Source: a phage. From it: a stretch of DNA of 49,995 bases. The notes beneath the pieces were generated by a model. It had not been told where the DNA came from and did not search any database. It saw nothing but the letters and a program-made list of their open reading frames with translations. Where the stretch lies: the sequence record NC_105507.1; one strand, given 5' to 3'. Positions 1 through 49,995 of the stretch are shown here, piece by piece; within the stretch, counting starts at the first letter, position 1, and each line of letters begins with the position of its first letter. The position numbers and the translations under genes are program-made.

Positions 1-1
1 T

Positions 2-931
2 TTATAGCAGTGATTCGGGCTTGTAGAGTTTTCTTTCTACTCCCTGTTTAAAATTATCGTTAACAGGCATCATTATGTCAAGCCCTCTTTCCTCTGCCGC
101 GATTATCACATCACGATCATCTTTCCGGCAGACTACGCGCATTCTTCTTTCTCCTTTATATCTATGCGCAACCATTTCAAGATTTGAAGGAGTAAAACAG
201 GCCCACACCTCTTGACCAGTTGATAAATGAACATGCTGAGAATCAACCCAATCAAGGCACAAATAGATCGTCTTATCTGTACTACCTGTTTTAACAACAG
301 ATCCGCGCGTGTAGTCGCGAGCTAAAAACCAATCCTTTCCATCCTCATCAATGAAAAGCACGTTACACATTTCATCATCCAGCCCGTCATCATGCACCAG
401 GTGACAAGGTAGCGCGTGAATGTATCGACCATCCTTGACGCCGCAATCATAATGACAATCTTCCGGCGGATATATCCCCTCATAAACGCTTAAAGGTGTG
501 CGATCGAATTTTAATGTTTTTGCCATCACTTTTTCGCAACATTCATGACTTGCCTGTTTCCCGAACGAGTAACCAGAAGAACGCGAAGCGCGTTTGTTTG
601 CTCTGATCCTGTAATCTTGTGGCACTTTTCCGAGGAAGCGGCCCAAAATGTTGATGGCCTCGCTGTAAGGTTCGCCAGTTAATTTCATTAACCAACCGAT
701 CCCCGTGTCGTTGCCGCACACGTTGCAGATCGCGCCGCCGTCGCCCTCTTCATTTAGCTTATCAGTCCATCTAAAACGATCCTTACCGCCGCAGTGTGGG
801 CAAGGTTGATGCTTTTTGTTGAAAACATCGCTATGCAGTCCGCAAATGCTTTGTAGTGCTTCACGCCATAACCCCTTCATATATGGCAAAACATCTTCTT
901 TCTGATAGGTCATAAAGTTTTCAGTATTCAT
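2..931 (-). CDS. DNA primase-like protein (Zn-ribbon plus TOPRIM-like region)
   Basis: CPHCGG...CNVCG zinc-ribbon near N-terminus; start placed at ATG 931 with GAGG RBS (track ORF runs to GTG 1009); stop TAA at 2-4. Confidence 0.6.
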   Translation of the reverse strand: MNTENFMTYQKEDVLPYMKGLWREALQSICGLHSDVFNKKHQPCPHCGGKDRFRWTDKLNEEGDGGAICNVCGNDTGIGWLMKLTGEPYSEAINILGRFLGKVPQDYRIRANKRASRSSGYSFGKQASHECCEKVMAKTLKFDRTPLSVYEGIYPPEDCHYDCGVKDGRYIHALPCHLVHDDGLDDEMCNVLFIDEDGKDWFLARDYTRGSVVKTGSTDKTIYLCLDWVDSQHVHLSTGQEVWACFTPSNLEMVAHRYKGERRMRVVCRKDDRDVIIAAEERGLDIMMPVNDNFKQGVERKLYKPESLL

Positions 932-944
932 GGCAAACCTCAAT

Positions 945-985
945 AAAAAAGCCCAGCAAATATTATCATTTCGCTGGGCCTTATC
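945..985 (-). terminator. rho-independent terminator (minus strand)
   Basis: GCCCAGC/GCTGGGC 7-bp stem followed by T6 on minus strand, directly after stop of 987..1463. Confidence 0.5.
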
Positions 986-986
986 A

Positions 987-1463
987 TTAGCTATTCGTGC
1001 TGTTATCACCTTTGTAGAATCGTCCGCCTGGTTCGTAGTCTGAATTTTTGACTACGCGCAACATATCGTATTTGTCGCAACGGGTAGTAAGAGGCTTACC
1101 GTTAGAATCAAACCGCAGATCTGGACGACAAAATGATGCGCGGTATCCTTTGCATCCATTATATTTGTAGTCGTTATGCACCTTTTGTGCTCCAGCGGCT
1201 GAAATCATACCACGCTTTCGCCACTGGTTAACGACTTGCTGAGATACGCGCAGACGTCGAGCCATAGCAGGAACGCCGCCGTAATACTCGATCAGAATGT
1301 CAAGGCGAGATTTCAGGCTTGCTTTTACCTCATCTCGCAGGATAAGAAATCCGGTTCGGTGTTTTCGTGGTTTTTTGTCTTTACCTCGTCGCGTTCCGTT
1401 GTTACCGTTAATAGTGCGCTTGTCGATCTCACCCGTAGATACTGCAATTCGTGCATCTTTCAT
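987..1463 (-). CDS. HTH DNA-binding protein (Cro/YdaS-like)
   Basis: helix-turn-helix-like segment GVPAMARRLRVSQQVVNQWRKRG; GAGGTG RBS 5 nt upstream of ATG 1463. Confidence 0.55.
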   Translation of the reverse strand: MKDARIAVSTGEIDKRTINGNNGTRRGKDKKPRKHRTGFLILRDEVKASLKSRLDILIEYYGGVPAMARRLRVSQQVVNQWRKRGMISAAGAQKVHNDYKYNGCKGYRASFCRPDLRFDSNGKPLTTRCDKYDMLRVVKNSDYEPGGRFYKGDNSTNS

Positions 1464-1475
1464 CTAGTCACCTCA

Positions 1476-1518
1476 TAGCATTTTTTGTTAAAACAGTTTA
1501 TTGTAATGAGTCTATTAT
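1476..1518 (+). promoter_or_regulatory. TAGCAC-box promoter-like cassette
   Basis: TAGCATTTTTTGTTAAAAC box then TATTAT 22 bp after TTGTTA; upstream of helicase gene. Confidence 0.5.
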
Positions 1519-1550
1519 ATACTCCAAATGGCATTTTTTAAAGGTTTAAG

Positions 1551-3548
1551 ATGATTCCAAATATCGAAAAACAAATATCAGCATTAGGCGAGGCAGTAAT
1601 AAAAAGCATCCAAGAGCGATTCACGGTTGGCAATATAGTGCCTTATCCTTATCAGTGCGTTGCGTATGCAGAGATCGCAAAGCGCATGAAAAACTATGAG
1701 CATCCTTTCTTTGTTAAGGCTTCTGTATCGGCTGGCAAAACATTGATGTTTGCGATGGTTGCGGCGCAATGCCGCAAAATGGGATTGAAAATGATGGTCC
1801 TTGCTCGCCAGGCTGAAATTGTTGATCAGGATTCGGAAGAGATCAGCAATCTTGGCGTGCCAAACTCAATCTATTGCGCCGGACTGAAAACAAAAAGCGC
1901 ATACTTTCCGATCGTAGTCGGTTCTGAGGGCACTGTAGTAAACGGATTGTTTAAGTCGTTAGGTGATTATGTTCCGCACGTTATCGGTATTGATGAATGT
2001 CACCAGGTGGATTGGGAGGATCTCGCGGACGCGATAGAAAATAATGAATCTTACCAGCAGATGACCACTAAGAAGGATTTGCCAGTACTGATTGGAGAAG
2101 AACAGCAATTTGATTCCAATGGCGATCCAATGTTCGGAACAGGGCGCACACAGTACACCGTAATAATCATGGAAATGATGCGCAGGTGTCGCGAGGCATA
2201 CGGGCACGAATTGCGAATATTCGGCATGACTGGATCTGAGTTTCGCGGCGTGGTTCCAATACTGGTTGAAGATAAGAACAAAAAGGGATTCTGGCGTGAG
2301 CAAGTAACTAACATAGACACAAACTACTTAATCAAATTCGGTTCGGTAGTGCCAACAAATTTCGGCGACGTCGGCGACCTGGGGTATGACCTTTCAGAGT
2401 TCGAGGCCAGTAGCGAGGACGGCGTTTCAGACTTTGACGCTAAAACATTGCGCAAGATGGAAGAAAAGATCCATCAAGACGCAACAATGACACAGAAAAT
2501 CATGGCTAAAGTCCATGAGATATGCAAAGACAGGAACGGAGTTTTAGTTACATGCGCAGGGGAAAGGCACTGCAAGGAGGCCGCCGCCGCACTGCCGCCA
2601 GGCGTTGAATACAGGATCATAACTGGCAAGACTGGAGATAATCAGCGTAAAGAGTGGCTGAGGGAGGCATACGAGGGAAAAGTAAAATACATCTTCCAGG
2701 TACAGGCGCTTACCACTGGCGTTAACGTTCCGTTTTGGGATACTTCGGTAATGCTGAGAAAGATAGGATCTCTAACATTGCTTATCCAGCTTTTGGGGCG
2801 CGGCATGCGACTGCTTAAGCAATGGCACATTGAACAGGGATTCAAGAAAAAAGATCATCTTGTATTGGATTTTGCAGGTACTATGGATGAGTTAGGTGAT
2901 TTGTATTTCGATCCAATCCTTGAGCAAGCGCAATTCCAAAAGAGATTTACAAACGGGAAAGAGCCTAAGACTTGTCCGATATGTGGAACGCTAAACAGCT
3001 TTTACGCTCGCCGATGTATGCACGTAGACGATAACGGGAAGCGATGTGAGCATTTTTGGACTTACAGAATTTGCGAGGACCAGGTAGATCCGAGAACGAA
3101 AAAGATAATCAAGCGCGGTTGTGGAACAAAAAACGACGTAGTGGCGAGAGTATGCCGTTGTTGCGATATTTCTCTTGTCGATCCTAACGAGAAGTTAAGC
3201 GGTAAGCACTACACCAAAAACGATTGGTGCAACGTTAAATCTTTCCGCGTTGATATGACGAAAAACCAGAAAGGAATTATTTTTTGCTATGAGCTTGAGG
3301 CCAACGGCGATACGTTCAAGGCATACGAAAGATTTTTCCCTGAGTCAGAAAGCAACATTTGCCGGACGATATGGAGAAAAATAGCATTGCAGCACATACC
3401 GGATCGCAAGATTGCTGGTATGGTGGCGAGCTATAGAAATGCTCGTAAAATAATGTCATACGCTCATCACATCATGCCGCCTGTACGCGTAACGCATCGC
3501 AAAAACGGCAAAGGTGAGGATAACATTGCAAAACGGGAGTTTGTTTAA
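1551..3548 (+). CDS. SF2 DNA helicase with C-terminal Zn-ribbons
   Basis: Walker A SAGKT, DECH box, LLGRGMRL motif VI-like; C-terminal CxxC clusters. Confidence 0.85.
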   Translation: MIPNIEKQISALGEAVIKSIQERFTVGNIVPYPYQCVAYAEIAKRMKNYEHPFFVKASVSAGKTLMFAMVAAQCRKMGLKMMVLARQAEIVDQDSEEISNLGVPNSIYCAGLKTKSAYFPIVVGSEGTVVNGLFKSLGDYVPHVIGIDECHQVDWEDLADAIENNESYQQMTTKKDLPVLIGEEQQFDSNGDPMFGTGRTQYTVIIMEMMRRCREAYGHELRIFGMTGSEFRGVVPILVEDKNKKGFWREQVTNIDTNYLIKFGSVVPTNFGDVGDLGYDLSEFEASSEDGVSDFDAKTLRKMEEKIHQDATMTQKIMAKVHEICKDRNGVLVTCAGERHCKEAAAALPPGVEYRIITGKTGDNQRKEWLREAYEGKVKYIFQVQALTTGVNVPFWDTSVMLRKIGSLTLLIQLLGRGMRLLKQWHIEQGFKKKDHLVLDFAGTMDELGDLYFDPILEQAQFQKRFTNGKEPKTCPICGTLNSFYARRCMHVDDNGKRCEHFWTYRICEDQVDPRTKKIIKRGCGTKNDVVARVCRCCDISLVDPNEKLSGKHYTKNDWCNVKSFRVDMTKNQKGIIFCYELEANGDTFKAYERFFPESESNICRTIWRKIALQHIPDRKIAGMVASYRNARKIMSYAHHIMPPVRVTHRKNGKGEDNIAKREFV

Positions 3549-3967
3549 TGGCTATAACTGATAAAGGAGATTATCTTGAGTTTTACGAAAGAGATCCAAC
3601 CGACACGAGAAAGGAAGTTAATCACCAGATAGATAGCTTTCAGTGGTTGACTTATGCTCATCCTTATTTGCTAGCGTGGCATACGGTAAACGAGAATGAG
3701 AAGTCGAAAGTAACGGCGATGATTGATCAGCAGTCCGGCTTGGTTAAGGGGGTAAGCGATTTCATCATCCTGATTGGTTCAAACGGAAAATACCCCTTTG
3801 CAGCGATTGAGATCAAACGAGTGAATAAATCAGGCAAGGGGAAAGCATCACCAGTCAGCGATGAACAAAAGGCTTTTTTGCGTCGCGTTCGCAGCTTAGG
3901 AGGATTCGCTGCGGTCGCCTACGGATTTAATCAGTTTAAGTTAGCTATTGAATACATGCTTAAATAG
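3548..3967 (+). CDS. VRR-NUC domain nuclease (PD-(D/E)XK)
   Basis: DFIIL...AIEIK...Q pattern typical of VRR-NUC; ATG overlaps helicase stop (TAATG). Confidence 0.65.
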   Translation: MAITDKGDYLEFYERDPTDTRKEVNHQIDSFQWLTYAHPYLLAWHTVNENEKSKVTAMIDQQSGLVKGVSDFIILIGSNGKYPFAAIEIKRVNKSGKGKASPVSDEQKAFLRRVRSLGGFAAVAYGFNQFKLAIEYMLK

Positions 3968-4007
3968 CACTTTTTGTTAAAACTGGCGCGATGGATTGCG
4001 CCATAAT
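3965..4007 (+). promoter_or_regulatory. TAGCAC-box promoter-like cassette
   Basis: exact box TAGCACTTTTTGTTAAAAC, GGCGC/GCGCC hairpin, CATAAT 22 bp after TTGTTA. Confidence 0.55.
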
Positions 4008-4044
4008 TCAATAACACGAGATGGCTTTTAATAGCGGAGAAATG

Positions 4045-4773
4045 AAAATGGCTAAAGATATTTTAGATAAAGACACCCATGACGCATTTGTTAGCTTTGA
4101 GCAGTTGGAGAGAGAAACGTTTATAGGAAATGCTCTTGCAACTGGAGGCCATTACCAGGCAGTAAAGCCAAATCAATATTATAAGGTAAGCGGCAACCGA
4201 TACGCTGGAATCACTACGCCGGACGTTGTGCGCGATATGTGGAGCACACCTCAAGAGATCGTGGAGTGGATGGAATCAGAATTTGGCGAATACGATCTCG
4301 ACGCGGCAGCAAGCCAGGAAAACGCAGTTTGCGAGAAGTTCTATAGCAAGGAAACAAACTGCTTAAAGCGTTGGTGGGGTAGCAACAAGCACGTATGGCT
4401 TAACCCGCCGTACAGCAACCCAACTCCATTTATCAAGAAAGCAATTGAGCAAATGGAGCACAACAACCAAATTGATGTTTTGTTGCCATCCGACAACTCT
4501 ACAGCATGGTTTTATGAGGCGCAGAAAAACGCGGCTGAAATCATCTGGATCACTGGCGAGGTTTACGAAGAGGGGGGAGTGGAATATTCCCGCACCGGAA
4601 GAATCGCCTTTGTGTCTGGATTGACTGGCGAGCCTGTACAGGGCAACAATAAGGGAAGCGTGATTTTTGTCATGCGCAAACTTAAAGAAGGCGAGGAGCA
4701 GAAAACGCGATACGTTAAGATCAGCGATATTTGCCCCTCTGTAACCGAACGCCGCGCGCGCAAACGGAGCTAA
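4045..4773 (+). CDS. dam: DNA N6-adenine methyltransferase (Dam-like)
   Basis: NPPY catalytic motif (WLNPPYSNP); GGAG RBS before ATG 4045 (track ORF starts at ATG 4021). Confidence 0.8.
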   Translation, partial: KMAKDILDKDTHDAFVSFEQLERETFIGNALATGGHYQAVKPNQYYKVSGNRYAGITTPDVVRDMWSTPQEIVEWMESEFGEYDLDAAASQENAVCEKFYSKETNCLKRWWGSNKHVWLNPPYSNPTPFIKKAIEQMEHNNQIDVLLPSDNSTAWFYEAQKNAAEIIWITGEVYEEGGVEYSRTGRIAFVSGLTGEPVQGNNKGSVIFVMRKLKEGEEQKTRYVKISDICPSVTERRARKRS

Positions 4774-4777
4774 CACG

Positions 4778-5035
4778 ATGAAAAAAGAGAGAAGCGTTTA
4801 TTTAAATGAAACTGGCGAGTGGTTGTTATTTCGCGCTATGGTGTGCGATGCACTTGATAAAAACCCTAACGTGAAAAAGATGATTGATTGCGATCCGTGG
4901 GAATTTTCAAGCGCATTAGATATGAGCTTTGATGAGACAAGAAAACTCCCTCTTGAAAAATGGCACGAACAAATCAGAAATGATATGCAAGAGTTTGTAG
5001 ATTCGTGGAATTTTCAGAACGGAATGATCCACTAA
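4778..5035 (+). CDS. hypothetical protein
   Basis: ORF with GGAG RBS, tightly packed after dam. Confidence 0.55.
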   Translation: MKKERSVYLNETGEWLLFRAMVCDALDKNPNVKKMIDCDPWEFSSALDMSFDETRKLPLEKWHEQIRNDMQEFVDSWNFQNGMIH

Positions 5036-5078
5036 TAGCACTTTTTGTTAAAACGCCCGGCATTTTGTCGGGCATAAT
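5036..5078 (+). promoter_or_regulatory. TAGCAC-box promoter-like cassette
   Basis: exact box, hairpin GCCCGGC..GTCGGGC, CATAAT at 22-bp spacing. Confidence 0.55.
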
Positions 5079-5110
5079 TATTTCAACGAAGCAAACATGA
5101 GGAAATAAAA

Positions 5111-5290
5111 ATGGTGGTATTCGATAAACGCGCTTTTAATCTTGCTCAAGAAGTAGCAAAAGGTTCAGTAGAGGGCGGTTCAAAGGAAGGGTTCCAGTTT
5201 GATTGGGGCATCGCAATGTTTTTACTGAAAGTTGCATACGGTCACGCGCCAATTGAACAAGCGGAGGCATATTATAAGCATGAAGGTTGA
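5111..5290 (+). CDS. hypothetical small protein (59 aa)
   Basis: ORF below track cutoff; GAGG RBS 8 nt upstream of ATG; sits downstream of box cassette. Confidence 0.4.
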   Translation: MVVFDKRAFNLAQEVAKGSVEGGSKEGFQFDWGIAMFLLKVAYGHAPIEQAEAYYKHEG

Positions 5291-5522
5291 GCAAGGAAGA
5301 GATGCGGTATGGAATCACGCTAAAGAATGCGGAATTGCAGACGATATAAAGAAGATCGCGCAATACTTTGATATTGCAGATGTGAGCATAATTAGCGGCG
5401 ATAAGATGACTTTCCTCAAGGAAAGGCCGCGAAAAATGGTAAGAGTTCCAGCAGTTCCAACAAAAATTGATTTCAAAGAGGCAATGGCTAAAATCCGAGA
5501 GCCTCGCAAATATTATAAATGA
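5280..5522 (+). CDS. hypothetical protein
   Basis: ORF, GGAGG upstream; start uncertain (track ORF from 5232). Confidence 0.45.
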   Translation: MKVEQGRDAVWNHAKECGIADDIKKIAQYFDIADVSIISGDKMTFLKERPRKMVRVPAVPTKIDFKEAMAKIREPRKYYK

Positions 5523-5616
5523 GGATAGTTATCATGTGGCGCTTGTTTGTTCTACCGTTACCCGTTATCATCGCTGTTACAGTTATGTACCATATAGTGA
5601 TGAGATAGGTAGCAGA

Positions 5617-6732
5617 ATGAAAAATGTAAAAATTACAGATGAGCAATTCAAGATCGAACGGGCGGCAGGCAAGACATATAAACAGATCGCTCAAGAGTAC
5701 GGAATGAATGTGAGAAGCGTCGAGCGTCGCGCGGCGCGTCTTGCAAAGCAAGGACAGTTATCGACCATCGGAGCGCCTGGTTTTGGTGTTCATGGTGAGT
5801 CAGTAATGACTGACAAAGAAGGAAATATAATCCTCAAGTGGACCAAAACCAGCAAGGATAAAGAGCAATTAGAGGCACTGATGCGCGCAGCTATGGAGGC
5901 GTTTAGCGAGGAAGTGCCGCGATTAGATCCAGTTCCATTGCAGGAGCGTAATTATAATGAAACGCTTTCATTGTATCCGATCTTTGACATGCACTTAGGA
6001 GCTATGGCCCATAAGCACGAATGCGGCGAAAATTGGGATACTGCGACGGCAGAGCGCGTTATGAATAACTTTATCGACTATGCTTTGATGTGCGCACCGG
6101 ACAGCGAAAAGGCTGTTATCCTGATTGGTGGCGATATGCTGCATAGCGACGGCCTGGAGGCGGTGACACCTGCAAGCGGTCACGTACTTGATCAAGATAG
6201 CCGATATGCAAAATTGGTTTACGTTGCAATACGTGCAATGCGCCGCGCAATTAATAAAATGCTGTTAAAGCATAAACATGTGGAGGTCCAGATCGTAGAG
6301 GGGAATCACGACCAATCAGGAATGATTTGGCTACGCGCAGCAATGGCGGCAGCATATGAGAACGAGCCGCGCGTTTACGTTGATGTTTCTCCTCGCGTTG
6401 TTCACCACACGCAATACGGAAAAACTTTCCTTGCGTACCATCACGGGCACACAGTGCGTAAACCGGAGACTTTGCTAATGATGTGCGCGTCAGATTGGCG
6501 GGAGGACTTCGGAAACTCAAAAACTATGTATGCGCACGTAGGGCACTGGCATCACCAGACCGTGACGGAAACGTCGCTTGGCATCGTTGAGGTGCATAGC
6601 ACCCTGGCGGCAAAAGACGCATACGCCGCGCGCGGTGGCTGGAGATCTCGACGCCGTGCAGCGGTTATCATTTACGACAAGGAGCATGGGGAAGTTGGGC
6701 GATTTGTTCACTATCCAGAAATGATGAATTGA
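5617..6732 (+). CDS. calcineurin-like metallophosphoesterase with N-terminal HTH-like region
   Basis: motifs DMH, GGDMLHSD, GNHD, HHGH, GHWHH; start at ATG 5617 avoids overlap with upstream gene. Confidence 0.7.
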   Translation: MKNVKITDEQFKIERAAGKTYKQIAQEYGMNVRSVERRAARLAKQGQLSTIGAPGFGVHGESVMTDKEGNIILKWTKTSKDKEQLEALMRAAMEAFSEEVPRLDPVPLQERNYNETLSLYPIFDMHLGAMAHKHECGENWDTATAERVMNNFIDYALMCAPDSEKAVILIGGDMLHSDGLEAVTPASGHVLDQDSRYAKLVYVAIRAMRRAINKMLLKHKHVEVQIVEGNHDQSGMIWLRAAMAAAYENEPRVYVDVSPRVVHHTQYGKTFLAYHHGHTVRKPETLLMMCASDWREDFGNSKTMYAHVGHWHHQTVTETSLGIVEVHSTLAAKDAYAARGGWRSRRRAAVIIYDKEHGEVGRFVHYPEMMN

Positions 6733-6780
6733 TGAATTTTTATTTAAATCAATGACAAATTAAATCAAAAACTTGCAAAG

Positions 6781-6808
6781 GGGCGGCGTTTGTCGCCTCT
6801 TTTTTTTG
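6781..6808 (+). terminator. rho-independent terminator
   Basis: GC hairpin GGCGG..CGCC followed by T8. Confidence 0.55.
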
Positions 6809-6878
6809 TTTAATTTTTTTACCATGTGCGTTTATCATGCGGTCAATATATTGACTTTAATTAATATGGAGAATAAAA

Positions 6879-7094
6879 ATGAAAGATTTTATTAACGCAG
6901 CTACCGCCGGATCTGGCGGTTCATCTATCGCAAGCGCCGCTACAGGGCAGTTAACCATTGCTATTGCCAGTTTTGTTTTAATGGCTGCATTCGGTGCGTG
7001 GGGCGCTTACCTTCGCTGGCGTGATAGTAAAAAATTCCACGAGGCGATCGAAAAAGGTGATATTCAAAAAGCTATTGAGATCAGGGGCAAGTAA
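6879..7094 (+). CDS. putative holin (single TMD)
   Basis: 71-aa protein with one hydrophobic helix and charged C-terminus, immediately upstream of endolysin; GGAG RBS. Confidence 0.55.
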
Positions 7095-7585
7095 TGAGCA
7101 TAAAGAACAAGGTAGCGGCTGCGGCCTTTGGCGTTGCGGTTGCCTTGACTTCTCCACTTCTTGAAGAGATCGAAGGGGTAAGATACAAGCCATACAAAGA
7201 TATTGCTGGAGTATGGACGGTTTGCGCAGGAATCACCGGACCAGATGTTATCCTGGGGAAAACGTACACTAAAAAAGAGTGTGATGCTTTGTTGGCTAAA
7301 CATATCCAGGTTGCTAAAAAAGAAGTTGACAAGCAGGTTAAGGTTGACATTCCTGATAGTATGCGTGCAGCAATGTACTCATTCACTTATAATGCAGGTG
7401 TGGGAGCTTTCAGAAATTCAACAATGCTGAAACTCATCAACCAGGGGAAATTAAACGAGGCTTGCGATCAGCTTTATCGTTGGACGTATTACCATAACCC
7501 CAAAACAGGAAAGCGCGAGAAGTCTAAAGGCTTACTTAACAGGCGCAAGGTCGAATACAAATATTGCACGATGGATCTGAAATGA
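7094..7585 (+). CDS. SAR endolysin (GH24 lysozyme, P21 R-like)
   Basis: N-terminal signal-anchor-release helix then [46 protein letters not shown] lysozyme signature. Confidence 0.95.
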
Positions 7586-7977
7586 TGAAGAAATTTTTAC
7601 TTACACCAATCGCAATGGCGGTGATCTTGTCTGGATGTTCAACCGTTACGCCACTGACCGGATTAATCGGCAGTAAGCCGGAAATCACAGCACAGGCTGG
7701 CGCGGAGAACGTGAAGCAGACAGTTGGCATTACAGCAAAGCAGGACGCCAGCACAAAACAGGAAACCACAATAAAGGAATCTGCGGTTGACAAGGTGGAC
7801 ACGTCCAGCAAGAAGGATTTCACAACATCAACCATTCAGGCCAATACCATCAAGGCAGACAAAATTCAGGTCGTGCAGGGTAATAACGGCAGATGGTACG
7901 ATCCGGTAGTCATATGCGTGGTTGTGTTAATTGTGCTGATTTGTCTTTACTGGAGAGAAAAGAAAAAGGAGGCTTAA
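7582..7977 (+). CDS. unimolecular spanin (T1 gp11-like)
   Basis: lipoprotein signal with lipobox LSGC at N-terminus and C-terminal [19 protein letters not shown]; overlaps endolysin stop. Confidence 0.8.
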
Positions 7978-7995
7978 TGCCTCCTTTATTTTTAT
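7962..7995. terminator. bidirectional rho-independent terminator
   Basis: AGGAGGC/GCCTCCT stem flanked by A-run and T-run between converging lysis and early-left operons. Confidence 0.6.
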
Positions 7996-8216
7996 GCGTC
8001 GGGCCACATATGAGTTTCGTTTGTTGGCTTGTTCGATTCGTCGTACTGCCTTACTTCAATGCTGCAAGTGTCGCCATACATTTCTGCAATCTTGCGCTCA
8101 TTTTCAACCGCCGATTGCTCACTCCATCCAAAATCCCTGTCGTAAATTGTCGGTATTTCAGCAGAAGATCCGTTGTCATGATTATATACGCGAACTACTA
8201 AAAACTTGCTGGACAT
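7992..8216 (-). CDS. hypothetical protein
   Basis: ORF downstream of minus-oriented box cassette. Confidence 0.5.
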   Translation of the reverse strand: MSSKFLVVRVYNHDNGSSAEIPTIYDRDFGWSEQSAVENERKIAEMYGDTCSIEVRQYDESNKPTNETHMWPDA

Positions 8217-8252
8217 AATTTTACCTTTTGGTTGTTTCGTTTCTATGAAACA

Positions 8253-8295
8253 AATATACCCGACACTAGGCCGGGCGTTTTAACAAAAAATGCTA
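8253..8295 (-). promoter_or_regulatory. TAGCAC-box promoter-like cassette
   Basis: box variant, hairpin arms identical to the 5055-5072 copy, TATATT at 22-bp spacing. Confidence 0.5.
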
Positions 8296-8487
8296 TTCCA
8301 TACGCTTTACCGTAACCAGTAATACACCATCATCATTGCATAAAACATGTTCAGTGGTGCTAAAAGCGCGCATATCTGAATAAAGTAGCGTAAGTAAAGC
8401 ATGAATAAAATCCTCATGTGATATTGAATTTACGGCGCAGTGCTTCAAGATCTTGTCTATTAGCTTTTGCCTGGAACAATTCATCAT
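8293..8487 (-). CDS. hypothetical protein (doubtful)
   Basis: track ORF overlapping 8414..8809 by 74 nt; an alternative ATGA-coupled 36-aa hydrophobic ORF 8307..8417 exists. Confidence 0.25.
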   Translation of the reverse strand: MMNCSRQKLIDKILKHCAVNSISHEDFIHALLTLLYSDMRAFSTTEHVLCNDDGVLLVTVKRME

Positions 8488-8809
8488 CGCCCATCTCCCC
8501 TATTCTAGCAATATCCCTGATCCAGTCGTTGCGCATACCATCCAGGCTATACAATTCGAATCCGAAAGGCCGCTTTGACGATCCTTTGGACCAGTATTTA
8601 CCGCAGACCCCATCTATATAGCCAGCCGTCATCATTCTTGCGCAAAATTCCTTAGATGCAAGGCTGGCGAACATTCGCGGCGTAAGTCCGGCGGCCCGTG
8701 CGAGCCGCTCACATTCTCTATGCTGATAGATAAATTTGGCTATGTGCTGCCTGTTAAACCAGTCGTATGACTCACACCATTTATACAGATCAAGCAAAAA
8801 CATAATCAT
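8414..8809 (-). CDS. hypothetical protein
   Basis: ORF tightly coupled to upstream 526-aa gene. Confidence 0.55.
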   Translation of the reverse strand: MIMFLLDLYKWCESYDWFNRQHIAKFIYQHRECERLARAAGLTPRMFASLASKEFCARMMTAGYIDGVCGKYWSKGSSKRPFGFELYSLDGMRNDWIRDIARIGEMGDDELFQAKANRQDLEALRRKFNIT

Positions 8810-10386
8810 CCCAGCAGTATTGGATTGACAAAAATAACACCATTAATCACACAAACATAATTTCTTTCTTCCAGCATTGGCAGCAAGTGCCCTTCTATCC
8901 TCTTCATTACGCCAGCCTGACCAACGAAAGGTTTTACCTTTCTCGCTGATTCGTACAGGGCGCGAATATTCAGAATCCCTTTATTAGCCTTGCCGTGTCT
9001 AGTGATCAATTCAATCAATTTGCCCATTTCAGCATCATCACCAGCATAACCAGAAGCATTGGCGGCGCTAATGTATGTTTTGCTCAATTCCTGAAACATG
9101 ATCAACGCCTCTTGCATTGTTTCCACGTCGATCTCTTTCGACTTCTGCGGGTATCCAGCAGGATTAAACCAGTTGCGGATAACATGCAGGACGGAAGCAA
9201 GCCTGATCACCTGTTTATCCATTTTACCCAGCGCACCGCGTAACATTGTATGAGAATACTTTCCGCCGTCTGCAAGATGCGGTTCCATATCCTGGCGAGC
9301 AATGTTGAGCACTCGCATAGCTGAGCGGCTTATTTTCAGCGATATATTTGATTCGCTCATGATGTTATGCACCAATTGATAATATTGGGCCTTCAATTCA
9401 GGATCCACCGCCTCATAGGTAGAATCACCATTTTCATCAATGAATGAGCGACGGCCTAAGAATGATTCCTCACGGACCAACAAAAAGCGCTCACTCACAC
9501 CGATACCGCGCGATCCAGCGTCCATGATTCCGCTTATCGTTTCATCCTGGGCTATAACGCTCATACATCCAAGCGCGCGAAAACTCATGTTATTGTCAGC
9601 ATTAGCACGGGCAATTGATACGTGACCATTATCCCACGCCTTAAGCACTAGCTCGCTGTTAGTCTTCCTTTCGCTATTGGCATAGGTCAAGCCTAACAGG
9701 CTGTTAATACTTGTTGCTTCGTCAGATATTACGGCAAAGTTACCTTGCTTGTTGTTGATTTTCGCCAAGCCTTCTGGAGTTGTATCTGAAACAGGAAAAG
9801 TTATATCACACATTTTTTCCAGCTTTTCCTCCAGATCCTCTTTTTCCTGGTATAGAGATTCCATATCAGCGCCGGATCTTTCGCTTTTCATCTCCTTTGC
9901 AAGACCTGCCAGCTTTGCCTGTATTTTCTTTCTTTCCTTGCGGCGTTGCTCGTTGATCTTCTCAACTTCCGCAATCATCGGAGCAATAGCCATGCTGTTG
10001 ATCGCAGATTTACCAGTTGACGGCGGCTGGCTTGTAACGACGTAAAGCGCAGTCGGCTGATCGGTTCCGTGATAGTCAACCGTAAAGCGTCCAAGCATAG
10101 CGGCAGAAATGCAGCCGATAAAGTGCATGTAAGCCGATGATTCAGGGAATTGAACGGATCGCGCAATGCTGCGTGATAACTTGCCGACAACATCAATATC
10201 ATTACCAAGAGAAATAACGGGGTAGCGATCGTGACCGCTATTCACATCCTTTACGTCGCCCCAAAAGCTGGACGACTGGCGATAGCCGTTAGCCTGAATT
10301 GATACGCGAACTGGCGAAAGGTTCTGGCTTTCAGCCATAGCGATTATTTGTTGTGGAGTTAATTTGTTCGTTTCTAATGAAAACAT
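8806..10386 (-). CDS. P-loop NTPase-like protein (SF3-helicase-like Walker A/B), function unknown
   Basis: PPSTGKS Walker A-like and FAVISDEA Walker B-like segments, coiled-coil insert; AAGGAG RBS. Confidence 0.6.
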   Translation of the reverse strand: MFSLETNKLTPQQIIAMAESQNLSPVRVSIQANGYRQSSSFWGDVKDVNSGHDRYPVISLGNDIDVVGKLSRSIARSVQFPESSAYMHFIGCISAAMLGRFTVDYHGTDQPTALYVVTSQPPSTGKSAINSMAIAPMIAEVEKINEQRRKERKKIQAKLAGLAKEMKSERSGADMESLYQEKEDLEEKLEKMCDITFPVSDTTPEGLAKINNKQGNFAVISDEATSINSLLGLTYANSERKTNSELVLKAWDNGHVSIARANADNNMSFRALGCMSVIAQDETISGIMDAGSRGIGVSERFLLVREESFLGRRSFIDENGDSTYEAVDPELKAQYYQLVHNIMSESNISLKISRSAMRVLNIARQDMEPHLADGGKYSHTMLRGALGKMDKQVIRLASVLHVIRNWFNPAGYPQKSKEIDVETMQEALIMFQELSKTYISAANASGYAGDDAEMGKLIELITRHGKANKGILNIRALYESARKVKPFVGQAGVMKRIEGHLLPMLEERNYVCVINGVIFVNPILLG

Positions 10387-10414
10387 TCGTTAGCTTCTCC
10401 TTTGTGGGCCGTAA

Positions 10415-10457
10415 ATTTTAACGGCCCAATACTACCCCGTTTTGTCAAAAAGTGCTA
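10415..10457 (-). promoter_or_regulatory. TAGCAC-box promoter-like cassette
   Basis: box variant containing TTGACA; TAAAAT in loop of GGGCCGT/ACGGCCC hairpin at 22-bp spacing. Confidence 0.55.
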
Positions 10458-10676
10458 TTTGATCCGCTCTATTGCAACCAGAAGTCGATCAGGCTGGCGG
10501 TCGCTGTAGCATTCTCCTGTAATCCCATCCTTAAACGTAAAGTAAAGCGCCTTATGATATGAAAAACCAATCAGCCAACCTACCGCCGTTTTTTTGATGG
10601 GCCTGACTATATCGCCAGGATTGAAAGTCTTTGTGGTAGAATGCGTTACTTTGTAACGGTTTTCACTGTTTATCAC
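10455..10676 (-). CDS. hypothetical protein
   Basis: ORF in leftward early cluster. Confidence 0.5.
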   Translation of the reverse strand: MINSENRYKVTHSTTKTFNPGDIVRPIKKTAVGWLIGFSYHKALYFTFKDGITGECYSDRQPDRLLVAIERIK

Positions 10677-11059
10677 AGATATTTGCCCTCAAACAGATAA
10701 CAGCCGCCAGCAGAGAATCCGACCTCTTCACGGTACAGGTTCCAGCGGTCGCCGCACTCATCAAAAACATAACCCGCAACGCTTCCAAGCGGTCGCCCTT
10801 TCTCGATCTGGTATCGCTTGCCCTGCTTAAAGTGCTTTTTACACGGCATGTTATGATCTACAAACGTGCAAAGAACGGTCTTTGTGTTAATGGCGCGGTA
10901 ATCATCTCTGTTTGCTGGAAGCCAACGGCTACCCTTAACAAGCGTCTTAACCTGGAACTCTTCCAACTCGATCACATCATTACTTCCTGCAATCTTCTGA
11001 TAAACCGTTTTAAAACGGCCTTTCATCAATACGTTGGTTTCATTACAGATAACATTCAT
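10673..11059 (-). CDS. hypothetical protein
   Basis: ORF with GGAG RBS downstream of box cassette. Confidence 0.55.
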   Translation of the reverse strand: MNVICNETNVLMKGRFKTVYQKIAGSNDVIELEEFQVKTLVKGSRWLPANRDDYRAINTKTVLCTFVDHNMPCKKHFKQGKRYQIEKGRPLGSVAGYVFDECGDRWNLYREEVGFSAGGCYLFEGKYL

Positions 11060-11088
11060 GATTAGATCTCCTTTGTTTGTTCGATGTG

Positions 11089-11131
11089 ATTATGCCAGGT
11101 TTTTACACCTGGCTTTTAACAAAAAGTGCTA
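11089..11131 (-). promoter_or_regulatory. TAGCAC-box promoter-like cassette
   Basis: box, GCCAGG/CCTGGC hairpin, CATAAT. Confidence 0.55.
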
Positions 11132-11837
11132 TTTTGAGTTTGACTCAAATACGGCGCGAGCAAATCCGCGCGGAGTGAGGGAGCGGATCATCTTTGTGCG
11201 TGATGAATTGCCGCCAGTTTTGGCCCAGCCTGGATTATCTTTGTCTTTCTCTTTCGGCAGGATTAAAGCACGTGGAGGAATAACAAAGCCGTTGCCAGTC
11301 CAGAGGCATGTTTTCTTAAAGTAGCGATCCCGCGCCGGAATAATATCAGGGAAGTCGGGATGTTTATCATCTTCCGGCAGATAGCCAGCGTAATCGCACG
11401 GATGGAACGTATAATCAGGTTTTCGCCATAACGTTGACAACTTGCCAACCGGATTTTCGATCATGTAAGGAACACCGAAATAATCAGCTATATCAGCCGC
11501 GATTCTGCAAGTGTCGGCGGCCTCATCCTGGAACGATGGATTCTCAAGGCGTTTTTTGGCCCAATGGCGAGATCCGCTATTTGCAAGGTCGGTGCAAGGA
11601 GGGAACGCCATAATAAAATCAGGATTGCCCCACTCATTATTGATTGCCTTAACATAAAAAGCATCATCAATCCAGACGTTAACGTATTCGATATTCTCAT
11701 GCTGTATGCGCACTGACTGGTAATCACCGTGATCGCCGCCGTCAGCATTAAAGCAAATGCACTTATATCCATTATCAGCCCAATCTTTAACGGCTTTACC
11801 AGATCCATCAAATAGGGAGAATATTAAACCTTTATAC
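11129..11837 (-). CDS. SAM-dependent DNA methyltransferase-like protein (cytosine-5 type motifs)
   Basis: FSLFDGSG (motif I-like), FPPC (PC dipeptide), ENP (ENV-like); start set to second ATG after GAGG. Confidence 0.45.
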
Positions 11838-11849
11838 ATCGTCATTACC

Positions 11850-12074
11850 TCAAAACGGAAAACAGCGCGGACAACCAGGATCGAAATCGCATCCACAATC
11901 ATTAACAATCATAGTGGGATCTGCAAATATTGCGCTTGATTCAAGATCCATATCCATATCACCTAAAGCCTCATCAAGACTCTTAATTTTATATGCCACT
12001 TCAAGCGCCGCCTCTTTATTTAGTCCGGCATCTTCTGCCATTTGAAGGCGCTCAAAAAATCCGTCTTGACTCAT
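11850..12074 (-). CDS. acidic small protein with C-terminal Cys cluster
   Basis: D/E-rich 74-aa ORF ending CGCDFDPGCPRC. Confidence 0.5.
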   Translation of the reverse strand: MSQDGFFERLQMAEDAGLNKEAALEVAYKIKSLDEALGDMDMDLESSAIFADPTMIVNDCGCDFDPGCPRCFPF

Positions 12075-12187
12075 CGCATAATCCCCTTAATAACAGCCAA
12101 GATAATAGCCAGGCCAGCAGCAGTAACCAAAAAGCCAACCGCGCCAATAATCGAATAAAAAAAGAAATCAATAGCCTTATCTATCAT
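12071..12187 (-). CDS. small hydrophobic membrane peptide (38 aa)
   Basis: below track cutoff; ATGA stop-start overlap with downstream gene. Confidence 0.35.
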   Translation of the reverse strand: MIDKAIDFFFYSIIGAVGFLVTAAGLAIILAVIKGIMR

Positions 12188-12228
12188 TTCCACCTCATTT
12201 AAAAGGCGGCAAAACGCCGCCATATTAA

Positions 12229-12456
12229 TTAAAGAGCACGCCAACTTTGAATATAGAAAGCGTTTTCTTCCAGTAATTCTTTTAACTGATCTCTATTGTA
12301 TTTGCGCACCTTACCGCCTGGATGGATACCAATAAGATAGCCGCCTTTGCCCTCGGTGATAGTGATTTGGCTAATTCCGCAAGACTTATCAAGTTTTACA
12401 GCCACGCGGTGATGAGCGTCAATAGTTGCCATAATGTTTAAAACTTTTGCTTTCAT
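12229..12456 (-). CDS. hypothetical protein
   Basis: ORF in leftward early cluster. Confidence 0.5.
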   Translation of the reverse strand: MKAKVLNIMATIDAHHRVAVKLDKSCGISQITITEGKGGYLIGIHPGGKVRKYNRDQLKELLEENAFYIQSWRAL

Positions 12457-12564
12457 TTAAATATCCTCAATTGAAATATGAATGGCGCCGTGCTCTTTTT
12501 CCGTCGCCGCCGTAATGGTCATTTGCAGCCGATACCATCCAGGCATTTTTGAAAATAAATAGCC

Positions 12565-12777
12565 TCATTTCTTATTTTTCATCTTAAATTTATGGCCTGG
12601 AACACCAGCACCAATATAGCCATCGTTGTATTCCATTAAATAAAGGTGAAGGCCATTATCTGAAATTACATGAGGATCTTCTTTGAGATTTCCCATTAGC
12701 GGGTATTCTTTTCCGCGCGTAAATCTCCAATTTGAGTTATAAGTTTCTACGCATTTAAGTTTTAATTGCTTTGCCAT
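12565..12777 (-). CDS. hypothetical protein
   Basis: ORF in leftward early cluster. Confidence 0.5.
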   Translation of the reverse strand: MAKQLKLKCVETYNSNWRFTRGKEYPLMGNLKEDPHVISDNGLHLYLMEYNDGYIGAGVPGHKFKMKNKK

Positions 12778-12974
12778 TAGATGATCTCCATGTATGTTTC
12801 AAAGCCATTTAACTTGAACAGGCCGTTTTCACATTTGCGAACGTTCCAAGTTAGCCCTGAGTGGTACGCCTCCATATCATCAAGGTCAATGGTGATTTCA
12901 GCACCTTTCTTAAACAAACATTTTTCGTGAGACTTGTCGCGCTTAACAACTTTAACATCAACCTGATTTTCCAT
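12777..12974 (-). CDS. hypothetical protein
   Basis: start moved to ATG 12974 with GAGGA RBS; track GTG start at 13025 would overlap the box cassette. Confidence 0.5.
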   Translation of the reverse strand: MENQVDVKVVKRDKSHEKCLFKKGAEITIDLDDMEAYHSGLTWNVRKCENGLFKLNGFETYMEII

Positions 12975-13005
12975 CTTTAAATCCTCGCTTGTTGTCGATG
13001 GGTGT

Positions 13006-13048
13006 AATATACCATTCAGGCGCACATCGTTTTTAACAAAAAGTGCTA
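13006..13048 (-). promoter_or_regulatory. TAGCAC-box promoter-like cassette
   Basis: box (TTGTTAAAAAC variant), TATATT at 22-bp spacing. Confidence 0.5.
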
Positions 13049-13049
13049 T

Positions 13050-13313
13050 TTAGTCCAGAAATTCGATTTCACGCTCTCCAGTTAACGGATCTACAAGCCA
13101 GAATCCTAGCGGTTCGCCGTGAACACCGCCATAGAATCCAAGAGCCGTCAGATCTTCACCTTTAACGAATACCAGGTTTCCGCTACGGCTTACGTGAGAC
13201 ACGTTAACGATAACCGGAAATGTGCGATCCTTAAATGCAGGCCGCAGGGCGTAACATCCGTTGTTGAGCAAACGTGCTTTGCGCTTAACTGGAATAGGTG
13301 CATTAATTTTCAT
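13050..13313 (-). CDS. hypothetical protein
   Basis: ORF in leftward early cluster. Confidence 0.55.
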   Translation of the reverse strand: MKINAPIPVKRKARLLNNGCYALRPAFKDRTFPVIVNVSHVSRSGNLVFVKGEDLTALGFYGGVHGEPLGFWLVDPLTGEREIEFLD

Positions 13314-13325
13314 GGTTATTACTCC

Positions 13326-13538
13326 TTATCGTAAAGATTTAAAGACGTATAGTTTATTGCGGTAACTATATATCCGCATTGTTATTTCTCGCAGCGCAAT
13401 ATATTCCTTCCTGTTTTCCGGCAGACTGGCGAGCAACAACAGGCAGTATTTATAAGCGCGGTCAAGATTCCTTTCCGTGCCCCTGCAATATCCCTTGTTG
13501 CGCCTGGAGCGGCACAGCCATAACAATTTCTTGAACAT
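13326..13538 (-). CDS. hypothetical basic Cys-containing protein (doubtful)
   Basis: shorter version of track ORF 13326..13724; ATG 1 nt after upstream stop. Confidence 0.3.
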   Translation of the reverse strand: MFKKLLWLCRSRRNKGYCRGTERNLDRAYKYCLLLLASLPENRKEYIALREITMRIYSYRNKLYVFKSLR

Positions 13539-13539
13539 T

Positions 13540-13749
13540 TCAGATCCGCCCATACAGATCGCAAACTTCGTTGATAAAACAGCGTTGAGACTCTTTATCC
13601 TGCTTCTCAAACATCGCACGGCACTCATAGCGGTGATTATGCACGATGACAACAACCATATTTTCAGGCGCTGACGGGTGACGCGCGGAAGCGTCGCAGA
13701 TTGAAACATCCATACCCATCTCACGGGCTTTCTTGATCACATCCAACAT
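13540..13749 (-). CDS. hypothetical protein
   Basis: first ATG with AGGAG RBS; track ORF begins at TTG 13773. Confidence 0.45.
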   Translation of the reverse strand: MLDVIKKAREMGMDVSICDASARHPSAPENMVVVIVHNHRYECRAMFEKQDKESQRCFINEVCDLYGRI

Positions 13750-14003
13750 TTTTTCTTCTCCTGCAATAAGCAAACATCATTGATAAAATCAGCACGGCCC
13801 TTAATGTTGCTGATGTGGAACGTCTTTTCAGCGTACAGGCCATCACCTTCAATCACGATCATTACGCGAGTCGGTTTATTCACGGGCGCACGAGAAAAGA
13901 GTGGTCGCACCGGAAGAAATTTAGTCATCACATCAAGGTTAGCCCTGGCGGCCCTGCAAAACGCCTCCGCCAGATCCAAATCATTTTCGGTAATCACCGC
14001 CAT
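13737..14003 (-). CDS. hypothetical protein
   Basis: ORF in leftward early cluster. Confidence 0.5.
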   Translation of the reverse strand: MAVITENDLDLAEAFCRAARANLDVMTKFLPVRPLFSRAPVNKPTRVMIVIEGDGLYAEKTFHISNIKGRADFINDVCLLQEKKKCWM

Positions 14004-14275
14004 TACTTCTTAATCTCCTTACTGATAAATTTCAGCACCTGGCGCAAGAAAACCTCGTTGTTGATAGTCGCTGGCAATTCTTCTTTCACTTCTTGCGGCA
14101 GATAGATATTGCCGTGCCAGGTCAAGCAATCGTAGTTGATACGATAAGAGCAAAGCCACTCGCAATCGTTATCTGCTTCCCATATGCAGAGTTGCAGAAC
14201 ATCGCCAAAATCTTCAACAGTCAGATCCAGACCGTGACGCTTAGCGAAATTGAAAGTGGTTTTGCTGATGTTCAT
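14003..14275 (-). CDS. hypothetical protein (first gene of leftward early operon)
   Basis: AGGAG RBS; directly downstream of box cassette. Confidence 0.55.
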   Translation of the reverse strand: MNISKTTFNFAKRHGLDLTVEDFGDVLQLCIWEADNDCEWLCSYRINYDCLTWHGNIYLPQEVKEELPATINNEVFLRQVLKFISKEIKK

Positions 14276-14310
14276 TTACTATCTCCTGAGCGGTTCGTTT
14301 CGATGTGTGT

Positions 14311-14353
14311 AATGTACCCGATCAGGCGGCCTGAGTTTTAACAAAAAGCGCTA
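14311..14353 (-). promoter_or_regulatory. TAGCAC-box promoter-like cassette (leftward early)
   Basis: box variant TAGCGC, TCAGG/CCTGA hairpin, TACATT at 22-bp spacing. Confidence 0.5.
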
Positions 14354-14383
14354 TTTGACGGTTAGCACCAGGATTGTGATCGA

Positions 14384-14474
14384 AATAATCAAAAGTAATC
14401 ATTCGTAATCAAATCACGTCAAAATGATGATTGCCTTTGCAAATTTGATGAGAAAAGTAATCACGTTTAATCAT
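14384..14474. repeat. phased iteron-like array (TAATCA x5)
   Basis: TAATC at about 14386, 14396, 14406 (10-bp phasing) and 14458, 14468. Confidence 0.5.
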
Positions 14475-14649
14475 TGGTTGCAGTGGAGATAGTGAAACCT
14501 TCCCCTCTTGCCTCACTTTTCCGCCTGGCTGTCAGTGGTTGTTGTCTTTTGTTCACCCCTGTTACCGATTTCAGGCGGCGTGTTTCCGCGCGGTTTTCCG
14601 GTGTAGCGAAAACGGAAAAAACAAAGAAAATCCTCTATAATACATTGAA

Positions 14650-14810
14650 AATAAAGATTATTTATTTATATATATCTATAATGTTTTCTTTTTGTTCTCA
14701 CTGTTACAGTGCTTTTTGTTGGTTATGGTGTGGTTGTGTGTGGGTATATATGGATAGTTGCGCGCGCGGCGGATTGCATATGTATATATACTTTTTCCGG
14801 CGGATTGCGT
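14650..14810. repeat. AT/GT-rich intergenic element, copy A (homologous to 44060-44205)
   Basis: shared blocks TTTATTTATTTA, T-rich CTTGTT, GT-rich GGTT repeats, CATRTGTATRTATATA..CCGGCG; contains direct repeat CGGCGGATTGC x2. Confidence 0.5.
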
Positions 14811-14909
14811 TAACAGCGTGAACAGAAAAATAACAGCCGCGAAATCAATAACTTGCGCATGATTTTGTAGTTTTTCGATATTGGTAACGTTTTGAATACA
14901 ACAAAAACA

Positions 14910-14937
14910 TTGACACGCACCAAATAGCTTTTATAAT
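14910..14937 (+). promoter_or_regulatory. consensus sigma70-type promoter (rightward early)
   Basis: TTGACA-16 bp-TATAAT, about 30 bp upstream of RBS/ATG 14969. Confidence 0.7.
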
Positions 14938-14968
14938 GCGCCAACAGTCAACAACTGGAGGAAAGGAA

Positions 14969-15430
14969 ATGGAACAGAAGACCACTAAGGACTATTGCGA
15001 TTGGCTTCGCGAGCTTGGTCGCCGCCTGGCTAGTGGCGATATTGAAGAGTATAAAATGTCACTAATTGACCTGGCCGGAATGTTAAGCGGTGACGACTGC
15101 TACAAGATCACGCGCAGTTCATCCTACAGCCGGACCATTATCAACCGCGTTCCAGAAGTAAGGGCCGCAGGTCGGGTAAGCATCAAGGTAGAGGAAACGG
15201 AAGATGATAAATTTTACGTTTTCCGCATGGTCCGAGAATCGAAAAGGAAAATCATCACGCCAGAAGAATTGCCAGCCATCAAGGCAAGGGCGATCAAAAA
15301 GTTTGCCGATCGCTTACTGGCAGCAATCCCGAATATCGTTGACCTGGAAGGGGATAAACTGGCTGGGGCTTGCGAGGGCGTAAGCCGCTACCAGGATATG
15401 ATCCGCGAAATCATCAAAGAGGAAGAGTAA
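14969..15430 (+). CDS. hypothetical protein (first rightward early gene)
   Basis: GGAGG RBS 7 nt before ATG 14969; track ORF start 14936 lies inside the -10. Confidence 0.55.
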   Translation: MEQKTTKDYCDWLRELGRRLASGDIEEYKMSLIDLAGMLSGDDCYKITRSSSYSRTIINRVPEVRAAGRVSIKVEETEDDKFYVFRMVRESKRKIITPEELPAIKARAIKKFADRLLAAIPNIVDLEGDKLAGACEGVSRYQDMIREIIKEEE

Positions 15431-15702
15431 TGAAAAAGGCATTAATCAGCGTTTTGGCGGCAATGGCATTCCTGACCGGATGCAAAGAAAATGGCGCGCA
15501 TGTTGGCAATGTGCAGATGGCTAACCCTGGTGATGACTACAGCGTAAGGGAGCTATTCACCGCTGACGGTTGCACCGTTTACCGATTCTATGACGATCGC
15601 ACTGTTTACTTCACCAACTGCAAGGGCACTACTAGCCGGGAAGTGTCGAAAAGCAATGGCAAAGGCACGAAGACAGAACATATGACCGTCGAGACAAAAT
15701 AG
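15430..15702 (+). CDS. lipoprotein (candidate superinfection-exclusion/receptor-blocking)
   Basis: signal peptide with lipobox LTGC (MKKALISVLAAMAFLTGC); TAATG overlap with upstream gene. Confidence 0.7.
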   Translation: MKKALISVLAAMAFLTGCKENGAHVGNVQMANPGDDYSVRELFTADGCTVYRFYDDRTVYFTNCKGTTSREVSKSNGKGTKTEHMTVETK

Positions 15703-15742
15703 CACTTTTTGTTAAAACTCAAAAACGATAATCAGGCATAAT
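15700..15742 (+). promoter_or_regulatory. TAGCAC-box promoter-like cassette
   Basis: exact box overlapping TAG stop; CATAAT at 22-bp spacing. Confidence 0.5.
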
Positions 15743-15944
15743 ACACACATAGACGGGCGGCAAGGATTGCTGCGGGAGAGGAGCGACGCAGGGGCTTGAT
15801 CGAAGTGTCAGGATTCCCAACCGTGAGGCCAGAACTATCACACTCGCCACCAGGCAGAACGCTAGATAGGTCACTGAGCTGAGGCTACCGACGAAGTGAA
15901 GCCCGTCACCAAAGATTAAACGATTATTTATGTGAAAGGGGTTA
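15743..15944 (+). ncRNA. candidate structured non-coding RNA or long structured leader
   Basis: about 200 bp GC-rich stretch with no plus-strand ORF, downstream of box cassette; complementary GACGGGC/GCCCGTC about 160 nt apart. Confidence 0.3.
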
Positions 15945-16127
15945 ATGATGGATAAGATCATCAAAATGAGCGAAGCCAAGCCGGGAATGATGGTTAAGTT
16001 TGCTGGCAAATATCGCCTAGTGCTGGATAACTGCCGCAAAGAGAACATTCTTACCATTCGTGTAAATGGCAAGGCGCAGCTATTCGCCCCTAACGCAGAT
16101 ATTGACGTTGAAGTTAGAATTAAGTAA
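15945..16127 (+). CDS. hypothetical protein
   Basis: ORF with purine-rich RBS. Confidence 0.45.
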   Translation: MMDKIIKMSEAKPGMMVKFAGKYRLVLDNCRKENILTIRVNGKAQLFAPNADIDVEVRIK

Positions 16128-16142
16128 TCAGGAGAAAGCACC

Positions 16143-16715
16143 ATGTTAAAACTTGCTGACATTAAATTCCCGATCACCTTCCGCACGACTGGTGAGTCAA
16201 CGATTCGCTACACATCGCGCGAAAATGGCGTTTATAGCGATGGTACGAAATCATGGTTGAAAGTTGATTTCTTTGTCAACGGTCACAATAGACACAATCC
16301 GCACAACGAAGAGGATAAAGTGTACTACGTGGAAGACATTACAAAACACTTATTTGGAGAAACTCCATTCGGCGGCGGTAAGACGTCAATTCAAAAAATC
16401 ATTGGCGATGAGATCCACAAAGCGGCTACCGAAATGAAAGCGCCTGGAGGCTGGCGTATTGACAAGAGCGCATTTGCAAATCAAGAAATCGTAACGCAGG
16501 GCGCAATTGAAGATATGCCAGTTGCAGCCACTCTAAAAGGAGTCCGGCTTGATGACGGCACCTGGTATGAAGTAACGGCCACACCAAAGACGATCGAGAT
16601 TCATGATGACGTTGTTATCCTTCTGCTTCACTACGGCGGCTATAAAAACCGGACGATTGCAGGTGAGATCAGCATTAAGCGCGGAACGATGGTTAAGTGG
16701 AAGGTCAAAGTGTAA
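16143..16715 (+). CDS. hypothetical protein
   Basis: AGGAG RBS; 190-aa ORF. Confidence 0.6.
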   Translation: MLKLADIKFPITFRTTGESTIRYTSRENGVYSDGTKSWLKVDFFVNGHNRHNPHNEEDKVYYVEDITKHLFGETPFGGGKTSIQKIIGDEIHKAATEMKAPGGWRIDKSAFANQEIVTQGAIEDMPVAATLKGVRLDDGTWYEVTATPKTIEIHDDVVILLLHYGGYKNRTIAGEISIKRGTMVKWKVKV

Positions 16716-16716
16716 A

Positions 16717-16758
16717 TAGCACTTTTTGTTAAAACTCAAATGTGGGGCCAGGTATAAT
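16717..16758 (+). promoter_or_regulatory. TAGCAC-box promoter-like cassette
   Basis: exact box; TATAAT in loop of GGGCC/GGCCC hairpin (21-bp spacing). Confidence 0.55.
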
Positions 16759-16788
16759 GGCCCTACTTTCAACGAAGGAGATAAAACG

Positions 16789-17019
16789 ATGTACATTAAA
16801 AAGAAGATGAAATGCGTTTCCGTTAACTATGCTTGCTCTGGCATGTTCAAGCCTGGCGAAATCTATACGGCGCAAAAACTGAAATCATCAACCGGATCTT
16901 TTTACGTGAGCAATAGTAAGGGGCATCGCATGTTCCTGAACGGCGGCGAAGGCACTAAGGTTATGGCACACGCTATGGTAATGGCTGAATTTGAGGAAGT
17001 GAAAGATGAAAACAAATAA
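16789..17019 (+). CDS. hypothetical protein
   Basis: AAGGAG RBS before ATG 16789. Confidence 0.5.
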   Translation: MYIKKKMKCVSVNYACSGMFKPGEIYTAQKLKSSTGSFYVSNSKGHRMFLNGGEGTKVMAHAMVMAEFEEVKDENK

Positions 17020-17227
17020 GCGCGTCAAGCACAGGTTTACTGATAACCACGGCGACGCGATTGATGTATACAAGTTTGGCGATCGAGTTTTTATTGATGG
17101 CACGTTTGAAGGTGGGCGTAGGCCGGATTTTAGGTCGATACTTACCGTTGACCAAGTGCGCAAGCTGGCAGATAAGTTAAATGATCTGGCAGATGAAATA
17201 GAATACAAGCAAATCCATTTTAATTGA
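17006..17227 (+). CDS. hypothetical protein
   Basis: ORF overlapping upstream stop. Confidence 0.5.
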   Translation: MKTNKRVKHRFTDNHGDAIDVYKFGDRVFIDGTFEGGRRPDFRSILTVDQVRKLADKLNDLADEIEYKQIHFN

Positions 17228-17238
17228 TAGGTTTTATA

Positions 17239-17949
17239 ATGAAAAAATACACTTTCGAACTATGGGGCAAGAAGTACGAATTAATCACCAGCAAGCCGAT
17301 TGTTATCGTTGACCTGGACGGCACACTATCGGACGGATCGCATCGTTTGCATTTGCTGCCAACTGAAAACTTACACCTTACGGAATCGTGGAGCGAATTT
17401 AACAGGGCCGCCGCCGGAGATTCACCGATTAAAAGCACGATCGCGGTTATTAACGGTTTGTGGGTGTCGGGATTTGCCATCGTCATCTTGACCGGACGCA
17501 GCGACGAGGTGCGCTATGAAACCTGCAAATGGTTGAATGAGAGCGGCGTGAAGTTTGACGAAATCATCATGCGCCGCCAGGAGGACAACCGAAAGGATAC
17601 GGTTATTAAAGAAGAAGCCTTGCGCGCTATTGGCCTGGACAACATTGTTTGCGCCTTTGACGATTCGCCGAACGTGGTTAAGCACTTCCGCAGCTTGGGG
17701 ATCACAACCTATCAGGTCACGGAATACGACAAGCCACACGCTCACATACAATCTCACGGCGTGGAATCAATAAAGATCACGAAGCGCGCCCGATTCGTCG
17801 ACAGCAAAGACAGCATGGTTAATGCCAGCTTTATCAAAGGCAAGGTTTATGATGTTCATAGCCATGATAAAAACCGATTCTTTTTGTGGGATGAAAAAGG
17901 TTTTGGCTGGTGCTTTGAACACGACGACGGCGATTTTGTTAATGCGTAA
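17239..17949 (+). CDS. HAD-superfamily phosphatase (nucleotidase / polynucleotide 3'-phosphatase-like)
   Basis: DLDGT motif I, LTGRS motif II, FDDS motif IV. Confidence 0.75.
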   Translation: MKKYTFELWGKKYELITSKPIVIVDLDGTLSDGSHRLHLLPTENLHLTESWSEFNRAAAGDSPIKSTIAVINGLWVSGFAIVILTGRSDEVRYETCKWLNESGVKFDEIIMRRQEDNRKDTVIKEEALRAIGLDNIVCAFDDSPNVVKHFRSLGITTYQVTEYDKPHAHIQSHGVESIKITKRARFVDSKDSMVNASFIKGKVYDVHSHDKNRFFLWDEKGFGWCFEHDDGDFVNA

Positions 17950-17992
17950 TAGCACTTTTTGTTAAAACATCTTAACGGGCTTGCGGTATAGT
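17950..17992 (+). promoter_or_regulatory. TAGCAC-box promoter-like cassette
   Basis: exact box after TAA stop; TATAGT in loop of GGGCTT/AAGCCC hairpin at 22-bp spacing. Confidence 0.55.
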
Positions 17993-18023
17993 AAGCCCAT
18001 CAACAACAAGCGAGGATTAAATC

Positions 18024-18287
18024 ATGGCTAACAAGATCGAATTTTTCAAAGCGGTAGACATTATTGATGGTGCTCCTAGCTTCTTTGCCATCCATTCCAT
18101 TGACGGCAAGGATATTGGGTACAACGTTATCCGTCGAGATGGAATCTCAAAACTTAGCGATCTGGTAGGGCATATTGTGTCAAACGGGAAGTGCGCATGG
18201 CCCGATTCGCCACGAGAGCCACGCCGCCTCGACATGGTAGAGCCTGTTCTGCTTTACACTCTGGTAGTAGAAGGAGAAAATAAATGA
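18024..18287 (+). CDS. hypothetical protein
   Basis: GAGG RBS. Confidence 0.5.
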   Translation: MANKIEFFKAVDIIDGAPSFFAIHSIDGKDIGYNVIRRDGISKLSDLVGHIVSNGKCAWPDSPREPRRLDMVEPVLLYTLVVEGENK

Positions 18288-18469
18288 TTTGGTTACTTGC
18301 TTTTTTGGTTGTTTTTCTTTACATTTCAGGCTTGTTTACGTTCCGCGCGTTGGTGAAATATTCTGACGCGACAGACAAAGACGATAAAATCGTTCTCGCT
18401 TTCTGGTTTGTTTGGGTGTGGTTAGCAATTTACGAGATCATCAGAGACAAACAGAAATTTGAGTGGTGA
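18284..18469 (+). CDS. small membrane protein
   Basis: hydrophobic 61-aa ORF, ATGA overlap. Confidence 0.45.
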   Translation: MIWLLAFLVVFLYISGLFTFRALVKYSDATDKDDKIVLAFWFVWVWLAIYEIIRDKQKFEW

Positions 18470-18528
18470 TTCTTGCTATGGCGCATTCATGCAGTGCGCC
18501 ATGTTGAGAAAACCTAAAGGGGGAGACG

Positions 18529-18648
18529 ATGCGTAACTTTGAAAAAATCATTACCAAAAAGAAGCGTCGCGGGTACGATGAGCATGTGGAGCTTGTGAAA
18601 GCAACGCAAGAAGCGCAACGAAGACAAGAAGCGCGGGAAAAAATTTAA
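18529..18648 (+). CDS. small basic protein (39 aa)
   Basis: below track cutoff; GGGGGAG RBS; preceded by perfect inverted repeat ATGGCGCA..TGCGCCAT. Confidence 0.3.
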   Translation: MRNFEKIITKKKRRGYDEHVELVKATQEAQRRQEAREKI

Positions 18649-18678
18649 TGCGATTTTTCGCTATGGAGATCATTAATC

Positions 18679-19269
18679 ATGAAGCGAGACATTATCATCC
18701 TTAATGGGCCGCCAGGTTGCGGGAAGGACACTATTGCAGCTTACCTAACGGGCCATCGTTACCCAGCGGTTAAGGCGTCATTCAAACAGCCGATGTTCGA
18801 TATTGCGTTTTCCATGCTTGGCCCGACTCGATATGATGAGTTTATTGACCTGTACAACGACCGAGAGCAAAAAGAAAAGCCTCAAGTTATCTTAGGCGGC
18901 AAGTCACCTCGACAATTCATGATCTGGATTAGCGAGGATGTAATGAAGCCAGTCTTTGGGGAGCAGTATTTCGGGCGTCGAATGGTTGAAGAGATTAACG
19001 AGATGTACCGAGATTTGACGGTTGTGATCAGTGATGGCGGATTCCCCGAAGAAATCAAGCCGCTTGTTAAGGCAGGGCATGAAGTGCATATTTGCCGATT
19101 GCATCGCGACGGCTTCACGTTTGCTGGCGATTCGAGAGACTACATTGACCTGAGCGGTTATCACTATCGAATCCATCACTATGACTTCCACTTGCAGGAC
19201 GGCAAGCCGGAACTGGCTGTAAACGAGATCGTCAATGCTGTCAAATGGAAGCACACACAGATTAAATAG
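18679..19269 (+). CDS. P-loop nucleotide kinase (dNMP kinase-like)
   Basis: P-loop GPPGCGKDT resembling the GKDT loop of phage dNMP kinases; GGAG RBS. Confidence 0.7.
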   Translation: MKRDIIILNGPPGCGKDTIAAYLTGHRYPAVKASFKQPMFDIAFSMLGPTRYDEFIDLYNDREQKEKPQVILGGKSPRQFMIWISEDVMKPVFGEQYFGRRMVEEINEMYRDLTVVISDGGFPEEIKPLVKAGHEVHICRLHRDGFTFAGDSRDYIDLSGYHYRIHHYDFHLQDGKPELAVNEIVNAVKWKHTQIK

Positions 19270-19309
19270 CACTAATTGCTAAACGCGGGGCGCAATGCCT
19301 CGCTATAAT
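19267..19309 (+). promoter_or_regulatory. TAGCAC-box promoter-like cassette (variant)
   Basis: TAGCACTAATTGCTAAAC, imperfect hairpin, TATAAT at 22-bp spacing. Confidence 0.5.
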
Positions 19310-19339
19310 GCAAACACCAATCAACGAGAGGAAACAATC

Positions 19340-19741
19340 ATGGTGGAGTTAAACGACATTCGCGTTGGAACAAAATTTCGCGTAACCTGGGCAGATAAAT
19401 ATTGTGGCGTTAGCAAGGGCCAGGTTGTTGCGGTGGATAGTATTTATCGTGGTGTTAGTGGTGACTTTCGCCGTCCGCGCATCAATAATGGCTATATTAT
19501 TACTCGCCGTATTGGCTTTGATAATTATTGCGTAGTGGCGACTCAAGGAGTTTTGATTGAGCTTAAGAGAATCAGCGATCATCGCGGTCGTCATGTTAAG
19601 GCAATGAAAACACCATTTCAGCGAGCGAGATACGATGCGCGACGTATGCGCCGACTTGCGCGAAATGCGATCAAGTTCAAAAAGCCTGGCGATGATTTTT
19701 ACGGCATGTATAAGGGGATTGCGCGCAATGCTGGGAAATAA
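19340..19741 (+). CDS. hypothetical protein
   Basis: GAGG RBS before ATG 19340 (track ORF from 19295). Confidence 0.5.
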   Translation: MVELNDIRVGTKFRVTWADKYCGVSKGQVVAVDSIYRGVSGDFRRPRINNGYIITRRIGFDNYCVVATQGVLIELKRISDHRGRHVKAMKTPFQRARYDARRMRRLARNAIKFKKPGDDFYGMYKGIARNAGK

Positions 19742-19840
19742 CAATAACGCAACGAATCCTAAGACACCTTTTGATTTTCATTCCGCAATGATTGCGGTAT
19801 TATCAATGCTACTTTTTCTTTATAGCATGAGGGCGCTACT

Positions 19841-20089
19841 ATGGTTTTTAACGCATTGAAACGACTGTTTAAGCCGGAATACCGGATCGTATTTTGCCGC
19901 GACTGTTCTACTTATCATGTGCAGCGACGCAGCTTAGGCGGCAATTGGCACTATGTTACAGACGACTTTTTCGGCATCATTGCCACTGAATTTAAGTATT
20001 ACAGCGATGCTTATATGTACGTCAAGAAGCGCCACCGCTTACGCAAGTGTCGTTTTTCCGTGCTGATTCACGTTAATGATTGTTACTGA
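19841..20089 (+). CDS. hypothetical Cys-containing protein
   Basis: GAGGG RBS. Confidence 0.45.
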   Translation: MVFNALKRLFKPEYRIVFCRDCSTYHVQRRSLGGNWHYVTDDFFGIIATEFKYYSDAYMYVKKRHRLRKCRFSVLIHVNDCY

Positions 20090-20096
20090 GGTGAAA

Positions 20097-20258
20097 ATGA
20101 AAACTGGTATTATTATTCTTTTCCTGATTCTTTTCGGCAGTCATTTAACCATTAACTATGAGGGCATTATGGCCTTTTGGGGCAACTTGATTATGTTTGC
20201 CGCTGGTTCAATTGCTGGCTACTCTGACGGGAAAAGGATGGTGTGCGCAAGATGCTGA
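20097..20258 (+). CDS. small membrane protein
   Basis: hydrophobic; GAGGTG RBS before ATG 20097. Confidence 0.4.
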   Translation: MKTGIIILFLILFGSHLTINYEGIMAFWGNLIMFAAGSIAGYSDGKRMVCARC

Positions 20259-20289
20259 TGGGGCTTAAACAAAAATAAGGGGATATGAA

Positions 20290-20580
20290 ATGGCAAACAA
20301 AACTTACCGCAAACTACTGGTTAACGCTTTTGAAAACATCGCGCAGTGTAACAAGTGGAACGACTCTAAACACTCGCCAGTCACAATGAAGCGCGCTGGA
20401 TTCAAAAATGCTCGTTCATGGGCGAGAGCTTTCGCATCTTGCTATATGCCGGATGGCGGATTAGGGGTGATGAACGATTTTTTGATCAACATGATAGAGC
20501 AAGCGGCGCGAGAGGATCGACCGCTGACACAGCGAGATTTTGACGACTTCGCGCGCGATGAGCTTTACTATCTGAGCTAA
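20290..20580 (+). CDS. hypothetical protein
   Basis: AAGGGG RBS. Confidence 0.5.
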   Translation: MANKTYRKLLVNAFENIAQCNKWNDSKHSPVTMKRAGFKNARSWARAFASCYMPDGGLGVMNDFLINMIEQAAREDRPLTQRDFDDFARDELYYLS

Positions 20581-20623
20581 TAGCACTTTTTGTTAAAACT
20601 TCCGCAAGGGCATTTGGTAAAGT
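20581..20623 (+). promoter_or_regulatory. TAGCAC-box promoter-like cassette
   Basis: exact box right after TAA stop; TAAAGT in loop of AAGGGCA/TGCCCTT hairpin. Confidence 0.5.
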
Positions 20624-20655
20624 GCCCTTATTGAAGCGAAACAGAGGAAAGCGCA

Positions 20656-20868
20656 ATGAAAATCAAAATCACCAAAATCGACACTATCAACGGCGACGGA
20701 TCAATCACTCTTGAGCAATGTGGCTTGGTTGTTGGTGATGTGCTGGAAGTTGACGGACATTTCAGCGACGGATCTTATTGTGTTATTGCGCCGCGCAACA
20801 GCGAGTTTATCAAGGCTGGCGACAATATTAGTGTTAACCATGACGAATGCGAGGTAGTAGAAGAATGA
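20656..20868 (+). CDS. hypothetical acidic protein
   Basis: GAGGAAA RBS. Confidence 0.5.
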   Translation: MKIKITKIDTINGDGSITLEQCGLVVGDVLEVDGHFSDGSYCVIAPRNSEFIKAGDNISVNHDECEVVEE

Positions 20869-21098
20869 TCACGATTAACCTTTCAGAGAAGCAAGCATAT
20901 CAAGTGATGCGCTACATTTCTGGCTTTGGTATGGAAGGCGCTATGGGTGAAGTTGCGGATCAGATTTGCCGTCAACTTACACCAGCACCAACGCGAGCGG
21001 CAGAAACTGCCGCATGGCGCAACGAGGCTGGATACATCCAGAAAGCTATTGAAGACTGGAAGCGCATAAACGAGACTATGGAGGAATCAGGTTTATGA
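20865..21098 (+). CDS. hypothetical protein
   Basis: ATGA overlap, GAGG RBS. Confidence 0.5.
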   Translation: MITINLSEKQAYQVMRYISGFGMEGAMGEVADQICRQLTPAPTRAAETAAWRNEAGYIQKAIEDWKRINETMEESGL

Positions 21099-21409
21099 TT
21101 TATATTCACTACTACCAAATCGGAACTAACGAGAACAAGAAAGAGCATCGTTTCATCCATGATGATTTGGACAAGGCAAAGGCACAGCAACAGGTTTTAG
21201 GCGGTGTCATTCAGGCTTTTGAGCCTGTAGAAGATATTGAGTACCGCGAGCATTTAAAAGATGTTGTTATTGATGAGATCTCTTGCTTGATTGATGATAT
21301 GACAAATCACGGCCCTGGTTCCCCGTGGGAAGATGCAGGATCTGTAACGTGGGATAAGGCCAAAGTTAAGACGCTAAACAACTTTCGAGAGATTCTCGAC
21401 GGTTTTTAA
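21095..21409 (+). CDS. hypothetical protein
   Basis: ATGA overlap. Confidence 0.5.
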   Translation: MIYIHYYQIGTNENKKEHRFIHDDLDKAKAQQQVLGGVIQAFEPVEDIEYREHLKDVVIDEISCLIDDMTNHGPGSPWEDAGSVTWDKAKVKTLNNFREILDGF

Positions 21410-21607
21410 TTAAAAACGCATAGCCGTTAGAGCGCCTAAATCGCATTCTAACGAGCTATTTTTCTGGTAAGGTGATTTAATGGATGAGTACAAACAACCC
21501 TCGCAATGGTGCAAAGAGAAGCAGGAGGAAGCACTTGAGCGCGGAGATGTAGAAGAAGCTATGAACTATTTCAAACTTGCGGAAGAATGGAAGGGGAGAG
21601 GATACTG

Positions 21608-21838
21608 ATGTTCGGCATGAACGAGGCGCAATTCAACGCAGCTAAACGCCAGGCTAAAAAGTGCGGCGAGGCAATGAAAGCGGATGTGGAAAAGCGCGGG
21701 AAGTATGTTGATGAAGTAATGAAGGGCATCATTGCAGAACACTACCAGCCAATCGCGCCAATGTTGACGATCACTCAATTCATTTGGCTATGTGGTTACT
21801 TGCGCGGACGTTGGGGGAACGCTTTCGACAGGGAATGA
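21608..21838 (+). CDS. hypothetical protein
   Basis: ATG overlaps stop of a 42-aa upstream ORF (21480..21608) that has a GGTGA RBS. Confidence 0.45.
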   Translation: MFGMNEAQFNAAKRQAKKCGEAMKADVEKRGKYVDEVMKGIIAEHYQPIAPMLTITQFIWLCGYLRGRWGNAFDRE

Positions 21839-21867
21839 TTGACAACTCTTTCCTGATTGGTTAGCAT
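21839..21867 (+). promoter_or_regulatory. sigma70-like promoter
   Basis: TTGACA-17 bp-TAGCAT; followed by palindrome GTGACgcgataGTCAC (21904-21919). Confidence 0.45.
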
Positions 21868-22000
21868 GGCGTCGTTTACATAAGAGCGGCTTTGTCAGAA
21901 CGCGTGACGCGATAGTCACACAACAACGGCGATATGCAGGAGGTTTTTGCAATGCAAAATAATCCGTAAGACGTATCGCCTTTTTTAATGGAGATCCAAA

Positions 22001-22234
22001 ATGATTAAATACAAATTAACCGTTTCTTTCCGTGATACCGTTATTCATCCTTTCTACAATAGCTTTGTTAACAGCTTTACAGTAGAAGCGACAAATGATC
22101 AGCTTTGCGGTGACGAAACTTGCATTTCTATCGGCAATGTTGCTTATCCGATTCACAACATTACCAGCATTAAGCGTGAGGTTGTAGCTGATGAATTACA
22201 AAGTGAAGATGACGATCCGGCGAATGGGGCGTAA
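22001..22234 (+). CDS. hypothetical protein
   Basis: GGAG RBS. Confidence 0.5.
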   Translation: MIKYKLTVSFRDTVIHPFYNSFVNSFTVEATNDQLCGDETCISIGNVAYPIHNITSIKREVVADELQSEDDDPANGA

Positions 22235-22376
22235 CTGCCAATCATGCAAACAGGAATATGAATGCGTAGTTGATGCTCTTGATGAACTGGAAGCAGTAGC
22301 AAAAGCAAAAGAGCAATCGGGCGCTAATCCTGAAACACATCAATTTTCAATTAATCTTGTGAGGGCTTTACAATGA
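22191..22376 (+). CDS. hypothetical protein with CxxC pair
   Basis: GAGG RBS; overlaps upstream gene by 44 nt. Confidence 0.4.
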   Translation: MNYKVKMTIRRMGRNCQSCKQEYECVVDALDELEAVAKAKEQSGANPETHQFSINLVRALQ

Positions 22377-22597
22377 TCGCATTATCTTTCTGCATTGGTT
22401 TTATCATGGCTATCATTATCTTTTCCGTTGTCATGCGCTTTGCTTATAAGTTCGTGATTAATAAAGGTTGGTACGCTTCTGCAATCTGGAGCGAAAAACA
22501 AAATAAATGGCTTGTACGTGGTCAATACCTGATGATCGGCAGCAAGATCCTAAATTCCATTCGAGCCAAAGATGGAAAAGTAAAATATACAGCTTAA
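22373..22597 (+). CDS. small membrane protein
   Basis: N-terminal TMD; ATGA overlap. Confidence 0.45.
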   Translation: MIALSFCIGFIMAIIIFSVVMRFAYKFVINKGWYASAIWSEKQNKWLVRGQYLMIGSKILNSIRAKDGKVKYTA

Positions 22598-22600
22598 AAA

Positions 22601-22630
22601 TTACCCGCCGCACGGCGGGTTTTTTATTGC
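22601..22630 (+). terminator. rho-independent terminator
   Basis: ACCCGCC..GGCGGGT stem plus T-run. Confidence 0.7.
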
Positions 22631-22675
22631 CCGTTGTCTGGTATAATCAGGCATCTAACCAAAGGAGGATTAATA

Positions 22676-23203
22676 ATGGCTAAAAATGTTGAGCCTGCTG
22701 TAAAGGCATTAAATTTCAAAGAGTTATACAATAAAACTTATGGCGATATTGTCACGCTAAACAACCGCCACAAGTACACGCCGGAACAGGTTTTTGATAT
22801 GGCGATCCGCTATTTCACTTGGGCTGAAGAGAATCACATCCAGGCGGCTGAAACTGCTTCCTTTCAGGGTGACGTGTACGAGAGCAGAGTTTACAAGCCT
22901 CGCGTTTTCACGGTTAACGGATTCAGCTTGTATCTCGGCGTGACTGAGGCTGCCGTAAGCAAATGGCGTAAAGAGCCTGGATTCTGCGATGTGATGGAGT
23001 TTGTTGATAAAGTAATTTACGAGCAAAAATTCCAGCTTGCGGCAAATAACATGATTAATGCTGGATTTATCGGTAAAGAGATCGGCGTAGAGAAGCCAGC
23101 AACAGTGAGCGTTGAAGCTAGCGCGGCAGCTAATGCAAGCATTGACGCAGTAACTGCCGATGAGGTGAAAGAGGCTGTTATTGATATTCTGGAGCAACTT
23201 TAA
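22676..23203 (+). CDS. terminase small subunit
   Basis: HTH-like segment, position immediately upstream of large terminase; AGGAGG RBS. Confidence 0.7.
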   Translation: MAKNVEPAVKALNFKELYNKTYGDIVTLNNRHKYTPEQVFDMAIRYFTWAEENHIQAAETASFQGDVYESRVYKPRVFTVNGFSLYLGVTEAAVSKWRKEPGFCDVMEFVDKVIYEQKFQLAANNMINAGFIGKEIGVEKPATVSVEASAAANASIDAVTADEVKEAVIDILEQL

Positions 23204-24771
23204 TGATCATATGGGAAGATTTGACGGCGGCGCAAAAGCGAGCCATTAAAGAAATCAGTGAGCATTCATTCGAAAAGATGATCAGAATCTGGTTTCAGTT
23301 ATTGCAGGGGCAAAAATTCCAGAGCAACTGGCATTTTAGCTTATTGTGCAGTGAGGTAGAGAAGATCATCAATGGAGAGTCGCAGAATGTGATTTTCAAC
23401 ATTACGCCAGGTAGCGGTAAGACTGAGATTTTCTCGATCCACATGTCACCATACGCGTCATTGAAAACTCGGAAGGTGAGAAACCTTAACCTTTCGTTTA
23501 GTGATGGACTTGTCCAGCAAAACAGCAACAGGATAAAGGAGATTATCGGTTCTCCTGAGTGGCAAGAGCTATGGCCAGGAAAACTGGCAAAGGCGAGCGC
23601 AAAAGATCTCATAGTTACGGATGGCGGCAAGGTTAAATTGCAAGTTAACTCACGTTCTATTGGCGGACAGGTAACAGGTTTGCGTGGCGGCTATATGGAC
23701 GATGGTTTTACTGGTATGCTGGTTCTGGACGATCCAGACAAGCCGGATGATATGCTTTCTAAGGTCAAGCGTGAGGCGATCCACATGCGGTTAAAAAACA
23801 CAGTGCGATCGCGTCGAATGAAAGACACTACGCCGATTGTTATGGTGCAACAGCGACTACACGTTAATGATTCCACCTGGTTCATGCTTAATGGCGGGAT
23901 GGGCGGTATTGAGTTTAAAGTTGTGAGCATTCCTGCGCTGGTTACGAAAGAATACCGCGAAACGCTTCCTGATTGGTTGAAGCCTGAATTTGATCGTGAT
24001 GTGTTGTCAAGTAAGCCAGTGATGATAGATGGCGTTGCTCATTATTCATTTTGGCCTGCGAAGGAAAGCGCGGAGGAATTGCTTGCATTGCGCAATGCAG
24101 ATCCTTATACGTTCGCCAGTCAGTACCAACAGCAACCCATCGCGCTTGGCGGCAACGTGTTTAAAACAGAGTGGTTCCAGTATTACGGCAGCGGCGAAAA
24201 ATGCGCACTTCCTAAACCGGATCGCTTTGAATACACATTTATTACTGGTGATACCGCGCAGAAGGCCGGAGAGCTTAACGACTATTCAGTTTTTTGTTAT
24301 TGGGGGATGTATAAGAATCGCGTTTACTTCATTGATGGCATTCGCGGAAAGTGGGAAGCGCCGGATCTTGAATTAAATTTTATTGCCTTCGTTAATCAGT
24401 GCTGGAAGCGCAATAAGGAGTGTGGCAGCTTGCGACGTATCCACATTGAGGATAAGGCCAGCGGCACGGGTTTGATTCAGGGGGCCAAAAAGAAGATCCC
24501 GATTGATATAAATCCCGTTCAGCGAAGCAATGACAAGGTAACGCGAGCAATGGACGCCGCGCCAGTAATGAGGGCCGGACGTGTGGCACTGCCAGAAAGT
24601 CATCCCATGTTACCTGAGATACTGGCAGAGGTTGCAGCGTTCACTTTTGACGATTCTCATCCCCATGATGATATTGTCGATAATATAGTTGATGCTGTTA
24701 ACGTCGAAATGAACTTGGCTGATGATCCGGTAGCAAGGATGAAAAAGCTGGCTGGTCTACGCAATAAATAG
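23203..24771 (+). CDS. terminase large subunit
   Basis: 522 aa, P-loop-like TPGSGKT, acidic C-terminal nuclease region, synteny. Confidence 0.85.
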   Translation: MIIWEDLTAAQKRAIKEISEHSFEKMIRIWFQLLQGQKFQSNWHFSLLCSEVEKIINGESQNVIFNITPGSGKTEIFSIHMSPYASLKTRKVRNLNLSFSDGLVQQNSNRIKEIIGSPEWQELWPGKLAKASAKDLIVTDGGKVKLQVNSRSIGGQVTGLRGGYMDDGFTGMLVLDDPDKPDDMLSKVKREAIHMRLKNTVRSRRMKDTTPIVMVQQRLHVNDSTWFMLNGGMGGIEFKVVSIPALVTKEYRETLPDWLKPEFDRDVLSSKPVMIDGVAHYSFWPAKESAEELLALRNADPYTFASQYQQQPIALGGNVFKTEWFQYYGSGEKCALPKPDRFEYTFITGDTAQKAGELNDYSVFCYWGMYKNRVYFIDGIRGKWEAPDLELNFIAFVNQCWKRNKECGSLRRIHIEDKASGTGLIQGAKKKIPIDINPVQRSNDKVTRAMDAAPVMRAGRVALPESHPMLPEILAEVAAFTFDDSHPHDDIVDNIVDAVNVEMNLADDPVARMKKLAGLRNK

Positions 24772-24788
24772 CACTAATTGCTAAAAAG
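24769..24788 (+). repeat. degenerate TAGCAC box copy
   Basis: TAGCACTAATTGCTAAAAAG overlapping terminase stop; no -10 at canonical spacing. Confidence 0.4.
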
Positions 24789-24800
24789 TTATATAATCAA

Positions 24801-24830
24801 GGCTGGATTTTTCCAGCCTTTTTTATTATG
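24801..24830 (+). terminator. rho-independent terminator
   Basis: GGCTGGA..TCCAGCC stem plus T6. Confidence 0.6.
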
Positions 24831-24841
24831 GAGATTTGACG

Positions 24842-26134
24842 ATGAGCGAAAAAACAAGGCTAGTTAAGGCCGATGGATACAACGAGATTTTCAAGGGTAG
24901 TAAGGGCAATGGGCGTGTAGAGTTGCCTTTCTTTATGCAGGGGTTCGAACACACCACGCACGCTGATTTTTACATTCGTGACGGCCTAGCAAAACGAATC
25001 ATCGACGTTGTTCCAGAAGAAATGGTGACGCCTGGATTTAATATTGATGGCGTGGAAGATGAGGAAAGTTTTAGATCTTTGTGGGATGAGAAGCGACTAA
25101 ACGATAAAATCATTGATGCGCTTTGCTGGTCGCGTCTTTTTGGTGGCGCTGCAATCGTGGCAATCGTCCAGGATGGCAGGTCGTTAAAGTCACCTGTAGC
25201 TCCTGGTGCAATCCTTGAAGATGTTCGCGTTTACGATCGCTTTCAGGTTAGGGTAGAAAAGCGCGAAACTAATCCACGCAAGGTAAGATATGGTGAGCCA
25301 TTAATTTACACCATTTCACCTGGTGTCGACTTGCCAGAATACCAGGTTCACTATTCGCGAGTCTGTATTATCGACGGTGAGCGGCTACCAAATCAGCGGC
25401 GTCAATCAAATGATGGGTGGGGTGAGTCGATCCTGAATAAGAGACTTGTTGAGGCTATTTGTGATTATAACTACTGCGAAAACTTAGCAACTCAATTGTT
25501 GCGACGTAAGCAACAGGCGGTATGGAAAGTTAAAGGTCTTGCTGATCTTTGTGATGATGATGATGGTGTTAGTGCCGCACGTTTGCGACTTGCTCAAGTT
25601 GATGATGAGGGTGGCGTAGGCCGTGCGATCGGCATTGATGCGGAAGATGAGGAATATGATGTTTTAAATTCTGATATTTCTGCCGTCGATTCATTCCTGG
25701 AAAAGAAGATGGATCGCATTGTATCTCTTTCCGGCATCCATGAAATCATCCTCAAAAACAAGAACGTTGGCGGTGTTAGCGCGAGCCAAAACACGGCGCT
25801 TGAAACCTTCTACAAGCTGATCGACCGAAAGCGAAAGGAAGAATACAAACCAATCCTTGAATTTCTGATCTCGTTCCTTATTCAAGAGGAAGAATGGAGC
25901 ATTCAGTTTGCGCCGTTAAGCGTTCCAAGCGAAAAGGACCAGGCCGAAATCTTGAACAAGAACATTGATTCTTTGAGTAAGGCTATTGACGGTCAATTCA
26001 TGGATGCAGAAGAGGCGCGCGACACATTGCGAGCCATTGCGCCTAACGTTAAACTAAAAGACGGCAATGACATTAAATTACCTGAGCAAGACGTAGAGCC
26101 GGAGCCAGGAACAACAGAGGGTAGCAATCAATGA
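24842..26134 (+). CDS. portal protein
   Basis: about 430 aa directly after terminase; acidic C-terminus. Confidence 0.8.
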   Translation: MSEKTRLVKADGYNEIFKGSKGNGRVELPFFMQGFEHTTHADFYIRDGLAKRIIDVVPEEMVTPGFNIDGVEDEESFRSLWDEKRLNDKIIDALCWSRLFGGAAIVAIVQDGRSLKSPVAPGAILEDVRVYDRFQVRVEKRETNPRKVRYGEPLIYTISPGVDLPEYQVHYSRVCIIDGERLPNQRRQSNDGWGESILNKRLVEAICDYNYCENLATQLLRRKQQAVWKVKGLADLCDDDDGVSAARLRLAQVDDEGGVGRAIGIDAEDEEYDVLNSDISAVDSFLEKKMDRIVSLSGIHEIILKNKNVGGVSASQNTALETFYKLIDRKRKEEYKPILEFLISFLIQEEEWSIQFAPLSVPSEKDQAEILNKNIDSLSKAIDGQFMDAEEARDTLRAIAPNVKLKDGNDIKLPEQDVEPEPGTTEGSNQ

Positions 26135-26886
26135 TAGTGAAAGGCGTCGTTAAACAATGGCGCTTTCCTGAAGCAAGCGAGCGGCAATTGCGCCGCTCAA
26201 TTCAGGAGGCGATAAGGGATCTTGTTGTGCTGATGCGCAGCAAAACAAAGGAAATGAAATTTGACGCGGACACCGAAGAAATCAACGCCGCAGAGGATGA
26301 GATTAGTAGCTTCGCGTTAAAGCTAATAGCTGGCATCGCCGCATCACTTCCGGCTATCGGTCTTGCTGTTTATAAATTCAACGCGAAGCAATTTATTAAC
26401 GTAGCCAAATCAACGGGAGGCAAGTCAAATTCAGCCGTTATCATCCTTATGGCTATTGGGGCCAATGCGAATGAGAGTTGGTATAGGACGCTATACGGTC
26501 AATGGCATGACATGACGATCGCATCTCTTCAAAAGCTATTTGGAAACATCGTGTCTGACTGGTCAACCAATATTAGATTGGCAAACTTTCGCGGAATGAG
26601 AGATAGCCAGGTTAATGAATTGGCTGGTAAGAGGTTCGCAGTGTATAGCTCTTGGGGTAAGACAAGGGCGGAAAACATCATAGGCGCTTGGAATAGTAGA
26701 CTCATGCGCCAGCGTCTTTATGATTCAAAAGTAACTCATTATTTTTGGCATGGTATGCTTGATGACAGAGAGCGATTGCAGCATGTACAATGGGAAGGTA
26801 AGCGCATTGCGCTAGATTCTGAACATGATTTTCCTGGTGAGCCTTTCGGTTGTCGTTGTTGGGCCATACCAGATTGGAACAGTTAA
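26131..26886 (+). CDS. head morphogenesis protein (Mu F / SPP1 gp7-like)
   Basis: position after portal, conserved C-terminal CRC segment. Confidence 0.65.
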   Translation: MIVKGVVKQWRFPEASERQLRRSIQEAIRDLVVLMRSKTKEMKFDADTEEINAAEDEISSFALKLIAGIAASLPAIGLAVYKFNAKQFINVAKSTGGKSNSAVIILMAIGANANESWYRTLYGQWHDMTIASLQKLFGNIVSDWSTNIRLANFRGMRDSQVNELAGKRFAVYSSWGKTRAENIIGAWNSRLMRQRLYDSKVTHYFWHGMLDDRERLQHVQWEGKRIALDSEHDFPGEPFGCRCWAIPDWNS

Positions 26887-26896
26887 GAGGTATTAA

Positions 26897-28012
26897 ATGA
26901 AGGCAAAACAAAGATTTGATAGCGCCAAAGTAAAGGCGCACTTTGATGATAACGGGTTTTTAGTTGATCGCCCTATCGTGGCGCGAATTGGTTTACAAGT
27001 CTATCAGACTCCTTTCGGTGAGCGCCGAGAATTTCGCCCTGCGTCAGAAGTATTCAAGGCCGACTCGCTCGCCACCTTTGCAGGGAAGCCGGTCACGGTT
27101 GGTCACGTCACGGTAACGCCAGAAAACGCCGAAAAGGTTGTAGTTGGTTCTTGTGCTGGCGCTGGTGTGCCGAACGGGATCGGCGTAGAGGTTCCGTTAA
27201 GCATTTACTCAAAACGAGCAATCGAAAGCGCAAAGAAGCGAGACACGGCGGAAATTTCAGTTGGTTATACATCGGTTGATATTGATAAACCAGGCTGGGG
27301 CAATAATAAAACTGGTGAGTACGTTTTCGATGAGGACGTTAGCGAAGACTGGAAACCTGATTCTCCTGATTGGGTTAAGTTTGATGCAATCCAGACTGAA
27401 ATCAAGGTAAACCACATCGCGTTAGTTTTCCGAGGTCGAGCTGGCATTGCAAAATTAAACCTTGATAGCCAGCAAGATTTTCCGTATAGTGACGACGTTA
27501 TTAACAACAAAGAGGATCAAATCATGACTGTAAAAATTAAACTGGATGGCGCTGTAGAGTTTGACGTGCCGAAAGCGGTTGCGGATCACATTGAATCACT
27601 GAAAGCTGATACCAAAGCGCAGAAAGAAAAGGCTGACAGCCTAGAAGCTGAGCGAGACGCACTGCAAACCAAAGTAGATGGCATTCAGGATCAGATTGAT
27701 GCCGCAGTCAAGAAGGCCAAAGAAGATGCCGAGCAATATGCTCAATTAGTGGCAGACGCTAAAGAGTTAGGCATCAAGTGCGACGGCCTGGATGCGAAAG
27801 CAATCAAGGTTGCATACATCAAGGAAGTTATGGGCAATGACGTTTCTGATAAAACTGATGCCTATATCGAAACAGCTTTCGACATCGCCAAAAACTCTGA
27901 TAAAATGGCGGCGCAGCGTAAGAGCATTAAAGGTGACTCTTTCGCGAATGAAAAGCAGGATGACGCAGGTTCTAAGCTGAATCCTAACGCTCGTTTTGAG
28001 AAACTGAAATAA
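26897..28012 (+). CDS. putative prohead protease/scaffold protein
   Basis: position before capsid genes; C-terminal coiled-coil Ala/Lys/Asp-rich segment. Confidence 0.5.
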   Translation: MKAKQRFDSAKVKAHFDDNGFLVDRPIVARIGLQVYQTPFGERREFRPASEVFKADSLATFAGKPVTVGHVTVTPENAEKVVVGSCAGAGVPNGIGVEVPLSIYSKRAIESAKKRDTAEISVGYTSVDIDKPGWGNNKTGEYVFDEDVSEDWKPDSPDWVKFDAIQTEIKVNHIALVFRGRAGIAKLNLDSQQDFPYSDDVINNKEDQIMTVKIKLDGAVEFDVPKAVADHIESLKADTKAQKEKADSLEAERDALQTKVDGIQDQIDAAVKKAKEDAEQYAQLVADAKELGIKCDGLDAKAIKVAYIKEVMGNDVSDKTDAYIETAFDIAKNSDKMAAQRKSIKGDSFANEKQDDAGSKLNPNARFEKLK

Positions 28013-28024
28013 GGAGTAATTAAA

Positions 28025-28534
28025 ATGGCTAAAATTGGAGCAAGTTATTTTGACACTATGGCGCGTGCGCTTCCTGGTCAGGTATCCGATACTTCGGCAT
28101 ATAACATCGACGGCGCTTGTGTTCTTGACAAGGAAGACGGCATCCCAATCCTGGTTGGCGTGGCTGTTAAGCTAAAAGGCGTTGACTCAATGGGTAATAA
28201 GCTGATCGACTCCATTTCCGCTGGCGGTGACGTTCCTTATGGCGTTGGCATCCGTTCGCACTTTCAAACTACGGCTGATAATGGACGAATGGTTTATGAG
28301 GCTGGCGGCGGGATCAACGTTATGACAGAGGGCCGCGTTTGGATGGTTGGCGATGATACCGACAAGAGCAAAAAACCATCGTATCGTGAGCCTGTAAAAA
28401 TTGATGAAAACACTGGCAAGGTGAAAAGTGCTGGCACTATCAATACCAACTGGATTTACACGGGAGATAAAACCACATTTGGAACTGGCGATGATGTGTT
28501 GACTTTGTTTGAAGTTCAGGTCTTCCCAAGCTAA
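28025..28534 (+). CDS. structural protein (putative capsid decoration), paralog 1
   Basis: shares YNIDG, GVxIRS, TxGRVW motifs with 28585..29367. Confidence 0.45.
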   Translation: MAKIGASYFDTMARALPGQVSDTSAYNIDGACVLDKEDGIPILVGVAVKLKGVDSMGNKLIDSISAGGDVPYGVGIRSHFQTTADNGRMVYEAGGGINVMTEGRVWMVGDDTDKSKKPSYREPVKIDENTGKVKSAGTINTNWIYTGDKTTFGTGDDVLTLFEVQVFPS

Positions 28535-28538
28535 AATT

Positions 28539-28567
28539 AAGGCGCTCGCTTGAGCGCCTTTTTTATT
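28539..28567 (+). terminator. rho-independent terminator
   Basis: GGCGCTC/GAGCGCC stem plus T-run. Confidence 0.6.
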
Positions 28568-28584
28568 ATGTAAGGAGAAATGAA

Positions 28585-29367
28585 ATGGCTAAAGATTATT
28601 CATCTGTTATGGGTCTTTCTTGCCCTGGTTGTTTGGTTGATTCTACTCGCTACAATATTGATGGAACTGGCGTTTGCGGATCTGAGTCGATCATTGCTGG
28701 CAAAGTTGTTTTCTTCAAAGAGAGAGTGGAAGGTTATAACATATTTGTTGATCATAAAGAGTATGATGCTGTGGTTGCTGGTGTTGCTATAAGGAGCAAT
28801 ATCACGACAACGGTTAACGAGGAAGACGGATACTCTGACTATAAGGAAGGAGATTCTATCAATATTTTAACAAGAGGGGTTGTATGGTGCTTAACTCAAA
28901 CGATTGAGTCTGCGCCTGAACATGGCGATCTTGTTTATGTTAACAATGATGGTTTTGTAGCAAAAGGTGATGGCGATGAAATCGTCGATGGCTGGATTTT
29001 TACTGGTGACTTCTACAAGTTTGATGAAACAATGAACATAGTCGGAGTCAGAATAACGCCGCTTCATCATAGAAAATACCTTCTTACTGGTGCGATCATT
29101 GAGGCCGAAAATGGCTACATAGAGGGAACAGAGACGATTAATAACGTTCAATTAAAGGTAACGGTTGTTCCTACTTGGGCTGATGACAAAACGGGTCAGT
29201 GGACAATTACAAACGAGCAAGATCCAAAGGTTGCCAGCGTTAGCCGTACAGGTCTTGTTGTTCCTACTGGTGTAGGAGGCAGAGTTAACGTCAACTGGAC
29301 TGCTAATGATGGTTCTGGAGTTGCTGACCAGTTTGATATTGTATTTAAGAAAACCGCTGGCGAATAA
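28585..29367 (+). CDS. structural protein with C-terminal Ig-like domain, paralog 2
   Basis: N-terminal domain paralogous to 28025 gene; C-terminal Ig-like pattern. Confidence 0.5.
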   Translation: MAKDYSSVMGLSCPGCLVDSTRYNIDGTGVCGSESIIAGKVVFFKERVEGYNIFVDHKEYDAVVAGVAIRSNITTTVNEEDGYSDYKEGDSINILTRGVVWCLTQTIESAPEHGDLVYVNNDGFVAKGDGDEIVDGWIFTGDFYKFDETMNIVGVRITPLHHRKYLLTGAIIEAENGYIEGTETINNVQLKVTVVPTWADDKTGQWTITNEQDPKVASVSRTGLVVPTGVGGRVNVNWTANDGSGVADQFDIVFKKTAGE

Positions 29368-29392
29368 CTGATAGCATAAAAAAACATTGCAC

Positions 29393-29410
29393 GTTTAACA
29401 AAAAGTGCTA
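29393..29410 (-). repeat. degenerate TAGCAC box copy (antisense in structural module)
   Basis: revcomp TAGCACTTTTTGTTAAAC; no good -10 at canonical spacing. Confidence 0.4.
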
Positions 29411-29417
29411 TCATCTA

Positions 29418-29444
29418 GGCCGTTACATTTAACGGCCTTTTTTA
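29418..29444 (+). terminator. rho-independent terminator
   Basis: GGCCGTT/AACGGCC stem plus T6. Confidence 0.6.
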
Positions 29445-29457
29445 TGGAGGAAGCAAA

Positions 29458-30429
29458 ATGGCTAAAAAATACGATGAATTAGATGCTACCATTGTAGCAA
29501 ATCATTTACAGGTTCAGGGCGTTAAGGGTGATGCTTCTGATATGGGTATTTGGACCGCTAAAGAGCTACACAAGATCCGCTCAACCGCATACGAGAAAGA
29601 ATATCCGGCAGGTTCCGCACTTCGCGTATTCCCTGTAACAAACGAGCTTTCTGATACTGATAAGACTTTTGAGTATCAGACTTTTGATAAGGTTGGCTAC
29701 GCGAAAATTATCGCCGACTACACCGACGATCTGCCGACTGTGGACGCGCTGATGACTTCTGAGTTTGGCAAAGTGTTCCGCCTGGGTAACGCTTATCTGA
29801 TCTCCATTGATGAGATTAAAGCAGGTCAGCGAACTGGCAAGAGCCTGTCAACTCGCAAGGCTAACACTGCGCAAAATGCGCATGATCAGTTGATTAACTT
29901 CCTGGTGTTCAAAGGTTCCAAGCCTCATAAGATCGTTTCCGTTTTCGATCACCCTAACCTTACGAAAATTGTTTCTAAAGGATGGATGAGCCAGGATGGA
30001 AACACCAAGTTCCCTGATGTGGCAAGCGATGAACTGGAGGCTGCAATCGAGACTATCGAGGAAGTAACCAAAGGTCAGCACCGCGCGACTAACATCCTGA
30101 TCCCGCCGTCCATGCGTAAAGTCTTGACGGTTCGAATGGAAAATACCACTGAAAGTTATCTTGAATACTTCCAGAAGCAAAACGGCGGCATCACTATCGA
30201 CTCTATCGCAGAGCTTGAGGATATTGACGGCAAAGGTACGAAAGGTTGCTTGGTTTACGAAAAAGATCCAATGAACATGAGCATTGAGATTCCAGAAGCG
30301 TTTAACATGCTTCCGGCGCAGCCAAAAGACCTTCATTTCAAGGTTCCTTGCACTTCCAAGTGTACTGGCCTTACTATTTACCGTCCGTTTACGATGGTGC
30401 TTATTACTGGCTTGAAAAAGTCAGATTAA
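29458..30429 (+). CDS. major capsid protein
   Basis: 323 aa, strong GGAGG RBS, followed by strong terminator, synteny. Confidence 0.75.
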   Translation: MAKKYDELDATIVANHLQVQGVKGDASDMGIWTAKELHKIRSTAYEKEYPAGSALRVFPVTNELSDTDKTFEYQTFDKVGYAKIIADYTDDLPTVDALMTSEFGKVFRLGNAYLISIDEIKAGQRTGKSLSTRKANTAQNAHDQLINFLVFKGSKPHKIVSVFDHPNLTKIVSKGWMSQDGNTKFPDVASDELEAAIETIEEVTKGQHRATNILIPPSMRKVLTVRMENTTESYLEYFQKQNGGITIDSIAELEDIDGKGTKGCLVYEKDPMNMSIEIPEAFNMLPAQPKDLHFKVPCTSKCTGLTIYRPFTMVLITGLKKSD

Positions 30430-30440
30430 TTAGATAACAT

Positions 30441-30469
30441 GGGGAGCCTTAAGGGTTCCCCTTTTTTTT
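30441..30469 (+). terminator. rho-independent terminator
   Basis: 8-bp GC stem plus T8 after capsid gene. Confidence 0.75.
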
Positions 30470-30487
30470 ATTTACGGAGTACACAAA

Positions 30488-30754
30488 ATGAGCAAAACTT
30501 TAAAACTTAAAGTAACTGGCGTTTGCATGATTATTATGGACGGTAAGCGTTATCACCCTGGTGATGAGATTGAAATTGAATCTGATCGCATTAATGATTC
30601 CGCAATTGAATACCTGATCGCTCGCGGCGATGTGGAAGTTAAAGACAATTCCGAAATTAACGAGCAAATCAAGGAGAAAGCGGAGAAGAAGCGCAAAAAA
30701 GATCCTACCGAGGGCAAGAGCCGCAAAGAGCTAGAGGATGGCGGCGAATATTAA
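30488..30754 (+). CDS. hypothetical head-associated protein
   Basis: ORF with Lys/Glu-rich C-terminus. Confidence 0.45.
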
Positions 30755-30800
30755 TAATTGGGGCGCTTATGCGCCCCTTGTCATATCTGGAGAAAACAAA

Positions 30801-31220
30801 ATGGTAGATGAATTTTACACAGACGCTGAAATCGTTCAGCAAATCGTAAAGTTGGCCCCACCAATGCAGCAGGTTGATCCCGATTTAATTGTGGCATGGA
30901 TTGAGCTTGCTAAAGAATTTGTTTGCAAAAAACGGTTTAAAAACTCATACCCGAAAGCGGTTGCGCTTTACACTCTTCACCTTATGACCTTAGACGGGGC
31001 AATGAAACAGGAAGGTGAAAGCGTAGAAAGCTATTCCCGCCGCGTTGCATCGTTCACTCTGACTGGTGAGTTTAGTCAGACGTTTGATCGAATTTCTTCC
31101 GATACAAGCGGAAAGCAGATCCGACAAACGCCGTGGGGCAAAATGTACGAAGTGTTAAACCGTAAGCACGGTGGCGGCTTTGGACTTGTAACTGGATTGC
31201 GCCGGAGATGTTGCCGATGA
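30801..31220 (+). CDS. head-tail connector/adaptor protein
   Basis: synteny; start at ATG 30801 after GGAGAAAACAAA RBS cassette. Confidence 0.5.
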
Positions 31221-31591
31221 ATTACAATGAGATTGCAAGAATGGCTACTGCTGGGATTAACTTTTTCAGCGACGCTAACGGTATGTTTAAGTGCATCACG
31301 CAGCAGGGAGGGGTTGAGATTATCGGCGGAGAGGAAGTTGCCAAGCCTGAGATTTCAGTGATGATAAAGGGGCTTGTTAGATCTCCGAGAACTAGAGAGG
31401 TTGACGGTGAAACGATCCGAGTAACCGACAAGTTGGGGGTATTCACCAATGAAACTGAGATCAAAAATGGTTATCAGATTGAAATTGATGGCGATCGTTA
31501 TGTTGTCGTTGAAGCAAGACCAGTCAGACAGACTAACATCACGGCAGCTTATCGTCCGATATTAAGGAGGATTGCAGTGCATGGCGGATAA
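31208..31591 (+). CDS. head-tail joining protein
   Basis: synteny. Confidence 0.5.
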
Positions 31592-32024
31592 TTATAAGAT
31601 CAGGGAATTTCACGGTGATATAAGCAGGTGGATTGATTCAGTAAGCAGCGGCCTTGTTGATTGCGTTGAAATGTTCGCGACAAACGTCCACGAGGATCTT
31701 GTAAAGCGTTCGCCAGTTGATACGGGCCGATATAAAGCTAACTGGCAGGTAACAGCAAACAAGCCGCCGCTATATGCTCTCAATCAATACGATCGCGATG
31801 GTAGTAAAACCATTGCAGAAGGCAAGCGAGCAATATATGCAATCATGCGGGGCGGTGGAGCGGTGCGGTCAATCTATTTTTCAAACATGCTTATTTACGC
31901 CAATGCGCTTGAATACGGGCATTCAAAACAAGCGCCGTCCGGCGTGCTGGGAATCGTGGCGGTAAAGCTGCGATCCTATATGACTAAGGCAATAAAGGAT
32001 TCGAGGGCAAAAAATGCACTATGA
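31572..32024 (+). CDS. tail completion protein
   Basis: synteny. Confidence 0.5.
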   Translation: MQCMADNYKIREFHGDISRWIDSVSSGLVDCVEMFATNVHEDLVKRSPVDTGRYKANWQVTANKPPLYALNQYDRDGSKTIAEGKRAIYAIMRGGGAVRSIYFSNMLIYANALEYGHSKQAPSGVLGIVAVKLRSYMTKAIKDSRAKNAL

Positions 32025-32415
32025 TTTAATGTTAGCGGCAAGAAAGGCGCTGGCGGAGGAATATGAATCACGATTCAAGATCGCCTATGAAAACGTTGAT
32101 TTTGTTCCGCCTGGTGATGGTTCGATGTGGTTAAAATTTGACTACATGGAAGCCGACACAGATCGCATATCTCTTGATAGAAAATGCGTTTCTTATATCG
32201 GATTGGTTCAGGTTGGAATTGTTATGCCTCCTGGCGGCGGCACTGATAAAGCGCGTTTGCTGGCTAAAGAGATTGCGAGATTTTTCTATGATGGTAGAAT
32301 GTTTGAAACTGGCTATATTAGCGAGGGGGCAAACGTCCACGCATTACTAAAAAGTGAAACAGGTTGGTTCTTACCGATCCGTTTCAGTGTTAGGCTTGAC
32401 ACAAAGGAGGAATAA
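32014..32415 (+). CDS. tail terminator protein
   Basis: synteny (lambda U position). Confidence 0.5.
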   Translation: MHYDLMLAARKALAEEYESRFKIAYENVDFVPPGDGSMWLKFDYMEADTDRISLDRKCVSYIGLVQVGIVMPPGGGTDKARLLAKEIARFFYDGRMFETGYISEGANVHALLKSETGWFLPIRFSVRLDTKEE

Positions 32416-32417
32416 TC

Positions 32418-33083
32418 ATGCACTTGCCTAATGGTTCTCAAATTTTCATCGGCGTTAATATGGGTGATCCGATTCAGGCTACGGCTATTTCAAATGCTGA
32501 TGATCCTGTTTTTACGACTGCAAAAAACACTCAAAGCATCAAAAAAGGCGCTTATGTTCTTATTGAAACATCTTCCTGGGGCAAACTTGTTAGTCGCGTG
32601 CTTCGAGTTAAGGAGGTATCAGATGATGCAAGCGTTACTCTTGAGGGTGTAAGCACGAAAGACACCAATGTTTTTCCGGCTGGTTCTAATACCGCAACTT
32701 TCCGAGAAGTGAAATCTTGGGTAGAGGTTCCTTGCGTACAGGATCTTGCGCAGGACGGCGGCGAGCAACAGTATTACACTTATCAGTGTTTGGCTGATGA
32801 CCAAGAGCAGCAGTTACCGACCTACAAGAGCGCGGTTTTTCTTACCTACACTTTCGCTCATGAATATGATAACCCGATTTATCCGATCTTGCGCGAGGCT
32901 GATGAATCCGGCGACGTAACCGCTTTGCGTATGTACGTGCCGAAAGCTAAAGAGATGCGTTGCTGGGCTGGCGTATTGTCTTTTAATGACATTCCGCAAA
33001 CAACTATGAACGAAATGGAAACTGTTTCCCTTTCTGTATCTCTGAAAGGCCGATTCACGTTCTTACCTTCCGACGTTAAGTAA
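32418..33083 (+). CDS. major tail protein
   Basis: lambda V position, followed by terminator, GGAGG RBS. Confidence 0.65.
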   Translation: MHLPNGSQIFIGVNMGDPIQATAISNADDPVFTTAKNTQSIKKGAYVLIETSSWGKLVSRVLRVKEVSDDASVTLEGVSTKDTNVFPAGSNTATFREVKSWVEVPCVQDLAQDGGEQQYYTYQCLADDQEQQLPTYKSAVFLTYTFAHEYDNPIYPILREADESGDVTALRMYVPKAKEMRCWAGVLSFNDIPQTTMNEMETVSLSVSLKGRFTFLPSDVK

Positions 33084-33088
33084 AACAA

Positions 33089-33110
33089 GGGGGCGTTGCG
33101 CCCCTTTTTT
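33089..33110 (+). terminator. rho-independent terminator
   Basis: GGGGCG/CGCCCC stem plus T6. Confidence 0.7.
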
Positions 33111-33125
33111 CATTCCTGTAAAATC

Positions 33126-33168
33126 AATCTATCAAATAAATTAATTCCACTTTTAACAAAAAGTGCTA
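33126..33168 (-). promoter_or_regulatory. TAGCAC-box promoter-like cassette, antisense to tail genes
   Basis: revcomp box, TAGATT at 22-bp spacing, pointing leftward into terminator hairpin. Confidence 0.4.
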
Positions 33169-33183
33169 TAAGGAGATCTTAAG

Positions 33184-33501
33184 ATGGCAAAGATGAAACT
33201 AACGTTAGGCCCACTGCCTGATTTTAAGCTGCCTGTTTCTTTCGTGCTTCCAAATGGTGATGAGCAAGTTATTGTTTTTACCGTGCGCCACAAGAAGGCA
33301 AGCGAAATTCACGAACGATACACGGCAGAAAAGCCGATGAGCGACGTAGAAATGATCACCTTCCTTGCTTCCGGTTGGGATCTGGAAGATGAATTTAACG
33401 AGGAAAACGTTGCTAAATTGCTGGATTATTACCCGTCTGCGTCATTATCGCTGACTGGTCATTATATGAAAGCACTTGCGGGGCAGCGGGTAAAAAACTA
33501 A
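33184..33501 (+). CDS. tail assembly chaperone (lambda G-like)
   Basis: position upstream of tape measure; AAGGAG RBS; slippery site near 3' end. Confidence 0.8.
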   Translation: MAKMKLTLGPLPDFKLPVSFVLPNGDEQVIVFTVRHKKASEIHERYTAEKPMSDVEMITFLASGWDLEDEFNEENVAKLLDYYPSASLSLTGHYMKALAGQRVKN

Positions 33502-33818
33502 AGCGGGCGGTTTACCTGTTTTACCTCAAGCCGCCAACTGACGCACAATTAGAGGCCGTCGGCCTATCCCGTTCAGACTACGAAGGGGAGGATCCGCCGG
33601 AGGTAATTTTTGATGAATCAATGTTTCAATCTTGGGATCTGTTTTGCGCTATGCAGACGCAATGGAGATCGACTAGCGGCAGTGTGTATGGGTTCGACTA
33701 TAACGTTTTGCCTATGCTTTTTGACATTTACAAGATTGAGGATCGGGAGATGGCGCTAAATGATTTGCGCATCATGGAACAAAAGGCGCTAGAAATGATT
33801 CATTCAAACAAAACATAA
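33184..33818 (+). CDS. tail assembly chaperone frameshift product (G-T-like, -1 frameshift)
   Basis: A_AAA_AAC heptamer at 33492-33498 one codon before stop; -1 frame stays open to 33818. Confidence 0.7.
33492..33498 (+). other. -1 programmed ribosomal frameshift slippery heptamer
   Basis: AAAAAAC in X_XXY_YYZ register relative to chaperone frame; GGCGG..CCGCC hairpin just downstream. Confidence 0.7.
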
Positions 33819-33857
33819 GCGCCGCGAGGCGCTTTTTTAATATCTGGAGGTTTTAAA

Positions 33858-36539
33858 ATGGCTGAAAAATACGCTGGCCTAACGCTAGGCGTTGACGTGT
33901 CGCAGGTCAACAATGCTGTTAAATCATTGCAGCAATTCAAGAAGGCAAACGACGACGCAAAAAAAAGCGTTAATGAATTTGTTGATTCTGAGGTTGTGGC
34001 CCGACAGCAAGCAAAACAGCTTGCCGAAGAACTGGCGCGCCAGAAAGCAGAATTTAAGAAAATCCAGGAGTCAATTGATCCCACTGCATCAAAGATGGAT
34101 AAGCTGCGAAAGGCAGCGACACAGCTTGATGCGCTATGGAAAAAGGGCGTTGTTCCTGATCAGACTTTTTTTGAGCTTGGGGCAATTCTTGAGACGCAGC
34201 AAAACAAGCTGATCGCAACCAAAAAAGCGATGACAGAGGAAGGCCGCGCGGCGCTTGAGGAATCAAAGAACAAGGCGCGTGCAGCGGAAGAGGCTAAAAA
34301 ATTCGTCCAGGCTTTGCGTGAGCAGGAAGAAGCAGCAGGAAAAAGCAAGTCTGAATTGCTGGAAATGAAAGCGGCACAGCTTGGAGTTAGCCAGGAGGCA
34401 GCACCTTACATCGCAAGGCTGAAAGAGCAGGAAAAGCAGATCCAGAAACTTGGGATTTCTACAGGCCAATACAAACAAGCAATGGCGCAATTGCCAATGC
34501 AGATCACAGACGTGGTGACTTCACTTGCTTCTGGTATGCCAGTTTGGTTGGTCGCAGTCCAGCAGGGTGGACAGATCAAGGATTCTTTTGGTGGTGCATC
34601 CAATGCTTTAAAAGCGTTGCTATCTTTCCTGAATCCGGTAAACGTGGCGTTTGGCTTGCTTTCCGGCACACTGGCAATTGCTGCATATAATGCCTACAAA
34701 GCACAGACAGAGCTTGAGGCAATTAAAAAAACCGTTCAGGAAACAACTGGCTTGAGTGGTGAGTTTGCCGAAAAGATTGCTATAGGAATCCAGGAGCTTT
34801 CCGACAAGACAGGCGAAAGCGCCGAAGATCTGGCAAAGGCTTACATAACAACGAAAGACGGCGCGAGCGAGGCGATTAAAAAACTGGTTGACGTTGGCAT
34901 GACTTATGATGACGCAAAAAAGAAAGTCAACGAGTACAAGGGCGCGTCTAGCTTTGTCAGCTTGAATAACGAAATTGCAAACCACAAAAACAAAGTCCTT
35001 GAGTTGGGCGATTCGTGGTATGAGGTTTTGAAAGCGAAGCGTGATTACGCTTCCCCGTCCGGCGGCCTGTTAGGTAAGGAGCTTGGCTATGTTAACCCTA
35101 TGCTTAAGTTTGCACTTAACACTTATGAAGACATTGGAAAGGTCGTAAAAGATGCGAATAAGGACATGGCGGAACGAGCGGAGCGAATCGACAAAGAAAA
35201 CCTGGCCTTAAACAGAGTGCGCGCAGCACAGGAGGCTTTAAACAAAGCCATTGAGGATCAGAAAAATGTGGCGCGTTCGGCTGATGAAGAACTGAAAAAG
35301 CGCGCGGCTGAAAACGTGGAGTTTAGGCGCAAAGAGCTTGAGGAAATCAAGAAGCAGGAGCAGAAAAAGAAAGAGGCTAAAGGTGGAATAGTTCGCGGCC
35401 CGACTGAGCAGCTTGATAAAGAGTTGTACGTTTTAAAAGCGCAACTGGAGATGCTTAAAGAGCATCGCACTGTTAACGATGTTATTTCTCGCCAGCGTAA
35501 ATCATTATGGAGTATCGAAAAGCAGATCGAGATCCTGGAGGAAGCGCAGAGCAAGCGTAAATTGACCGGAGCGGAACAGGCGCTACTAAACGAGCAAAAG
35601 GCCGTTCTTGAAATGGCAAGACAAAAAGCTGAGCTAGGGGATCAGATTGTTTTGCAGGAGCGCAAAAACAAGCTGGAGCAAGATAGTCTTAAGTTTATCC
35701 GTGAAACTGAGGCTGCTATTGATGCGATTGGCCTTAAGCAACTTGGCTACACTGAAAAGCAGATCGAGCGTGAGCTAGAGTTACGCAAGCTGCGCACCGA
35801 CTACGAGGCGCAAGGCGGAAGCGTTAGCGACGAAGTTTTTCAGCAAATGGAGACGAAACTTAAGCTGTATTACCAGGCACAAGACGAGGCGCAAGGCAAC
35901 TGGTTAGCCGGAGCAAAGAACGCATGGGAGCTATTCGCGGAAGATGCAAACAATGCCTATGGCAATGTTCAGCAGATCGCAAGCGAGGCGTTAAACGGCC
36001 TTACAAACCAATTAGCGAATTTTATCGCTACTGGCAAGGCAAACTTTAAAGACTTCTCGACGGCTATCATCAAAATGATTATTCAGATGATCACGAAAAT
36101 GGTCGTCTTTAATGCGTTATCTGGCCTGATGGGTGGTCAAACCTGGACGATGGGGAGCTTGCTTAAGAATATTGGCGGATTTGCTGGCGGTGGATACACT
36201 GGCGACGGCGGGAAGTATGAGCCAGCCGGAATTGTCCATAAAGGTGAATTTGTCATGACGAAGGAGGCGACGCAGCGTATTGGGGTAGGAAACTTGTACC
36301 GCATGATGCGAGGCTATGCTAACGGCGGCGTTGTTGGTAGTTCCGGCTATACTGGCGGTGGCGCTGTAACTGGTGGAGCACCTCAATTTAACATCGGCGG
36401 GATTGATGTTAGCATCAATAACGGCAGCGATCCGAAGGGCATCGAAACTGGTGTTAAGATGATCTTTACTGATATGATTAAACGTTCCTGTATGCAGGGC
36501 GGCGAGGTTTACGAATTTGTTATGAGCAAGCGAGGTTGA
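33858..36539 (+). CDS. tail tape measure protein
   Basis: 893 aa, long coiled-coil Ala/Lys/Glu-rich region, Gly-rich C-terminus, synteny. Confidence 0.9.
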   Translation: MAEKYAGLTLGVDVSQVNNAVKSLQQFKKANDDAKKSVNEFVDSEVVARQQAKQLAEELARQKAEFKKIQESIDPTASKMDKLRKAATQLDALWKKGVVPDQTFFELGAILETQQNKLIATKKAMTEEGRAALEESKNKARAAEEAKKFVQALREQEEAAGKSKSELLEMKAAQLGVSQEAAPYIARLKEQEKQIQKLGISTGQYKQAMAQLPMQITDVVTSLASGMPVWLVAVQQGGQIKDSFGGASNALKALLSFLNPVNVAFGLLSGTLAIAAYNAYKAQTELEAIKKTVQETTGLSGEFAEKIAIGIQELSDKTGESAEDLAKAYITTKDGASEAIKKLVDVGMTYDDAKKKVNEYKGASSFVSLNNEIANHKNKVLELGDSWYEVLKAKRDYASPSGGLLGKELGYVNPMLKFALNTYEDIGKVVKDANKDMAERAERIDKENLALNRVRAAQEALNKAIEDQKNVARSADEELKKRAAENVEFRRKELEEIKKQEQKKKEAKGGIVRGPTEQLDKELYVLKAQLEMLKEHRTVNDVISRQRKSLWSIEKQIEILEEAQSKRKLTGAEQALLNEQKAVLEMARQKAELGDQIVLQERKNKLEQDSLKFIRETEAAIDAIGLKQLGYTEKQIERELELRKLRTDYEAQGGSVSDEVFQQMETKLKLYYQAQDEAQGNWLAGAKNAWELFAEDANNAYGNVQQIASEALNGLTNQLANFIATGKANFKDFSTAIIKMIIQMITKMVVFNALSGLMGGQTWTMGSLLKNIGGFAGGGYTGDGGKYEPAGIVHKGEFVMTKEATQRIGVGNLYRMMRGYANGGVVGSSGYTGGGAVTGGAPQFNIGGIDVSINNGSDPKGIETGVKMIFTDMIKRSCMQGGEVYEFVMSKRG

Positions 36540-36892
36540 TAATGAAGCTGGATCAGTTTAAGTGGTGTACGCAGGTTCAGAACGGCGGCGGGTCCATGAC
36601 GTCATCAAATAACGATCGAGAGATTGCATTCGGTAACGGATACACTCAGGTAGCATCTGGAGGTTTTAACACAATCAGGCGAGAGTTTAGCATTGTTTAC
36701 GCTGGGCTTGATTACAGAGATGTTGTCAAGTTCCTGAATGAGCACAGGCTAAAACCTTTCTTGTGGATCATGCCAGATGGAAGCCCTGGGTTGTTTAGGG
36801 TTAAAAGCGGTAGCGTCGGGCTTACCCCATTGTCGCCAACCGTTCAGGAAGTAAAAGCCACTTTTACGGAACAATTTACATCAATGCAGTAA
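36536..36892 (+). CDS. minor tail protein (lambda M-like)
   Basis: size and FGNGYTQ..FLW pattern comparable to lambda M; synteny. Confidence 0.85.
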   Translation: MIMKLDQFKWCTQVQNGGGSMTSSNNDREIAFGNGYTQVASGGFNTIRREFSIVYAGLDYRDVVKFLNEHRLKPFLWIMPDGSPGLFRVKSGSVGLTPLSPTVQEVKATFTEQFTSMQ

Positions 36893-36896
36893 TTTT

Positions 36897-36922
36897 AAAG
36901 CCGCCTTTGTGCGGCTTTTTTC
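36897..36922 (+). terminator. rho-independent terminator
   Basis: AGCCGC/GCGGCT stem plus T6. Confidence 0.6.
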
Positions 36923-36955
36923 TTGATGTTACAATGAGCAAAAAGGAGGTAGAAA

Positions 36956-37717
36956 ATGGCTAATAAAGAATCAGGTAGAGTTGAATTTGAGAACTGCCTA
37001 CAAAGTTTGTACCCAGGCGAAATTATAACGCTTGTAGAGATTGACGGGACGAAGTTCGGAGCAAATATTTACCGATTTCACAATGAGAACATCTCTTATA
37101 CTGCCGAGGAATTAATGCAAGCGCAGCAAACAGGAATCTTGCCGCCGAAAGATATTATTTTTCAGGGTGATGTTTACGGAGCGCGGCCCTTTGGTGTGAG
37201 CGGGATTAACTTCACAAGTAACGGCAGGGCAGATAAGCCTCAGCTTATAGTGTCAAACATTGACAGCAGGGTGAGCGCCATGATCAGAAATTACAATGGC
37301 ATGATGCAAGCAAAGGTGACTTTCTGGATAACGGCAAAGGAATTTATCGGAGAAGGCGGAGCAATCAAAGATGGCGCTTACAGAAAATTGGTTTATTACA
37401 TTGAGCGCCCAAGCCAGTACAATAGAGAGATAGCGAAATTTGATCTAACATCGCCTTACGATATGGATGGATTGATGATCCCGCCGCGCATCACTCAAAG
37501 CGTTTGCTATTGGGCGCAAAGGGGGTGGTACAGGAGCGGAAAGGGTTGCTCTTATAACGGATCGGCAATGTTCGATAAAGACAATAAGCCAGTAACAGAT
37601 CCATCACAAGACTATTGCGCCGGAACTGTAACGGCTTGCAAATTGAGATTCGGTCAGCAAAACGAGTTGGATTTCGGTGGTTGCGCGGTGGCGTCACTGC
37701 TACGGAGGAATCAATAA
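36956..37717 (+). CDS. minor tail protein (lambda L-like)
   Basis: C-terminal Cys cluster as in lambda L; synteny. Confidence 0.9.
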   Translation: MANKESGRVEFENCLQSLYPGEIITLVEIDGTKFGANIYRFHNENISYTAEELMQAQQTGILPPKDIIFQGDVYGARPFGVSGINFTSNGRADKPQLIVSNIDSRVSAMIRNYNGMMQAKVTFWITAKEFIGEGGAIKDGAYRKLVYYIERPSQYNREIAKFDLTSPYDMDGLMIPPRITQSVCYWAQRGWYRSGKGCSYNGSAMFDKDNKPVTDPSQDYCAGTVTACKLRFGQQNELDFGGCAVASLLRRNQ

Positions 37718-38448
37718 TGATTAGTGCAAAAATTAAACTTGAAATAATGCAGCACGTTAAAGAGGAATACCCTAAAGAGGCTTGCGGTGTCATAACTCAA
37801 AAGTCACGGGTACAGAAATATCACCGCATAACCAATGTGCATGACGATCCAGAAAATCATTTTGAAATGGACGCCGTAGAATACGCTGAATCGCTCGACA
37901 AAGGCGAATTAATCGCGGTGGTGCATTCCCATTGCGGGGATGGTGCTAGTACGATACCGAGCGCGCACGACTCATGTATGTGCGATGAAATGGGTGTATC
38001 GTGGATTATAGTTTCATGGCCCGAAGGTGATATGAGAATTGTCGAGCCGCAGGAGAGGCCGCTTATCGGTCGCCCGTGGTCGCTGGGGTCGTTCGATTGC
38101 TGGGGTCTTATCATGGCATGGCATAAACAGCACGGAGTAGTATTGAATGACTTCCGAAAGCCTTACGAGTGGTGGAAGTCAGAATATGGTGAAAATCTTT
38201 ACCAGGATAATTATTTGAAAGAGGGATTTGTTGAAACTAACGAGCCTCCAAAACCTGGTGATATGGTGATTATGCAACTATCATCACCAGTCTGGAATCA
38301 TGCGGGAATTTATTTGGGTAACAACCAGCTATTACATCATGCGTTTGGAAAGCTATCTCGCATCGACTTGTATTCTGGATGGTATCAGGAGCACACTGTA
38401 AAAATTTGCCGACATAAGGATCTGAAATATGACATTGAAAGTAATTAA
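37717..38448 (+). CDS. tail assembly protein (lambda K-like, MPN/JAMM plus NlpC/P60)
   Basis: HSHCGDG...SAHD JAMM-like motif and DCWG Cys; GGAGG RBS; TAATG overlap with L. Confidence 0.9.
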   Translation: MISAKIKLEIMQHVKEEYPKEACGVITQKSRVQKYHRITNVHDDPENHFEMDAVEYAESLDKGELIAVVHSHCGDGASTIPSAHDSCMCDEMGVSWIIVSWPEGDMRIVEPQERPLIGRPWSLGSFDCWGLIMAWHKQHGVVLNDFRKPYEWWKSEYGENLYQDNYLKEGFVETNEPPKPGDMVIMQLSSPVWNHAGIYLGNNQLLHHAFGKLSRIDLYSGWYQEHTVKICRHKDLKYDIESN

Positions 38449-39025
38449 ACTATCAGGTTCCCTGGGGCGTAGATTTGGCGTCTTTCACAAAATGGCGGTT
38501 GACTCATACCCCGAAGCAATACGCGCGTTATCTTCCCAGGTTGAAGGGTTCAAGGACTACATGCAAAGCGAAGTAGGATCGCGAATGAAGTATGCTGTAT
38601 TCGTTGATGGAAAAAACGTTGGTCAGCATGATGAAAAATCATGGAAGTGCGCGCGAGAGGTTCGAATAGTTCCTGTTCCAACTGGTTCTAAGTCCGGCGG
38701 CCTGTTCAATGTTGTTTTTGGTGCTGTAATTATGGCTACTGCGTTCATTACTGGCGGTGCAAGCCTGGCGGCTATGGGCGCTTTTGCATCTTCCGCATTT
38801 ATGATGGGTGGTGCTATCGCGCTTGGCGGTGTCATGCAAATGATCTCGCCGCAGCAGGGCGGAATGAAACTGCAAAGCCAATCAGCAGAAAACAAGCCTT
38901 CTTACGCTTTCGGCGGTGCTGTAAATACCACGGCGGCAGGTTATCCGGTTCCTTTGCCATATGGATATAGGACAGTAGGCGGCGCAATCTGGTCGGCTGG
39001 CAGCTACGCAGAAGATAAAGCATAA
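38429..39025 (+). CDS. tail assembly protein (lambda I-like)
   Basis: Gly/Ala-rich hydrophobic central region, synteny. Confidence 0.8.
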   Translation: MTLKVIKLSGSLGRRFGVFHKMAVDSYPEAIRALSSQVEGFKDYMQSEVGSRMKYAVFVDGKNVGQHDEKSWKCAREVRIVPVPTGSKSGGLFNVVFGAVIMATAFITGGASLAAMGAFASSAFMMGGAIALGGVMQMISPQQGGMKLQSQSAENKPSYAFGGAVNTTAAGYPVPLPYGYRTVGGAIWSAGSYAEDKA

Positions 39026-39055
39026 AAAAATACCCGCCTTGCGCGGGTTTTTTTG
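39024..39055 (+). terminator. rho-independent terminator
   Basis: CCCGC/GCGGG stem plus T7, flanked upstream by A7. Confidence 0.65.
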
Positions 39056-39103
39056 TGCATTTATAATGTGCAAACCAAGAAACAGCACAAAAGGTTAAAA
39101 GTC

Positions 39104-42100
39104 ATGGCTAAATATATGATAAGCGGCAGTAAGGGCGGAAGCAAAAAGCCATACGTGCCAAAAGAGATGGAAGATAACCTGATCTCGATAAACAAGATTA
39201 AAGTTTTGCTGGCTGTATCTGATGGCGAGTGCGATCCAGATTTCACGTTGCGCGATCTTTATCTTGATGATGTTCCGGTTATTGCCAGCGATGGCACTGT
39301 TAACTACGAGGGAGTTACGGCTGAATATCGACCAGGTACGCAGACGCAAGATTACATCCAGGGTTTTACTGACACATCAAGTGAGGTGACAGTTGCAAGA
39401 GATATTACAGGAGACAATCCTTATGTTATTTCTGTTACAAATAAAAATCTATCTGCGGTAAGAATAAAGATCCTGATGCCAGTAGGCATTAAAACAGAGG
39501 ATAACGGCGATCTTGTTGGCGTAAGGGTTGAGTATGCCGTAGATATGGCTGTTGATGGCGGTTCTTATAGCGAGGTTATGAGAGATGTAATTGACGGCAA
39601 GACAAGATCAGGATACGACCGCAGCAGAAGGATTGATCTTCCTAAGTTTGATGAGCGCGTTTTAATCCGAGTAAAGCGACTGACTCCAGACAGCACATCT
39701 TCAAAGGTGACTGATAAAATCAAGCTGCAAAGTTACGCTGAGGTTGTTGATGCAAAATTCCGCTATCCTCTGACTGGACTTGTATTCGTAGAATTTGACA
39801 GCGAATTGTTTCCTACGCAAATCCCTAACATTTCTATAAAAAAGAAATGGAAGATTATTAATGTGCCAAGCAACTATGATCCAATATCAAGAGAATATCA
39901 CGGGTCATGGGATGGGACTTTTAAAAAAGCGTGGTCAAATAATCCTGCTTGGGTTCTTTATGATCTGGTGACAAATCAGCGTTATGGACTTGATCAGCGA
40001 GAGTTAGGAATACAGATCGACAAGTGGAGCTTATACGAGGCGGGCGTTTACTGCGATCAGAAAGTTCCAGACGGTAAAGGCGGCACTGAGCCTCGCTACC
40101 TATGCGATGTGGTGATTCAGAATCAAGTTGAGGCTTATCAGCTAATCCGTGACATTTGCTCAATCTTTCGCGGAATGAGTTTTTGGAATGGTGAGAGCTT
40201 ATCAATCGTGATTGATAAGCCGCGCGATCCATCATACGTGTTTACTAATGAAAACGTCATCAACGGTGATTTTCAGTACACAAACGCAAGCGAAAAAAGC
40301 ATGTACACGCAGTGTAACGTGACGTTTGACGACGAACAAAACATGTATCAGCAGGACGTAGAGGGGGTTTTTGATACTGAGGCTGCATTACGATTTGGAT
40401 ACAATCCAACAAGCATTACAGCGATCGGTTGTACACGCAGGAGCGAAGCGAATCGTCGCGGTCGGTGGGTTTTGAAAACAAACCTTAGAAGCACTACTGT
40501 AAACTTTGCTACCGGACTAGAGGGGATGATTCCATCAATAGGTGATGTGATTGCTATCGCTGATAATTTTCAGAGCAGCAACCTAACGTTAAACCTATCG
40601 GGCCGAGTGATGGAAGTTTCAGGATTGCAGGTTTTCGTTCCGTTTAAGGTTGATGCTCGTCCTGGTGATTTTATTATCATCAACAAGCCGGACGGAAAGC
40701 CAGTTAAGCGCACGATCTCAAAGGTTAGCGCAGACGGAAAAACCATTGAGTTAAATATTGGATTTGGTTTTGATGTTAAGCCTGATACTGTTTTTGCGAT
40801 TGACCGTACTGACCTTGCGTTGCAGCAATACGTTGTGACAACTATCAGCAAGGGTGATGACGAAAACGAGTTTACCTATTCAATCACTGCTGTAGAGTAC
40901 GATCCGAACAAATACGACGAGATTGATTATGGAGTAAACATTGATGACAGACCGACTTCAATTGTTCAGCCTGACGTGATGGCAGCGCCTGAGAACGTTA
41001 AGATCTCATCTTATTCTCGCGTCGTGCAGGGTGTTAGCGTTGAGACTATGGTTGTTTCATGGGATAAGGTTCCTTACGCATCGCTTTATGAAATGCAGTG
41101 GCGAAAAGGTGATGGTAACTGGCTGAATACGCCGCAGACCGCTAACAAAGAGATAGAGGTAGAAGGGATTTACTCTGGCAACTACCAAGTAAGGGTGAGA
41201 TCAGTTTCTGCAAGCGGTAACGCTTCCCCGTGGTCAAAGATTGCAACCGCCACTCTGACAGGTAAAGTTGGAGAGCCAGGAGCGCCGATTAATCTTACGG
41301 CTTCTGATAATGAAGTTTTTGGCATTCGTGTCAAATGGGGTATGCCGGAAGGATCAGGCGATACGGCTTACATTGAGCTTCACCAATCGCCAGACGGAAC
41401 GGTTGAAAACTCAAGTCTGCTTACGCTGATTCCATATCCTCAATATGAGTATTGGCATAGCACGTTACCAGCGGGGCAAGTTGTATGGTATAGAATCCGC
41501 AGCGTTGACAGAATAGGCAACGTTTCAAGCTGGACTGACTTTGTTCGCGGCATGGCGTCAGATGACGTTGAATCTGTTTTGGGCGACATTCTGGACAAGA
41601 TTTTTGATACAGAAGCTGGTCAAGAAATCAAAGAGAACGCCATAGACAGTGCCAATAAAATCAAAGACCAGGCGCAATCAATCATACAGAACGCGTTGGC
41701 AAATGATGCAGATGTGAAGTGGACGCGAGTGCAAAACGGAAAGCGCAAGGCTGAATATGGTCATGCTCTTGAGCTTATCGCCAATGAAACAGAAGCGCGC
41801 GTAACTCAAATCGAAGAATTAAGGGCATCAATTGATGGCGAGATAACATCAAGCATCAAGACAGTGCAGGAGGCAATTGCCACTGAATCAGAGACGCGAG
41901 CGACTCAAATTCAGCAGCTTGATTCTAAATTCACAAAAGAAATCGACGGCGTGCGCAAGGATACTTCTGCAAGCATTAGCGATGTAAGGCAGACAATCAC
42001 TAACGAGTCAGAAGCGCGCGCTCAGGCCGTTCAGCAGCTTGACGCTAAGTTCACGAAAGAGATAAACGACCTTGACGGAGTTATCAAAACAGAAGTCGAG

Positions 42101-42682
42101 GCTAACATCTCAGAAGTGAAACAGGCGATCGCCAATGAGACAGAGGCAAGGGTTCAGGCTGACCAGGCATTAACAGCACGATTTGGCGACGTTGAATCTG
42201 CATTGGTTGAAAAGTTGGATTCTTGGGCGAGCGTTGATTCAGTTGGGGCTAAATACGCTATGAAACTTGGCCTTACTTACAAAGGCCAGCAATACAGCGC
42301 AGGAATGGTGATGCAGCTTTCGCAGGGTTCATCCGGCCTTATCTCGCAAATTTTGTTTGATGCTAACAGGTTCGCCATTATGACTAGCTCTACTGGAGGG
42401 ACTTTTACTTTGCCTTTCGTGGTTGAGAATAATCAGGTTTTCATTAATAGTCTTTTGGTGAAGAACGGTTCAATCACTAATGCGATGATTGGTAATGTGA
42501 TTCAGTCAAACAACTTTGTTCAAAACCAGCAAGGATGGAGGCTTGATAAAAACGGAATCTTTGAGAATTACGGATCAACGCCAGGAGAAGGAGCTACTAA
42601 ATTCACCAATGAGGGATTGAAGGTAAAAGATGCAAACGGAGTATTGAGGGTTGAAGTCGGAAGGATTACCGGAAGCTGGTAA
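39104..42682 (+). CDS. tail tip / host specificity protein (lambda J-like)
   Basis: about 1190 aa, synteny after I. Confidence 0.9.
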   Translation: MAKYMISGSKGGSKKPYVPKEMEDNLISINKIKVLLAVSDGECDPDFTLRDLYLDDVPVIASDGTVNYEGVTAEYRPGTQTQDYIQGFTDTSSEVTVARDITGDNPYVISVTNKNLSAVRIKILMPVGIKTEDNGDLVGVRVEYAVDMAVDGGSYSEVMRDVIDGKTRSGYDRSRRIDLPKFDERVLIRVKRLTPDSTSSKVTDKIKLQSYAEVVDAKFRYPLTGLVFVEFDSELFPTQIPNISIKKKWKIINVPSNYDPISREYHGSWDGTFKKAWSNNPAWVLYDLVTNQRYGLDQRELGIQIDKWSLYEAGVYCDQKVPDGKGGTEPRYLCDVVIQNQVEAYQLIRDICSIFRGMSFWNGESLSIVIDKPRDPSYVFTNENVINGDFQYTNASEKSMYTQCNVTFDDEQNMYQQDVEGVFDTEAALRFGYNPTSITAIGCTRRSEANRRGRWVLKTNLRSTTVNFATGLEGMIPSIGDVIAIADNFQSSNLTLNLSGRVMEVSGLQVFVPFKVDARPGDFIIINKPDGKPVKRTISKVSADGKTIELNIGFGFDVKPDTVFAIDRTDLALQQYVVTTISKGDDENEFTYSITAVEYDPNKYDEIDYGVNIDDRPTSIVQPDVMAAPENVKISSYSRVVQGVSVETMVVSWDKVPYASLYEMQWRKGDGNWLNTPQTANKEIEVEGIYSGNYQVRVRSVSASGNASPWSKIATATLTGKVGEPGAPINLTASDNEVFGIRVKWGMPEGSGDTAYIELHQSPDGTVENSSLLTLIPYPQYEYWHSTLPAGQVVWYRIRSVDRIGNVSSWTDFVRGMASDDVESVLGDILDKIFDTEAGQEIKENAIDSANKIKDQAQSIIQNALANDADVKWTRVQNGKRKAEYGHALELIANETEARVTQIEELRASIDGEITSSIKTVQEAIATESETRATQIQQLDSKFTKEIDGVRKDTSASISDVRQTITNESEARAQAVQQLDAKFTKEINDLDGVIKTEVEANISEVKQAIANETEARVQADQALTARFGDVESALVEKLDSWASVDSVGAKYAMKLGLTYKGQQYSAGMVMQLSQGSSGLISQILFDANRFAIMTSSTGGTFTLPFVVENNQVFINSLLVKNGSITNAMIGNVIQSNNFVQNQQGWRLDKNGIFENYGSTPGEGATKFTNEGLKVKDANGVLRVEVGRITGSW

Positions 42683-42710
42683 AAAAGGGGGCATAGCCCC
42701 CTTTAATTTT
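42681..42710. terminator. bidirectional rho-independent terminator
   Basis: GGGGGC ata GCCCCC flanked by A6 and T-rich run between converging genes. Confidence 0.7.
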
Positions 42711-43323
42711 AATCATAGTGTGATGCATTTATAACCAAAACAGATGAAGCGGTGTAAATACCAACAGGTCCAGGAGTTTGTGCAACCTGCCTAGAAAAAG
42801 AGTAGATCCCGTTACCATACGCGGCAGCTTGAGACTCAAAAATCATGAATCCACCTAAAGCCGGATTAGGAACAGAGTTTAATGCTGTCAGTGATGGCAT
42901 TATGGCGCAAGGATAGCCCATGTTAACATCAAATGCGATCCCGCTTACGCCTACTTGCTTTGCATCTAGCGGCCTCATTTTTCCATGATAAACCATTTCA
43001 CCATGAGCATTATAAAACGCTATGCCGTGACTACCTGGGGGAGTCACCATATTACTAAAAGCATAAACAATAACCTCACCCTGATTATCAGATCTATCAA
43101 GTCTTATTGCGTGCCTTCCACCATTGTTAAATTGCGTGAATGATATGTATGATTTAGCGGTCAATCTAACAAAGAAAAAACATACCCTATCAACAGGAAT
43201 TGACGAAGTAAAAACGGTTCCGGTATTAGCAGATATTACGGCCCGATCAATTAGATTAACTGGAGTGAAATCTGGACTTAACCATAACGATCCGTCTGAT
43301 TTTTTTATACTCATCCCGTACAT
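42709..43323 (-). CDS. hypothetical protein (reverse cassette gene 3)
   Basis: ATG 2 nt after upstream stop; track ORF starts at TTG 43335. Confidence 0.5.
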   Translation of the reverse strand: MYGMSIKKSDGSLWLSPDFTPVNLIDRAVISANTGTVFTSSIPVDRVCFFFVRLTAKSYISFTQFNNGGRHAIRLDRSDNQGEVIVYAFSNMVTPPGSHGIAFYNAHGEMVYHGKMRPLDAKQVGVSGIAFDVNMGYPCAIMPSLTALNSVPNPALGGFMIFESQAAAYGNGIYSFSRQVAQTPGPVGIYTASSVLVINASHYD

Positions 43324-43325
43324 TA

Positions 43326-43604
43326 TCACCCCCAAAAAGTATATATATATCTTGAATCAGATCCAGAAAGCCCACTCCATGTAACGGTGTCGCCACTTAC
43401 CCCTAAGTTTGGTGCGCCAGGGTCGCCACCACGCCAGGAATTCATGCCAACATATATTGCTTTCAATGATTTACCTGGCGGCCTGTTTTGGTAAGTCTTG
43501 CTACCTGATGGCTGAGTGAATTTATCAAGGAAGAAAACAGGCGTTAAAAGCCCTGTAACTTCCCTTCCTCGATCGTCATATATTGCATAACCATATTGCG
43601 CCAT
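43326..43604 (-). CDS. hypothetical protein with YDxxGR-like segment (reverse cassette gene 2)
   Basis: ORF; TAATG overlap with lipoprotein gene. Confidence 0.5.
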   Translation of the reverse strand: MAQYGYAIYDDRGREVTGLLTPVFFLDKFTQPSGSKTYQNRPPGKSLKAIYVGMNSWRGGDPGAPNLGVSGDTVTWSGLSGSDSRYIYTFWG

Positions 43605-43879
43605 TAATTACACCTCAAATCAATAAATTTACTTTCATTTTGCCAACGGTTGATAAATTTAACTTCTTTATTGTCAACGCTCAACCTGTATTGCTTTTGG
43701 CTGAATCTGTTTTCTCGGACTGCATTAATTTTGACTTCATGTAATCCGTTAACAGGGAATGTTTTAACGTTAAATTTTGCCGTGCAATCGATCTCCTTGA
43801 AGTTGCCAGTAGGCGACGCTGCGCATCCTGTCAGAGCGGCTACAGTGGCGATAACTGCGATTAACTTTTTCATCTTCAA
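43604..43879 (-). CDS. outer-membrane lipoprotein, Cor-like superinfection-exclusion candidate
   Basis: signal peptide with lipobox LTGC; AAGGAG RBS; placement next to tail genes as for cor. Confidence 0.65.
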   Translation of the reverse strand: MKMKKLIAVIATVAALTGCAASPTGNFKEIDCTAKFNVKTFPVNGLHEVKINAVRENRFSQKQYRLSVDNKEVKFINRWQNESKFIDLRCN

Positions 43880-43904
43880 TACTCCTTAGTTGTTGTTGGA
43901 TGCA

Positions 43905-43946
43905 ACTATACACGATCTTGGGCATCGCGTTTAGCAAAAAGTGCTA
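43905..43946 (-). promoter_or_regulatory. TAGCAC-box promoter-like cassette (variant) for reverse cassette
   Basis: revcomp TAGCACTTTTTGCTAAAC, TATAGT at 21-bp spacing, then AAGGAG RBS. Confidence 0.5.
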
Positions 43947-44059
43947 TTTGTTATTTTTTGTTTTCCGGTGTTATCGAATTTAAGACGGCGTAAATTTAGC
44001 GCAAAATTTAGACAACATAAGATCAATAAACAATCAACAAAATAGATATATACATATAA

Positions 44060-44205
44060 AATCAATAGTTTATTTATTTATGTATGTATATTTGTTTTTT
44101 CTTGTTATCTGCGTTTCTTGTGGTTTTGGTTGTTTGTGGTGATTTTTCTTTCTGAGTATCTGTATGTGCCATCATTCATGTGTATGTATATAATCCGGCG
44201 TATCT
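44060..44205. repeat. AT/GT-rich intergenic element, copy B (homologous to 14650-14810)
   Basis: same block order as copy A. Confidence 0.5.
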
Positions 44206-44316
44206 GAGAGAACATGGGAACAAGAAAAATAACACAAATTAATCATTAACTTATGAGTCAAATCTGTTTTCTTGCCATCTGAGAACGTTTAGAAAACAGA
44301 AAAAACAAAACAGCTA

Positions 44317-44344
44317 TTGACTAAATCAACCAAATGGCTACAAT
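44317..44344 (+). promoter_or_regulatory. sigma70-type promoter for recombination module
   Basis: TTGACT-16 bp-TACAAT about 30 bp upstream of AAGGAG RBS/ATG 44375. Confidence 0.6.
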
Positions 44345-44374
44345 GCACACATAAAGCAACAAGGAGCATTAAAG

Positions 44375-45430
44375 ATGAGTGATTTTAACGCCTACACTAG
44401 CGAAGAAATGAGCAACGAGCTTTATCATGATCCTAACGCGTGGACGGCTGAATATGTCAGCGGTTCCAGCCTGGCGGAGATTTACAGCACTTGCCCGGCG
44501 TACTGGAAGTACAAGCCGCGCCAGGAAACTAAAGCACTTGTTTTCGGTACGCAGTCGCATACCAACTTTGAAAGCAAGGAGCTATTCGAAAAAACATATC
44601 GCCGCGCACCGTCGCAGGATGATTTTAAAGACCTGATCACTAGTCAAACGGCGTTAGCATCAAAGCTGAAATCTTTTGGCCTGAAAGGTACGACGGGTAA
44701 ACAATACCCTGAATTACTGGAAATGCTGTACAAGTGCGGCGAGGATCTCAATGTGTGGTGGCTTATCGAAATGATGGCAGAATGCCAGGCCGCAGCGGAC
44801 GGAGTGCAGTTAATAGACGCTAAAGATTATGATGCCTGTGTAGCGATGCGGCGCGTACTTGAGGCCATACCGGAGCATAACGCTTGCATGAACAGCCCAA
44901 CCGCGCAGCGTGAAATGTCAATATTTGGGATCATCAACGGCGTAAAAGTAAAAGTGCGTCTTGATCACGTTGACGTAAACAAGGATGTAAAGGCAACAAT
45001 CATTAACGGTTACGACGAAAAAGGCAGGCCGATTTATGAAGAAGTCACCTATCCAGAAGCGGTGATTATCACTGACTACAAAACAACGGTTAGCGCAAAT
45101 CCGGTTGACTTCCAGCGCCTGGCTTACAATCACGGCTATTATCTTAAAATGGCTTTGCAACATGACTTATTCAAAAAGGCTTATCCAGACGAGGAAAGGC
45201 CAGTAATTGTAAGATTGCTTGCGCAGGAGAAGAAAGAGCCTTACTTGCCGCTTGCTTTCCGTATGAATATTGAGCAATTGAAGATCGGGCGCATCCAGTA
45301 CATGAGCGTGATCAACAAGTTCAACGTTTGCCAGCAGTTAGACGAATGGCCTTCGTATGCAAACGGGCAACCGGAAATTGATCTTGATACTCCTGATTGG
45401 GTTCGTGCTCAATTCAGGCATTATCTTTGA
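44375..45430 (+). CDS. recombination exonuclease (PD-(D/E)XK, RecB-like nuclease domain)
   Basis: LDHVD ... ITDYKTT ... Q..Y motifs; adjacent to Erf and SSB. Confidence 0.6.
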   Translation: MSDFNAYTSEEMSNELYHDPNAWTAEYVSGSSLAEIYSTCPAYWKYKPRQETKALVFGTQSHTNFESKELFEKTYRRAPSQDDFKDLITSQTALASKLKSFGLKGTTGKQYPELLEMLYKCGEDLNVWWLIEMMAECQAAADGVQLIDAKDYDACVAMRRVLEAIPEHNACMNSPTAQREMSIFGIINGVKVKVRLDHVDVNKDVKATIINGYDEKGRPIYEEVTYPEAVIITDYKTTVSANPVDFQRLAYNHGYYLKMALQHDLFKKAYPDEERPVIVRLLAQEKKEPYLPLAFRMNIEQLKIGRIQYMSVINKFNVCQQLDEWPSYANGQPEIDLDTPDWVRAQFRHYL

Positions 45431-45505
45431 TAAACTAAACAAATAGCTAAACTTTTATAATGGTTGGTGATATAATTCGCCAACCAGATAACTGGAGAAT
45501 GAGAA

Positions 45506-45763
45506 ATGACAGACAAAGACAATGCCACATTATTGCATTTAGAACGATTCATTGATCGAGTAACCATTGCAATGAAAGAATTTATTAAGCCGATGAACAT
45601 TAAAGAGTCGGAAGAAATGAAGACTTACATCAAGGACGTGGTTGCATCCATTGACAACGTTATCCTTGTTGCAACGATGAGCAAGGGAAACAAAGAGCGC
45701 GAGAGGTTGGTTGCTGAATCAACAGAAGAATTTATTAAAATGCTTGAAAGCGAGAAGGAATAA
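45506..45763 (+). CDS. hypothetical protein
   Basis: GGAG RBS; preceded by hairpin with TATAAT-like loop. Confidence 0.5.
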   Translation: MTDKDNATLLHLERFIDRVTIAMKEFIKPMNIKESEEMKTYIKDVVASIDNVILVATMSKGNKERERLVAESTEEFIKMLESEKE

Positions 45764-46420
<657 letters not shown>

Positions 46421-46463
46421 TAAACGGGGCGCTTGCGCCCCTTTTGTCATAGGAGAAAACAAA

Positions 46464-46916
46464 ATGCACGTTATTACAGGTGAGATTCGAAAAGAGCCAA
46501 AAGTAAAGCAAATGCCTAACGGCAGCACGCTATATGTTATTGAGCTTTCCGAGCGATACAAAGACCGAGAAGGAAATTGGCAGTATACAAACTATGTGTT
46601 TTTCTTTAACGCGAAAACAGACGGCCTGAATGGTTGGTATGCCGAGGCGTTCCAGGTAGGCAAGGTTGTTTCTGTTTCCTGCGATACCTTGCGAGTTGAA
46701 ACGCGAGAATACAACGGAAAGATTTACAGCACCGTGCAGCCTGGCGGATTTGCAAACTTGCTATTTAGCCAGAGAGGTGAAAGCCAGCAACAATATCAGC
46801 AGCGAACGCAAGGAGGATGGGGGCAACCACAACAGCAACAGCAACAAAATACTCAACAGCAGCCGCAGCAAAGCAATCAGCCTCCGATTGACTTTGACGA
46901 CGATATACCATTCTGA
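46464..46916 (+). CDS. ssb: single-stranded DNA-binding protein
   Basis: OB-fold-like N-terminus, Gln-rich linker, acidic tail DFDDDIPF; start ATG 46464 after GGAGAAAACAAA RBS. Confidence 0.9.
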   Translation: MHVITGEIRKEPKVKQMPNGSTLYVIELSERYKDREGNWQYTNYVFFFNAKTDGLNGWYAEAFQVGKVVSVSCDTLRVETREYNGKIYSTVQPGGFANLLFSQRGESQQQYQQRTQGGWGQPQQQQQQNTQQQPQQSNQPPIDFDDDIPF

Positions 46917-46920
46917 TAAC

Positions 46921-46950
46921 AAAAAGCCCCGCATATGCGGGGCATTTTTT
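46921..46950. terminator. bidirectional rho-independent terminator
   Basis: perfect palindrome GCCCCGCATATGCGGGGC flanked by A5 and T6. Confidence 0.75.
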
Positions 46951-47644
46951 AGTCTAACGTGGTTGGTTTGTTTACCAGTGCCGCTACAACCGCTTTTAGC
47001 TCGTCAATTTCTTTTCTCATCTCATCGTTTTCCGCTTTCAGTTTCTTAACGTGGTGAATCAGTGGAACAGTGAGGCGGTCATACATAACGCCTTCCGCCA
47101 CCATGCCATTACTTGAAGCAATGGCAGAATCTTCTCCTTCTTGCAGCGGTCGCCAGTGAACGTACTCCGGCGCAATTTCTCCAACCTCTTCCGCGATTAG
47201 CCCGTACCATCCCCAATCTTTACGGTCGCTTTCACAAGTTGACCGATACCAAACAGGACGCATTTCAAGCATCAGATCCGCATATTCATCAATAACCGAT
47301 TCTACGCTGCTCTTATAACGAGAAGAGGAAGTGGAGCGTAAAACTTGCGACACTCCAGCATTTGGATCAAGCCATAAGTTTGCTGATTGAGCGGTTGTGT
47401 TAAGATTAAATAAATAAAATGCATCGTTACCAGTTAGGGGGTAAAAACTCCCACTATACCTTCCGCTATCCAACTCGGATGATAGATCAGTTTTTTTTAG
47501 ATACGGTTTCAACTTATTGTCAACATCAGCAGTTGATGCCTTTCCGGCAACATCCTGTTTTAGTGTCGAAACATCCTGTTTTAGTGTCGAAACATCATTT
47601 TTCAGCTTCGTTATATCACTAGGTATAACAGTGACTGTAGCCAT
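46949..47644 (-). CDS. tail fibre-like protein with C-terminal intramolecular chaperone (S74-like) domain
   Basis: WYGLIAEEVGEIAPEYV motif resembling fibre chaperone domain; N-terminal DVSTLKQ repeats. Confidence 0.6.
   Translation of the reverse strand: MATVTVIPSDITKLKNDVSTLKQDVSTLKQDVAGKASTADVDNKLKPYLKKTDLSSELDSGRYSGSFYPLTGNDAFYLFNLNTTAQSANLWLDPNAGVSQVLRSTSSSRYKSSVESVIDEYADLMLEMRPVWYRSTCESDRKDWGWYGLIAEEVGEIAPEYVHWRPLQEGEDSAIASSNGMVAEGVMYDRLTVPLIHHVKKLKAENDEMRKEIDELKAVVAALVNKPTTLD
47549..47597. repeat. tandem 21-bp direct repeat (coding)
   Basis: AACATCCTGTTTTAGTGTCGA x2.3 encoding DVSTLKQ heptads. Confidence 0.8.
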
Positions 47645-47656
47645 TTTCCTAACTCC

Positions 47657-47935
47657 TTAAGCCCATTCTCTAATAGGCTGATCTAACTCAACCACGTATC
47701 CATTAAAAATTACGGCATCAAACTTATCATCAATGATTCGCACATTAACGAAATAGCCGTCGTTCTTTCGCGCAATCTCCTCGCCATCGTCAGATCGTGC
47801 AATTACTGTATAAGTATTGCCGATTACATCGAGCAGGATTGCATCCTGAATGGATTCGTTATCATCCCAATTAATTTTTCCTAAAAAGGCCGAAAACTCG
47901 GCCTTGTCTGAAAATTTTAATGTTAAATCACGCAT
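47657..47935 (-). CDS. hypothetical protein (between tail-fibre genes)
   Basis: ATG overlaps stop of tail fibre gene (TAATG); track ORF extends to 47980. Confidence 0.45.
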   Translation of the reverse strand: MRDLTLKFSDKAEFSAFLGKINWDDNESIQDAILLDVIGNTYTVIARSDDGEEIARKNDGYFVNVRIIDDKFDAVIFNGYVVELDQPIREWA

Positions 47936-49890
47936 TAAACAATTTCCCCCAATTGATGATCTGTTAGTGCCTTGTGCCATATACGGAAGTTTCTAACGTG
48001 CCCGAAAAGATGGCGTTCGCCTGTACTTGTTTGTCCGCCAATCCTTATAGTAGCCGTTGATACTATATATCTCCATTCCGTTTTTGTTTCGCTTGATATT
48101 CTGGCATTACTTACACAACAAGTATTGTAATCACTCTTTACTCTCATTCCTATGATCATCTTTTTTAGTTTCGCATTCTCGTTAACCCTTCTGTTTGATT
48201 TACCTATATCGCAATAAGGGAATCCATCATTATCGCCCTCGGCAGATCCGAAAGCAAGAATAATTGCCGCACCAGATTGATGACCTCCAGTATCAAAAAC
48301 ACGAGGCGCAGCATTTGGCGTCATACTCCAGTTTTTATTAGCCTCCACAAGAACTGTAAACGGCAAATTGTAAAGGTTGTTTTTTATTGGCACTGTAACC
48401 ATATCGCTTGCCCTTGTTGTCGGACTTTCATTAGTTACAATGAATGATGAAGCGCAAGATCCAACCTCTACTTGAGGAGTTGTTAAATCCATAAAGCTAT
48501 TTTCATCAAAAACTTCTCCTTGTTTATTAACGACCTGTATTACCCCCCTAATGGAAGTTGATTCATCAGTAACTTTGTAAACTATTTCTGCAAAAATCCA
48601 TTCCCCGTCTATGGTAGCGTTCTTTAGCACTATGTTTTTTGCGTCAACTCCAGAAGTTGCCACCCCTAAGTTATCGCAATCAATAATAGCAGAAGCAACA
48701 GAAGATAAAGGATCTCCCTTGTCAAATCTTGCTGCAAATCTTACATTTTTCCCCTTAGCCCTAAAAGATATTGTAACTCCATCACCCTTTACAACTGCAA
48801 TCTTATTTGTAGTAAGTCCAGCTATAATAGTGTAAGAGCCTACGCCACCTAAATATTCCCCTGGTTTAAATGTTGCATACTTAAACCCCCTTTCATCAGT
48901 CTTAGTTTTACCTCTTTCTAATCCTGGATTTGGATTCCATGATTCAGGCTTATTTGAATTTACAAAATAGTTTGTTCTCTGCCCTTCAATCAAAAGACCA
49001 TCCTTTTCAAATCTAGGTTCATCAATAGCAGCATTAGTAAGCACCCCAGACTTATTAATGTAAGTAGCGGTTGATGCGCGTTTAAACTTAACAATCTTGT
49101 CACCTGGCATCGTGATCTCATCGTCACCTATAACAATCTTTTTATATGACGGAGAGAATCCGGTGATCATATCCAGGGAATCATTAAACGGTATCCACAC
49201 GTCCGGCAACGGTTGCAATAAATCTTTGTAAGGTTCTGCGGCCTGCTTTGCGTATTCCTCCGCTTGATCTCGCGCACTTTCAGCTCCTGCCTTTGCAGTG
49301 TTCGCAGCGTCACGCGCGGATTCAGCGCCAGACTTTGCTGCTTCAGCGCCAGTCTTTGCAGTGTTTGCAGCGGCGCGCGCGGATTCAGCGGCAGCCTTTG
49401 CAGTGTCAGCACCTTTCTTGCTATTCTCTGCATTTGTTGCGCTTGTCTTTGCGTTATTCTCGCTAGTTTTAGCTGCCTTCTGGCTTGCTGCGGCTGCGTC
49501 AGCATTTGTCTTTACGTCTTCCTGGATCTTCTGTAGCTTATCCCAATCAAAATCCTTGATGATCTCAATAAATCCAGCAAGCTCCGACTCCTTTCCCTGG
49601 TAATAACGCAACGTTTCCGCTACGTCTTGCGCAAGACCGTCAACCGTTAACGAGTCATGAAGCAAGATCAGGTAATTTGTCTTCTTGACTACCGCGCCGC
49701 CAGTAGTAATTGCGCGAATGCTTGTATCGCTAATCACTTCTGTAATCACAGCAGCTTGCAAAGGTTGAGCAAGAAAGAAAATAGTTGCGCCTGGGCGAAT
49801 CAAGGTTAATTGCTCACGCCATTTTGTACCGTAACCAGTTACATAACCTTGCGCGTCCATAGACGCTTGGCCTTGTCTGTAAATCGCCAT
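47935..49890 (-). CDS. tail fibre protein
   Basis: Ala-rich degenerate repeats (AKTSENNAKTSATNAE...), C-terminal beta-rich domain; AGGAGG RBS before ATG 49890 (track GTG 49914). Confidence 0.8.
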   Translation of the reverse strand: MAIYRQGQASMDAQGYVTGYGTKWREQLTLIRPGATIFFLAQPLQAAVITEVISDTSIRAITTGGAVVKKTNYLILLHDSLTVDGLAQDVAETLRYYQGKESELAGFIEIIKDFDWDKLQKIQEDVKTNADAAAASQKAAKTSENNAKTSATNAENSKKGADTAKAAAESARAAANTAKTGAEAAKSGAESARDAANTAKAGAESARDQAEEYAKQAAEPYKDLLQPLPDVWIPFNDSLDMITGFSPSYKKIVIGDDEITMPGDKIVKFKRASTATYINKSGVLTNAAIDEPRFEKDGLLIEGQRTNYFVNSNKPESWNPNPGLERGKTKTDERGFKYATFKPGEYLGGVGSYTIIAGLTTNKIAVVKGDGVTISFRAKGKNVRFAARFDKGDPLSSVASAIIDCDNLGVATSGVDAKNIVLKNATIDGEWIFAEIVYKVTDESTSIRGVIQVVNKQGEVFDENSFMDLTTPQVEVGSCASSFIVTNESPTTRASDMVTVPIKNNLYNLPFTVLVEANKNWSMTPNAAPRVFDTGGHQSGAAIILAFGSAEGDNDGFPYCDIGKSNRRVNENAKLKKMIIGMRVKSDYNTCCVSNARISSETKTEWRYIVSTATIRIGGQTSTGERHLFGHVRNFRIWHKALTDHQLGEIV

Positions 49891-49908
49891 TTGTAAAATC
49901 CTCCTAAA

Positions 49909-49926
49909 TAGCACTTTTTGCTAATG
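49909..49926 (+). repeat. degenerate TAGCAC box copy
   Basis: TAGCACTTTTTGCTAATG overlapping tail-fibre RBS region, no -10 at canonical spacing. Confidence 0.35.
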
Positions 49927-49955
49927 ACAATGCAGATAATAGCATTTTCAAGTGC

Positions 49956-49981
49956 AAAAAAAAACCCCGCATAAGCGGGGC
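49956..49981 (-). terminator. rho-independent terminator (minus strand)
   Basis: CCCCGC ataa GCGGGG stem followed on minus strand by T9; would terminate the primase transcript if the genome is circularised. Confidence 0.6.
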
Positions 49982-49995
49982 AATACTAGCGGAGT

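What the first reader, a model, noticed from the sequence alone, without database searches (positions are those of the whole stretch)
3965..5078. Conserved 19-bp TAGCAC box defines a family of promoter-like gene-boundary cassettes
TAGCACTTTTTGTTAAAAC (or a 1-3 mismatch variant) occurs about 18 times in the window, almost always in an intergenic gap and often overlapping the TAG/TAA stop of the upstream gene. In at least 14 copies a -10-like hexamer (CATAAT, TATAAT, TAAAAT, TATAGT, TATATT) sits 21-22 bp after the internal TTGTTA, too far for a canonical sigma70 -35/-10 pair. This suggests promoters that rely on an upstream activator box, for example a phage-encoded sigma-appropriation factor, or another box-binding regulator.
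Basis: partly seen in the sequence, partly recalled or inferred. Interest (0 to 1): 0.8.

Follow-up and report, generated by a model that had tools for sequence, protein, structure and literature searches.

The report
Phage promoters carrying host marbox sites
The repeated 19-base box marks about sixteen promoters of a T1-like E. coli phage, and it matches the binding site ("marbox") of the host stress activators MarA, SoxS and Rob, placed as in host promoters that need those activators. This gives a testable answer to a published open question about these phages.

Summary
The window is a near-complete T1-like phage genome (Drexlerviridae, Warwickvirus).

About 16 copies share one layout. The stop codon of the upstream gene lies in or beside the box. 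Then come a 20-bp box, 18±1 bp that usually form a hairpin, a sigma70-type -10 hexamer preceded by G at -14, an inferred start at A, an A/C-rich leader, and a start codon about 75 nt from the box.

The repeat was already described in phage TLS (2024) as an element of unknown function.

New here: with its preceding A, the box fits the MarA/SoxS/Rob marbox consensus, including 10/10 specified positions of gcannwwntgnnaaa. It scores in the top quartile of ChIP-seq-defined sites. It is forward-oriented and centred near -40, like class II marbox promoters such as micF, which lack a -35.

I detected no AraC-, MotA-, AsiA- or sigma-like phage protein.

The cassette is conserved in four Drexlerviridae lineages. 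The main caveat is that relatives reported on Pseudomonas and Vibrio carry it too, so the activator is unproven.

The parts
1475..1518 (+). Cassette before the helicase gene (ATG 1551). Marbox ATAGCATTTTTTGTTAAAAC at 1475-1494, 18-nt spacer, -10 TATTAT at 1513-1518. No hairpin. Its -10 overlaps a minus-strand sigma70-like promoter (TTTAAA-17-TATAAT, 1542 to 1514) that serves the Cro-like regulator gene 987..1463(-).
3964..4007 (+). Cassette before the Dam methylase gene. TAG stop of the VRR-NUC gene (3548..3967) lies inside the box. Marbox 3964-3983. The spacer hairpin spans the 18-nt spacer and runs into the first two bases of the -10 (MFE -11.9). -10 CATAAT at 4002-4007. Predicted start near A4014.
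5035..5078 (+). Cassette before ORF 5111..5290. TAA stop of 4778..5035 ends on marbox base 1. Marbox 5035-5054. Hairpin 5055-5073, which the terminator scan calls terminator-like. -10 CATAAT at 5073-5078. Predicted start near A5085.
8253..8296 (-). Cassette before ORF 8216..7992(-). Marbox ATAGCATTTTTTGTTAAAAC at 8296-8277. Terminator-like hairpin 8276-8258. -10 TATATT.
10415..10458 (-). Cassette before the second helicase gene (10386..8806). Variant box with TTGACA in place of TTGTTA. -10 TAAAAT lies in the loop of the stem GGGCCGT/ACGGCCC.
11089..11132 (-). Cassette before ORF 11059..10673. TAG stop of the methyltransferase gene (11908..11129) lies inside the box. Spacer hairpin CCAGGT/ACCTGG. 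-10 CATAAT.
13006..13049 (-). Cassette before ORF 13025/12974..12777 (Pfam Gp54). -10 TATATT. Leader begins ACACCCATCGACAAC.
14311..14354 (-). First leftward cassette, at the edge of the 580-bp non-coding region. Box ATAGCGCTTTTTGTTAAAAC (GCGC variant). -10 TACATT. Precedes ORF 14275..14003.
15699..15742 (+). Cassette with an exact box and -10 CATAAT. It is followed by about 195 nt with no ORF before the small ORF 15945..16127.
16716..16758 (+). Cassette with a 17-nt spacer. -10 TATAAT at 16753-16758 lies in the loop of the stem GGGGCC/GGCCC(T). Precedes the ORF starting at 16789.
17949..17992 (+). Cassette after the polynucleotide kinase-like gene (TAA ends on box base 1). -10 TATAGT lies in the loop of the stem GGGCTT/AAGCCC. 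Precedes ORF 18024..18287.
19266..19309 (+). Box ATAGCACTAATTGCTAAACG has 0 mismatches to the extended marbox consensus and scores 17.5 bits. 18 nt, then TATAAT. Precedes the ORF starting at 19340.
20580..20623 (+). Cassette with an exact box. -10 TAAAGT lies in the loop of the stem AAGGGC/GCCCTT. Precedes ORF 20656..20868.
43905..43947 (-). Cassette with box ATAGCACTTTTTGCTAAACG (0 mismatches to the extended consensus), 17-nt spacer and -10 TATAGT. Precedes ORF 43879..43604.
33126..33169 (-). Antisense copy inside the structural module. Box at 33169-33150, -10 TAGATT. It points at the bidirectional terminator 33090-33111 behind the major tail gene, which predicts an RNA of about 45 nt. On the plus strand the reversed box sits directly before the Shine-Dalgarno sequence (SD) and ATG of gene 33184. 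The same arrangement occurs in T1.
29368..29411 (-). Antisense copy between ORF 28585..29367 and the major head gene (29458). The hexamer is poor (TATCAG, no T at -7). A plus-strand terminator lies at 29419-29446. The same position is occupied in T1 (hexamer TATACA).
24768..24787 (+). Box only (ATAGCACTAATTGCTAAAAA, 17.5 bits). It contains the TAG stop of the large terminase gene. A terminator hairpin follows. There is no -10 at 17-19 nt.
49908..49927 (+). Degenerate box (ATAGCACTTTTTGCTAATGA). It is reverse-oriented directly upstream of the SD and ATG (49914) of the minus-strand tail-fibre gene. No -10 at the standard distance. A terminator-like hairpin follows.
14910..14937 (+). For contrast, not part of the box family. 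The only perfect canonical sigma70 promoter in window 1-20000 (TTGACA-16-TATAAT). It heads the rightward early operon, whose first gene encodes a DUF7174 protein.

Best explanation
Each cassette is a compact gene-boundary unit. It ends one transcription or translation unit and starts the next from a sigma70-type promoter that has a good -10 (T-A-t-a-a-T with G at -14) but no -35.

In place of the -35 stands a 20-bp asymmetric box, aATAGCAC-(T/G/A)(TT/AA)TT-G(T/C)TAAA(A/C). Measured from the -10, it covers about -50 to -31. The box is a near-consensus marbox, the site bound by the monomeric two-helix-turn-helix activators MarA, SoxS and Rob (RamA in Klebsiella and Salmonella). It has the forward orientation and -40/-41 centring that define host class II marbox promoters such as micF.

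Proposed mechanism (inferred, not shown). An activator of this family, supplied by the enterobacterial host, binds the box and contacts RNA polymerase (sigma region 4 and alpha-CTD). It thereby substitutes for -35 recognition and drives early and DNA-metabolism genes from about 16 internal promoters.

The variable 18-bp spacer usually encodes a hairpin, in one of two forms. In the first, the hairpin lies wholly within the spacer and is followed by the T-rich -10 region, so it is terminator-like. In the second, the arms flank the -10. The hairpin most likely acts at RNA level on read-through transcripts from the upstream gene, by terminating or insulating them or stabilising their 3' ends. This too is inferred.

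Shown: the motif, its excess over chance, the geometry, the -10, the hairpins, conservation across the family, and the match to marbox definitions. Inferred: the transcription start, the identity of the bound protein, and the direction of regulation.
For: (1) Motif excess. 15 copies against 0.01 expected. The marbox definition gcannwwntgnnaaa (PMC12052159) matches 17 times with no mismatch, against 1.7 in simulations. The extended consensus AYNGCACNNWNNRYYAAAYN (PMC2064960) matches 16 times at up to 1 mismatch, against 1.25 simulated.

(2) Independent PWM. I built it from 73 Salmonella MarA/SoxS/Rob/RamA ChIP-seq sites (Table 1 of PMC10268841). Phage boxes score 13.7-17.5 bits. The training sites have median 10.9, upper quartile 13.7 and maximum 17.3. 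E. coli micF scores 13.6 and mar 12.9. The window holds 19 sites at 13.5 bits or more, against 1.86±1.36 simulated.

(3) Geometry. The E. coli micF marbox ACAGCACTGAATGTCAAAAC lies 19 bp from its -10 (TAGAAT at -12..-7 relative to the annotated micF 5' end), centre -41. The phage gap is 18 bp in 47 of 61 sites, 19 in 8 and 17 in 6, which puts the centre near -40. Published forward sites cluster at -41, and class II promoters lack a -35 (PMC10268841; PMC8811837).

(4) Features I did not select on, which argue for a real sigma70 promoter. G at -14 in 50 of 61 sites, T-12 in 50, T-10 in 49, C-1 in 40, A+1 in 48. Also marbox bases A1 in 54, T2 in 52 and A3 in 56 of 61.

(5) The box positions that vary (8, 9, 10, 14) vary only within the classes the consensus allows (n, W, W, Y).

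(6) The same cassette occurs in T1 (Tunavirinae), KLPN1 (Webervirus, Klebsiella) and phiKP26 (Rogunavirinae), with 12-18 copies each. TLS has 18 copies (PMC11447400). An unrelated Vibrio phage with a related terminase has 1 match against 1.29 expected.

(7) No phage candidate of the right kind. No AraC/MarA-like ORF appears. The only recognisable regulator has a Cro fold. Its recognition helix, and that of the DUF7174 protein, differ between subfamilies while the box does not change.

(8) Canonical sigma70 promoters are not enriched: 34 found against 37±5 expected.
Against: No transcription start or protein-binding data exist. All promoter positions are counted from the -10 hexamer.

Drexlerviridae reported on hosts outside the Enterobacterales carry the same cassettes. 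Pseudomonas phage Motto has about 19 copies. It is reported to plaque on 32 of 50 P. aeruginosa isolates; the passage on its tests against E. coli and Klebsiella is truncated in what I could read (PMC10978715). Vibrio phage Vc1 has 8 matches in 24.8 kb against 0.69 expected. From memory, P. aeruginosa has no marA or soxS. I could not test whether it has a protein of equivalent specificity.

The phage box is more strongly conserved than MarA binding alone requires: A3, T11, T12 and T15 are nearly invariant. Consensus position 19 (Y) is A in 35 of 61 sites.

In unstressed E. coli, MarA and SoxS are scarce and Rob is largely sequestered (PMC10268841), yet these phages grow fast.

The rightward early operon starts from a canonical promoter whose first product, a DUF7174 protein, has a winged-helix-like topology. 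That would also fit a phage-encoded activator cascade.
Confidence: 0.5

Rival explanations
1. The cassettes are activator-dependent promoters, but the box is read by a phage-encoded protein made early from a canonical promoter. This would be a T4 MotA-like cascade. Candidates are the conserved Cro-like regulator (987..1463, minus strand), the DUF7174 protein (first gene after the perfect sigma70 promoter at 14910), or an unrecognised small early protein.
For: The cassettes persist in phages reported on Pseudomonas and Vibrio. A canonical promoter heads the rightward early operon, and marbox promoters follow downstream. The Cro-like regulator is conserved at 52-62% identity in all four lineages, and homologues are encoded by Motto and Vc1. 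The DUF7174 model has a winged-helix-like helix-strand order. The box is conserved beyond what the marbox needs.
Against: A reader unrelated to MarA would have to match, by coincidence, all 10 specified marbox positions, the forward orientation and the -40 position. I estimate this at about 1e-3 or less, even allowing for a few hundred host motifs to compare against (my own calculation).

The regulator has a single-HTH Cro fold (target-normalised TM-score 0.73 to Xfaso 1 Cro). Such proteins typically bind palindromic operators as dimers, and the box is asymmetric.

The putative recognition helices of both candidates differ between subfamilies while the box stays the same. DUF7174 was not detected in the first early protein of KLPN1 and only weakly in that of T1.

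No MotA, AsiA, sigma or AraC homologue was found.
Confidence: 0.27
2. The cassettes are factor-independent promoters. RNA polymerase alone uses the -10 with G at -14, and the T- and A-tracts of the box act as an UP-like element for alpha-CTD. This is one of the ideas raised in the TLS paper.
For: The -10 is good and G-14 is frequent. The box is A/T-rich with a T5 and an A4 tract. This reading would explain function in any host, since sigma70 and alpha are conserved. The UP-element idea is raised in PMC11447400.
Against: The invariant G4, C5, C7 and G13 are not features of the UP-element consensus (from memory: Estrem et al., nnAAAWWTWTTTTnnnAAAnnn, -59 to -38). The tracts lie 4-6 bp out of register with the UP subsites. 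T at -15 is present in only 25 of 61 sites, so most copies lack a full extended -10. Part of the G-14 signal may come from the hairpin stems.
Confidence: 0.08
3. The box is an operator or 'stoperator': a site where a phage repressor shuts off or blocks transcription, as the L5 repressor does at its asymmetric 13-bp sites. The promoter function lies elsewhere in the cassette.
For: The sites are asymmetric, intergenic and oriented with transcription, the features that led the TLS authors to draw this analogy. The Cro-like regulator exists. The reverse-oriented copies next to late genes are not explained by a simple promoter role.
Against: The fixed 18±1 bp distance to a -10, with no alternative -35, shows that the box is part of the promoter. 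These are virulent phages, and no repressor or integrase module was found. A repressor role could coexist with activation.
Confidence: 0.05
4. The copies are mainly terminators, RNA elements or recombination boundary sequences, and the -10-like hexamers are incidental.
For: Hairpins are significantly stable: mean MFE -10.6 against -6.3 kcal/mol for random segments, p = 2e-10. The T1 record annotates several as rho-independent terminators. Two are called terminator-like here. Identical 20-mers at module boundaries could promote recombination.
Against: The hairpin sequence varies while the box and hexamer are fixed. Most hairpins lack a U-tract. The helicase promoters in divergent regions have the box and -10 but no hairpin in all four genomes. 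No Rfam family matched. The hexamer shows the sigma70-specific pattern: A-11 and T-7 (required by my filter) with T-12, T-10, G-14 and C-1/A+1.
Confidence: 0.03

Closest known systems
Class II MarA/SoxS/Rob(RamA)-dependent promoters of Enterobacteriaceae (e.g. micF, lpxC P2, lpxL P1)
   Same: Both have a 20-bp asymmetric marbox with GCAC and TAAA elements 7 bp apart. Both are forward-oriented, centred near -40/-41 and overlap the place of the -35. Both lack a recognisable -35 and have a sigma70 -10. The phage box is 15/20 identical to the micF marbox, including the terminal AAAAC.
   Different: The phage sites lie in a virulent phage genome rather than in the host regulon. There are about 16 near-identical, near-consensus copies in 50 kb, whereas host sites are degenerate. 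The gap to the -10 is mostly 18 bp (19 in micF). The box overlaps the upstream stop codon, and the spacer carries a hairpin. Binding by MarA, SoxS or Rob is untested.
The 21-nt direct repeats of phage TLS (aaATAGCACnnnTTGnTAAAA; PMC11447400, 2024)
   Same: It is the same element: intergenic, oriented with transcription, about 76 nt upstream of start codons, and also noted (unpublished) in T1, Rtp and Rogue1.
   Different: That paper leaves the function open, suggesting stoperator, enhancer site or UP element. It does not report the fixed -10 hexamer, the G at -14, the hairpins or the marbox identity.
T4 middle promoters (MotA box plus AsiA sigma appropriation)
   Same: Both are phage promoters with a sigma70 -10 and no -35, in which a conserved upstream box is read by an activator that replaces -35 recognition.
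   Different: From memory, the MotA box is (a/t)(a/t)(a/t)TGCTTtA, centred at -30 and 11-13 bp from the -10. Here the box has a different sequence, is centred at -40 and lies 18 bp from the -10. No MotA or AsiA homologue was found.
Mycobacteriophage L5 stoperators
   Same: Both are many asymmetric, oriented, intergenic copies of one short site across a phage genome.
   Different: Stoperators are repressor sites of a temperate phage that block elongation and have no fixed relation to a -10. These boxes sit at a fixed promoter position in virulent phages.

Membership tests
Class II MarA/SoxS/Rob (marbox) promoter | 20-bp asymmetric site matching AYnGCACnnWnnRYYAAAYn / gcannwwntgnnaaa | tested here: met
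   All 10 specified positions of the short definition are matched in 17 sites. 16 sites have at most 1 mismatch to the extended consensus, and the usual mismatch is A at position 19. PWM scores are 13.7-17.5 bits, in the top quartile of ChIP-seq-defined sites.
Class II MarA/SoxS/Rob (marbox) promoter | Forward orientation relative to transcription | tested here: met
   GCAC lies upstream and AAA downstream, on the strand of the downstream gene, in the 14 gene-proximal cassettes. Three further copies are reverse to the neighbouring late gene.
Class II MarA/SoxS/Rob (marbox) promoter | Site overlaps the -35 position, centred about -41 (published windows -36..-55, or 30-42 bp upstream of the start) | tested here: met
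   The gap to the -10 is 18 bp (47 of 61 sites), 19 (8) or 17 (6), which puts the centre near -40 when the hexamer is taken as -12..-7. micF measured the same way gives -41. The position is counted from the hexamer. No start site has been mapped.
Class II MarA/SoxS/Rob (marbox) promoter | Sigma70 -10 present and no recognisable -35 at 16-18 bp | tested here: met
   Consensus T50 A61 T49 A40 a32 T61 of 61 sites (A-11 and T-7 were required by my filter), with G-14 in 50 of 61. The canonical promoter scan reports only the 17-bp-gap copy at 16729, through TTAAAA.
Class II MarA/SoxS/Rob (marbox) promoter | Binding of, and activation by, MarA, SoxS or Rob | not testable with these tools
   This needs gel-shift or footprinting assays, in vitro transcription and a marA soxS rob mutant host. 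The Pseudomonas and Vibrio relatives that carry the cassette are a warning.
T4-type middle promoter (sigma appropriation) | MotA-box sequence centred at -30, 11-13 bp from the -10 | tested here: not met
   The box has a different sequence, lies 18 bp from the -10 and is centred near -40. The MotA-box definition is from memory.
T4-type middle promoter (sigma appropriation) | Phage encodes MotA-like activator and AsiA-like co-activator | tested here: not met
   Pfam scans of 54 non-structural ORFs gave no MotA, AsiA or sigma family among hits down to E of about 0.002. Divergent analogues cannot be excluded.
UP element | A/T-rich -59..-38 sequence fitting nnAAAWWTWTTTTnnnAAAnnn and read by alpha-CTD | tested here: not met
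   The T- and A-tracts are present but 4-6 bp out of register. The invariant G4, C5, C7 and G13 are foreign to the UP consensus (consensus from memory).
L5-type stoperator | Site of a phage repressor, located in transcribed intergenic DNA without a fixed promoter position | tested here: not met
   The distance to a -10 hexamer is fixed. No repressor or integrase module is annotated or was found.
TLS/T1 21-nt direct repeat family (PMC11447400) | aaATAGCACnnnTTGnTAAAA, intergenic, co-oriented, about 76 nt before start codons | tested here: met
   The sequence is identical. Start codons lie +68 to +80 from the box.

The most novel reading that the evidence does not exclude
T1-like phages (Drexlerviridae) have wired most of their early and DNA-metabolism transcription to the host's MarA/SoxS/Rob stress-response activators, through about 16 super-consensus class II marboxes per genome.

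If so, infection would be tuned by the same signals that induce antibiotic tolerance (salicylate, redox agents, bile salts). Replicating phage DNA would also present hundreds to thousands of high-affinity sites, which could titrate these regulators away from the host regulon.

The reverse-oriented copies facing terminators next to late genes would then make short antisense RNAs, or drive convergent transcription, keeping late genes quiet while the activator is engaged.
Probability: 0.35. Interest if true: 0.8.

Novelty: new member of a known kind. Interest (0 to 1): 0.62.

Why it matters
Phage T1 is one of the classic T phages, yet how T1-like phages organise transcription without their own polymerase or sigma factor is unknown. 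[quoted passage not shown]

Reading the repeat as a class II marbox turns that question into a few simple experiments: gel shifts with MarA, SoxS and Rob, reporters, and plating on a marA soxS rob mutant.

If confirmed, it would be a clear case of a virulent phage family using a host stress and antibiotic-resistance regulon as its activator. That would bear on phage-antibiotic combinations and on host range. It would also provide compact terminator-promoter cassettes for engineering.

If refuted, the near-perfect mimicry of the marbox by another protein's site would itself need explaining.

Tried and rejected
(1) TTGTTA as a sigma70 -35. The spacer is 22 bp, and alternative hexamers (TTAAAA at 19 bp, TAAAAC at 18 bp) are poor. 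The canonical scan finds promoters at chance level, 34 against 37±5.

(2) A phage-encoded MarA-like protein. tblastn with MarA and SoxS gave a best E of 1.6. A MarA/SoxS/Rob-N profile against all six-frame segments gave a best E of 0.6. Pfam on 54 ORFs gave no HTH_18/AraC, MotA, AsiA or sigma hit, and PHROGs gave none either.

(3) The Cro-like regulator as an atypical two-module DNA binder. The AlphaFold model (pLDDT 86) matches only all-alpha Cro proteins.

(4) The DUF7174 first early protein as the activator. The model (pLDDT 83) has no significant PDB match, only scattered winged-helix proteins at TM 0.2-0.3. Its putative recognition helix is not conserved between subfamilies.

(5) An RNA-family explanation. 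There were no Rfam hits at the gathering threshold over the whole window or at E up to 1 in 15700-15960, and no tRNA.

(6) Prior art. Searches for the sequence, for marbox with bacteriophage, and for Drexlerviridae with MarA found only the TLS paper describing the repeat, and no paper linking it to the marbox. No transcription start mapping for Drexlerviridae was found.

(7) The Martin et al. 1999 paper, the original class I/II definition, is not held. I used later open-access papers instead.

(8) The locus files for L003 and L006 never appeared in the script sandbox. I therefore scanned L006 with the DNA search.
Full report
**What the window is.** Window 3000-9000 is 98% identical to Escherichia phages Poky, Kalemo, FritzSarasin and tiwna. 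The tiwna record places them in Drexlerviridae, Tempevirinae, Warwickvirus, a T1-like siphophage group. The window is essentially a permuted whole genome. It holds early and DNA-metabolism genes on both strands (about 1-23,000 and 42,700-49,995) and a structural block on the plus strand (about 23,200-42,700).

**Checking the observation.** The 19-mer occurs 15 times at up to 3 mismatches, against 0.01 expected, and 17 times at up to 4 mismatches. The copies at 3965 and 5036 are exact.

Aligning the copies shows a fixed layout. After the box come 18 variable bases (17 in two copies), then a hexamer of the form xAxxxT (CATAAT, TATATT, TATAGT, TAAAGT, TATAAT).

In 12 of the 19 copies tabulated, the stop codon of the upstream same-strand ORF lies in or against the box (TAG at bases 2-4, or TAA ending at base 0 or 1). 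The next start codon lies 68-80 nt from the first box base.

**Prior description.** The element is not new as a repeat. The 2024 re-annotation of phage TLS reports a 21-nt direct repeat, aaATAGCACnnnTTGnTAAAA. It has 18 intergenic copies, oriented with transcription, about 76 nt before start codons, and was also seen (unpublished) in T1, Rtp and Rogue1. The authors found only three sigma70-like promoters. They suggested stoperators, enhancer sites or UP elements, and listed the repeat's function as an open question (PMC11447400). They did not report a -10 hexamer at fixed distance.

**What the box is.** With the A that precedes it, the box reads ATAGCACTTTTTGTTAAAAC.
- The soxbox/marbox consensus is AYNGCACNNWNNRYYAAAYN (quoted in PMC2064960). 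The box fits it at every specified position except 19.
- The Grainger laboratory's working definition is gcannwwntgnnaaa (PMC12052159). GCACTTTTTGTTAAA matches all 10 specified positions.
- In the window the short definition matches 17 times without mismatch (1.7 in simulations). The long one matches 16 times at up to 1 mismatch (1.25 simulated).

The consensus scan also recovers variant copies the 19-mer misses. One is 19266(+), ATAGCACTAATTGCTAAACG followed by 18 nt and TATAAT.

As an independent yardstick I built a weight matrix from 73 sites under MarA/SoxS/Rob/RamA ChIP-seq peaks in Salmonella (Table 1 of PMC10268841).
- Phage boxes score 13.7-17.5 bits.
- The training sites have median 10.9, upper quartile 13.7 and maximum 17.3.
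- The classical E. coli micF and mar marboxes, read from MG1655, score 13.6 and 12.9.
- The window holds 19 sites at 13.5 bits or more, against 1.86±1.36 in 200 simulations.
- An unrelated Vibrio phage that shares only a related terminase has 1 consensus match against 1.29 expected.

**Geometry.** Published class II marbox promoters have a forward site overlapping the -35. Sites cluster at -41, and such promoters lack a recognisable -35. [quoted passage not shown]

In MG1655 the micF marbox ACAGCACTGAATGTCAAAAC ends 19 bp before TAGAAT, which lies at -12..-7 relative to the annotated micF 5' end. Its centre is at -41. It is 15/20 identical to the phage box, including the terminal AAAAC.

The phage boxes are forward with respect to the downstream gene and lie 18 bp from the hexamer, one base closer, which puts the centre near -40. 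A conserved 20-mer unrelated to MarA would match all specified positions, in the right orientation and at the right place, with a probability I estimate at about 1e-3 or less. That estimate allows for a few hundred host motifs one could compare against. It is my own calculation, not a tool result.

**Conservation across the family.** I scanned phage T1 (Tunavirinae), Klebsiella phage KLPN1 (Webervirus) and phiKP26 (Rogunavirinae) with the same matrix. Each has 12-18 cassettes.

I pooled 61 sites from four genomes. These were selected only on the 15-mer score and on A-11/T-7 in the hexamer. The following features were not selected on:
- A1 in 54, T2 in 52, A3 in 56 and A-1 in 43 of 61 sites.
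- G at -14 in 50, T-12 in 50, T-10 in 49 and A-9 in 40.
- C-1 in 40 and A+1 in 48, followed by an A/C-rich leader (ATCGAAAC or ATCGACAAC).

The gap to the hexamer is 18 bp in 47 sites, 19 in 8 and 17 in 6. The box positions that vary (8, 9, 10, 14) vary only as n, W, W, Y, as the consensus allows. For example, the centre reads TTTTT, GAATT, TAATT or AAATT.

These are sigma70-type promoters with a partial extended -10 and an activator-type box in place of the -35. Canonical promoters are not enriched (34 found against 37±5 expected). One perfect TTGACA-16-TATAAT at 14910-14937 heads the rightward early operon.

**The spacer hairpins.** Across the 61 sites, the segment from the box to +12 folds with mean MFE -10.6 kcal/mol, against -6.3 for random 42-mers from the same genomes (Mann-Whitney p = 2e-10). 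The mean z-score against shuffles is -2.6.

There are two forms.
- In the first, the hairpin lies within the spacer, often with a GAAA loop, and ends at -13. It is followed by the T-rich -10 region. The T1 record annotates such hairpins as rho-independent terminators. The scan here calls 5055-5073 and 8276-8258 terminator-like.
- In the second, the arms flank the -10 (5' arm in the spacer, 3' arm in the discriminator). The arm sequences differ from copy to copy but stay complementary. The duplex energy of a spacer with its own downstream arm is -7.16, against -4.82±0.27 for swapped partners, and none of 200 permutations reached the observed value.

Hairpins are stronger where a co-directional ORF ends at the box (median -13.4 against -8.2, p = 0.019). 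They are absent from the helicase promoter in the divergent region in all four genomes. I therefore read them as RNA-level features of read-through transcripts: termination, insulation or 3'-end protection. This is inference.

**Who reads the box?**

*Phage candidates.* tblastn and a MarA/SoxS/Rob profile find no AraC-type protein in any frame. Pfam and PHROGs on the non-structural ORFs find no AraC, MotA, AsiA or sigma family.

The one recognisable regulator (987..1463, minus strand) gives a confident model (pLDDT 86). Its only structural relatives are all-alpha Cro proteins (Xfaso 1 and N15 Cro), which normally bind palindromes as dimers. The box is asymmetric. The regulator's recognition helix differs among the four lineages (SQQVVNQWRKRG, SNQTVQGWKERN, SIQVVQQWRKRG, TRQAVEEWCKRG), while the box does not change.

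The first early protein (DUF7174) has a winged-helix-like order of helices and strands but no significant structural match. It is only 26-33% identical between subfamilies, with a divergent putative recognition helix.

An invariant site read by a conserved host protein fits these facts better.

*Against the host reading.* Pseudomonas phage Motto (Drexlerviridae, GC 45%) carries about 19 cassettes. It is reported to plaque on 32 of 50 P. aeruginosa isolates; the passage on its tests against E. coli and Klebsiella is truncated in what I could read (PMC10978715). Vibrio phage Vc1 carries the cassettes too. I could not test whether those hosts have a protein with MarA-like specificity.

In unstressed E. 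coli, MarA and SoxS are scarce and Rob is largely sequestered. I therefore put the host-activator explanation at about 0.5 and a phage-encoded reader at about 0.27. I rate the statement that these are activator-type promoter cassettes much higher.

The element was already published as a repeat of unknown function. What this analysis adds:
- the complete cassette anatomy;
- its presence in four lineages;
- the identification of the box as a forward, class II-positioned, near-consensus marbox.

That places the element as a new member of a known kind of promoter, in an unexpected place. It makes the open question in the TLS paper directly testable.

Noticed in passing
window 15750-15945 (+), core 15775-15826: The marbox promoter at 15699 is followed by about 195 nt of GC-rich sequence with no ORF, before the small ORF 15945..16127. 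There is no Rfam or tRNA hit, and the fold z-score is 0.12. However, a 52-nt core is 90-94% identical in more than 100 genomes of unrelated siphophages, mostly in unannotated DNA (Dhillonvirus: HK578, jat, bob, KarlBarth). About 140 nt are 83-85% identical in HeidiAbel_Bas97 and Lumpael. This is a candidate conserved phage non-coding RNA or mobile non-coding element.
   Followed up: partly
window 33075-33169 (-); T1 (L004) about 18760-18850 (-): A reverse-oriented cassette (box 33169-33150, -10 TAGATT) points at the bidirectional terminator 33090-33111 behind the major tail gene. It would yield an RNA of about 45 nt that is antisense to that terminator. On the plus strand the reversed box directly abuts the Shine-Dalgarno sequence (SD) and ATG of the tape-measure chaperone gene (33184). 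The same arrangement, including the sequence gattttacag(g/a)aatgaa, occurs in T1.
   Followed up: partly
window 29392-29446; 49908-49927: Two more boxes are reverse-oriented just upstream of late genes. One lies before the major head gene, with a poor hexamer (TATCAG; T1 has TATACA) and a plus-strand terminator at 29419-29446. The other lies directly before the SD and ATG (49914) of the minus-strand tail-fibre gene. Their role is unexplained. They do not fit class I or class II rules for the adjacent gene.
   Followed up: partly
window 1475-1545: Two promoters overlap face to face. The plus-strand marbox promoter for the helicase gene has its -10 (TATTAT) at 1513-1518. The minus-strand sigma70-like promoter for the Cro-like regulator (TTTAAA-17-TATAAT) runs from 1542 to 1514. 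They share the same -10 bases, so RNA polymerase can occupy only one at a time. This could act as a switch.
   Followed up: no
window 14355-14935: This is a 580-bp non-coding region between the leftward and rightward early operons. It has five TAATCA-type repeats (about 14376-14475), a very A/T-rich stretch (14625-14700) and G/T-rich runs. It ends in the only perfect sigma70 consensus promoter of window 1-20000 (14910-14937). It is probably the genome-end, pac or origin region.
   Followed up: no
window 984-1003 (-) and 39082-39101 (+): Box-like sequences occur in other contexts. ACAGCACGAATAGCTAATGA lies in the 3' end of the regulator gene, and a terminator follows whose loop holds TAATAT. 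ACAGCACAAAAGGTTAAAAG lies at the 5' end of the large tail-tip/fibre gene. The second is also present in TLS (repeat DR8) and in phiKP26, where it overlaps the annotated start codon.
   Followed up: no
window 12777-13025 (-) and 15430-15702 (+): The ORF downstream of cassette 13049 matches Pfam PF25180, 'Phage antiviral trigger protein Gp54' (E = 2.6e-37). The second gene of the rightward early operon encodes a small lipoprotein, with signal sequence MKKALISVLAAMAFLTGC.
   Followed up: no
window 987-1463 (-): The Cro-like regulator has a conserved, strongly basic N-terminal tail (DKRTINGNNGTRRGKDKKPRKR, low pLDDT). It also has a conserved C-terminal extension with the motif RPDLRFDSNGKP and conserved Cys and His residues. 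Neither part resembled a solved structure in the Foldseek search.
   Followed up: partly

What the first reader, a model, noticed from the sequence alone, without database searches (positions are those of the whole stretch)
5617..6732. Metallophosphoesterase fused to an N-terminal HTH-like region
All five calcineurin-like motifs (DxH, GDxxH/D, GNHD, H, GHxH) are present after an N-terminal segment with an HTH-like sequence. The enzyme could be a protein phosphatase that modifies host factors or an Mre11/SbcD-like nuclease. No Rad50/SbcC partner gene was seen in the window.
Basis: partly seen in the sequence, partly recalled or inferred. Interest (0 to 1): 0.5.

Follow-up and report, generated by a model that had tools for sequence, protein, structure and literature searches.

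The report
HTH-tethered metallophosphoesterase of T1-like phages
This is the T1 gp16-type early gene of a T1-like coliphage, a DNA-binding helix-turn-helix fused to a nuclease-type two-metal phosphoesterase; it is already catalogued in thousands of phages, but nobody has tested what it does.

Summary
Window 5617-6732 (+) is a real 371-aa gene. Residues 8-44 form a basic three-helix HTH. Residues 114-371 form a calcineurin-like metallophosphoesterase (MPE) domain. Each of the five motifs occurs once, in canonical order, and all are conserved in relatives down to about 33% identity.

The window is a near-complete Drexlerviridae (Warwickvirus) genome. The gene is the ortholog of T1 ST16 (PHROG 704). 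GenBank calls it "DNA repair exonuclease" or "putative phosphoesterase". It occurs in about 2,040 phage records and 4,615 50%-identity clusters, and in 508 of 522 Drexlerviridae.

No solved structure is close. The best fold matches are MJ0936, SbcD, Mre11 and PolD-DP1. The motif forms (DxHLG, GDxxH, GNHD) are the nuclease type, not the protein-phosphatase type. The protein has no capping domain, and the phage has no Rad50/SbcC gene.

T5 A1, a predicted MPE that is necessary and sufficient for host DNA degradation, belongs to a family with the same N-terminal HTH plus MPE layout.

Best reading: a stand-alone, HTH-tethered Mn-dependent DNase of the early DNA-metabolism module. It is a candidate for the unidentified T1 host-chromosome-degrading function. 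I found no published experiment on it. It is ordinary as a sequence feature and moderately interesting as a hypothesis.

The parts
5617..6732 (+). Complete gene for the 371-aa HTH-metallophosphoesterase, the ortholog of T1 ST16 (PHROG 704)
   Evidence: ORF list and sequence. It is 100% identical to Kalemo XNS37474 'DNA repair exonuclease'. PHROG 704 matches at E 7e-149. The T1 ortholog lies at 40822-41955.
5602..5609 (+). Weak Shine-Dalgarno-like GAGATAGG, 7 nt upstream of the ATG
   Evidence: Read directly from the sequence. It supports 5617 as the start rather than the TTG at 5467.
5617..5757 (+). N-terminal basic three-helix HTH (residues 1-47)
   Evidence: AF2 helices at 8-16, 21-27 and 32-44, with 10-residue block mean pLDDT 73-90. 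Pfam Sigma70_r4_2, HTH_28 and HTH_23 hit at residues 16-46. Homologs give stronger HTH hits of varied types. The family profile weakly matches GerE/LuxR-type HTH in the PDB (GerE E 0.03; others E >0.1). pI is 10.2.
5758..5955 (+). Conserved beta-hairpin (56-80, with G69 and W75 in over 93% of relatives), helix 82-99 and a linker
   Evidence: AF2 secondary structure. Conservation. Most distant relatives start to align here, so this piece belongs to the conserved core while the HTH is variable.
5956..6729 (+). Metallophosphoesterase catalytic domain (residues 114-371). There is no capping domain after it.
5986..5994 (+). Motif I, D124-M-H126 (context FDMHLG)
   Evidence: Invariant in 81-144 relatives. 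Same DxHLG form as E. coli SbcD SDWHLG.
6130..6144 (+). Motif II, G172-D173-M-L-H176
   Evidence: D173 is invariant and H176 is conserved in at least 97%. H176 lies at the position of P. putida MPE His81 (D78+3), which is essential for DNase activity.
6154..6213 (+). Family-specific insertion L180-K199 (VTPxSGHxLDxDxRYxK), absent from SbcD
   Evidence: T184, D192, D194 and R196 are conserved in 89-100%. The segment is gapped against SbcD in hhalign. It has low pLDDT.
6301..6312 (+). Motif III, G229-N230-H231-D232
   Evidence: N230 and H231 are invariant. H231 is equivalent to the proposed general-acid His113 of P. putida MPE.
6442..6450 (+). Motif IV, H276-G-H278
   Evidence: H276 and G277 are invariant.
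6541..6552 (+). Motif V, G309-H310-W-H312
   Evidence: G309 and H312 are invariant; H310 is conserved in at least 95%.
6777..6812 (+). Intrinsic terminator that closes the transcription unit ending with this gene. The lysis cassette follows from 6879.
   Evidence: 11-bp stem with 6 GC pairs plus a T-run. T1 has an annotated terminator at the same place after ST16.

Best explanation
The gene encodes a stand-alone, two-metal (probably Mn2+) phosphodiesterase that acts on DNA.

**Proposed mechanism.** The C-terminal domain carries a complete binuclear metallophosphoesterase site with nuclease-type auxiliary histidines (H176 in GDxxH, H231 in GNHD). The basic N-terminal HTH, variable between lineages, tethers the enzyme to DNA. 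In Mre11/SbcD that job is done by Rad50/SbcC and the capping domain. The gene is the last one of the early replication and nucleotide-metabolism operon and is followed by a terminator.

**Most likely role (inferred).** Breakdown of the host chromosome, and/or trimming of DNA ends, to supply nucleotides and substrates for replication in a phage that has no polymerase of its own and is known to recycle host DNA. The products would be handed to the phage's PNKP-type HAD phosphatase and dNMP-kinase-like P-loop protein.

**Shown.**
- The gene and both domains.
- An intact, conserved active site.
- The MPE fold.
- Absence of a partner ATPase.
- The genomic contexts.

**Inferred.**
- DNA is the substrate.
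- The HTH binds DNA.
- The physiological role.

My sub-estimates are: DNA nuclease of some kind about 0.55; specifically the host-DNA-degrading function about 0.25-0.3.
For: **Active site.**
- All metal ligands are invariant across the family.
- Motif forms are DxHLG, GDxxH and GNHD. SbcD has DWHLG and GNHD.
- In P. putida MPE, His81 (GDxxH) and His113 (GNH) are essential for DNase activity but not for bis-pNPP hydrolysis.

**Fold.** Best matches are MJ0936, SbcD, Mre11 and PolD-DP1 exonuclease.

**HTH.** It is conserved in position but of varied type across the family.

**Distribution.** A persistent core gene: 508 of 522 Drexlerviridae, 2,040 phage records and 4,615 clusters. That pattern is unlike accessory anti-defence genes.

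**Context.** The gene always sits in DNA-metabolism modules.
- Here and in T1: helicase, VRR-NUC, Dam, then this gene.
- E. coli prophages: Lin1244_N, Rha/ANT, this gene, DnaB, NinB.
- Luteibacter prophage: PrimPol-DUF3987, VRR-NUC, dGTP_diPhyd_N, this gene.
- A PNKP-type HAD phosphatase and a P-loop kinase lie directly downstream in Guernseyvirinae. The 'polynucleotide kinase' and 'dNMP kinase' genes are the commonest downstream neighbours in Drexlerviridae lacking the SH3 gene. In a Yersinia myophage a PNKP-type '3'-phosphatase, 5'-polynucleotide kinase' gene follows it directly.

**Host DNA.** T1 and TLS degrade the host chromosome and reuse the nucleotides, and the responsible gene is unidentified.

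**T5 A1 parallel.**
- T5 A1, a predicted metallophosphatase, is necessary and sufficient for host DNA degradation.
- Its family has the same layout of an N-terminal HTH at residues ~6-45 plus an MPE.
- Domain-level hhalign gives E 2.8e-4 and probability 41% over 219 columns.
Against: - I found no experiment on any family member in eight literature searches.
- Fold and motif similarity cannot fix the substrate. Close structural neighbours include cyclic-nucleotide and other small-molecule phosphodiesterases: MJ0936, Rv0805, GpdQ and LpxH.
- Temperate prophages also carry the gene. Such phages are not known to destroy host DNA, which argues against host degradation as the universal role.
- Homology to T5 A1 is weak (probability 21-41%), and A1 belongs to a different PHROG.
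- No binding site for the HTH was found.
- The link to the Pnk and kinase genes is positional only, and in this window those genes lie 11-13 kb away.
Confidence: 0.5

Rival explanations
1. Replication or recombination accessory nuclease that acts on phage DNA. It would be a Rad50-independent Mre11-like or DP1-like 3'-5' exonuclease that trims ends, flaps or mismatched primers for the host polymerase, or for RecE/Erf-driven recombination-dependent replication. It would not be a host-DNA shredder.
For: - The gene sits in replication modules, directly upstream of DnaB in E. coli prophages, and with helicase, VRR-NUC and primase genes.
- Temperate phages carry it.
- Fold matches include Mre11 and PolD DP1.
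- TLS gp66 is annotated 'proof-reading exonuclease'.
Against: - The phage already has RecE-like exonuclease VIII, Erf, SSB and VRR-NUC.
- There is no OB domain and no DP2-like or Rad50-like partner.
- The DnaB adjacency occurs in only one lineage.
Confidence: 0.22
2. Nucleic-acid end-healing phosphoesterase. It would be a 2',3'-cyclic phosphodiesterase or 3'-phosphatase working with the PNKP-type phosphatase and the P-loop kinase to repair RNA or DNA cut by host anticodon nucleases or toxins. The MPE domain of bacterial Pnkp works this way.
For: - The gene order MPE, then HAD_PNKP, then P-loop recurs in Guernseyvirinae and (as 'polynucleotide kinase' and 'dNMP kinase' neighbours) in many Drexlerviridae; a Yersinia myophage has the Pnk-type gene directly downstream.
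- The HAD protein matches T4 Pnk and Pnkp1 phosphatase domains.
Against: - No RNA ligase is annotated in the phage.
- An HTH is not expected on an RNA-end enzyme.
- The motif forms are nuclease-like rather than lambda-phosphatase-like. The Pnkp MPE domain is lambda-phosphatase-like (own knowledge).
- The P-loop protein falls in a dNMP-kinase PHROG.
Confidence: 0.1
3. Small-molecule phosphodiesterase that destroys nucleotide second messengers of host immunity (cyclic oligonucleotides or cNMPs) or another nucleotide signal. This would make it an anti-defence enzyme.
For: Structural neighbours include the cyclic-nucleotide phosphodiesterase Rv0805, the glycerophosphodiesterase GpdQ and the phosphodiesterase MJ0936.
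Against: - The gene is core and syntenic, found in 508 of 522 Drexlerviridae. It is not in variable anti-defence islands.
- The fused HTH has no role in this scenario.
- There is no PADLOC match.
- I know of no MPE-fold phage anti-signalling enzyme.
Confidence: 0.07
4. Ser/Thr/Tyr protein phosphatase acting on host or phage proteins. It would be a positional analogue of lambda NinI, which lies at the end of the nin region just before Q and the lysis genes.
For: - The superfamily is the same.
- The position is similar: it is the last early gene before Q or the lysis genes.
Against: - Motif II is GDMLHSD, not GDxVDRG. Motif III is GNHD, not GNHE.
- The HTH is unexplained.
Confidence: 0.04
5. Primarily a transcription factor at the early-late boundary, binding promoters through a sigma-70 region 4-like or LuxR-like HTH. 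The MPE domain would act as a sensor or be secondary.
For: - The HTH resembles sigma region 4 and GerE.
- The gene lies immediately upstream of the late lysis cassette.
Against: - The catalytic residues are the most conserved part of the protein, and the HTH is the least conserved.
- In lambdoid contexts a separate Q antiterminator is present next to it.
- No repeated operator-like sites occur nearby.
Confidence: 0.05

Closest known systems
T1 gp16 (ST16) / PHROG 704 'DNA repair exonuclease' ('putative phosphoesterase' in Drexlerviridae records)
   Same: This is the same family, matched at full length with E 7e-149. It is syntenic with T1 ST16, which sits between the Dam region and the lysis cassette.
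   Different: Nothing structural differs. The family name is a homology-derived label, and I found no experimental test of it.
Bacteriophage T5 A1 (PHROG 1745), a predicted metallophosphatase that is necessary and sufficient for host DNA degradation
   Same: - It has MPE motifs, including E-[GS]-NHD-x5-WL, HGH and GHxH.
- Family members carry an N-terminal HTH at residues ~6-45.
- It is a phage early gene.
- There is a weak domain-level profile match at E 2.8e-4.
   Different: - It belongs to a different PHROG.
- It is about 160-190 aa longer, with a ~250-residue middle region that is absent here.
- Homology is not secure (probability 21-41%).
- A1 also controls second-step DNA transfer, a function specific to T5.
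Mre11 / SbcD (and T4 gp47)
   Same: - It shares the motif forms DxHLG and GNHD.
- It shares the GDxxH form with archaeal and eukaryotic Mre11 (the Mre11 motif form is from my own knowledge).
   Different: - There is no capping domain and no Rad50/SbcC-binding tail.
- The genome has no partner ATPase.
- It carries an N-terminal HTH.
- It has a family-specific insertion of about 20 residues after motif II.
- Sequence similarity is not significant.
Pseudomonas putida MPE (PdeM), a ligase-associated Mn-dependent ssDNA endonuclease
   Same: - It is a stand-alone MPE nuclease without a capping domain or an ATPase partner.
- It has GDxxH and GNH histidines that are essential for DNase activity.
- It makes 3'-PO4 as well as 3'-OH ends, which would explain the linkage to a 3'-phosphatase and kinase.
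   Different: - The TIGR04123 score is 16.8 bits against a cut-off of 150.
- PdeM has no HTH.
- PdeM sits in a bacterial Lhr-ligase repair operon.
PolD small subunit DP1 (3'-5' proofreading exonuclease)
   Different: There is no OB-fold domain and no DP2 partner. Identity is about 13%.
Lambda NinI Ser/Thr phosphatase
   Same: It belongs to the same superfamily and is also the last gene before the late region.
   Different: PPP-specific motifs are absent, the fold match is poorer, and the HTH is unaccounted for.

Membership tests
Binuclear metallophosphoesterase (calcineurin-like) superfamily | Five ordered motifs supplying the metal ligands (DxH, GD, GNH[D/E], H, GHxH) | tested here: met
   Each motif is present once and in order. 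All are invariant or at least 95% conserved in 81-144 relatives.
Binuclear metallophosphoesterase (calcineurin-like) superfamily | Alpha/beta sandwich MPE fold | tested here: met
   [not shown]
Binuclear metallophosphoesterase (calcineurin-like) superfamily | Pfam PF00149 gathering score | tested here: not met
   16.8 bits against a 21.5-bit cut-off. Only 17 of 81 relatives match at E<0.01. The clade is divergent, which does not count against the fold assignment.
PHROG 704 / T1 gp16 family | Full-length profile match and conserved synteny | tested here: met
   E 7e-149 over residues 5-370. The gene occupies the same position as T1 ST16. The module is persistent in 508 of 522 Drexlerviridae.
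Mre11/SbcD nuclease family | Nuclease-type motif forms (DxHLG, GDxx[H/D], GNHD) | tested here: met
   The protein has FDMHLG, GDMLH and GNHD. SbcD has SDWHLG, GDVFD and GNHD.
Mre11/SbcD nuclease family | Capping domain C-terminal to the phosphodiesterase domain | tested here: not met
   The protein ends at residue 371, with the MPE fold occupying 114-371. TM-score normalised to Mre11 targets is at most 0.45.
Mre11/SbcD nuclease family | Rad50/SbcC-type SMC-like ATPase partner encoded alongside | tested here: not met
   No such gene is annotated in the 99%-identical Kalemo genome or in T1.
Mre11/SbcD nuclease family | Significant sequence similarity | tested here: not met
   phmmer and a family profile against the PDB return no MPE hit. 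hhalign against E. coli SbcD gives probability 2.4%.
T5 A1 family (PHROG 1745) | Profile-level homology to A1 | tested here: inconclusive
   - BLASTP matches only the GNHD region.
- Full-length hhalign gives probability 21-22%.
- Domain-only hhalign gives E 2.8e-4 and probability 41% over 219 columns.
- A1 matches only PHROG 1745, not PHROG 704.
T5 A1 family (PHROG 1745) | Architecture: N-terminal HTH plus C-terminal MPE | tested here: met
   A1-family members carry HTH_23, HTH_7, HTH_38 or CENP-B_N at residues ~6-45. This protein's HTH is at residues 8-44.
T5 A1 family (PHROG 1745) | Causes host DNA degradation in vivo | not testable with these tools
   This needs expression or knock-out experiments. 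The A1 data come from bioRxiv 10.64898/2026.04.02.716235.
PPP protein phosphatases (lambda NinI type) | GDxVDRG and GNHE motif forms | tested here: not met
   [not shown]
PdeM (TIGR04123) | NCBIfam cut-off | tested here: not met
   16.8 bits against 150.
PolD DP1 | OB-fold domain plus MPE, with a DP2 catalytic partner | tested here: not met
   Only a beta-hairpin and a helix precede the MPE domain. The phage encodes no polymerase.

The most novel reading that the evidence does not exclude
This gene (T1 gp16 type) is the unidentified function by which T1-like phages destroy the host chromosome and recycle its nucleotides. That function has been known since 1981, and mutations that abolish host-chromosome degradation raise the frequency of generalized transduction.

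Together with T5 A1, it would define a widespread class of HTH-guided, Rad50-independent metallophosphoesterase DNases used by virulent phages for host-genome demolition. A PNKP-type 3'-phosphatase and a dNMP kinase would act as downstream salvage partners.
Probability: 0.25. Interest if true: 0.6.

Novelty: new member of a known kind. Interest (0 to 1): 0.35.

Why it matters
**As a sequence feature.** It is ordinary. An identical protein is already in GenBank, and the family is catalogued as PHROG 704.

**As a function.** What the family does is unknown, yet it is a core gene of Drexlerviridae and occurs in about 4% of all deposited phage genomes.

**If it is the host-DNA-degrading nuclease:**
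- It would answer an old question about T1 biology.
- It would identify the gene that sets transduction risk in T1-like therapy phages.
- It would name the source of the mononucleotides sensed by degradation-sensing defences such as Metis.
- It would establish, with T5 A1, a recurrent HTH plus MPE design for phage DNases.

Tried and rejected
**Start codon.** The TTG at 5467, used in JLBYU19, was rejected because homolog N-termini agree on 5617.

**Sequence searches.**
- Searching the PDB with the protein and with a family profile gave no MPE hit. Only the HTH matched GerE-like proteins.
- PADLOC gave no match.
- NCBIfam gave only sub-threshold hits.

**Sites near the gene.** Searches for iterons, operators and promoters found short repeats and promoter-like sites no more frequent than in shuffled sequence.

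**Comparisons with known nucleases.**
- hhalign against SbcD gave probability 2.4%.
- Against T5 A1, full-length comparison gave 21-22% and domain-only comparison gave 41%. This is suggestive, not proof.

**Gene neighbourhood.**
- Across 79 IMG/VR loci in 24 groups there is no universal neighbour.
- The DnaB adjacency is limited to one prophage lineage.
- Locus searches with alignment A2 on viral contigs and A3 on genome contigs failed for lack of a conserved stretch. Alignment A1 returned only 5 loci from genome contigs.

**Literature.** Eight full-text searches found no experimental work on the family.
- A phage Tn-seq preprint does not cover these phages.
- The escaper-mutant screen of Stokar-Avihail et al. 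does not mention the gene.
- The daunorubicin/BASEL paper has no data on it.

**Metis.** Its MisA (MPE) plus MisB (HAD) pair was considered as a relative. It is a bacterial NAD+ diphosphatase system, and I did not test the relationship.
Full report
**What the window is.** The window is a near-complete genome of a T1-like coliphage (Drexlerviridae, Tempevirinae, Warwickvirus). The region 5467-6732 is 97-99% identical in DNA to phages Kalemo, atuna, tiwna, tonnikala and JLBYU19. Gene order matches their annotation:
- primase and a regulator on the minus strand;
- helicase, VRR-NUC, Dam and three small ORFs;
- the gene in question;
- a terminator, then holin, endolysin and spanin.

**The observation.** The ORF from ATG 5617 to TGA 6732 encodes 371 aa. 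One GenBank record starts it at the TTG at 5467. However, homologs at 60-85% identity are 370-380 aa long and start at the same methionine, so 5617 is the real start. Each of the five metallophosphoesterase motifs occurs exactly once and in canonical order:
- D124-M-H126
- G172-D-M-L-H176
- G229-N-H-D232
- H276-G-H278
- G309-H-W-H312

In alignments of 81-144 cluster representatives at only 33-56% identity, D124, H126, D173, N230, H231, H276, G277, G309 and H312 are invariant. H176 and H310 are conserved in at least 95%. The N-terminal 47 residues are basic (pI 10.2) and are predicted as three helices at 8-16, 21-27 and 32-44. Pfam HTH hits are weak in this protein. They are strong and of many types in homologs: Sigma70_r4_2 at 1.5e-9, GerE at 2.4e-8, HTH_38, HTH_1, HTH_8 and others. 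The family profile weakly matches GerE/LuxR-type HTH domains in the PDB (GerE E 0.03; the others E >0.1).

**Anatomy.** The second AlphaFold model, built on an 85-sequence alignment, has mean pLDDT 85.7. It shows four parts:
- an HTH at residues 1-47;
- a beta-hairpin at 56-80, whose G69 and W75 are over 93% conserved;
- a helix at 82-99 and a linker;
- an MPE sandwich from about 114 to the C-terminus.

Distant relatives mostly start to align at the hairpin. The hairpin therefore belongs to the conserved core, whereas the HTH is the least conserved part. A family-specific insertion after motif II (VTPxSGHxLDxDxRYxK, residues ~180-199) is almost invariant, poorly modelled and absent from SbcD. 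No capping domain follows the MPE fold.

**Family and distribution.**
- The protein matches PHROG 704 ('DNA repair exonuclease') at E 7e-149 over its full length.
- It is the ortholog of T1 ST16.
- tblastn finds it in 2,040 of 50,697 phage records. These include Drexlerviridae, Guernseyvirinae (Jersey and K1G types), other ~44-kb Escherichia siphophage records, Jedunavirus myophages, and Vibrio, Roseobacter and Rhizobium phages.
- An exhaustive HMMER scan finds 4,615 50%-identity clusters.
- A published pangenome analysis finds the module exonuclease-holin-endolysin-spanin in 508 of 522 Drexlerviridae (PMC13164509).
- The gene also occurs in temperate prophages of E. coli and Luteibacter.

Database names ('DNA repair exonuclease', 'putative phosphoesterase', 'winged helix-turn-helix domain-containing protein', 'DNA polymerase II small subunit', 'proof-reading exonuclease') are all homology-derived. 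Eight full-text searches found no experiment on any member.

**What kind of MPE it is.** No solved structure is related at the sequence level.
- Foldseek on the better model puts Mre11, Rv0805 and DP1 first, at E about 1e-7 and TM about 0.4.
- BFVD shows many ~400-aa phage MPEs of the same build.

Fold alone does not separate nucleases from small-molecule phosphodiesterases. The motif forms are more telling.
- FDMHLG has the DxHLG form of SbcD (SDWHLG) and, from my own knowledge, of Mre11.
- GDMLH has the GDxxH form of archaeal and eukaryotic Mre11 (own knowledge) and of P. putida MPE.
- GNHD is shared with both.
- In P. putida MPE, His81 (D78+3) and His113 (after N112) are essential for DNA cleavage but dispensable for bis-pNPP hydrolysis (PMC7826289). 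H176 and H231 occupy those positions here and are conserved in at least 97% of relatives.

The protein is nevertheless not an Mre11/SbcD member:
- it has no capping domain;
- the genome has no Rad50/SbcC gene;
- hhalign against SbcD gives a probability of only 2.4%.

**Context.** The gene always lies in the early DNA-metabolism region.
- In this phage and in T1 it is the last gene of the helicase, VRR-NUC, Dam unit. A strong terminator follows it at 6777-6812.
- In E. coli temperate prophages the order is cI | cro, Lin1244_N, Rha/ANT, HTH-MPE, DnaB..., NinB.
- In a Luteibacter prophage the order is PrimPol-DUF3987, VRR-NUC, dGTP_diPhyd_N, HTH-MPE, lysis, terminase.
- Some lambdoid contigs place it just before Q.
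- Clustering neighbours in 79 IMG/VR loci (24 groups) shows no universal partner.

One linkage does recur. A PNKP-type HAD phosphatase and a P-loop kinase-like protein lie directly downstream in three settings:
- Guernseyvirinae (both genes);
- Drexlerviridae lacking the SH3 gene, where 'polynucleotide kinase' and 'dNMP kinase' genes are the commonest downstream neighbours;
- Yersinia phage vB_YenM_531, where only the PNKP-type gene was seen (MPE at 18826-19935, '3'-phosphatase, 5'-polynucleotide kinase' at 20033-20494).

In this window those two genes are at 17239-17949 and 18679-19269.

**The T5 A1 parallel.** T5 A1 is a predicted metallophosphatase. A 2026 preprint shows it to be essential and sufficient for host chromosome degradation.
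- A1 has MPE motifs (GDIH, ESNHD, HGH, GHTH) but belongs to a different PHROG.
- A1 relatives outside Demerecviridae (~530 aa, 45-49% identical) carry Pfam HTH domains at residues ~6-45. That is the same position, and the same HTH types, as in this protein.
- Full-length profile comparison aligns only the HTH (probability 21%).
- Comparison of the MPE domains alone aligns 219 columns from motif II to the C-terminus at E 2.8e-4 and probability 41%. It pairs E[GS]NHDxAxxxWL, HGH, GHxH and a His-containing insertion after motif II.

I read this as the same design and possibly a distant sister clade. Homology is not demonstrated.

**Mechanism proposed.**
- Shown: an intact, strongly conserved binuclear active site with nuclease-type auxiliary histidines.
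- Shown: a fused basic HTH whose sequence type varies between lineages.
- Shown: no partner ATPase.
- Shown: placement in replication and nucleotide-metabolism operons.
- Inferred: the HTH holds the enzyme on DNA, replacing Rad50/SbcC and the capping domain.
- Inferred: the MPE domain cuts DNA with Mn2+.

For the physiological role I favour host-chromosome breakdown and nucleotide salvage, for four reasons:
- T1 and TLS degrade host DNA and reuse the nucleotides, and the gene responsible has not been identified (PMC11447400).
- These phages have no polymerase.
- P. putida MPE-type cleavage leaves some 3'-phosphates, which a PNKP-type phosphatase would clear.
- A dNMP kinase is a logical next step.

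Against a universal role of this kind, temperate phages also carry the gene next to their replication genes. That fits a replication or recombination end-processing nuclease equally well. I put DNA nuclease of some kind at about 0.55, and the host-degradation role at 0.25-0.3.

**Rivals.**
- End-healing with Pnk: no ligase is present, and an HTH would be odd on such an enzyme.
- Second-messenger phosphodiesterase: the gene is core and syntenic, it carries an HTH, there is no PADLOC match and there is no precedent.
- Protein phosphatase like lambda NinI: the motif forms are wrong.
- Transcription factor: the catalytic residues are far better conserved than the HTH, Q coexists with the gene, and no operator repeats occur nearby.

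**Verdict.** The feature is a member of an already catalogued, very widespread, but experimentally untouched phage family. It is a Rad50-independent, HTH-fused clade of the metallophosphoesterase superfamily. As a discovery it is modest. As a hypothesis (the missing T1 host-DNA nuclease, parallel to T5 A1) it is cheap to test and of some practical relevance to transduction and to degradation-sensing defences.

Noticed in passing
window 17239-17949 (+) and 18679-19269 (+): These are a PNKP-type HAD phosphatase without a kinase domain (HAD_PNKP at E 2e-20; matches the T4 Pnk and Pnkp1 phosphatase domains) and a separate P-loop protein (PHROG 139 'dNMP kinase'). In Guernseyvirinae both genes sit directly downstream of the HTH-MPE gene. 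In Drexlerviridae lacking the SH3 gene, 'polynucleotide kinase' and 'dNMP kinase' genes are its commonest downstream neighbours. In a Yersinia myophage a Pnk-type gene follows it. This suggests a functional triad.
   Followed up: partly
T5 A1 relatives P0462-P0504 (not in the window); L003 1706-3376: T5 A1 family members outside Demerecviridae carry an N-terminal Pfam HTH (HTH_23, HTH_7, HTH_38 or CENP-B_N at residues ~6-45). The host-DNA-degrading A1 family is therefore also an HTH plus metallophosphoesterase fusion. I did not see this stated in the A1 preprint passages I searched.
   Followed up: partly
GenBank records MG065657.1 (Campylobacter phage C4) and MG065640.1 (A14b); 15 'Campylobacter phage' records; protein P0050 named 'Streptococcus phage MBBL140': Several ~47-50 kb records labelled Campylobacter or Streptococcus phages encode this coliphage protein at 77-92% amino-acid identity. 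They look like T1-like coliphage genomes deposited under the wrong host name.
   Followed up: no
window 6777-6812 and 7965-7987: A strong intrinsic terminator lies between the HTH-MPE gene and the holin gene. A bidirectional terminator hairpin lies at the end of the spanin gene, where the convergent minus-strand genes begin.
   Followed up: partly
window 5523-5616: This 94-bp gap upstream of the gene contains GTTATCAT twice and GTTATGTA once. Kalemo annotates a 29-codon ORF here. I found no evidence that the repeats are more than chance.
   Followed up: partly
window 3548-3967 (+), 1551-3548 (+), 8806-10386 (-): A VRR-NUC nuclease, a 665-aa helicase (PHROG 16) and a 526-aa helicase (PHROG 2373) make up the replication set. 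VRR-NUC and a DUF3987 primase-helicase co-occur with the HTH-MPE gene in an unrelated Luteibacter prophage (L094).
   Followed up: partly
L007-L009 (E. coli prophages), 10001-11119: A 65%-identical copy lies in integrase- and cI-bearing lambdoid prophages, between a Rha/ANT antirepressor-like gene and a DnaB-family helicase. The family is therefore not confined to virulent phages.
   Followed up: partly
bioRxiv 10.1101/2025.11.05.686725 (Metis defence system): A bacterial defence pairs an MPE (MisA) with a HAD-fold protein (MisB) that senses m6dAMP released by phage-driven host DNA degradation. This Dam-encoding phage also carries an MPE and a HAD protein. Any counter-defence link is untested.
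   Followed up: no

What the first reader, a model, noticed from the sequence alone, without database searches (positions are those of the whole stretch)
8253..14353. Leftward early cluster is punctuated by box cassettes that share hairpins with copies elsewhere
Five minus-oriented box copies (near 8295, 10457, 11131, 13048, 14353) each precede one to three small genes. The hairpin arms after the 8277-8295 copy (GCCCGGC..GTCGGG) are identical to those after the plus-strand copy at 5036-5054, and the 10439-10457 copy carries TTGACA in place of TTGTTA. Box, hairpin and -10 therefore travel together as a unit, reminiscent of the promoter-plus-stem-loop cassettes described as shuffling points in T4-type phages.
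Basis: partly seen in the sequence, partly recalled or inferred. Interest (0 to 1): 0.7.

Follow-up and report, generated by a model that had tools for sequence, protein, structure and literature searches.

The report
Portable promoter–hairpin cassettes in T1-like phage
The early genes of this T1-like coliphage are separated by about 80-base cassettes (a conserved 20-base box, a variable hairpin, a -10 promoter element and a leader); the same cassettes sit in front of unrelated genes and are one of several places where relatives gain and lose genes, much like the promoter–stem-loop cassettes of T4-type phages.

Summary
The window is a Warwickvirus (Drexlerviridae, T1-like) genome with 18 copies of AATAGCACTTTTTGTTAAAA (0.01 expected by chance). 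Five lie on the minus strand at the stated coordinates.

The box is already published. A 2024 paper on phage TLS reports 18 intergenic 21-nt repeats, aaATAGCACnnnTTGnTAAAA, with unknown function.

What I add:
- **Fixed promoter geometry across the family.** Box, a 20-nt gap, G at -14, (T/C)ATAAT, then a CA start. TTGnTA lies 22 bp from the -10, so it is not a normal -35. The box core TAGCA-N5-TGCTA is a pseudo-palindrome centred near -42.
- **Real, covarying hairpins.** They sit in the spacer or around the -10. They occur mainly where an upstream gene reads into the cassette, which points to an RNA-level attenuator or insulator.
- **Portability.** One cassette family precedes seven unrelated genes.
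- **Recombination at cassettes.** Close relatives differ by box-to-box module indels, and the window's 13031 cassette is a recombinant chimera.

Ordinary gene junctions break about as often (12/42 against 6/17). Cassettes are therefore one shuffling substrate, not the only one. What reads the box is unresolved.

Verdict: a PeSL-like system with an unconventional promoter, a new variant of a known kind.

The parts
14273..14355 (-). Cassette 5, head of the leftward cluster. Box 14336-14355 (ATAGCGC variant), -10 TACATT 14311-14316, start codon 14273-14275. No significant hairpin.
   Evidence: (z=+0.21). No upstream co-directional ORF, so this is a 'head' cassette.
12972..13050 (-). Cassette 4. 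Box 13031-13050, TGG+TATATT 13006-13011, start codon 12972-12974. The spacer is chimeric and the hairpin degenerate. Site of box-to-box module indels in relatives.
   Evidence: The 5' spacer half is 78% identical to the FritzSarasin cassette after gene X. The 3' part is 88% identical to its gene-Y cassette.
11057..11133 (-). Cassette 3. Box 11114-11133, spacer hairpin CCAGGT/ACCTGG 11094-11113 (class A), TGG+CATAAT 11089-11094, start codon 11057-11059.
   Evidence: (MFE -14.0, z=-4.2). JK16 is identical through the -10 and then carries a different gene plus an HNH endonuclease.
10384..10459 (-). Cassette 2, upstream of the 526-aa helicase. Box 10440-10459 (TTGACA variant). Hairpin GGGCCGT/ACGGCCC 10405-10428 encloses the -10 TAAAAT 10415-10420 (class B). 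Start codon 10384-10386.
   Evidence: MFE -15.6, z=-3.15. The orthologous cassettes in 22 loci carry 15 different stems, all complementary.
8214..8297 (-). Cassette 1. Box 8278-8297, spacer hairpin GCCCGGC/GTCGGGT 8258-8276 followed by ATATTTGTTT (terminator-like), -10 TATATT 8253-8258, start codon 8214-8216.
   Evidence: listed as terminator-like; same cassette family as 5034+.
5034..5113 (+). Plus-strand paralogue of cassette 1. Box 5034-5053, hairpin 5055-5073, -10 CATAAT 5073-5078, start codon 5111-5113.
   Evidence: The T1 orthologue's hairpin is annotated as a rho-independent terminator (T1 39998-40024).
1474..1553 (+). Cassette for the replicative helicase. Its box lies 11 nt from the start codon of the divergent Cro-like regulator gene. 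No hairpin (head cassette).
   Evidence: The same arrangement occurs in T1 (box 36444+) and TLS (box 35843+).
3963..4050 (+). Cassette before the Dam methylase. Box 3963-3982, spacer hairpin 3984-4003, -10 CATAAT 4002-4007.
   Evidence: The T1 orthologue's hairpin is annotated as a terminator (38973-39001).
15698..15742 (+). Cassette with box 15698-15717 and -10 CATAAT 15737-15742, no hairpin. Relatives carry an extra box-flanked module here, or diverge immediately after the -10.
16715..16791 (+). Cassette with box 16715-16734. Hairpin 16742-16766 encloses the -10 TATAAT 16753-16758. Indel boundary at the 5' edge of the box. ExeQuayColi has the same promoter part joined to a different gene.
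17948..18026 (+). Cassette with box 17948-17967. Hairpin GGGCTTG/..AAGCCC 17977-17998 encloses the -10 TATAGT 17987-17992. FritzSarasin has this cassette duplicated around an extra gene.
19265..19342 (+). Cassette with the box variant AATAGCACTAATTGCTAAAC, spacer hairpin 19285-19303, -10 TATAAT 19304-19309.
20579..20658 (+). Cassette of the AAGGGCA..TGCCCTT hairpin family. Hairpin 20599-20636, -10 TAAAGT 20618-20623.
   Evidence: covariation
43877..43948 (-). Box cassette in the late or tail region that drives a minus-strand 91-aa ORF.
24767..24838 (+). Box with no -10 at the fixed offset. It is followed by a strong terminator hairpin with a T run (about 24790-24830) and then the 432-aa ORF.
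29393..29412 (-). Box antisense to the late genes. Its position is conserved in T1 (15086-) and TLS (15042-).
33151..33170 (-). Box antisense to the late genes, facing a bidirectional-looking terminator. Its position is conserved in T1 (18850-).
987..1463 (-). Cro-type HTH 'transcriptional regulator' (158 aa). This is the candidate, unproven reader of the box.

Best explanation
Each cassette is a compact transcription punctuation unit of Drexlerviridae.

**(1) Promoter (inferred from geometry).** The 20-nt box occupies about -51 to -32. It usually contains the stop codon of the upstream gene. Exactly 20 nt after the ATAGCACnnnTTGnTAAA core come a conserved G at -14 (often TG, an extended -10) and a (T/C)ATAAT hexamer. 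Seven nt further on lies a conserved C-A start, then a CA-rich leader of about 25 nt, GGAG and ATG. Because TTGnTA is 22 bp from the -10, there is no usable -35. The box therefore acts as an upstream recognition element. Its core TAGCA-N5-TG(C/T)TA is a pseudo-palindrome centred near -42, the position of class II activators. Candidates are the phage's Cro-type regulator, or RNA polymerase alpha/sigma domains.

**(2) Hairpin (structure shown, function inferred).** A GC-rich hairpin of cassette-specific sequence lies in the spacer (class A, often followed by a U-rich tract) or straddles the -10 (class B). It forms in sense RNA that reads through from the upstream gene. It attenuates or terminates that RNA and/or stabilises its 3' end, so each module is insulated and restarted.

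**(3) Recombination substrate (shown by comparison).** The box and the conserved -10 and leader are repeated about 18 times per genome. They therefore serve as short homologies for recombination. The outcomes are box-to-box gain or loss of [hairpin/-10/leader/gene(s)] modules, promoter-kept gene swaps, chimeric cassettes, and the spread of one cassette type to unrelated genes.
For: **Known repeat.** PMC11447400 describes the same repeat in TLS and leaves its function open.

**Geometry.**
- The -10-like hexamer lies 20 nt after the 18-mer in 47 of 59 copies of the window, T1 and TLS, and 19-21 nt after it in 53 of 59.
- A logo from 553 distinct cassettes in 56 loci shows G(-14) 83%, A(-11) 88%, T(-7) 89%, C(-1) 72% and A(+1) 78%, with an SD about 13-17 nt downstream of the start.

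**Orientation and context.**
- The box-to-ATG distance is 73-81 nt and the box is co-directional with the gene.
- Canonical sigma70 sites are not enriched in the region: 29 found against 33 expected. One perfect consensus site lies at 14910-14937.

**Hairpins.**
- Mean z is -2.5 (p=2.6e-14 against random segments).
- Self arms beat chimeric arms in 0 of 10000 permutations.
- In one family the inner helix is 100% paired in 26 sequences, and 5 of 9 pairs show double changes. The covariation score is 0.409 against 0.151 for shuffles (0 of 500), and slid registers give 0.116 or less. G-U pairs are used.
- The orthologous helicase cassette has 15 distinct complementary stems in 22 loci.
- Hairpins at -10 kcal/mol or lower occur in 80% of 325 cassettes that follow a co-directional ORF, against 31% of 99 'head' cassettes (p=9e-11).
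- T1's record annotates four cassette hairpins as terminators. The scan flags 5055-5073 and 8276-8258 as terminator-like.

**Shuffling.**
Against: - There are no experimental 5' or 3' ends, so the start site, promoter activity and termination are all inferred.
- Class B hairpins lack a U tract and would be poor intrinsic terminators.
- Several boxes have no -10 at the fixed offset (window 24767+; T1 8362+ and 25021+; TLS 24908+), or lie antisense in the late region. The box therefore has some role beyond these promoters, or these copies are relics.
- The recognition helix of the Cro-like regulator differs between the window, T1 and TLS (SQQVVNQ / SNQTVQG / NLKTVWG), although the box is invariant.
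- Per junction, cassettes are not hit more often than other gene junctions (Fisher p=0.42).
- Many of the loci used for statistics are related, so those p-values overstate independence.
Confidence: 0.7

Rival explanations
1. The box is chiefly an operator for negative control (a stoperator or early shut-off site). A phage repressor, for example the Cro-like protein, binds the roughly 18 boxes to block initiation or elongation at the early-to-late switch. The promoters would otherwise run on host RNA polymerase alone.
For: - The TLS authors suggest stoperators.
- The boxes are oriented with transcription and some lie where no -10 follows.
- The pseudo-palindromic core fits a dimeric HTH protein.
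- A Cro-type regulator is a core gene in 848 records.
- A box abuts the regulator's own start codon in three subfamilies.
Against: - Without a -35, something must still recruit polymerase, and the box is the only conserved upstream element.
- A fixed 20-nt register to the -10 in about 85% of copies fits a promoter element better than a roadblock.
- These are virulent phages with no lysogenic repressor.
- The regulator's recognition helix is not conserved.
Confidence: 0.15
2. The hairpin acts at the DNA level as part of the promoter. An extruded stem-loop or cruciform presents the -10 in single-stranded form and so speeds open-complex formation.
For: - In 39 of 59 cassettes the arms flank the -10, so the hexamer sits in the loop.
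- The structure is conserved by covariation.
Against: - Hairpins are largely absent from head-of-operon cassettes that have the same box and -10 (31% against 80%).
- Class A hairpins do not include the -10.
- G-U (G-T) pairs are tolerated, and these would be A-C mismatches on the other strand.
- Stem length and position vary.
- By general knowledge, cruciforms over sigma70 promoters usually inhibit transcription.
Confidence: 0.08
3. Box plus hairpin is an RNA signal on polycistronic transcripts. It could be a processing site or a nut-like antitermination site (conserved box followed by a stem-loop) read by a phage protein.
For: - The box is transcribed as the 3' end of the upstream gene and is followed by a conserved-structure hairpin.
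- Some boxes lack a -10 and sit directly before a start codon.
- No Rfam family matches, so a new RNA element is not excluded.
Against: - It does not explain the -10 hexamer, G-14 and CA start at fixed distances.
- Hairpin loops and stems are not conserved in sequence, unlike boxB.
- Head cassettes with no upstream transcription keep the box.
Confidence: 0.07

Closest known systems
The 21-nt intergenic direct repeats of phage TLS and other T1-like phages (PMC11447400, 2024)
   Same: It is the same sequence, aaATAGCACnnnTTGnTAAAA. There are about 18 intergenic copies, oriented with transcription, about 76 nt upstream of start codons. The TTT, GAA and AAA subtypes are also seen here.
   Different: That paper treats the repeat alone and leaves its function open (stoperator, enhancer site or UP element). 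As far as I read it, it does not describe the fixed-distance -10 with G-14 and CA start, the dyad at about -42, the hairpins, or the link to indels.
PeSL (promoter-early stem-loop) cassettes of T4-type phages (Arbiol et al. 2010, PMC2839356; Comeau et al. 2014, PMC4122927)
   Same: - Intergenic composite of about 80-100 nt holding the upstream gene's stop codon, a promoter, a GC-rich stem-loop (with G-T pairs) placed between the upstream element and the -10 or over the -10, then SD and ATG.
- Concentrated among small genes of unknown function.
- Indels between close relatives end in the cassettes and leave chimeric cassettes.
   Different: - PeSL promoters match the sigma70 consensus, with a -35 at normal spacing and an AT-rich UP region. 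Here there is no -35. A 20-nt sequence-specific box lies 22 bp from the -10.
- The host family is different (siphovirus Drexlerviridae).
- Promoter activity, terminator activity and mini-circles are untested here.
- Cassettes are not over-used relative to other junctions in my sample.
Class II activator-dependent, extended -10 promoters (galP1 with CRP at -41.5; lambda PRM with cI at about -42; lambda PRE with CII). Recalled from general knowledge.
   Same: No functional -35, a TGn/G-14 extended -10, and a dyad-symmetric protein site centred about -42.
   Different: No activator has been shown to bind. The start site is inferred. The box is strongly asymmetric outside its 5-bp arms.
T4 middle promoters (MotA box plus sigma70 -10, sigma appropriation). 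Recalled from general knowledge.
   Same: A phage-specific upstream box replaces the -35. The box contains TGCT, and many promoters have an extended -10.
   Different: The MotA box is centred at about -30, some 12 bp from the -10. Here the TGCTA is 22 bp away. No MotA or AsiA homologue was seen.

Membership tests
Drexlerviridae 21-nt direct repeat (TLS 'DR') | Consensus aaATAGCACnnnTTGnTAAAA | tested here: met
   17 copies at 3 mismatches or fewer, plus 1 at 4. The logo from 553 cassettes matches.
Drexlerviridae 21-nt direct repeat (TLS 'DR') | Intergenic, in the direction of transcription, about 76 nt upstream of the start codon | tested here: met
   Box-to-ATG distance is 73-81 nt for the early cassettes. 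Exceptions are 24767+ and the antisense copies 29393- and 33151-.
PeSL cassettes (T4-type phages) | Sigma70-consensus early promoter (-35 and -10 at canonical spacing) | tested here: not met
   A -10 is present, but TTGnTA lies 22 bp upstream and the hexamer at 17 bp reads AAAACn. The consensus scan does not pick up the cassettes.
PeSL cassettes (T4-type phages) | Stable stem-loop inside the cassette, between the upstream element and the -10 or overlapping the -10 | tested here: met
   15 class A and 39 class B of 59 cassettes, mean z -2.5. Covariation.
PeSL cassettes (T4-type phages) | Upstream stop codon inside the element; SD and start codon at its 3' end | tested here: met
   TAA or TAG within or abutting the box in most copies. 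SD signal in the logo.
PeSL cassettes (T4-type phages) | Indel or replacement endpoints between close relatives fall in the cassettes; chimeric cassettes result | tested here: met
   Box-to-box module indels at 13031-, 15698+ and 17948+. Breaks after the -10 at 11114- and 15698+. Chimera at 13031-. Not exclusive: 6/17 cassette junctions against 12/42 other junctions.
PeSL cassettes (T4-type phages) | Demonstrated promoter and terminator activity; mini-circle formation | not testable with these tools
   Needs reporter assays, RNA end mapping and PCR on infected cells.
Class II activator-dependent promoter | Activator site centred about -41.5 and overlapping the -35 region | tested here: inconclusive
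   The dyad TAGCA-N5-TGCTA is centred at -42 if the start is the conserved A 7 nt after the hexamer. The start is not measured.
Class II activator-dependent promoter | A cognate activator binds the site and contacts RNA polymerase | not testable with these tools
   The candidate Cro-type regulator is conserved, but its recognition helix varies.
Sigma54 promoter | TGGCAC-N5-TTGC with GG and GC 12 nt apart | tested here: not met
   The box is TAGCAC-N3-TTGC, with AG in place of GG and a spacing 2 nt shorter. The conserved -10 and start lie far downstream.

The most novel reading that the evidence does not exclude
Nearly the whole early and middle transcription programme of Drexlerviridae may run on a so far uncharacterised promoter class. 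This class would combine an extended -10 with a 20-nt box centred at -42 that is read by a conserved phage factor. The Cro-like core protein is a candidate, perhaps through its invariant N-terminal arm. A single activator or switch protein would then gate about 18 promoters. The -10-embracing RNA hairpins would insulate each module, and the same cassettes would drive gene-module exchange across the family.
Probability: 0.3. Interest if true: 0.7.

Novelty: new variant of a known kind. Interest (0 to 1): 0.55.

Why it matters
[quoted passage not shown] The analysis here turns that question into a concrete, testable model.

- **Promoter model.** The repeat is the upstream element of a promoter with fixed geometry and a predicted start site. 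It carries a dyad at the class II activator position.
- **Hairpin model.** An attached hairpin behaves like an RNA-level insulator.
- **Evolution.** PeSL-type modular exchange is not confined to T4-like myoviruses. It also operates in a widespread siphovirus family, with more than 800 genomes in the collection searched.
- **Practical uses.** The result bears on annotating transcription units, on choosing safe insertion points when engineering T1-like therapeutic phages, and on understanding how accessory and anti-defence genes move. One gene directly behind a cassette matches the 'antiviral trigger Gp54' family.

Tried and rejected
- **TTGTTA as a -35.** The spacer is 22 bp in essentially all copies, and no -10-like hexamer lies 16-18 bp downstream.
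- **Sigma54 promoter.** There is a resemblance (TAGCAC-N3-TTGC), but the spacing and GG are wrong and the conserved -10 and start lie elsewhere.
- **UP element proper.** The T and A tracts lie about 9-10 bp too far downstream, and the central triplet may be GAA.
- **IHF, Fis, CRP and DnaA consensus sequences.** By eye there is no convincing match. This rests on recalled consensus sequences and is not a formal test.
- **Known RNA families.** Rfam gives no match in the whole window.
- **Literature on the exact box, T1 promoters or transcriptomes.** I found only the TLS paper. Roberts et al. 2004 (the T1 genome paper) is not held.
- **Co-occurrence of regulator and box.** This is uninformative, because the regulator is a core gene of the whole family.
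- **Reader among immediate-early proteins.** Pfam and PHROGs on ten early proteins gave only domains of unknown function.
- **Enrichment of breakpoints at cassettes relative to other gene junctions.** Not significant.
- **MAFFT alignment of the helicase-cassette orthologues.** It put the stems out of register. I therefore analysed the arms by script and ran formal covariation on a gap-free family instead.

Full report
**Identity of the window.** The region 8000-14500 is 97-98% identical to Escherichia phages Phunderstruck, JLBYU01, tonn, swan01 and others. These are classified as Drexlerviridae; Tempevirinae; Warwickvirus. The window is therefore essentially a T1-like genome. It holds a leftward cluster (7990-14355, minus strand) and a rightward cluster (from about 14900, plus strand) of mostly small genes of unknown function. 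It also holds a replication and lysis block (1474-7977) and the late genes.

**Check of the observation.**
- AATAGCACTTTTTGTTAAAA occurs 17 times at 3 mismatches or fewer, against 0.01 expected. An 18th copy has 4 mismatches.
- The arms CGCCCGGC/GTCGGG are identical at 8278- and 5034+, and the 10440 copy has TTGACA.
- The statement that each copy precedes one to three small genes is inaccurate. The modules hold about 5, 6, 2, 3 and 1 genes and include the 526-aa helicase and the Dcm methylase.
- Two of the five copies have no significant hairpin.

**Prior knowledge.** The box has been described. The 2024 reannotation of phage TLS reports 18 intergenic 21-nt direct repeats, aaATAGCACnnnTTGnTAAAA. 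They point in the direction of transcription, about 76 nt upstream of start codons, and are also seen in T1, Rtp and Rogue1. The authors found only three sigma70-like intergenic promoters. They list the repeat's function as an open question (stoperator, enhancer site or UP element). Further searches found nothing on its function or on T1-like transcript mapping.

**Anatomy.**
- In the window, T1 and TLS a -10-like hexamer lies exactly 20 nt after the 18-mer core in 47 of 59 copies, and 19-21 nt after it in 53 of 59.
- A logo from 553 distinct cassettes in 56 loci spanning the family (helicase identity 63-100%) reads: aA-ATAGCAC-(T/G)WW-TTG-(C/T)-TAAA-a-c, then about 16 variable nt, then G (83%) at -14, one nt, (T/C)ATAAT, five nt, C (72%) and A (78%). 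A CA-rich leader, GGAG and ATG follow.
- The conserved CA lies 7 nt after the hexamer, which is what a transcription start looks like.
- With that start, the box spans about -51 to -32 and TTGnTA lies 22 bp from the -10. This is too far for a sigma70 -35, and the hexamer at 17 bp is AAAACn.
- The conserved G-14 (often TG) is the extended -10 signature.
- The box core TAGCA-N5-TG(C/T)TA is a pseudo-palindrome whose centre falls at -42, the class II activator position. This last point depends on the inferred start.

**Hairpins.**
- The 46 nt after the box fold much better than shuffles (mean z -2.5). They also fold better than random genomic segments: 68% against 16% at -10 kcal/mol or lower, p=2.6e-14.
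- Fifteen cassettes have the stem inside the spacer, abutting the -10 (class A). Thirty-nine have arms flanking the -10 (class B).
- Arms are cassette-specific. Swapping 3' halves between cassettes loses 3-5 kcal/mol, and 0 of 10000 permutations reach the observed value in each genome.
- The orthologous cassette before the helicase shows 15 different but complementary stems in 22 loci, for example GTTGCCC/GGGCAAC, GTTGGCC/GGCCAAC and GTTGACC/GGTCAAC.
- In a gap-free family of 26 sequences the 9-bp inner helix is 100% paired, with double changes at 5 pairs. The covariation score is 0.409 against 0.151 for shuffles (0 of 500) and 0.116 or less for slid registers. G-U pairs are used, which points to the sense strand as RNA.
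- Strong hairpins occur in 80% of 325 cassettes that directly follow a co-directional ORF. They occur in only 31% of 99 cassettes at the head of a transcription unit (p=9e-11; the loci are related, so this p-value is optimistic).
- The hairpin is therefore not needed by the promoter itself. It acts on RNA arriving from upstream.
- Class A hairpins followed by TATATTTGTTT-type tails are scored as terminator-like. Four such hairpins are annotated as rho-independent terminators in the T1 record.
- Class B hairpins lack a U tract. Attenuation, pausing or 3'-end protection is the most I can infer for them.

**Portability.**
- Clustering the 37 nt after the box gives cassette families. The AAGGNCA..TGNCCTT family has seven members in the window (20579+), T1 (3535+, 4864+, 47117-) and TLS (1929+, 5136+, 6478+). 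None of the 21 downstream protein pairs is homologous.
- The family containing 5034+ and 8278- has four members, with only one orthologous pair.
- Across the 56 loci there are 888 cassette pairs (358 distinct after clustering) in which spacer and -10 are at least 80% identical while both flanks are unrelated.

**Breakpoints in relatives.** I compared the window with eight annotated Warwickvirus genomes and three IMG/VR contigs.
- **At 13031-.** ExeQuayColi, tiwna, Sip and B1.2 carry an extra two-gene module, and FritzSarasin and SECphi27 carry a different one. In each case the module is bounded on both sides by a box, and the only shared sequence at the junctions is the box. The window's single cassette there is a chimera. 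Its 5' spacer half matches the FritzSarasin cassette that follows gene X (78% against 39%). Its 3' part matches the gene-Y cassette (88% against 51%). Its arms no longer pair.
- **At 15698+.** ExeQuayColi and FritzSarasin have an extra box-flanked module. JLBYU01 and FritzSarasin diverge from the window immediately after the -10.
- **At 16715+.** An insertion ends at the 5' edge of the box. ExeQuayColi has the same box, hairpin and -10 joined to a different gene, with the break just before the SD.
- **At 17948+.** FritzSarasin has the cassette duplicated around an extra gene, and B1.2 has an insertion ending at the box edge.
- **At 11114-.** JK16 is identical through the -10. It then carries a shorter, partly homologous gene plus an HNH endonuclease.

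**Quantification.** In FritzSarasin coordinates there are 32 boundary clusters.
- Five lie within 4 nt of a box, which covers 1.7% of the sequence (p=2e-4).
- Eight lie in cassettes, which cover 5.6% of the sequence (p=3e-4).
- Twelve lie at ordinary gene junctions, typically with 8-21 bp of microhomology.
- Twelve lie elsewhere.
- Per junction, 6 of 17 cassette junctions and 12 of 42 other junctions are hit (Fisher p=0.42).

Cassettes are thus genuine recombination points with the PeSL signature. They are one class among several, and I cannot show that they are hotter than other junctions.

**Who reads the box?** This is unresolved.
- The family's 'transcriptional regulator' (987-1463, minus) has a Cro-type HTH, with weak matches to YdaS and P22 Cro models and to Cro structures 5w8y, 3bd1 and 1rzs.
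- It is a core gene in 848 phage records.
- Its start codon lies 11-13 nt from a box on the other strand in the window, T1 and TLS. That geometry suggests autoregulation.
- However, its predicted recognition helix differs between the three phages while the box is invariant. An invariant reader, such as host RNA polymerase domains or the regulator's strictly conserved N-terminal segment, is at least as likely.
- A perfect TTGACA-16-TATAAT promoter at 14910-14937 could be the factor-independent entry point of the rightward cluster.

**Comparison with known systems.** The element is the TLS-type repeat, so membership there is met. Functionally and anatomically it is closest to PeSL cassettes. It fails their defining sigma70-consensus promoter feature, and promoter activity, terminator activity and mini-circles cannot be tested here. 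The promoter architecture resembles class II or extended -10 promoters and, more loosely, T4 middle promoters. These last comparisons rest on general knowledge.

**Verdict.** This is a new variant of a known kind, of moderate interest. It gives a concrete answer, testable by RNA end mapping and in vitro transcription, to a question that specialists have explicitly left open.

Noticed in passing
window 14910-14937 (+), within the divergent control region 14356-14935: A perfect sigma70 consensus promoter (TTGACA-16-TATAAT, 12/12) lies just upstream of the first rightward ORF (14936-15430, DUF7174). The surrounding 580-bp non-coding region is AT-rich, with several short direct and inverted repeats, and is a replacement hot spot in relatives (break at 14722).
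   Followed up: partly
window 29393-29412 (-) and 33151-33170 (-); T1 (L009) 15086- and 18850-; TLS (L010) 15042-: Box copies lie antisense to the late structural genes at conserved intergenic positions (before the major capsid gene, and after the major tail gene). They have only weak -10 hexamers. The 33151 copy faces a strong GC hairpin about 45 nt away, so it could make a short antisense RNA.
   Followed up: no
window 24767-24838 (+); T1 8362+ and 25021+; TLS 24908+: These boxes have no -10 at the fixed offset. In the window the box is followed by a strong terminator (GGCTGG..CCAGCC plus a T run) and then the 432-aa ORF. In T1 and TLS diverged boxes sit 4-16 nt before late-gene start codons. 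These do not fit the promoter model.
   Followed up: partly
window 12777-12974 (-): The 65-aa gene directly behind the 13031 cassette matches Pfam PF25180 'Phage antiviral trigger protein Gp54' (E=1e-37). This suggests that defence-related accessory genes sit in the cassette-bounded modules.
   Followed up: no
window 987-1463 (-) and 1464-1550: The Cro-type regulator has a strictly conserved basic N-terminal segment (STGEIDKRxINGNNGxRRGKDxKxR). A possible leftward promoter (TTGGAG-16-TACAAT) overlaps the helicase cassette, so a protein bound at box 1474 would sit on the regulator's own leader.
   Followed up: partly
window 12205-12221 (both strands) and 7965-7987 (both strands): Two canonical bidirectional intrinsic terminators lie outside any cassette. 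One is inside the leftward cluster, after the 12229-12456 gene. The other is at the convergence of the lysis genes and the leftward cluster.
   Followed up: no
L006 (JK16) 10662-11374, against window 10665-11067: JK16 carries an HNH endonuclease (EndY) next to a shortened homologue (50% identity to the C-terminal half) of the window's 128-aa protein. Homing-endonuclease insertion is a second, cassette-independent source of indels. T1 and TLS also carry several HNH genes next to boxes.
   Followed up: partly
L008 (vB_Eco-B1.2) about 12175-12252, against window 11173-11247: A tandem duplication of about 75 bp lies inside the 3' part of the Dcm methylase gene in one relative.
   Followed up: no
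all cassettes, +1 to about +25 (for example window 12975-12999 and 14276-14304, minus strand): The leader after the predicted start is itself conserved and CA-rich (CATCGAAACGAA / CATCAACAACAAG before GGAG). It may act as an unstructured translation enhancer, or as a second homology patch for recombination.
   Followed up: no
and host tallies: Twenty records labelled 'Campylobacter phage' (host C. jejuni) match this E. coli-type Drexlerviridae sequence at both DNA and protein level. This looks like mislabelling or contamination in the database.
   Followed up: no

What the first reader, a model, noticed from the sequence alone, without database searches (positions are those of the whole stretch)
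8806..10386. 526-aa early protein with SF3-helicase-like Walker motifs
This is the largest protein of the early cluster. It has a Walker A-like PPSTGKS and, about 90 residues later after a charged coiled-coil insert, a Walker B-like FAVISDEA. That arrangement resembles SF3/D5-type NTPases rather than the SF2 helicase encoded at 1551..3548, so it may be a second replication NTPase of unknown role.
Basis: inference. Interest (0 to 1): 0.55.

Follow-up and report, generated by a model that had tools for sequence, protein, structure and literature searches.

The report
MCM-like DNA helicase of T1-type phage
The 526-residue protein is a real and conserved ATP-driven DNA helicase of a T1-like coliphage, but it has the MCM-type (SF6) fold rather than the SF3/D5 type, and it belongs to a described family (DUF3987) already annotated as "DNA helicase" in related phages, so it is ordinary.

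Summary
The ORF is real. It lies at 8806..10386 on the minus strand and encodes 526 aa, with PPSTGKS at residues 121-127 and FAVISDEA at 217-224. A predicted antiparallel coiled coil sits between the two motifs.

The window is a Drexlerviridae (Warwickvirus, T1-like) phage. The identical protein, and proteins more than 99% identical, are deposited as "DNA helicase" or "putative helicase".

Residues invariant across the family fall where the AAA+ catalytic residues are expected: K126, E223, Q280, R300, K388 and hairpin R260.

Relatives are fused to DnaG-type or AEP primases, or to the DnaB N-terminal domain. In a distant phage the gene sits in one operon with a DnaG-type primase and the ortholog of the window's SF2 helicase.

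Published work classes DUF3987 as SF6 putative replicative helicases. One member, AgaPH, is a proven 5'->3' helicase.

The protein is most likely the phage's replicative helicase. It is already known and of low interest.

The parts
8806..10386 (-). Complete CDS of the 526-aa DUF3987 / MCM-like helicase, stop codon included
   Evidence: ORF list; Pfam PF13148 at 151.2 bits against a cut-off of 27, residues 81-430; PHROG 2373 'DNA helicase' E 3.6e-244; 100% identical protein in phage Kalemo annotated 'DNA helicase'
10397..10402 (-). Shine-Dalgarno AAGGAG, 10 nt before the ATG
   Evidence: Read directly from the sequence
10096..10386 (-). N-terminal all-helical domain, residues 1-97. It contains no OB fold or zinc module.
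   Evidence: Model secondary structure. In relative P0180 the first ~38 residues are replaced by a DnaB N-terminal domain.
9172..10095 (-). AAA+ ATPase module (alpha/beta core plus helical lid), residues 98-405, MCM-like
10006..10029 (-). Walker A / P-loop QPPSTGKS, residues 120-127
   Evidence: Lies between strand 115-119 and helix 126-168 in the model. K126 is invariant in 48 diverse relatives.
9811..9984 (-). Charged antiparallel coiled-coil insertion, residues ~135-192, between helix alpha1 and the next core strand
   Evidence: Helices 126-168 and 172-191. It is the least conserved region of the AAA+ module and varies in length. Walker A-B spacing in relatives is 54-104 with a mode of 98.
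9715..9738 (-). Walker B strand FAVISDEA, residues 217-224. E223 is the invariant catalytic-type glutamate.
   Evidence: Strand 217-221. E223 is invariant. D222 is D/A/S in 17/17/12 of 48 relatives.
9577..9624 (-). Beta-hairpin before the sensor-1 strand, residues 255-270, with invariant R260 at its tip. It is a candidate DNA-binding pre-sensor-1 hairpin.
   Evidence: Strands 255-258 and 267-270. R260 is invariant and R263 is present in 44 of 48. The DNA-binding role is inferred by analogy with MCM.
9541..9570 (-). Sensor-1 strand GCMSVIAQDE, residues 273-282, with Q280 invariant
   Evidence: Strand 273-279. Q280 is invariant. The spacing from E223 to Q280 is 53-59 residues in 46 of 48 relatives.
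9484..9501 (-). GVSERF motif, residues 296-301. R300 is the candidate arginine finger (compare MCM 'SRF').
   Evidence: G296 and R300 are invariant and E299 is present in 46 of 48. The spacing from Q280 to R300 is 19-21 residues in all relatives. The trans-acting role is inferred.
9217..9249 (-). Lid-domain motif HTMLRGALGKMD, residues 380-390 (R383, G384, K388). It is a candidate sensor 2.
   Evidence: K388 is invariant, G384 is present in 46 of 48 and R383 in 37 of 48. It lies in helices 380-387 and 389-405. The role is inferred.
8809..9171 (-). C-terminal module, residues 406-526: a helical linker followed by a winged-helix domain (~468-526)
8414..8809 (-). Downstream 131-aa gene of unknown function (PHROG 2794, deposited as 'YdbL'), translationally coupled by an ATGA overlap
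   Evidence: Overlap read from the sequence. A homolog was detected in 80 of the 83 related loci and lies adjacent on the same strand in 79 of those 80. No Pfam match.
2..1009 (-). Stand-alone DnaG/T7-gp4-type primase, the presumed partner of the helicase
   Evidence: Pfam Zn_Ribbon_Prim E 4.8e-15. PHROG 510 'DNA primase' matches only positions 6-316 of the 667-position profile.
1551..3548 (+). SF2 helicase (ResIII + Helicase_C) followed by a VRR-NUC nuclease at 3548..3967. It co-occurs with the DUF3987 helicase.
   Evidence: Pfam. Its ortholog (36% identity, E 5e-112) lies in the same operon as DUF3987 and the primase in distant locus L003.

Best explanation
The gene encodes the replicative DNA helicase of this T1-like phage, a DUF3987-family AAA+ ATPase with the MCM (superfamily 6) fold.

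Shown here: family membership, the fold, and conservation of the catalytic-type residues (Walker A K126, Walker B E223, sensor-1 Q280, arginine R300, lid K388). Also shown: a beta-hairpin with invariant R260, a C-terminal winged helix, and genomic or physical linkage of the family to primases.

Inferred mechanism:
- Six subunits form a ring with ATP bound at the subunit interfaces.
- R300 of one subunit reaches the neighbour's ATP.
- Hydrolysis moves the R260 hairpins along single-stranded DNA threaded through the ring, which unwinds the duplex.
- Polarity is probably 5'->3' on the lagging-strand template, as measured for the family member AgaPH.
- The helicase works with the phage's DnaG/T7-type primase (2..1009) and the host DNA polymerase III, since the phage has no polymerase.
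- The winged helix may let the protein recognise DNA and load itself.
- The role of the coiled-coil insertion is unknown; it may be a docking arm.
- The SF2 helicase with VRR-NUC is then the accessory fork-remodelling or recombination enzyme.
For: Family: Pfam DUF3987 at 151 bits against a cut-off of 27; PHROG 2373 'DNA helicase'.

Catalytic residues: K126, E223, R260, Q280, G296, R300 and K388 are invariant among 48 relatives of 23-40% identity, with near-fixed spacings.

C-terminal winged helix.

Link to priming:
- Relatives are fused to a DnaG zinc ribbon (P0150), a BT4734 AEP primase (P0238) or the NrS-1 primase-polymerase HBD (P0260).
- One relative (P0180) carries the DnaB N-terminal domain in place of the usual N-terminus.
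- In L003 the gene order is DUF3987, DnaG-type primase, ortholog of the window's SF2 helicase, DUF3799 exonuclease.
- In L002 the gene is followed by the SF2 helicase, the exonuclease, AAA_24 and SSB.

No alternative candidate: the collinear complete genome JLBYU19 lists no DNA polymerase, DnaB-like helicase, loader or initiator. T1 and TLS are stated to lack a polymerase (PMC11447400). The window's primase matches only the primase half of a primase-helicase profile.

Conservation: homologs occur in 924 phage records, mostly T1-like, with fixed synteny.

Literature: DUF3987 is described as SF6, distantly related to MCM, with a C-terminal wHTH, and as predicted replicative helicases; N4 dns is essential (PMC4889955). 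AgaPH is a 5'->3' helicase that depends on ATP/dATP and on Walker A and B, and it binds its primase-polymerase (PMC11724360).
Against: - No experiment exists for this protein or for any T1-like ortholog that I could find.
- In T1-like phages the gene is not next to the primase. It lies ~8 kb away across the lysis cassette.
- A recent TLS re-annotation names the SF2 protein as 'the helicase' of the replication region.
- Profiles built from the family find no MCM sequence in the PDB, so the MCM link here rests on a predicted structure plus a published HHsearch result.
- The MCM helix-2 insert and the N-terminal OB/zinc domain are absent from the model.
- The Walker B aspartate is not conserved in the family.
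- Hexamer formation, polarity and the winged-helix function are all inferred.
- Old T1 work on dependence on host dna genes (Bourque and Christensen 1980, recalled from memory) could not be read. If T1 needs host DnaB, the fork-helicase role would be weakened.
Confidence: 0.7

Rival explanations
1. Initiator or loader rather than fork helicase. The protein uses its winged helix and AAA+ ring to recognise and melt the phage origin, in the manner of ORC/Cdc6 or DnaA. It then hands the DNA to host DnaB, which does the bulk unwinding.
For: The C-terminal winged helix resembles ORC/Cdc6 WHDs as much as the MCM WH. No other initiator is annotated in the genome. SaPI Rep proteins combine initiator and helicase roles through a WH domain (PMC9371898). 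The title of an unread 1980 paper on T1 suggests a need for host elongation genes (my memory only).
Against: The best structural matches are MCM motors, not ORC/Cdc6 or DnaA. A family member unwinds DNA directly. The DnaB N-terminal domain fused to DUF3987 in place of the DnaB motor (P0180) argues that DUF3987 substitutes for DnaB rather than loading it. The phage has its own primase. No iterons were found near the gene.
Confidence: 0.13
2. Accessory repair, recombination or restart helicase. The SF2 helicase at 1551..3548 is the replicative helicase, and this protein is a second, dispensable motor.
For: The SF2 helicase sits next to the primase and is called the replication helicase in the TLS paper. 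Both helicases always co-occur, so co-occurrence does not say which one is replicative.
Against: The SF2 protein is followed directly by a VRR-NUC nuclease. From general knowledge, that pairing is typical of fork-remodelling or branch-processing enzymes. Ring helicases of the DUF3987 type are the ones fused to primases and to the DnaB N-terminal domain. PMC4889955 assigns DUF3987, not such SF2 proteins, as replicative in phages that carry it.
Confidence: 0.1
3. SF3 / D5-type NTPase: a viral superfamily 3 helicase like vaccinia D5, P4 alpha or SaPI PriRep5.
Confidence: 0.03
4. A non-replicative NTPase, for example a counter-defence or defence-like factor carried in the cluster of small genes.
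For: The gene sits among many small genes of unknown function, next to methyltransferases and an HNH endonuclease. DUF3987 also occurs in prophage-like islands (PMC6174562 and PMC9964261, listed).
Against: No meaningful PADLOC hit: only a coiled-coil artefact to JetC at E 0.012. The gene is found throughout T1-like phages with fixed synteny. The family is linked to primases.
Confidence: 0.03

Closest known systems
DUF3987 (Pfam PF13148) helicases, with AgaPH (PriCT-DUF3987) as the biochemically characterised member
   Same: It shares the Pfam family, with a Walker A lysine and Walker B glutamate and a small C-terminal domain. AgaPH is an oligomeric, ATP/dATP-dependent 5'->3' DNA helicase that binds its primase-polymerase (PMC11724360).
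   Different: AgaPH carries an N-terminal PriCT domain and pairs with an AEP primase-polymerase in an integrative element. The phage protein has a short helical N-terminus instead, and its presumed partner primase is of the DnaG/T7 type and encoded ~8 kb away.
MCM helicases (SF6) of archaea and eukaryotes
   Different: Identity is only 11-18%, and neither the Pfam MCM model nor PDB sequence searches give a hit. There is no N-terminal OB/zinc domain and no helix-2 insert hairpin. Instead a coiled coil is inserted after helix alpha1. The Walker B aspartate is not conserved. The family member tested runs 5'->3', whereas MCM runs 3'->5' (established knowledge).
Phage N4 dns and mycobacteriophage Corndog SF6 protein
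   Same: They are named in PMC4889955 as DUF3987/SF6 putative replicative helicases of phages. N4 dns is stated there to be essential for replication.
   Different: N4 dns carries a C-terminal AEP primase domain, whereas the T1-type protein is a stand-alone helicase. Neither sequence was compared here.
SCCmec Cch and SaPI Rep self-loading helicases
   Different: The structural match is much weaker than to MCM proper. Those proteins prefer to translocate along the leading strand. Self-loading is only a hypothesis for the phage protein.
DnaB / T7 gp4 (SF4) replicative helicases
   Same: They hold the presumed same job: the ring helicase that partners a DnaG-type primase at a bacterial-type fork. 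One DUF3987 relative carries the DnaB N-terminal domain (P0180). The window's primase matches the primase half of a primase-helicase PHROG.
   Different: The motor fold is unrelated: RecA-like in SF4 and AAA+ here.
SF3 helicases (vaccinia D5, P4 alpha, SaPI5 PriRep5)
   Same: They are AAA+ ring helicases of viruses and mobile elements and are often fused to primases.

Membership tests
DUF3987 (PF13148) | Score above Pfam's gathering threshold over most of the model | tested here: met
   151.2 bits against a cut-off of 27; residues 81-430 match model positions 3-350 of 364
DUF3987 (PF13148) | [quoted passage not shown] | tested here: met
   K126 and E223 are invariant in 48 relatives. The Walker B aspartate itself is variable.
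DUF3987 (PF13148) | [quoted passage not shown] | tested here: met
DUF3987 (PF13148) | Association with AEP or DnaG primases, by fusion or by neighbourhood (PMC4889955) | tested here: met
   Fusions P0150, P0238 and P0260. The primase is the next gene in L003. In this window the primase is present but ~8 kb away.
DUF3987 (PF13148) | ATP-dependent DNA unwinding | not testable with these tools
   Shown only for AgaPH
SF6 / MCM-type AAA+ helicases | AAA+ module structurally closest to MCM | tested here: met
SF6 / MCM-type AAA+ helicases | Sequence match to the MCM family (PF00493) | tested here: not met
   No Pfam MCM hit at E<=1. The A1 and A2 profiles find no MCM chain in the PDB at E<=10. PMC4889955 reports 98% HHsearch probability for another family member.
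SF6 / MCM-type AAA+ helicases | Sensor 1, arginine finger and sensor 2 in MCM order | tested here: met
   Invariant Q280 at the end of strand 273-279, invariant R300 before strand 301-305, and invariant K388 with R383 in the lid. The functional roles are inferred.
SF6 / MCM-type AAA+ helicases | Pre-sensor-1 beta-hairpin | tested here: met
   Hairpin 255-258 / 267-270 with invariant R260
SF6 / MCM-type AAA+ helicases | Helix-2 insert hairpin | tested here: not met
   Helix 204-214 is uninterrupted in the model. The only insertion is the coiled coil after helix alpha1.
SF6 / MCM-type AAA+ helicases | N-terminal OB-fold / zinc domain | tested here: not met
   Residues 1-97 are all-helical
SF6 / MCM-type AAA+ helicases | Hexameric ring and 3'->5' polarity | not testable with these tools
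   The only DUF3987 member assayed is 5'->3'
SF3 helicases (D5 / P4 alpha / E1 type) | Fold closest to SF3 helicases, or an SF3 Pfam family match | tested here: not met
SF4 (DnaB-like) helicases | RecA-type motor domain | tested here: not met
   No DnaB_C match, and no RecA-fold helicase among the top structural hits
Known anti-phage defence proteins (PADLOC) | Match to a defence-system model | tested here: not met
   Only a JetC hit at E 0.012 over the coiled coil

The most novel reading that the evidence does not exclude
The T1-type DUF3987 protein may be a self-loading initiator-helicase. Its winged helix would find the still unknown T1 origin, and an MCM-fold ring would then run 5'->3' on the lagging strand inside an otherwise bacterial replisome (host Pol III plus a DnaG-type primase). 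The coiled-coil arm would dock the partners, and the ATP site would work without the canonical Walker B aspartate. That would be an MCM-fold motor doing DnaB's job with DnaB's polarity, with no solved structure yet for any family member.
Probability: 0.3. Interest if true: 0.5.

Novelty: already known. Interest (0 to 1): 0.2.

Why it matters
It matters little as a discovery. The gene is already annotated as a helicase in hundreds of T1-like phage genomes, and its family has been classified (SF6, MCM-like) and biochemically sampled.

What remains of interest is mechanistic. No DUF3987 structure turned up in the PDB searches run here. The one polarity measured is opposite to MCM. T1-like phages, which are common laboratory and fermentation contaminants, still have no defined origin, initiator or replisome. 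This protein is the obvious entry point for that work. It also corrects the habit of calling the SF2 protein 'the' T1 replication helicase.

Tried and rejected
- Sequence searches of the PDB with the protein and with two family profiles gave only chance hits: coiled coils, FabG and similar.
It is uninformative and I discarded it.
- NCBIfam gave no match. PADLOC gave only a coiled-coil artefact.
- I looked for iterons, tandem repeats or other origin-like features near the gene and found nothing convincing. The 21-nt perfect repeat at 47549-47596 lies inside a coding ORF.
- I tested whether the small genes upstream of the helicase are conserved partners across distant phages. They are not.
- I tried to find T1 genetics or host dna-gene dependence in the paper library and found nothing usable. 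The supplements of PMC4889955 are not held.
- Papers on defence systems that mention Drexlerviridae helicases concern host or defence helicases, not this gene.
With A1 it returned only T1-like contigs.
- I considered whether AQ-D281-E282 rather than SD222-E223 is the true Walker B. I rejected this because D281 and E282 are not conserved in the wider family, while E223 is invariant and sits at the end of the strand that follows the P-loop helix region.

Full report
**Observation.** The ORF at 8806..10386 exists but lies on the minus strand. It encodes 526 aa from an ATG, and the plus-strand reading of the same interval is full of stops. An AAGGAG ribosome-binding site sits 10 nt upstream of the ATG. 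The TGA stop overlaps the ATG of the next gene as ATGA. PPSTGKS occupies residues 121-127 and FAVISDEA residues 217-224. The stretch between them is rich in K, E and R. All elements of the observation are therefore present.

**Where the window comes from.** The gene is 98-99% identical in DNA to Escherichia phages Kalemo, Poky, tiwna, FritzSarasin, JLBYU19 and others. JLBYU19 is almost collinear with the window and is classified Drexlerviridae; Tempevirinae; Warwickvirus, that is, T1-like. The gene is deposited as 'DNA helicase', 'putative helicase', 'YfiJ' or 'hypothetical protein'. By tblastn, 924 phage records encode a homolog, mostly phages of Klebsiella, Escherichia, Salmonella and Shigella.

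**Family.** Pfam places residues 81-430 in DUF3987 (PF13148) at 151 bits against a cut-off of 27. PHROG 2373, 'DNA helicase', matches end to end at E 3.6e-244. NCBIfam and PADLOC give nothing meaningful. A profile search of 1.84 billion cluster representatives finds 6234 relatives at E<=1e-3.

**Fold.**
- With a 30-sequence alignment (A1), AlphaFold2 gives a confident model with pLDDT 89.2 and pTM 0.87.
- The top 50 Foldseek hits are all MCM2-7 or archaeal MCM.
- Sequence and profile searches of the PDB find no relative, so the relationship is visible only at the level of structure or profile-profile comparison. This agrees with the published 98% HHsearch link of a family member to MCM (PMC4889955).

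**Anatomy from the model.**
- Residues 1-97 form a helical N-terminal domain.
- A beta-hairpin at 101-111 precedes strand 115-119. From memory, this is the position of the MCM 'external' hairpin.
- The P-loop is at 120-127.
- Helix 126-168 and the return helix 172-191 form a long antiparallel coiled coil.
- Helix 204-214 follows, then strand 217-221 ending in D222-E223.
- A beta-hairpin spans 255-270.
- Strand 273-279 ends in Q280.
- The motif G296-V-S-E-R300-F precedes strand 301-305.
- A helical lid spans 329-405 and carries R383, G384 and K388.
- A helical linker leads to a C-terminal domain.

**Conservation.** In a second alignment of 48 relatives of only 23-40% identity (A2), the invariant residues apart from the initiator methionine are K126, E223, R260, Q280, G296, R300 and K388. 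The spacings are almost fixed:

| Interval | Spacing (residues) |
|---|---|
| E223 to Q280 | 53-59 in 46 of 48 |
| Q280 to R300 | 19-21 |
| R300 to K388 | 81-96 |

This is the AAA+ pattern in MCM order: Walker A lysine, Walker B glutamate, pre-sensor-1 hairpin basic residue, sensor 1, arginine finger, sensor 2. Assigning those roles is inference.

Two features depart from the canonical pattern. The Walker B aspartate is D in only 17 of 48 relatives, with A in 17 and S in 12. The Walker A-B spacing ranges from 54 to 104, so the coiled coil is a common but not universal insertion. The MCM helix-2 insert and the N-terminal OB/zinc domain are absent.

**Evidence on function.**
- *Fusions.* Long relatives carry a DnaG CHC2 zinc ribbon (P0150), a BT4734-type AEP primase domain (P0238) or the NrS-1 primase-polymerase helix-bundle domain (P0260). 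One relative (P0180) carries the DnaB N-terminal domain followed by DUF3987 and has no DnaB motor.
- *Neighbourhood.* In a distant phage contig (L003, 39% identity) the gene order is DUF3987, DnaG-type primase, SF2 helicase, DUF3799 exonuclease. That SF2 helicase is the ortholog of the window's 1551..3548 (36% identity, E 5e-112). In L002 the order is DUF3987, the SF2 helicase, a 222-aa gene, DUF3799, AAA_24 and SSB. The helicase, primase and SF2 helicase thus form a conserved set that is merely split up in T1-like genomes.
- *Gene content.* The window has a stand-alone primase at 2..1009 with a T7-type zinc ribbon. It matches only the primase half of a primase-helicase PHROG. The collinear complete genome lists no polymerase, DnaB-type helicase, loader or initiator. 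T1 and TLS are said to use the host polymerase (PMC11447400).
- *Literature.* Kazlauskas et al. class DUF3987 as SF6 and predict replicative helicases, and they note that N4 dns is essential. AgaPH, a PriCT-DUF3987 protein, is an oligomeric 5'->3' helicase that depends on ATP/dATP and on Walker A and B, and it binds its primase-polymerase. A T1-related Pantoea phage paper already calls its ortholog a putative DUF3987 helicase.

**Interpretation.** The best reading is a ring-shaped, MCM-fold replicative helicase. It would work with the phage primase and host Pol III, probably 5'->3', and possibly loads itself through the winged helix. The SF2 helicase with VRR-NUC would then be the accessory fork-processing enzyme.

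Fold and family are close to certain. The replicative role is well supported by context but untested for T1-like phages. Hexamer formation, polarity, self-loading and the role of the coiled coil are inferred.

Rivals remain. The protein could be an initiator or loader for host DnaB. It could be an accessory helicase, with the SF2 protein replicative, as the TLS paper implies. Or it could be an SF3 or non-replicative NTPase, which the data here do not support. The gene is ~8 kb from the primase in T1-like phages, and I could not read the old T1 work on host dna genes.

**Novelty.** Already known. The family is named, classified and biochemically sampled, and the identical protein is annotated as a DNA helicase. 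Residual interest lies in mechanism: an MCM fold with apparently DnaB-like polarity and partners, no solved structure, and a non-canonical Walker B. It also lies in the still undefined T1 replisome.

Noticed in passing
window 8414-8809 (-): A 131-aa gene of unknown function (PHROG 2794, deposited as 'YdbL', no Pfam match) is translationally coupled to the helicase by an ATGA overlap. A homolog was detected in 80 of 83 related loci and lies adjacent on the same strand in 79 of those 80. It may be a helicase partner. It is absent next to the helicase in the distant loci L002 and L003.
   Followed up: partly
A2 alignment, column of D222 (window 9721-9723): Across the DUF3987 family the Walker B aspartate is replaced by Ala or Ser in most members (D 17, A 17, S 12 of 48), while the following Glu is invariant. 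This is unusual for an AAA+ ATPase. T203 and E205 (the 'TPE' motif) are nearly invariant and might contribute to the active site.
   Followed up: partly
P0180 (666 aa): This relative has a DnaB N-terminal domain (residues 9-106) fused to a DUF3987 motor (220-576) and has no DnaB C-terminal RecA-type domain. The motor appears to have been swapped within a DnaB-like architecture.
   Followed up: partly
window 1551-3967 (+); L003 10306-12123: The SF2 helicase (ResIII/Helicase_C, with Cys-rich zinc-ribbon-like stretches near residues 470-540) is followed by a VRR-NUC nuclease. It co-occurs with the DUF3987 helicase even in phages only ~36-39% identical. Its own role is uncharacterised.
   Followed up: partly
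phage records MG065641.1 and MG065636.1: About 20 records named 'Campylobacter phage', with host Campylobacter jejuni, carry this gene at 88% protein identity to the coliphage version in T1-like genomes of 47-50 kb. The host attribution looks doubtful and may reflect an enterobacterial phage contaminant.
   Followed up: no
L084 (Klebsiella phage KL, NC_049838.1 6230-6508): This Webervirus record keeps only the last ~93 codons of the helicase, unannotated, beside a 91-aa 'terminase large subunit' fragment. This is probably an assembly junction or a deletion. If real, the phage would lack an intact helicase.
   Followed up: partly
window 47549-47596 and 49279-49401: A perfect 21-nt tandem repeat (2.3 copies) lies inside ORF 46949..47644 (-). 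A 63-nt repeat (2 copies, 86% identical) lies inside ORF 47935..49914 (-). In the collinear phage JLBYU19 the corresponding genes are annotated as tail-fibre domain or tail fibre proteins, so both are coding repeats and not origin iterons.
   Followed up: partly
window 10411-10446 (-): A GC-rich stem-loop (GGGCCG ... CGGCCC) lies in the 68-nt gap just upstream of the helicase ribosome-binding site. Its possible regulatory or processing role was not examined.
   Followed up: no
JLBYU19 annotation: Many small genes in the collinear record carry implausible product names, such as 'polyribonucleotide nucleotidyltransferase' for 75 aa, 'phosphoglucomutase' for 128 aa, 'zonula occludens toxin' and 'cytochrome C''. 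Deposited annotations in this phage group should not be trusted for small ORFs.
   Followed up: no
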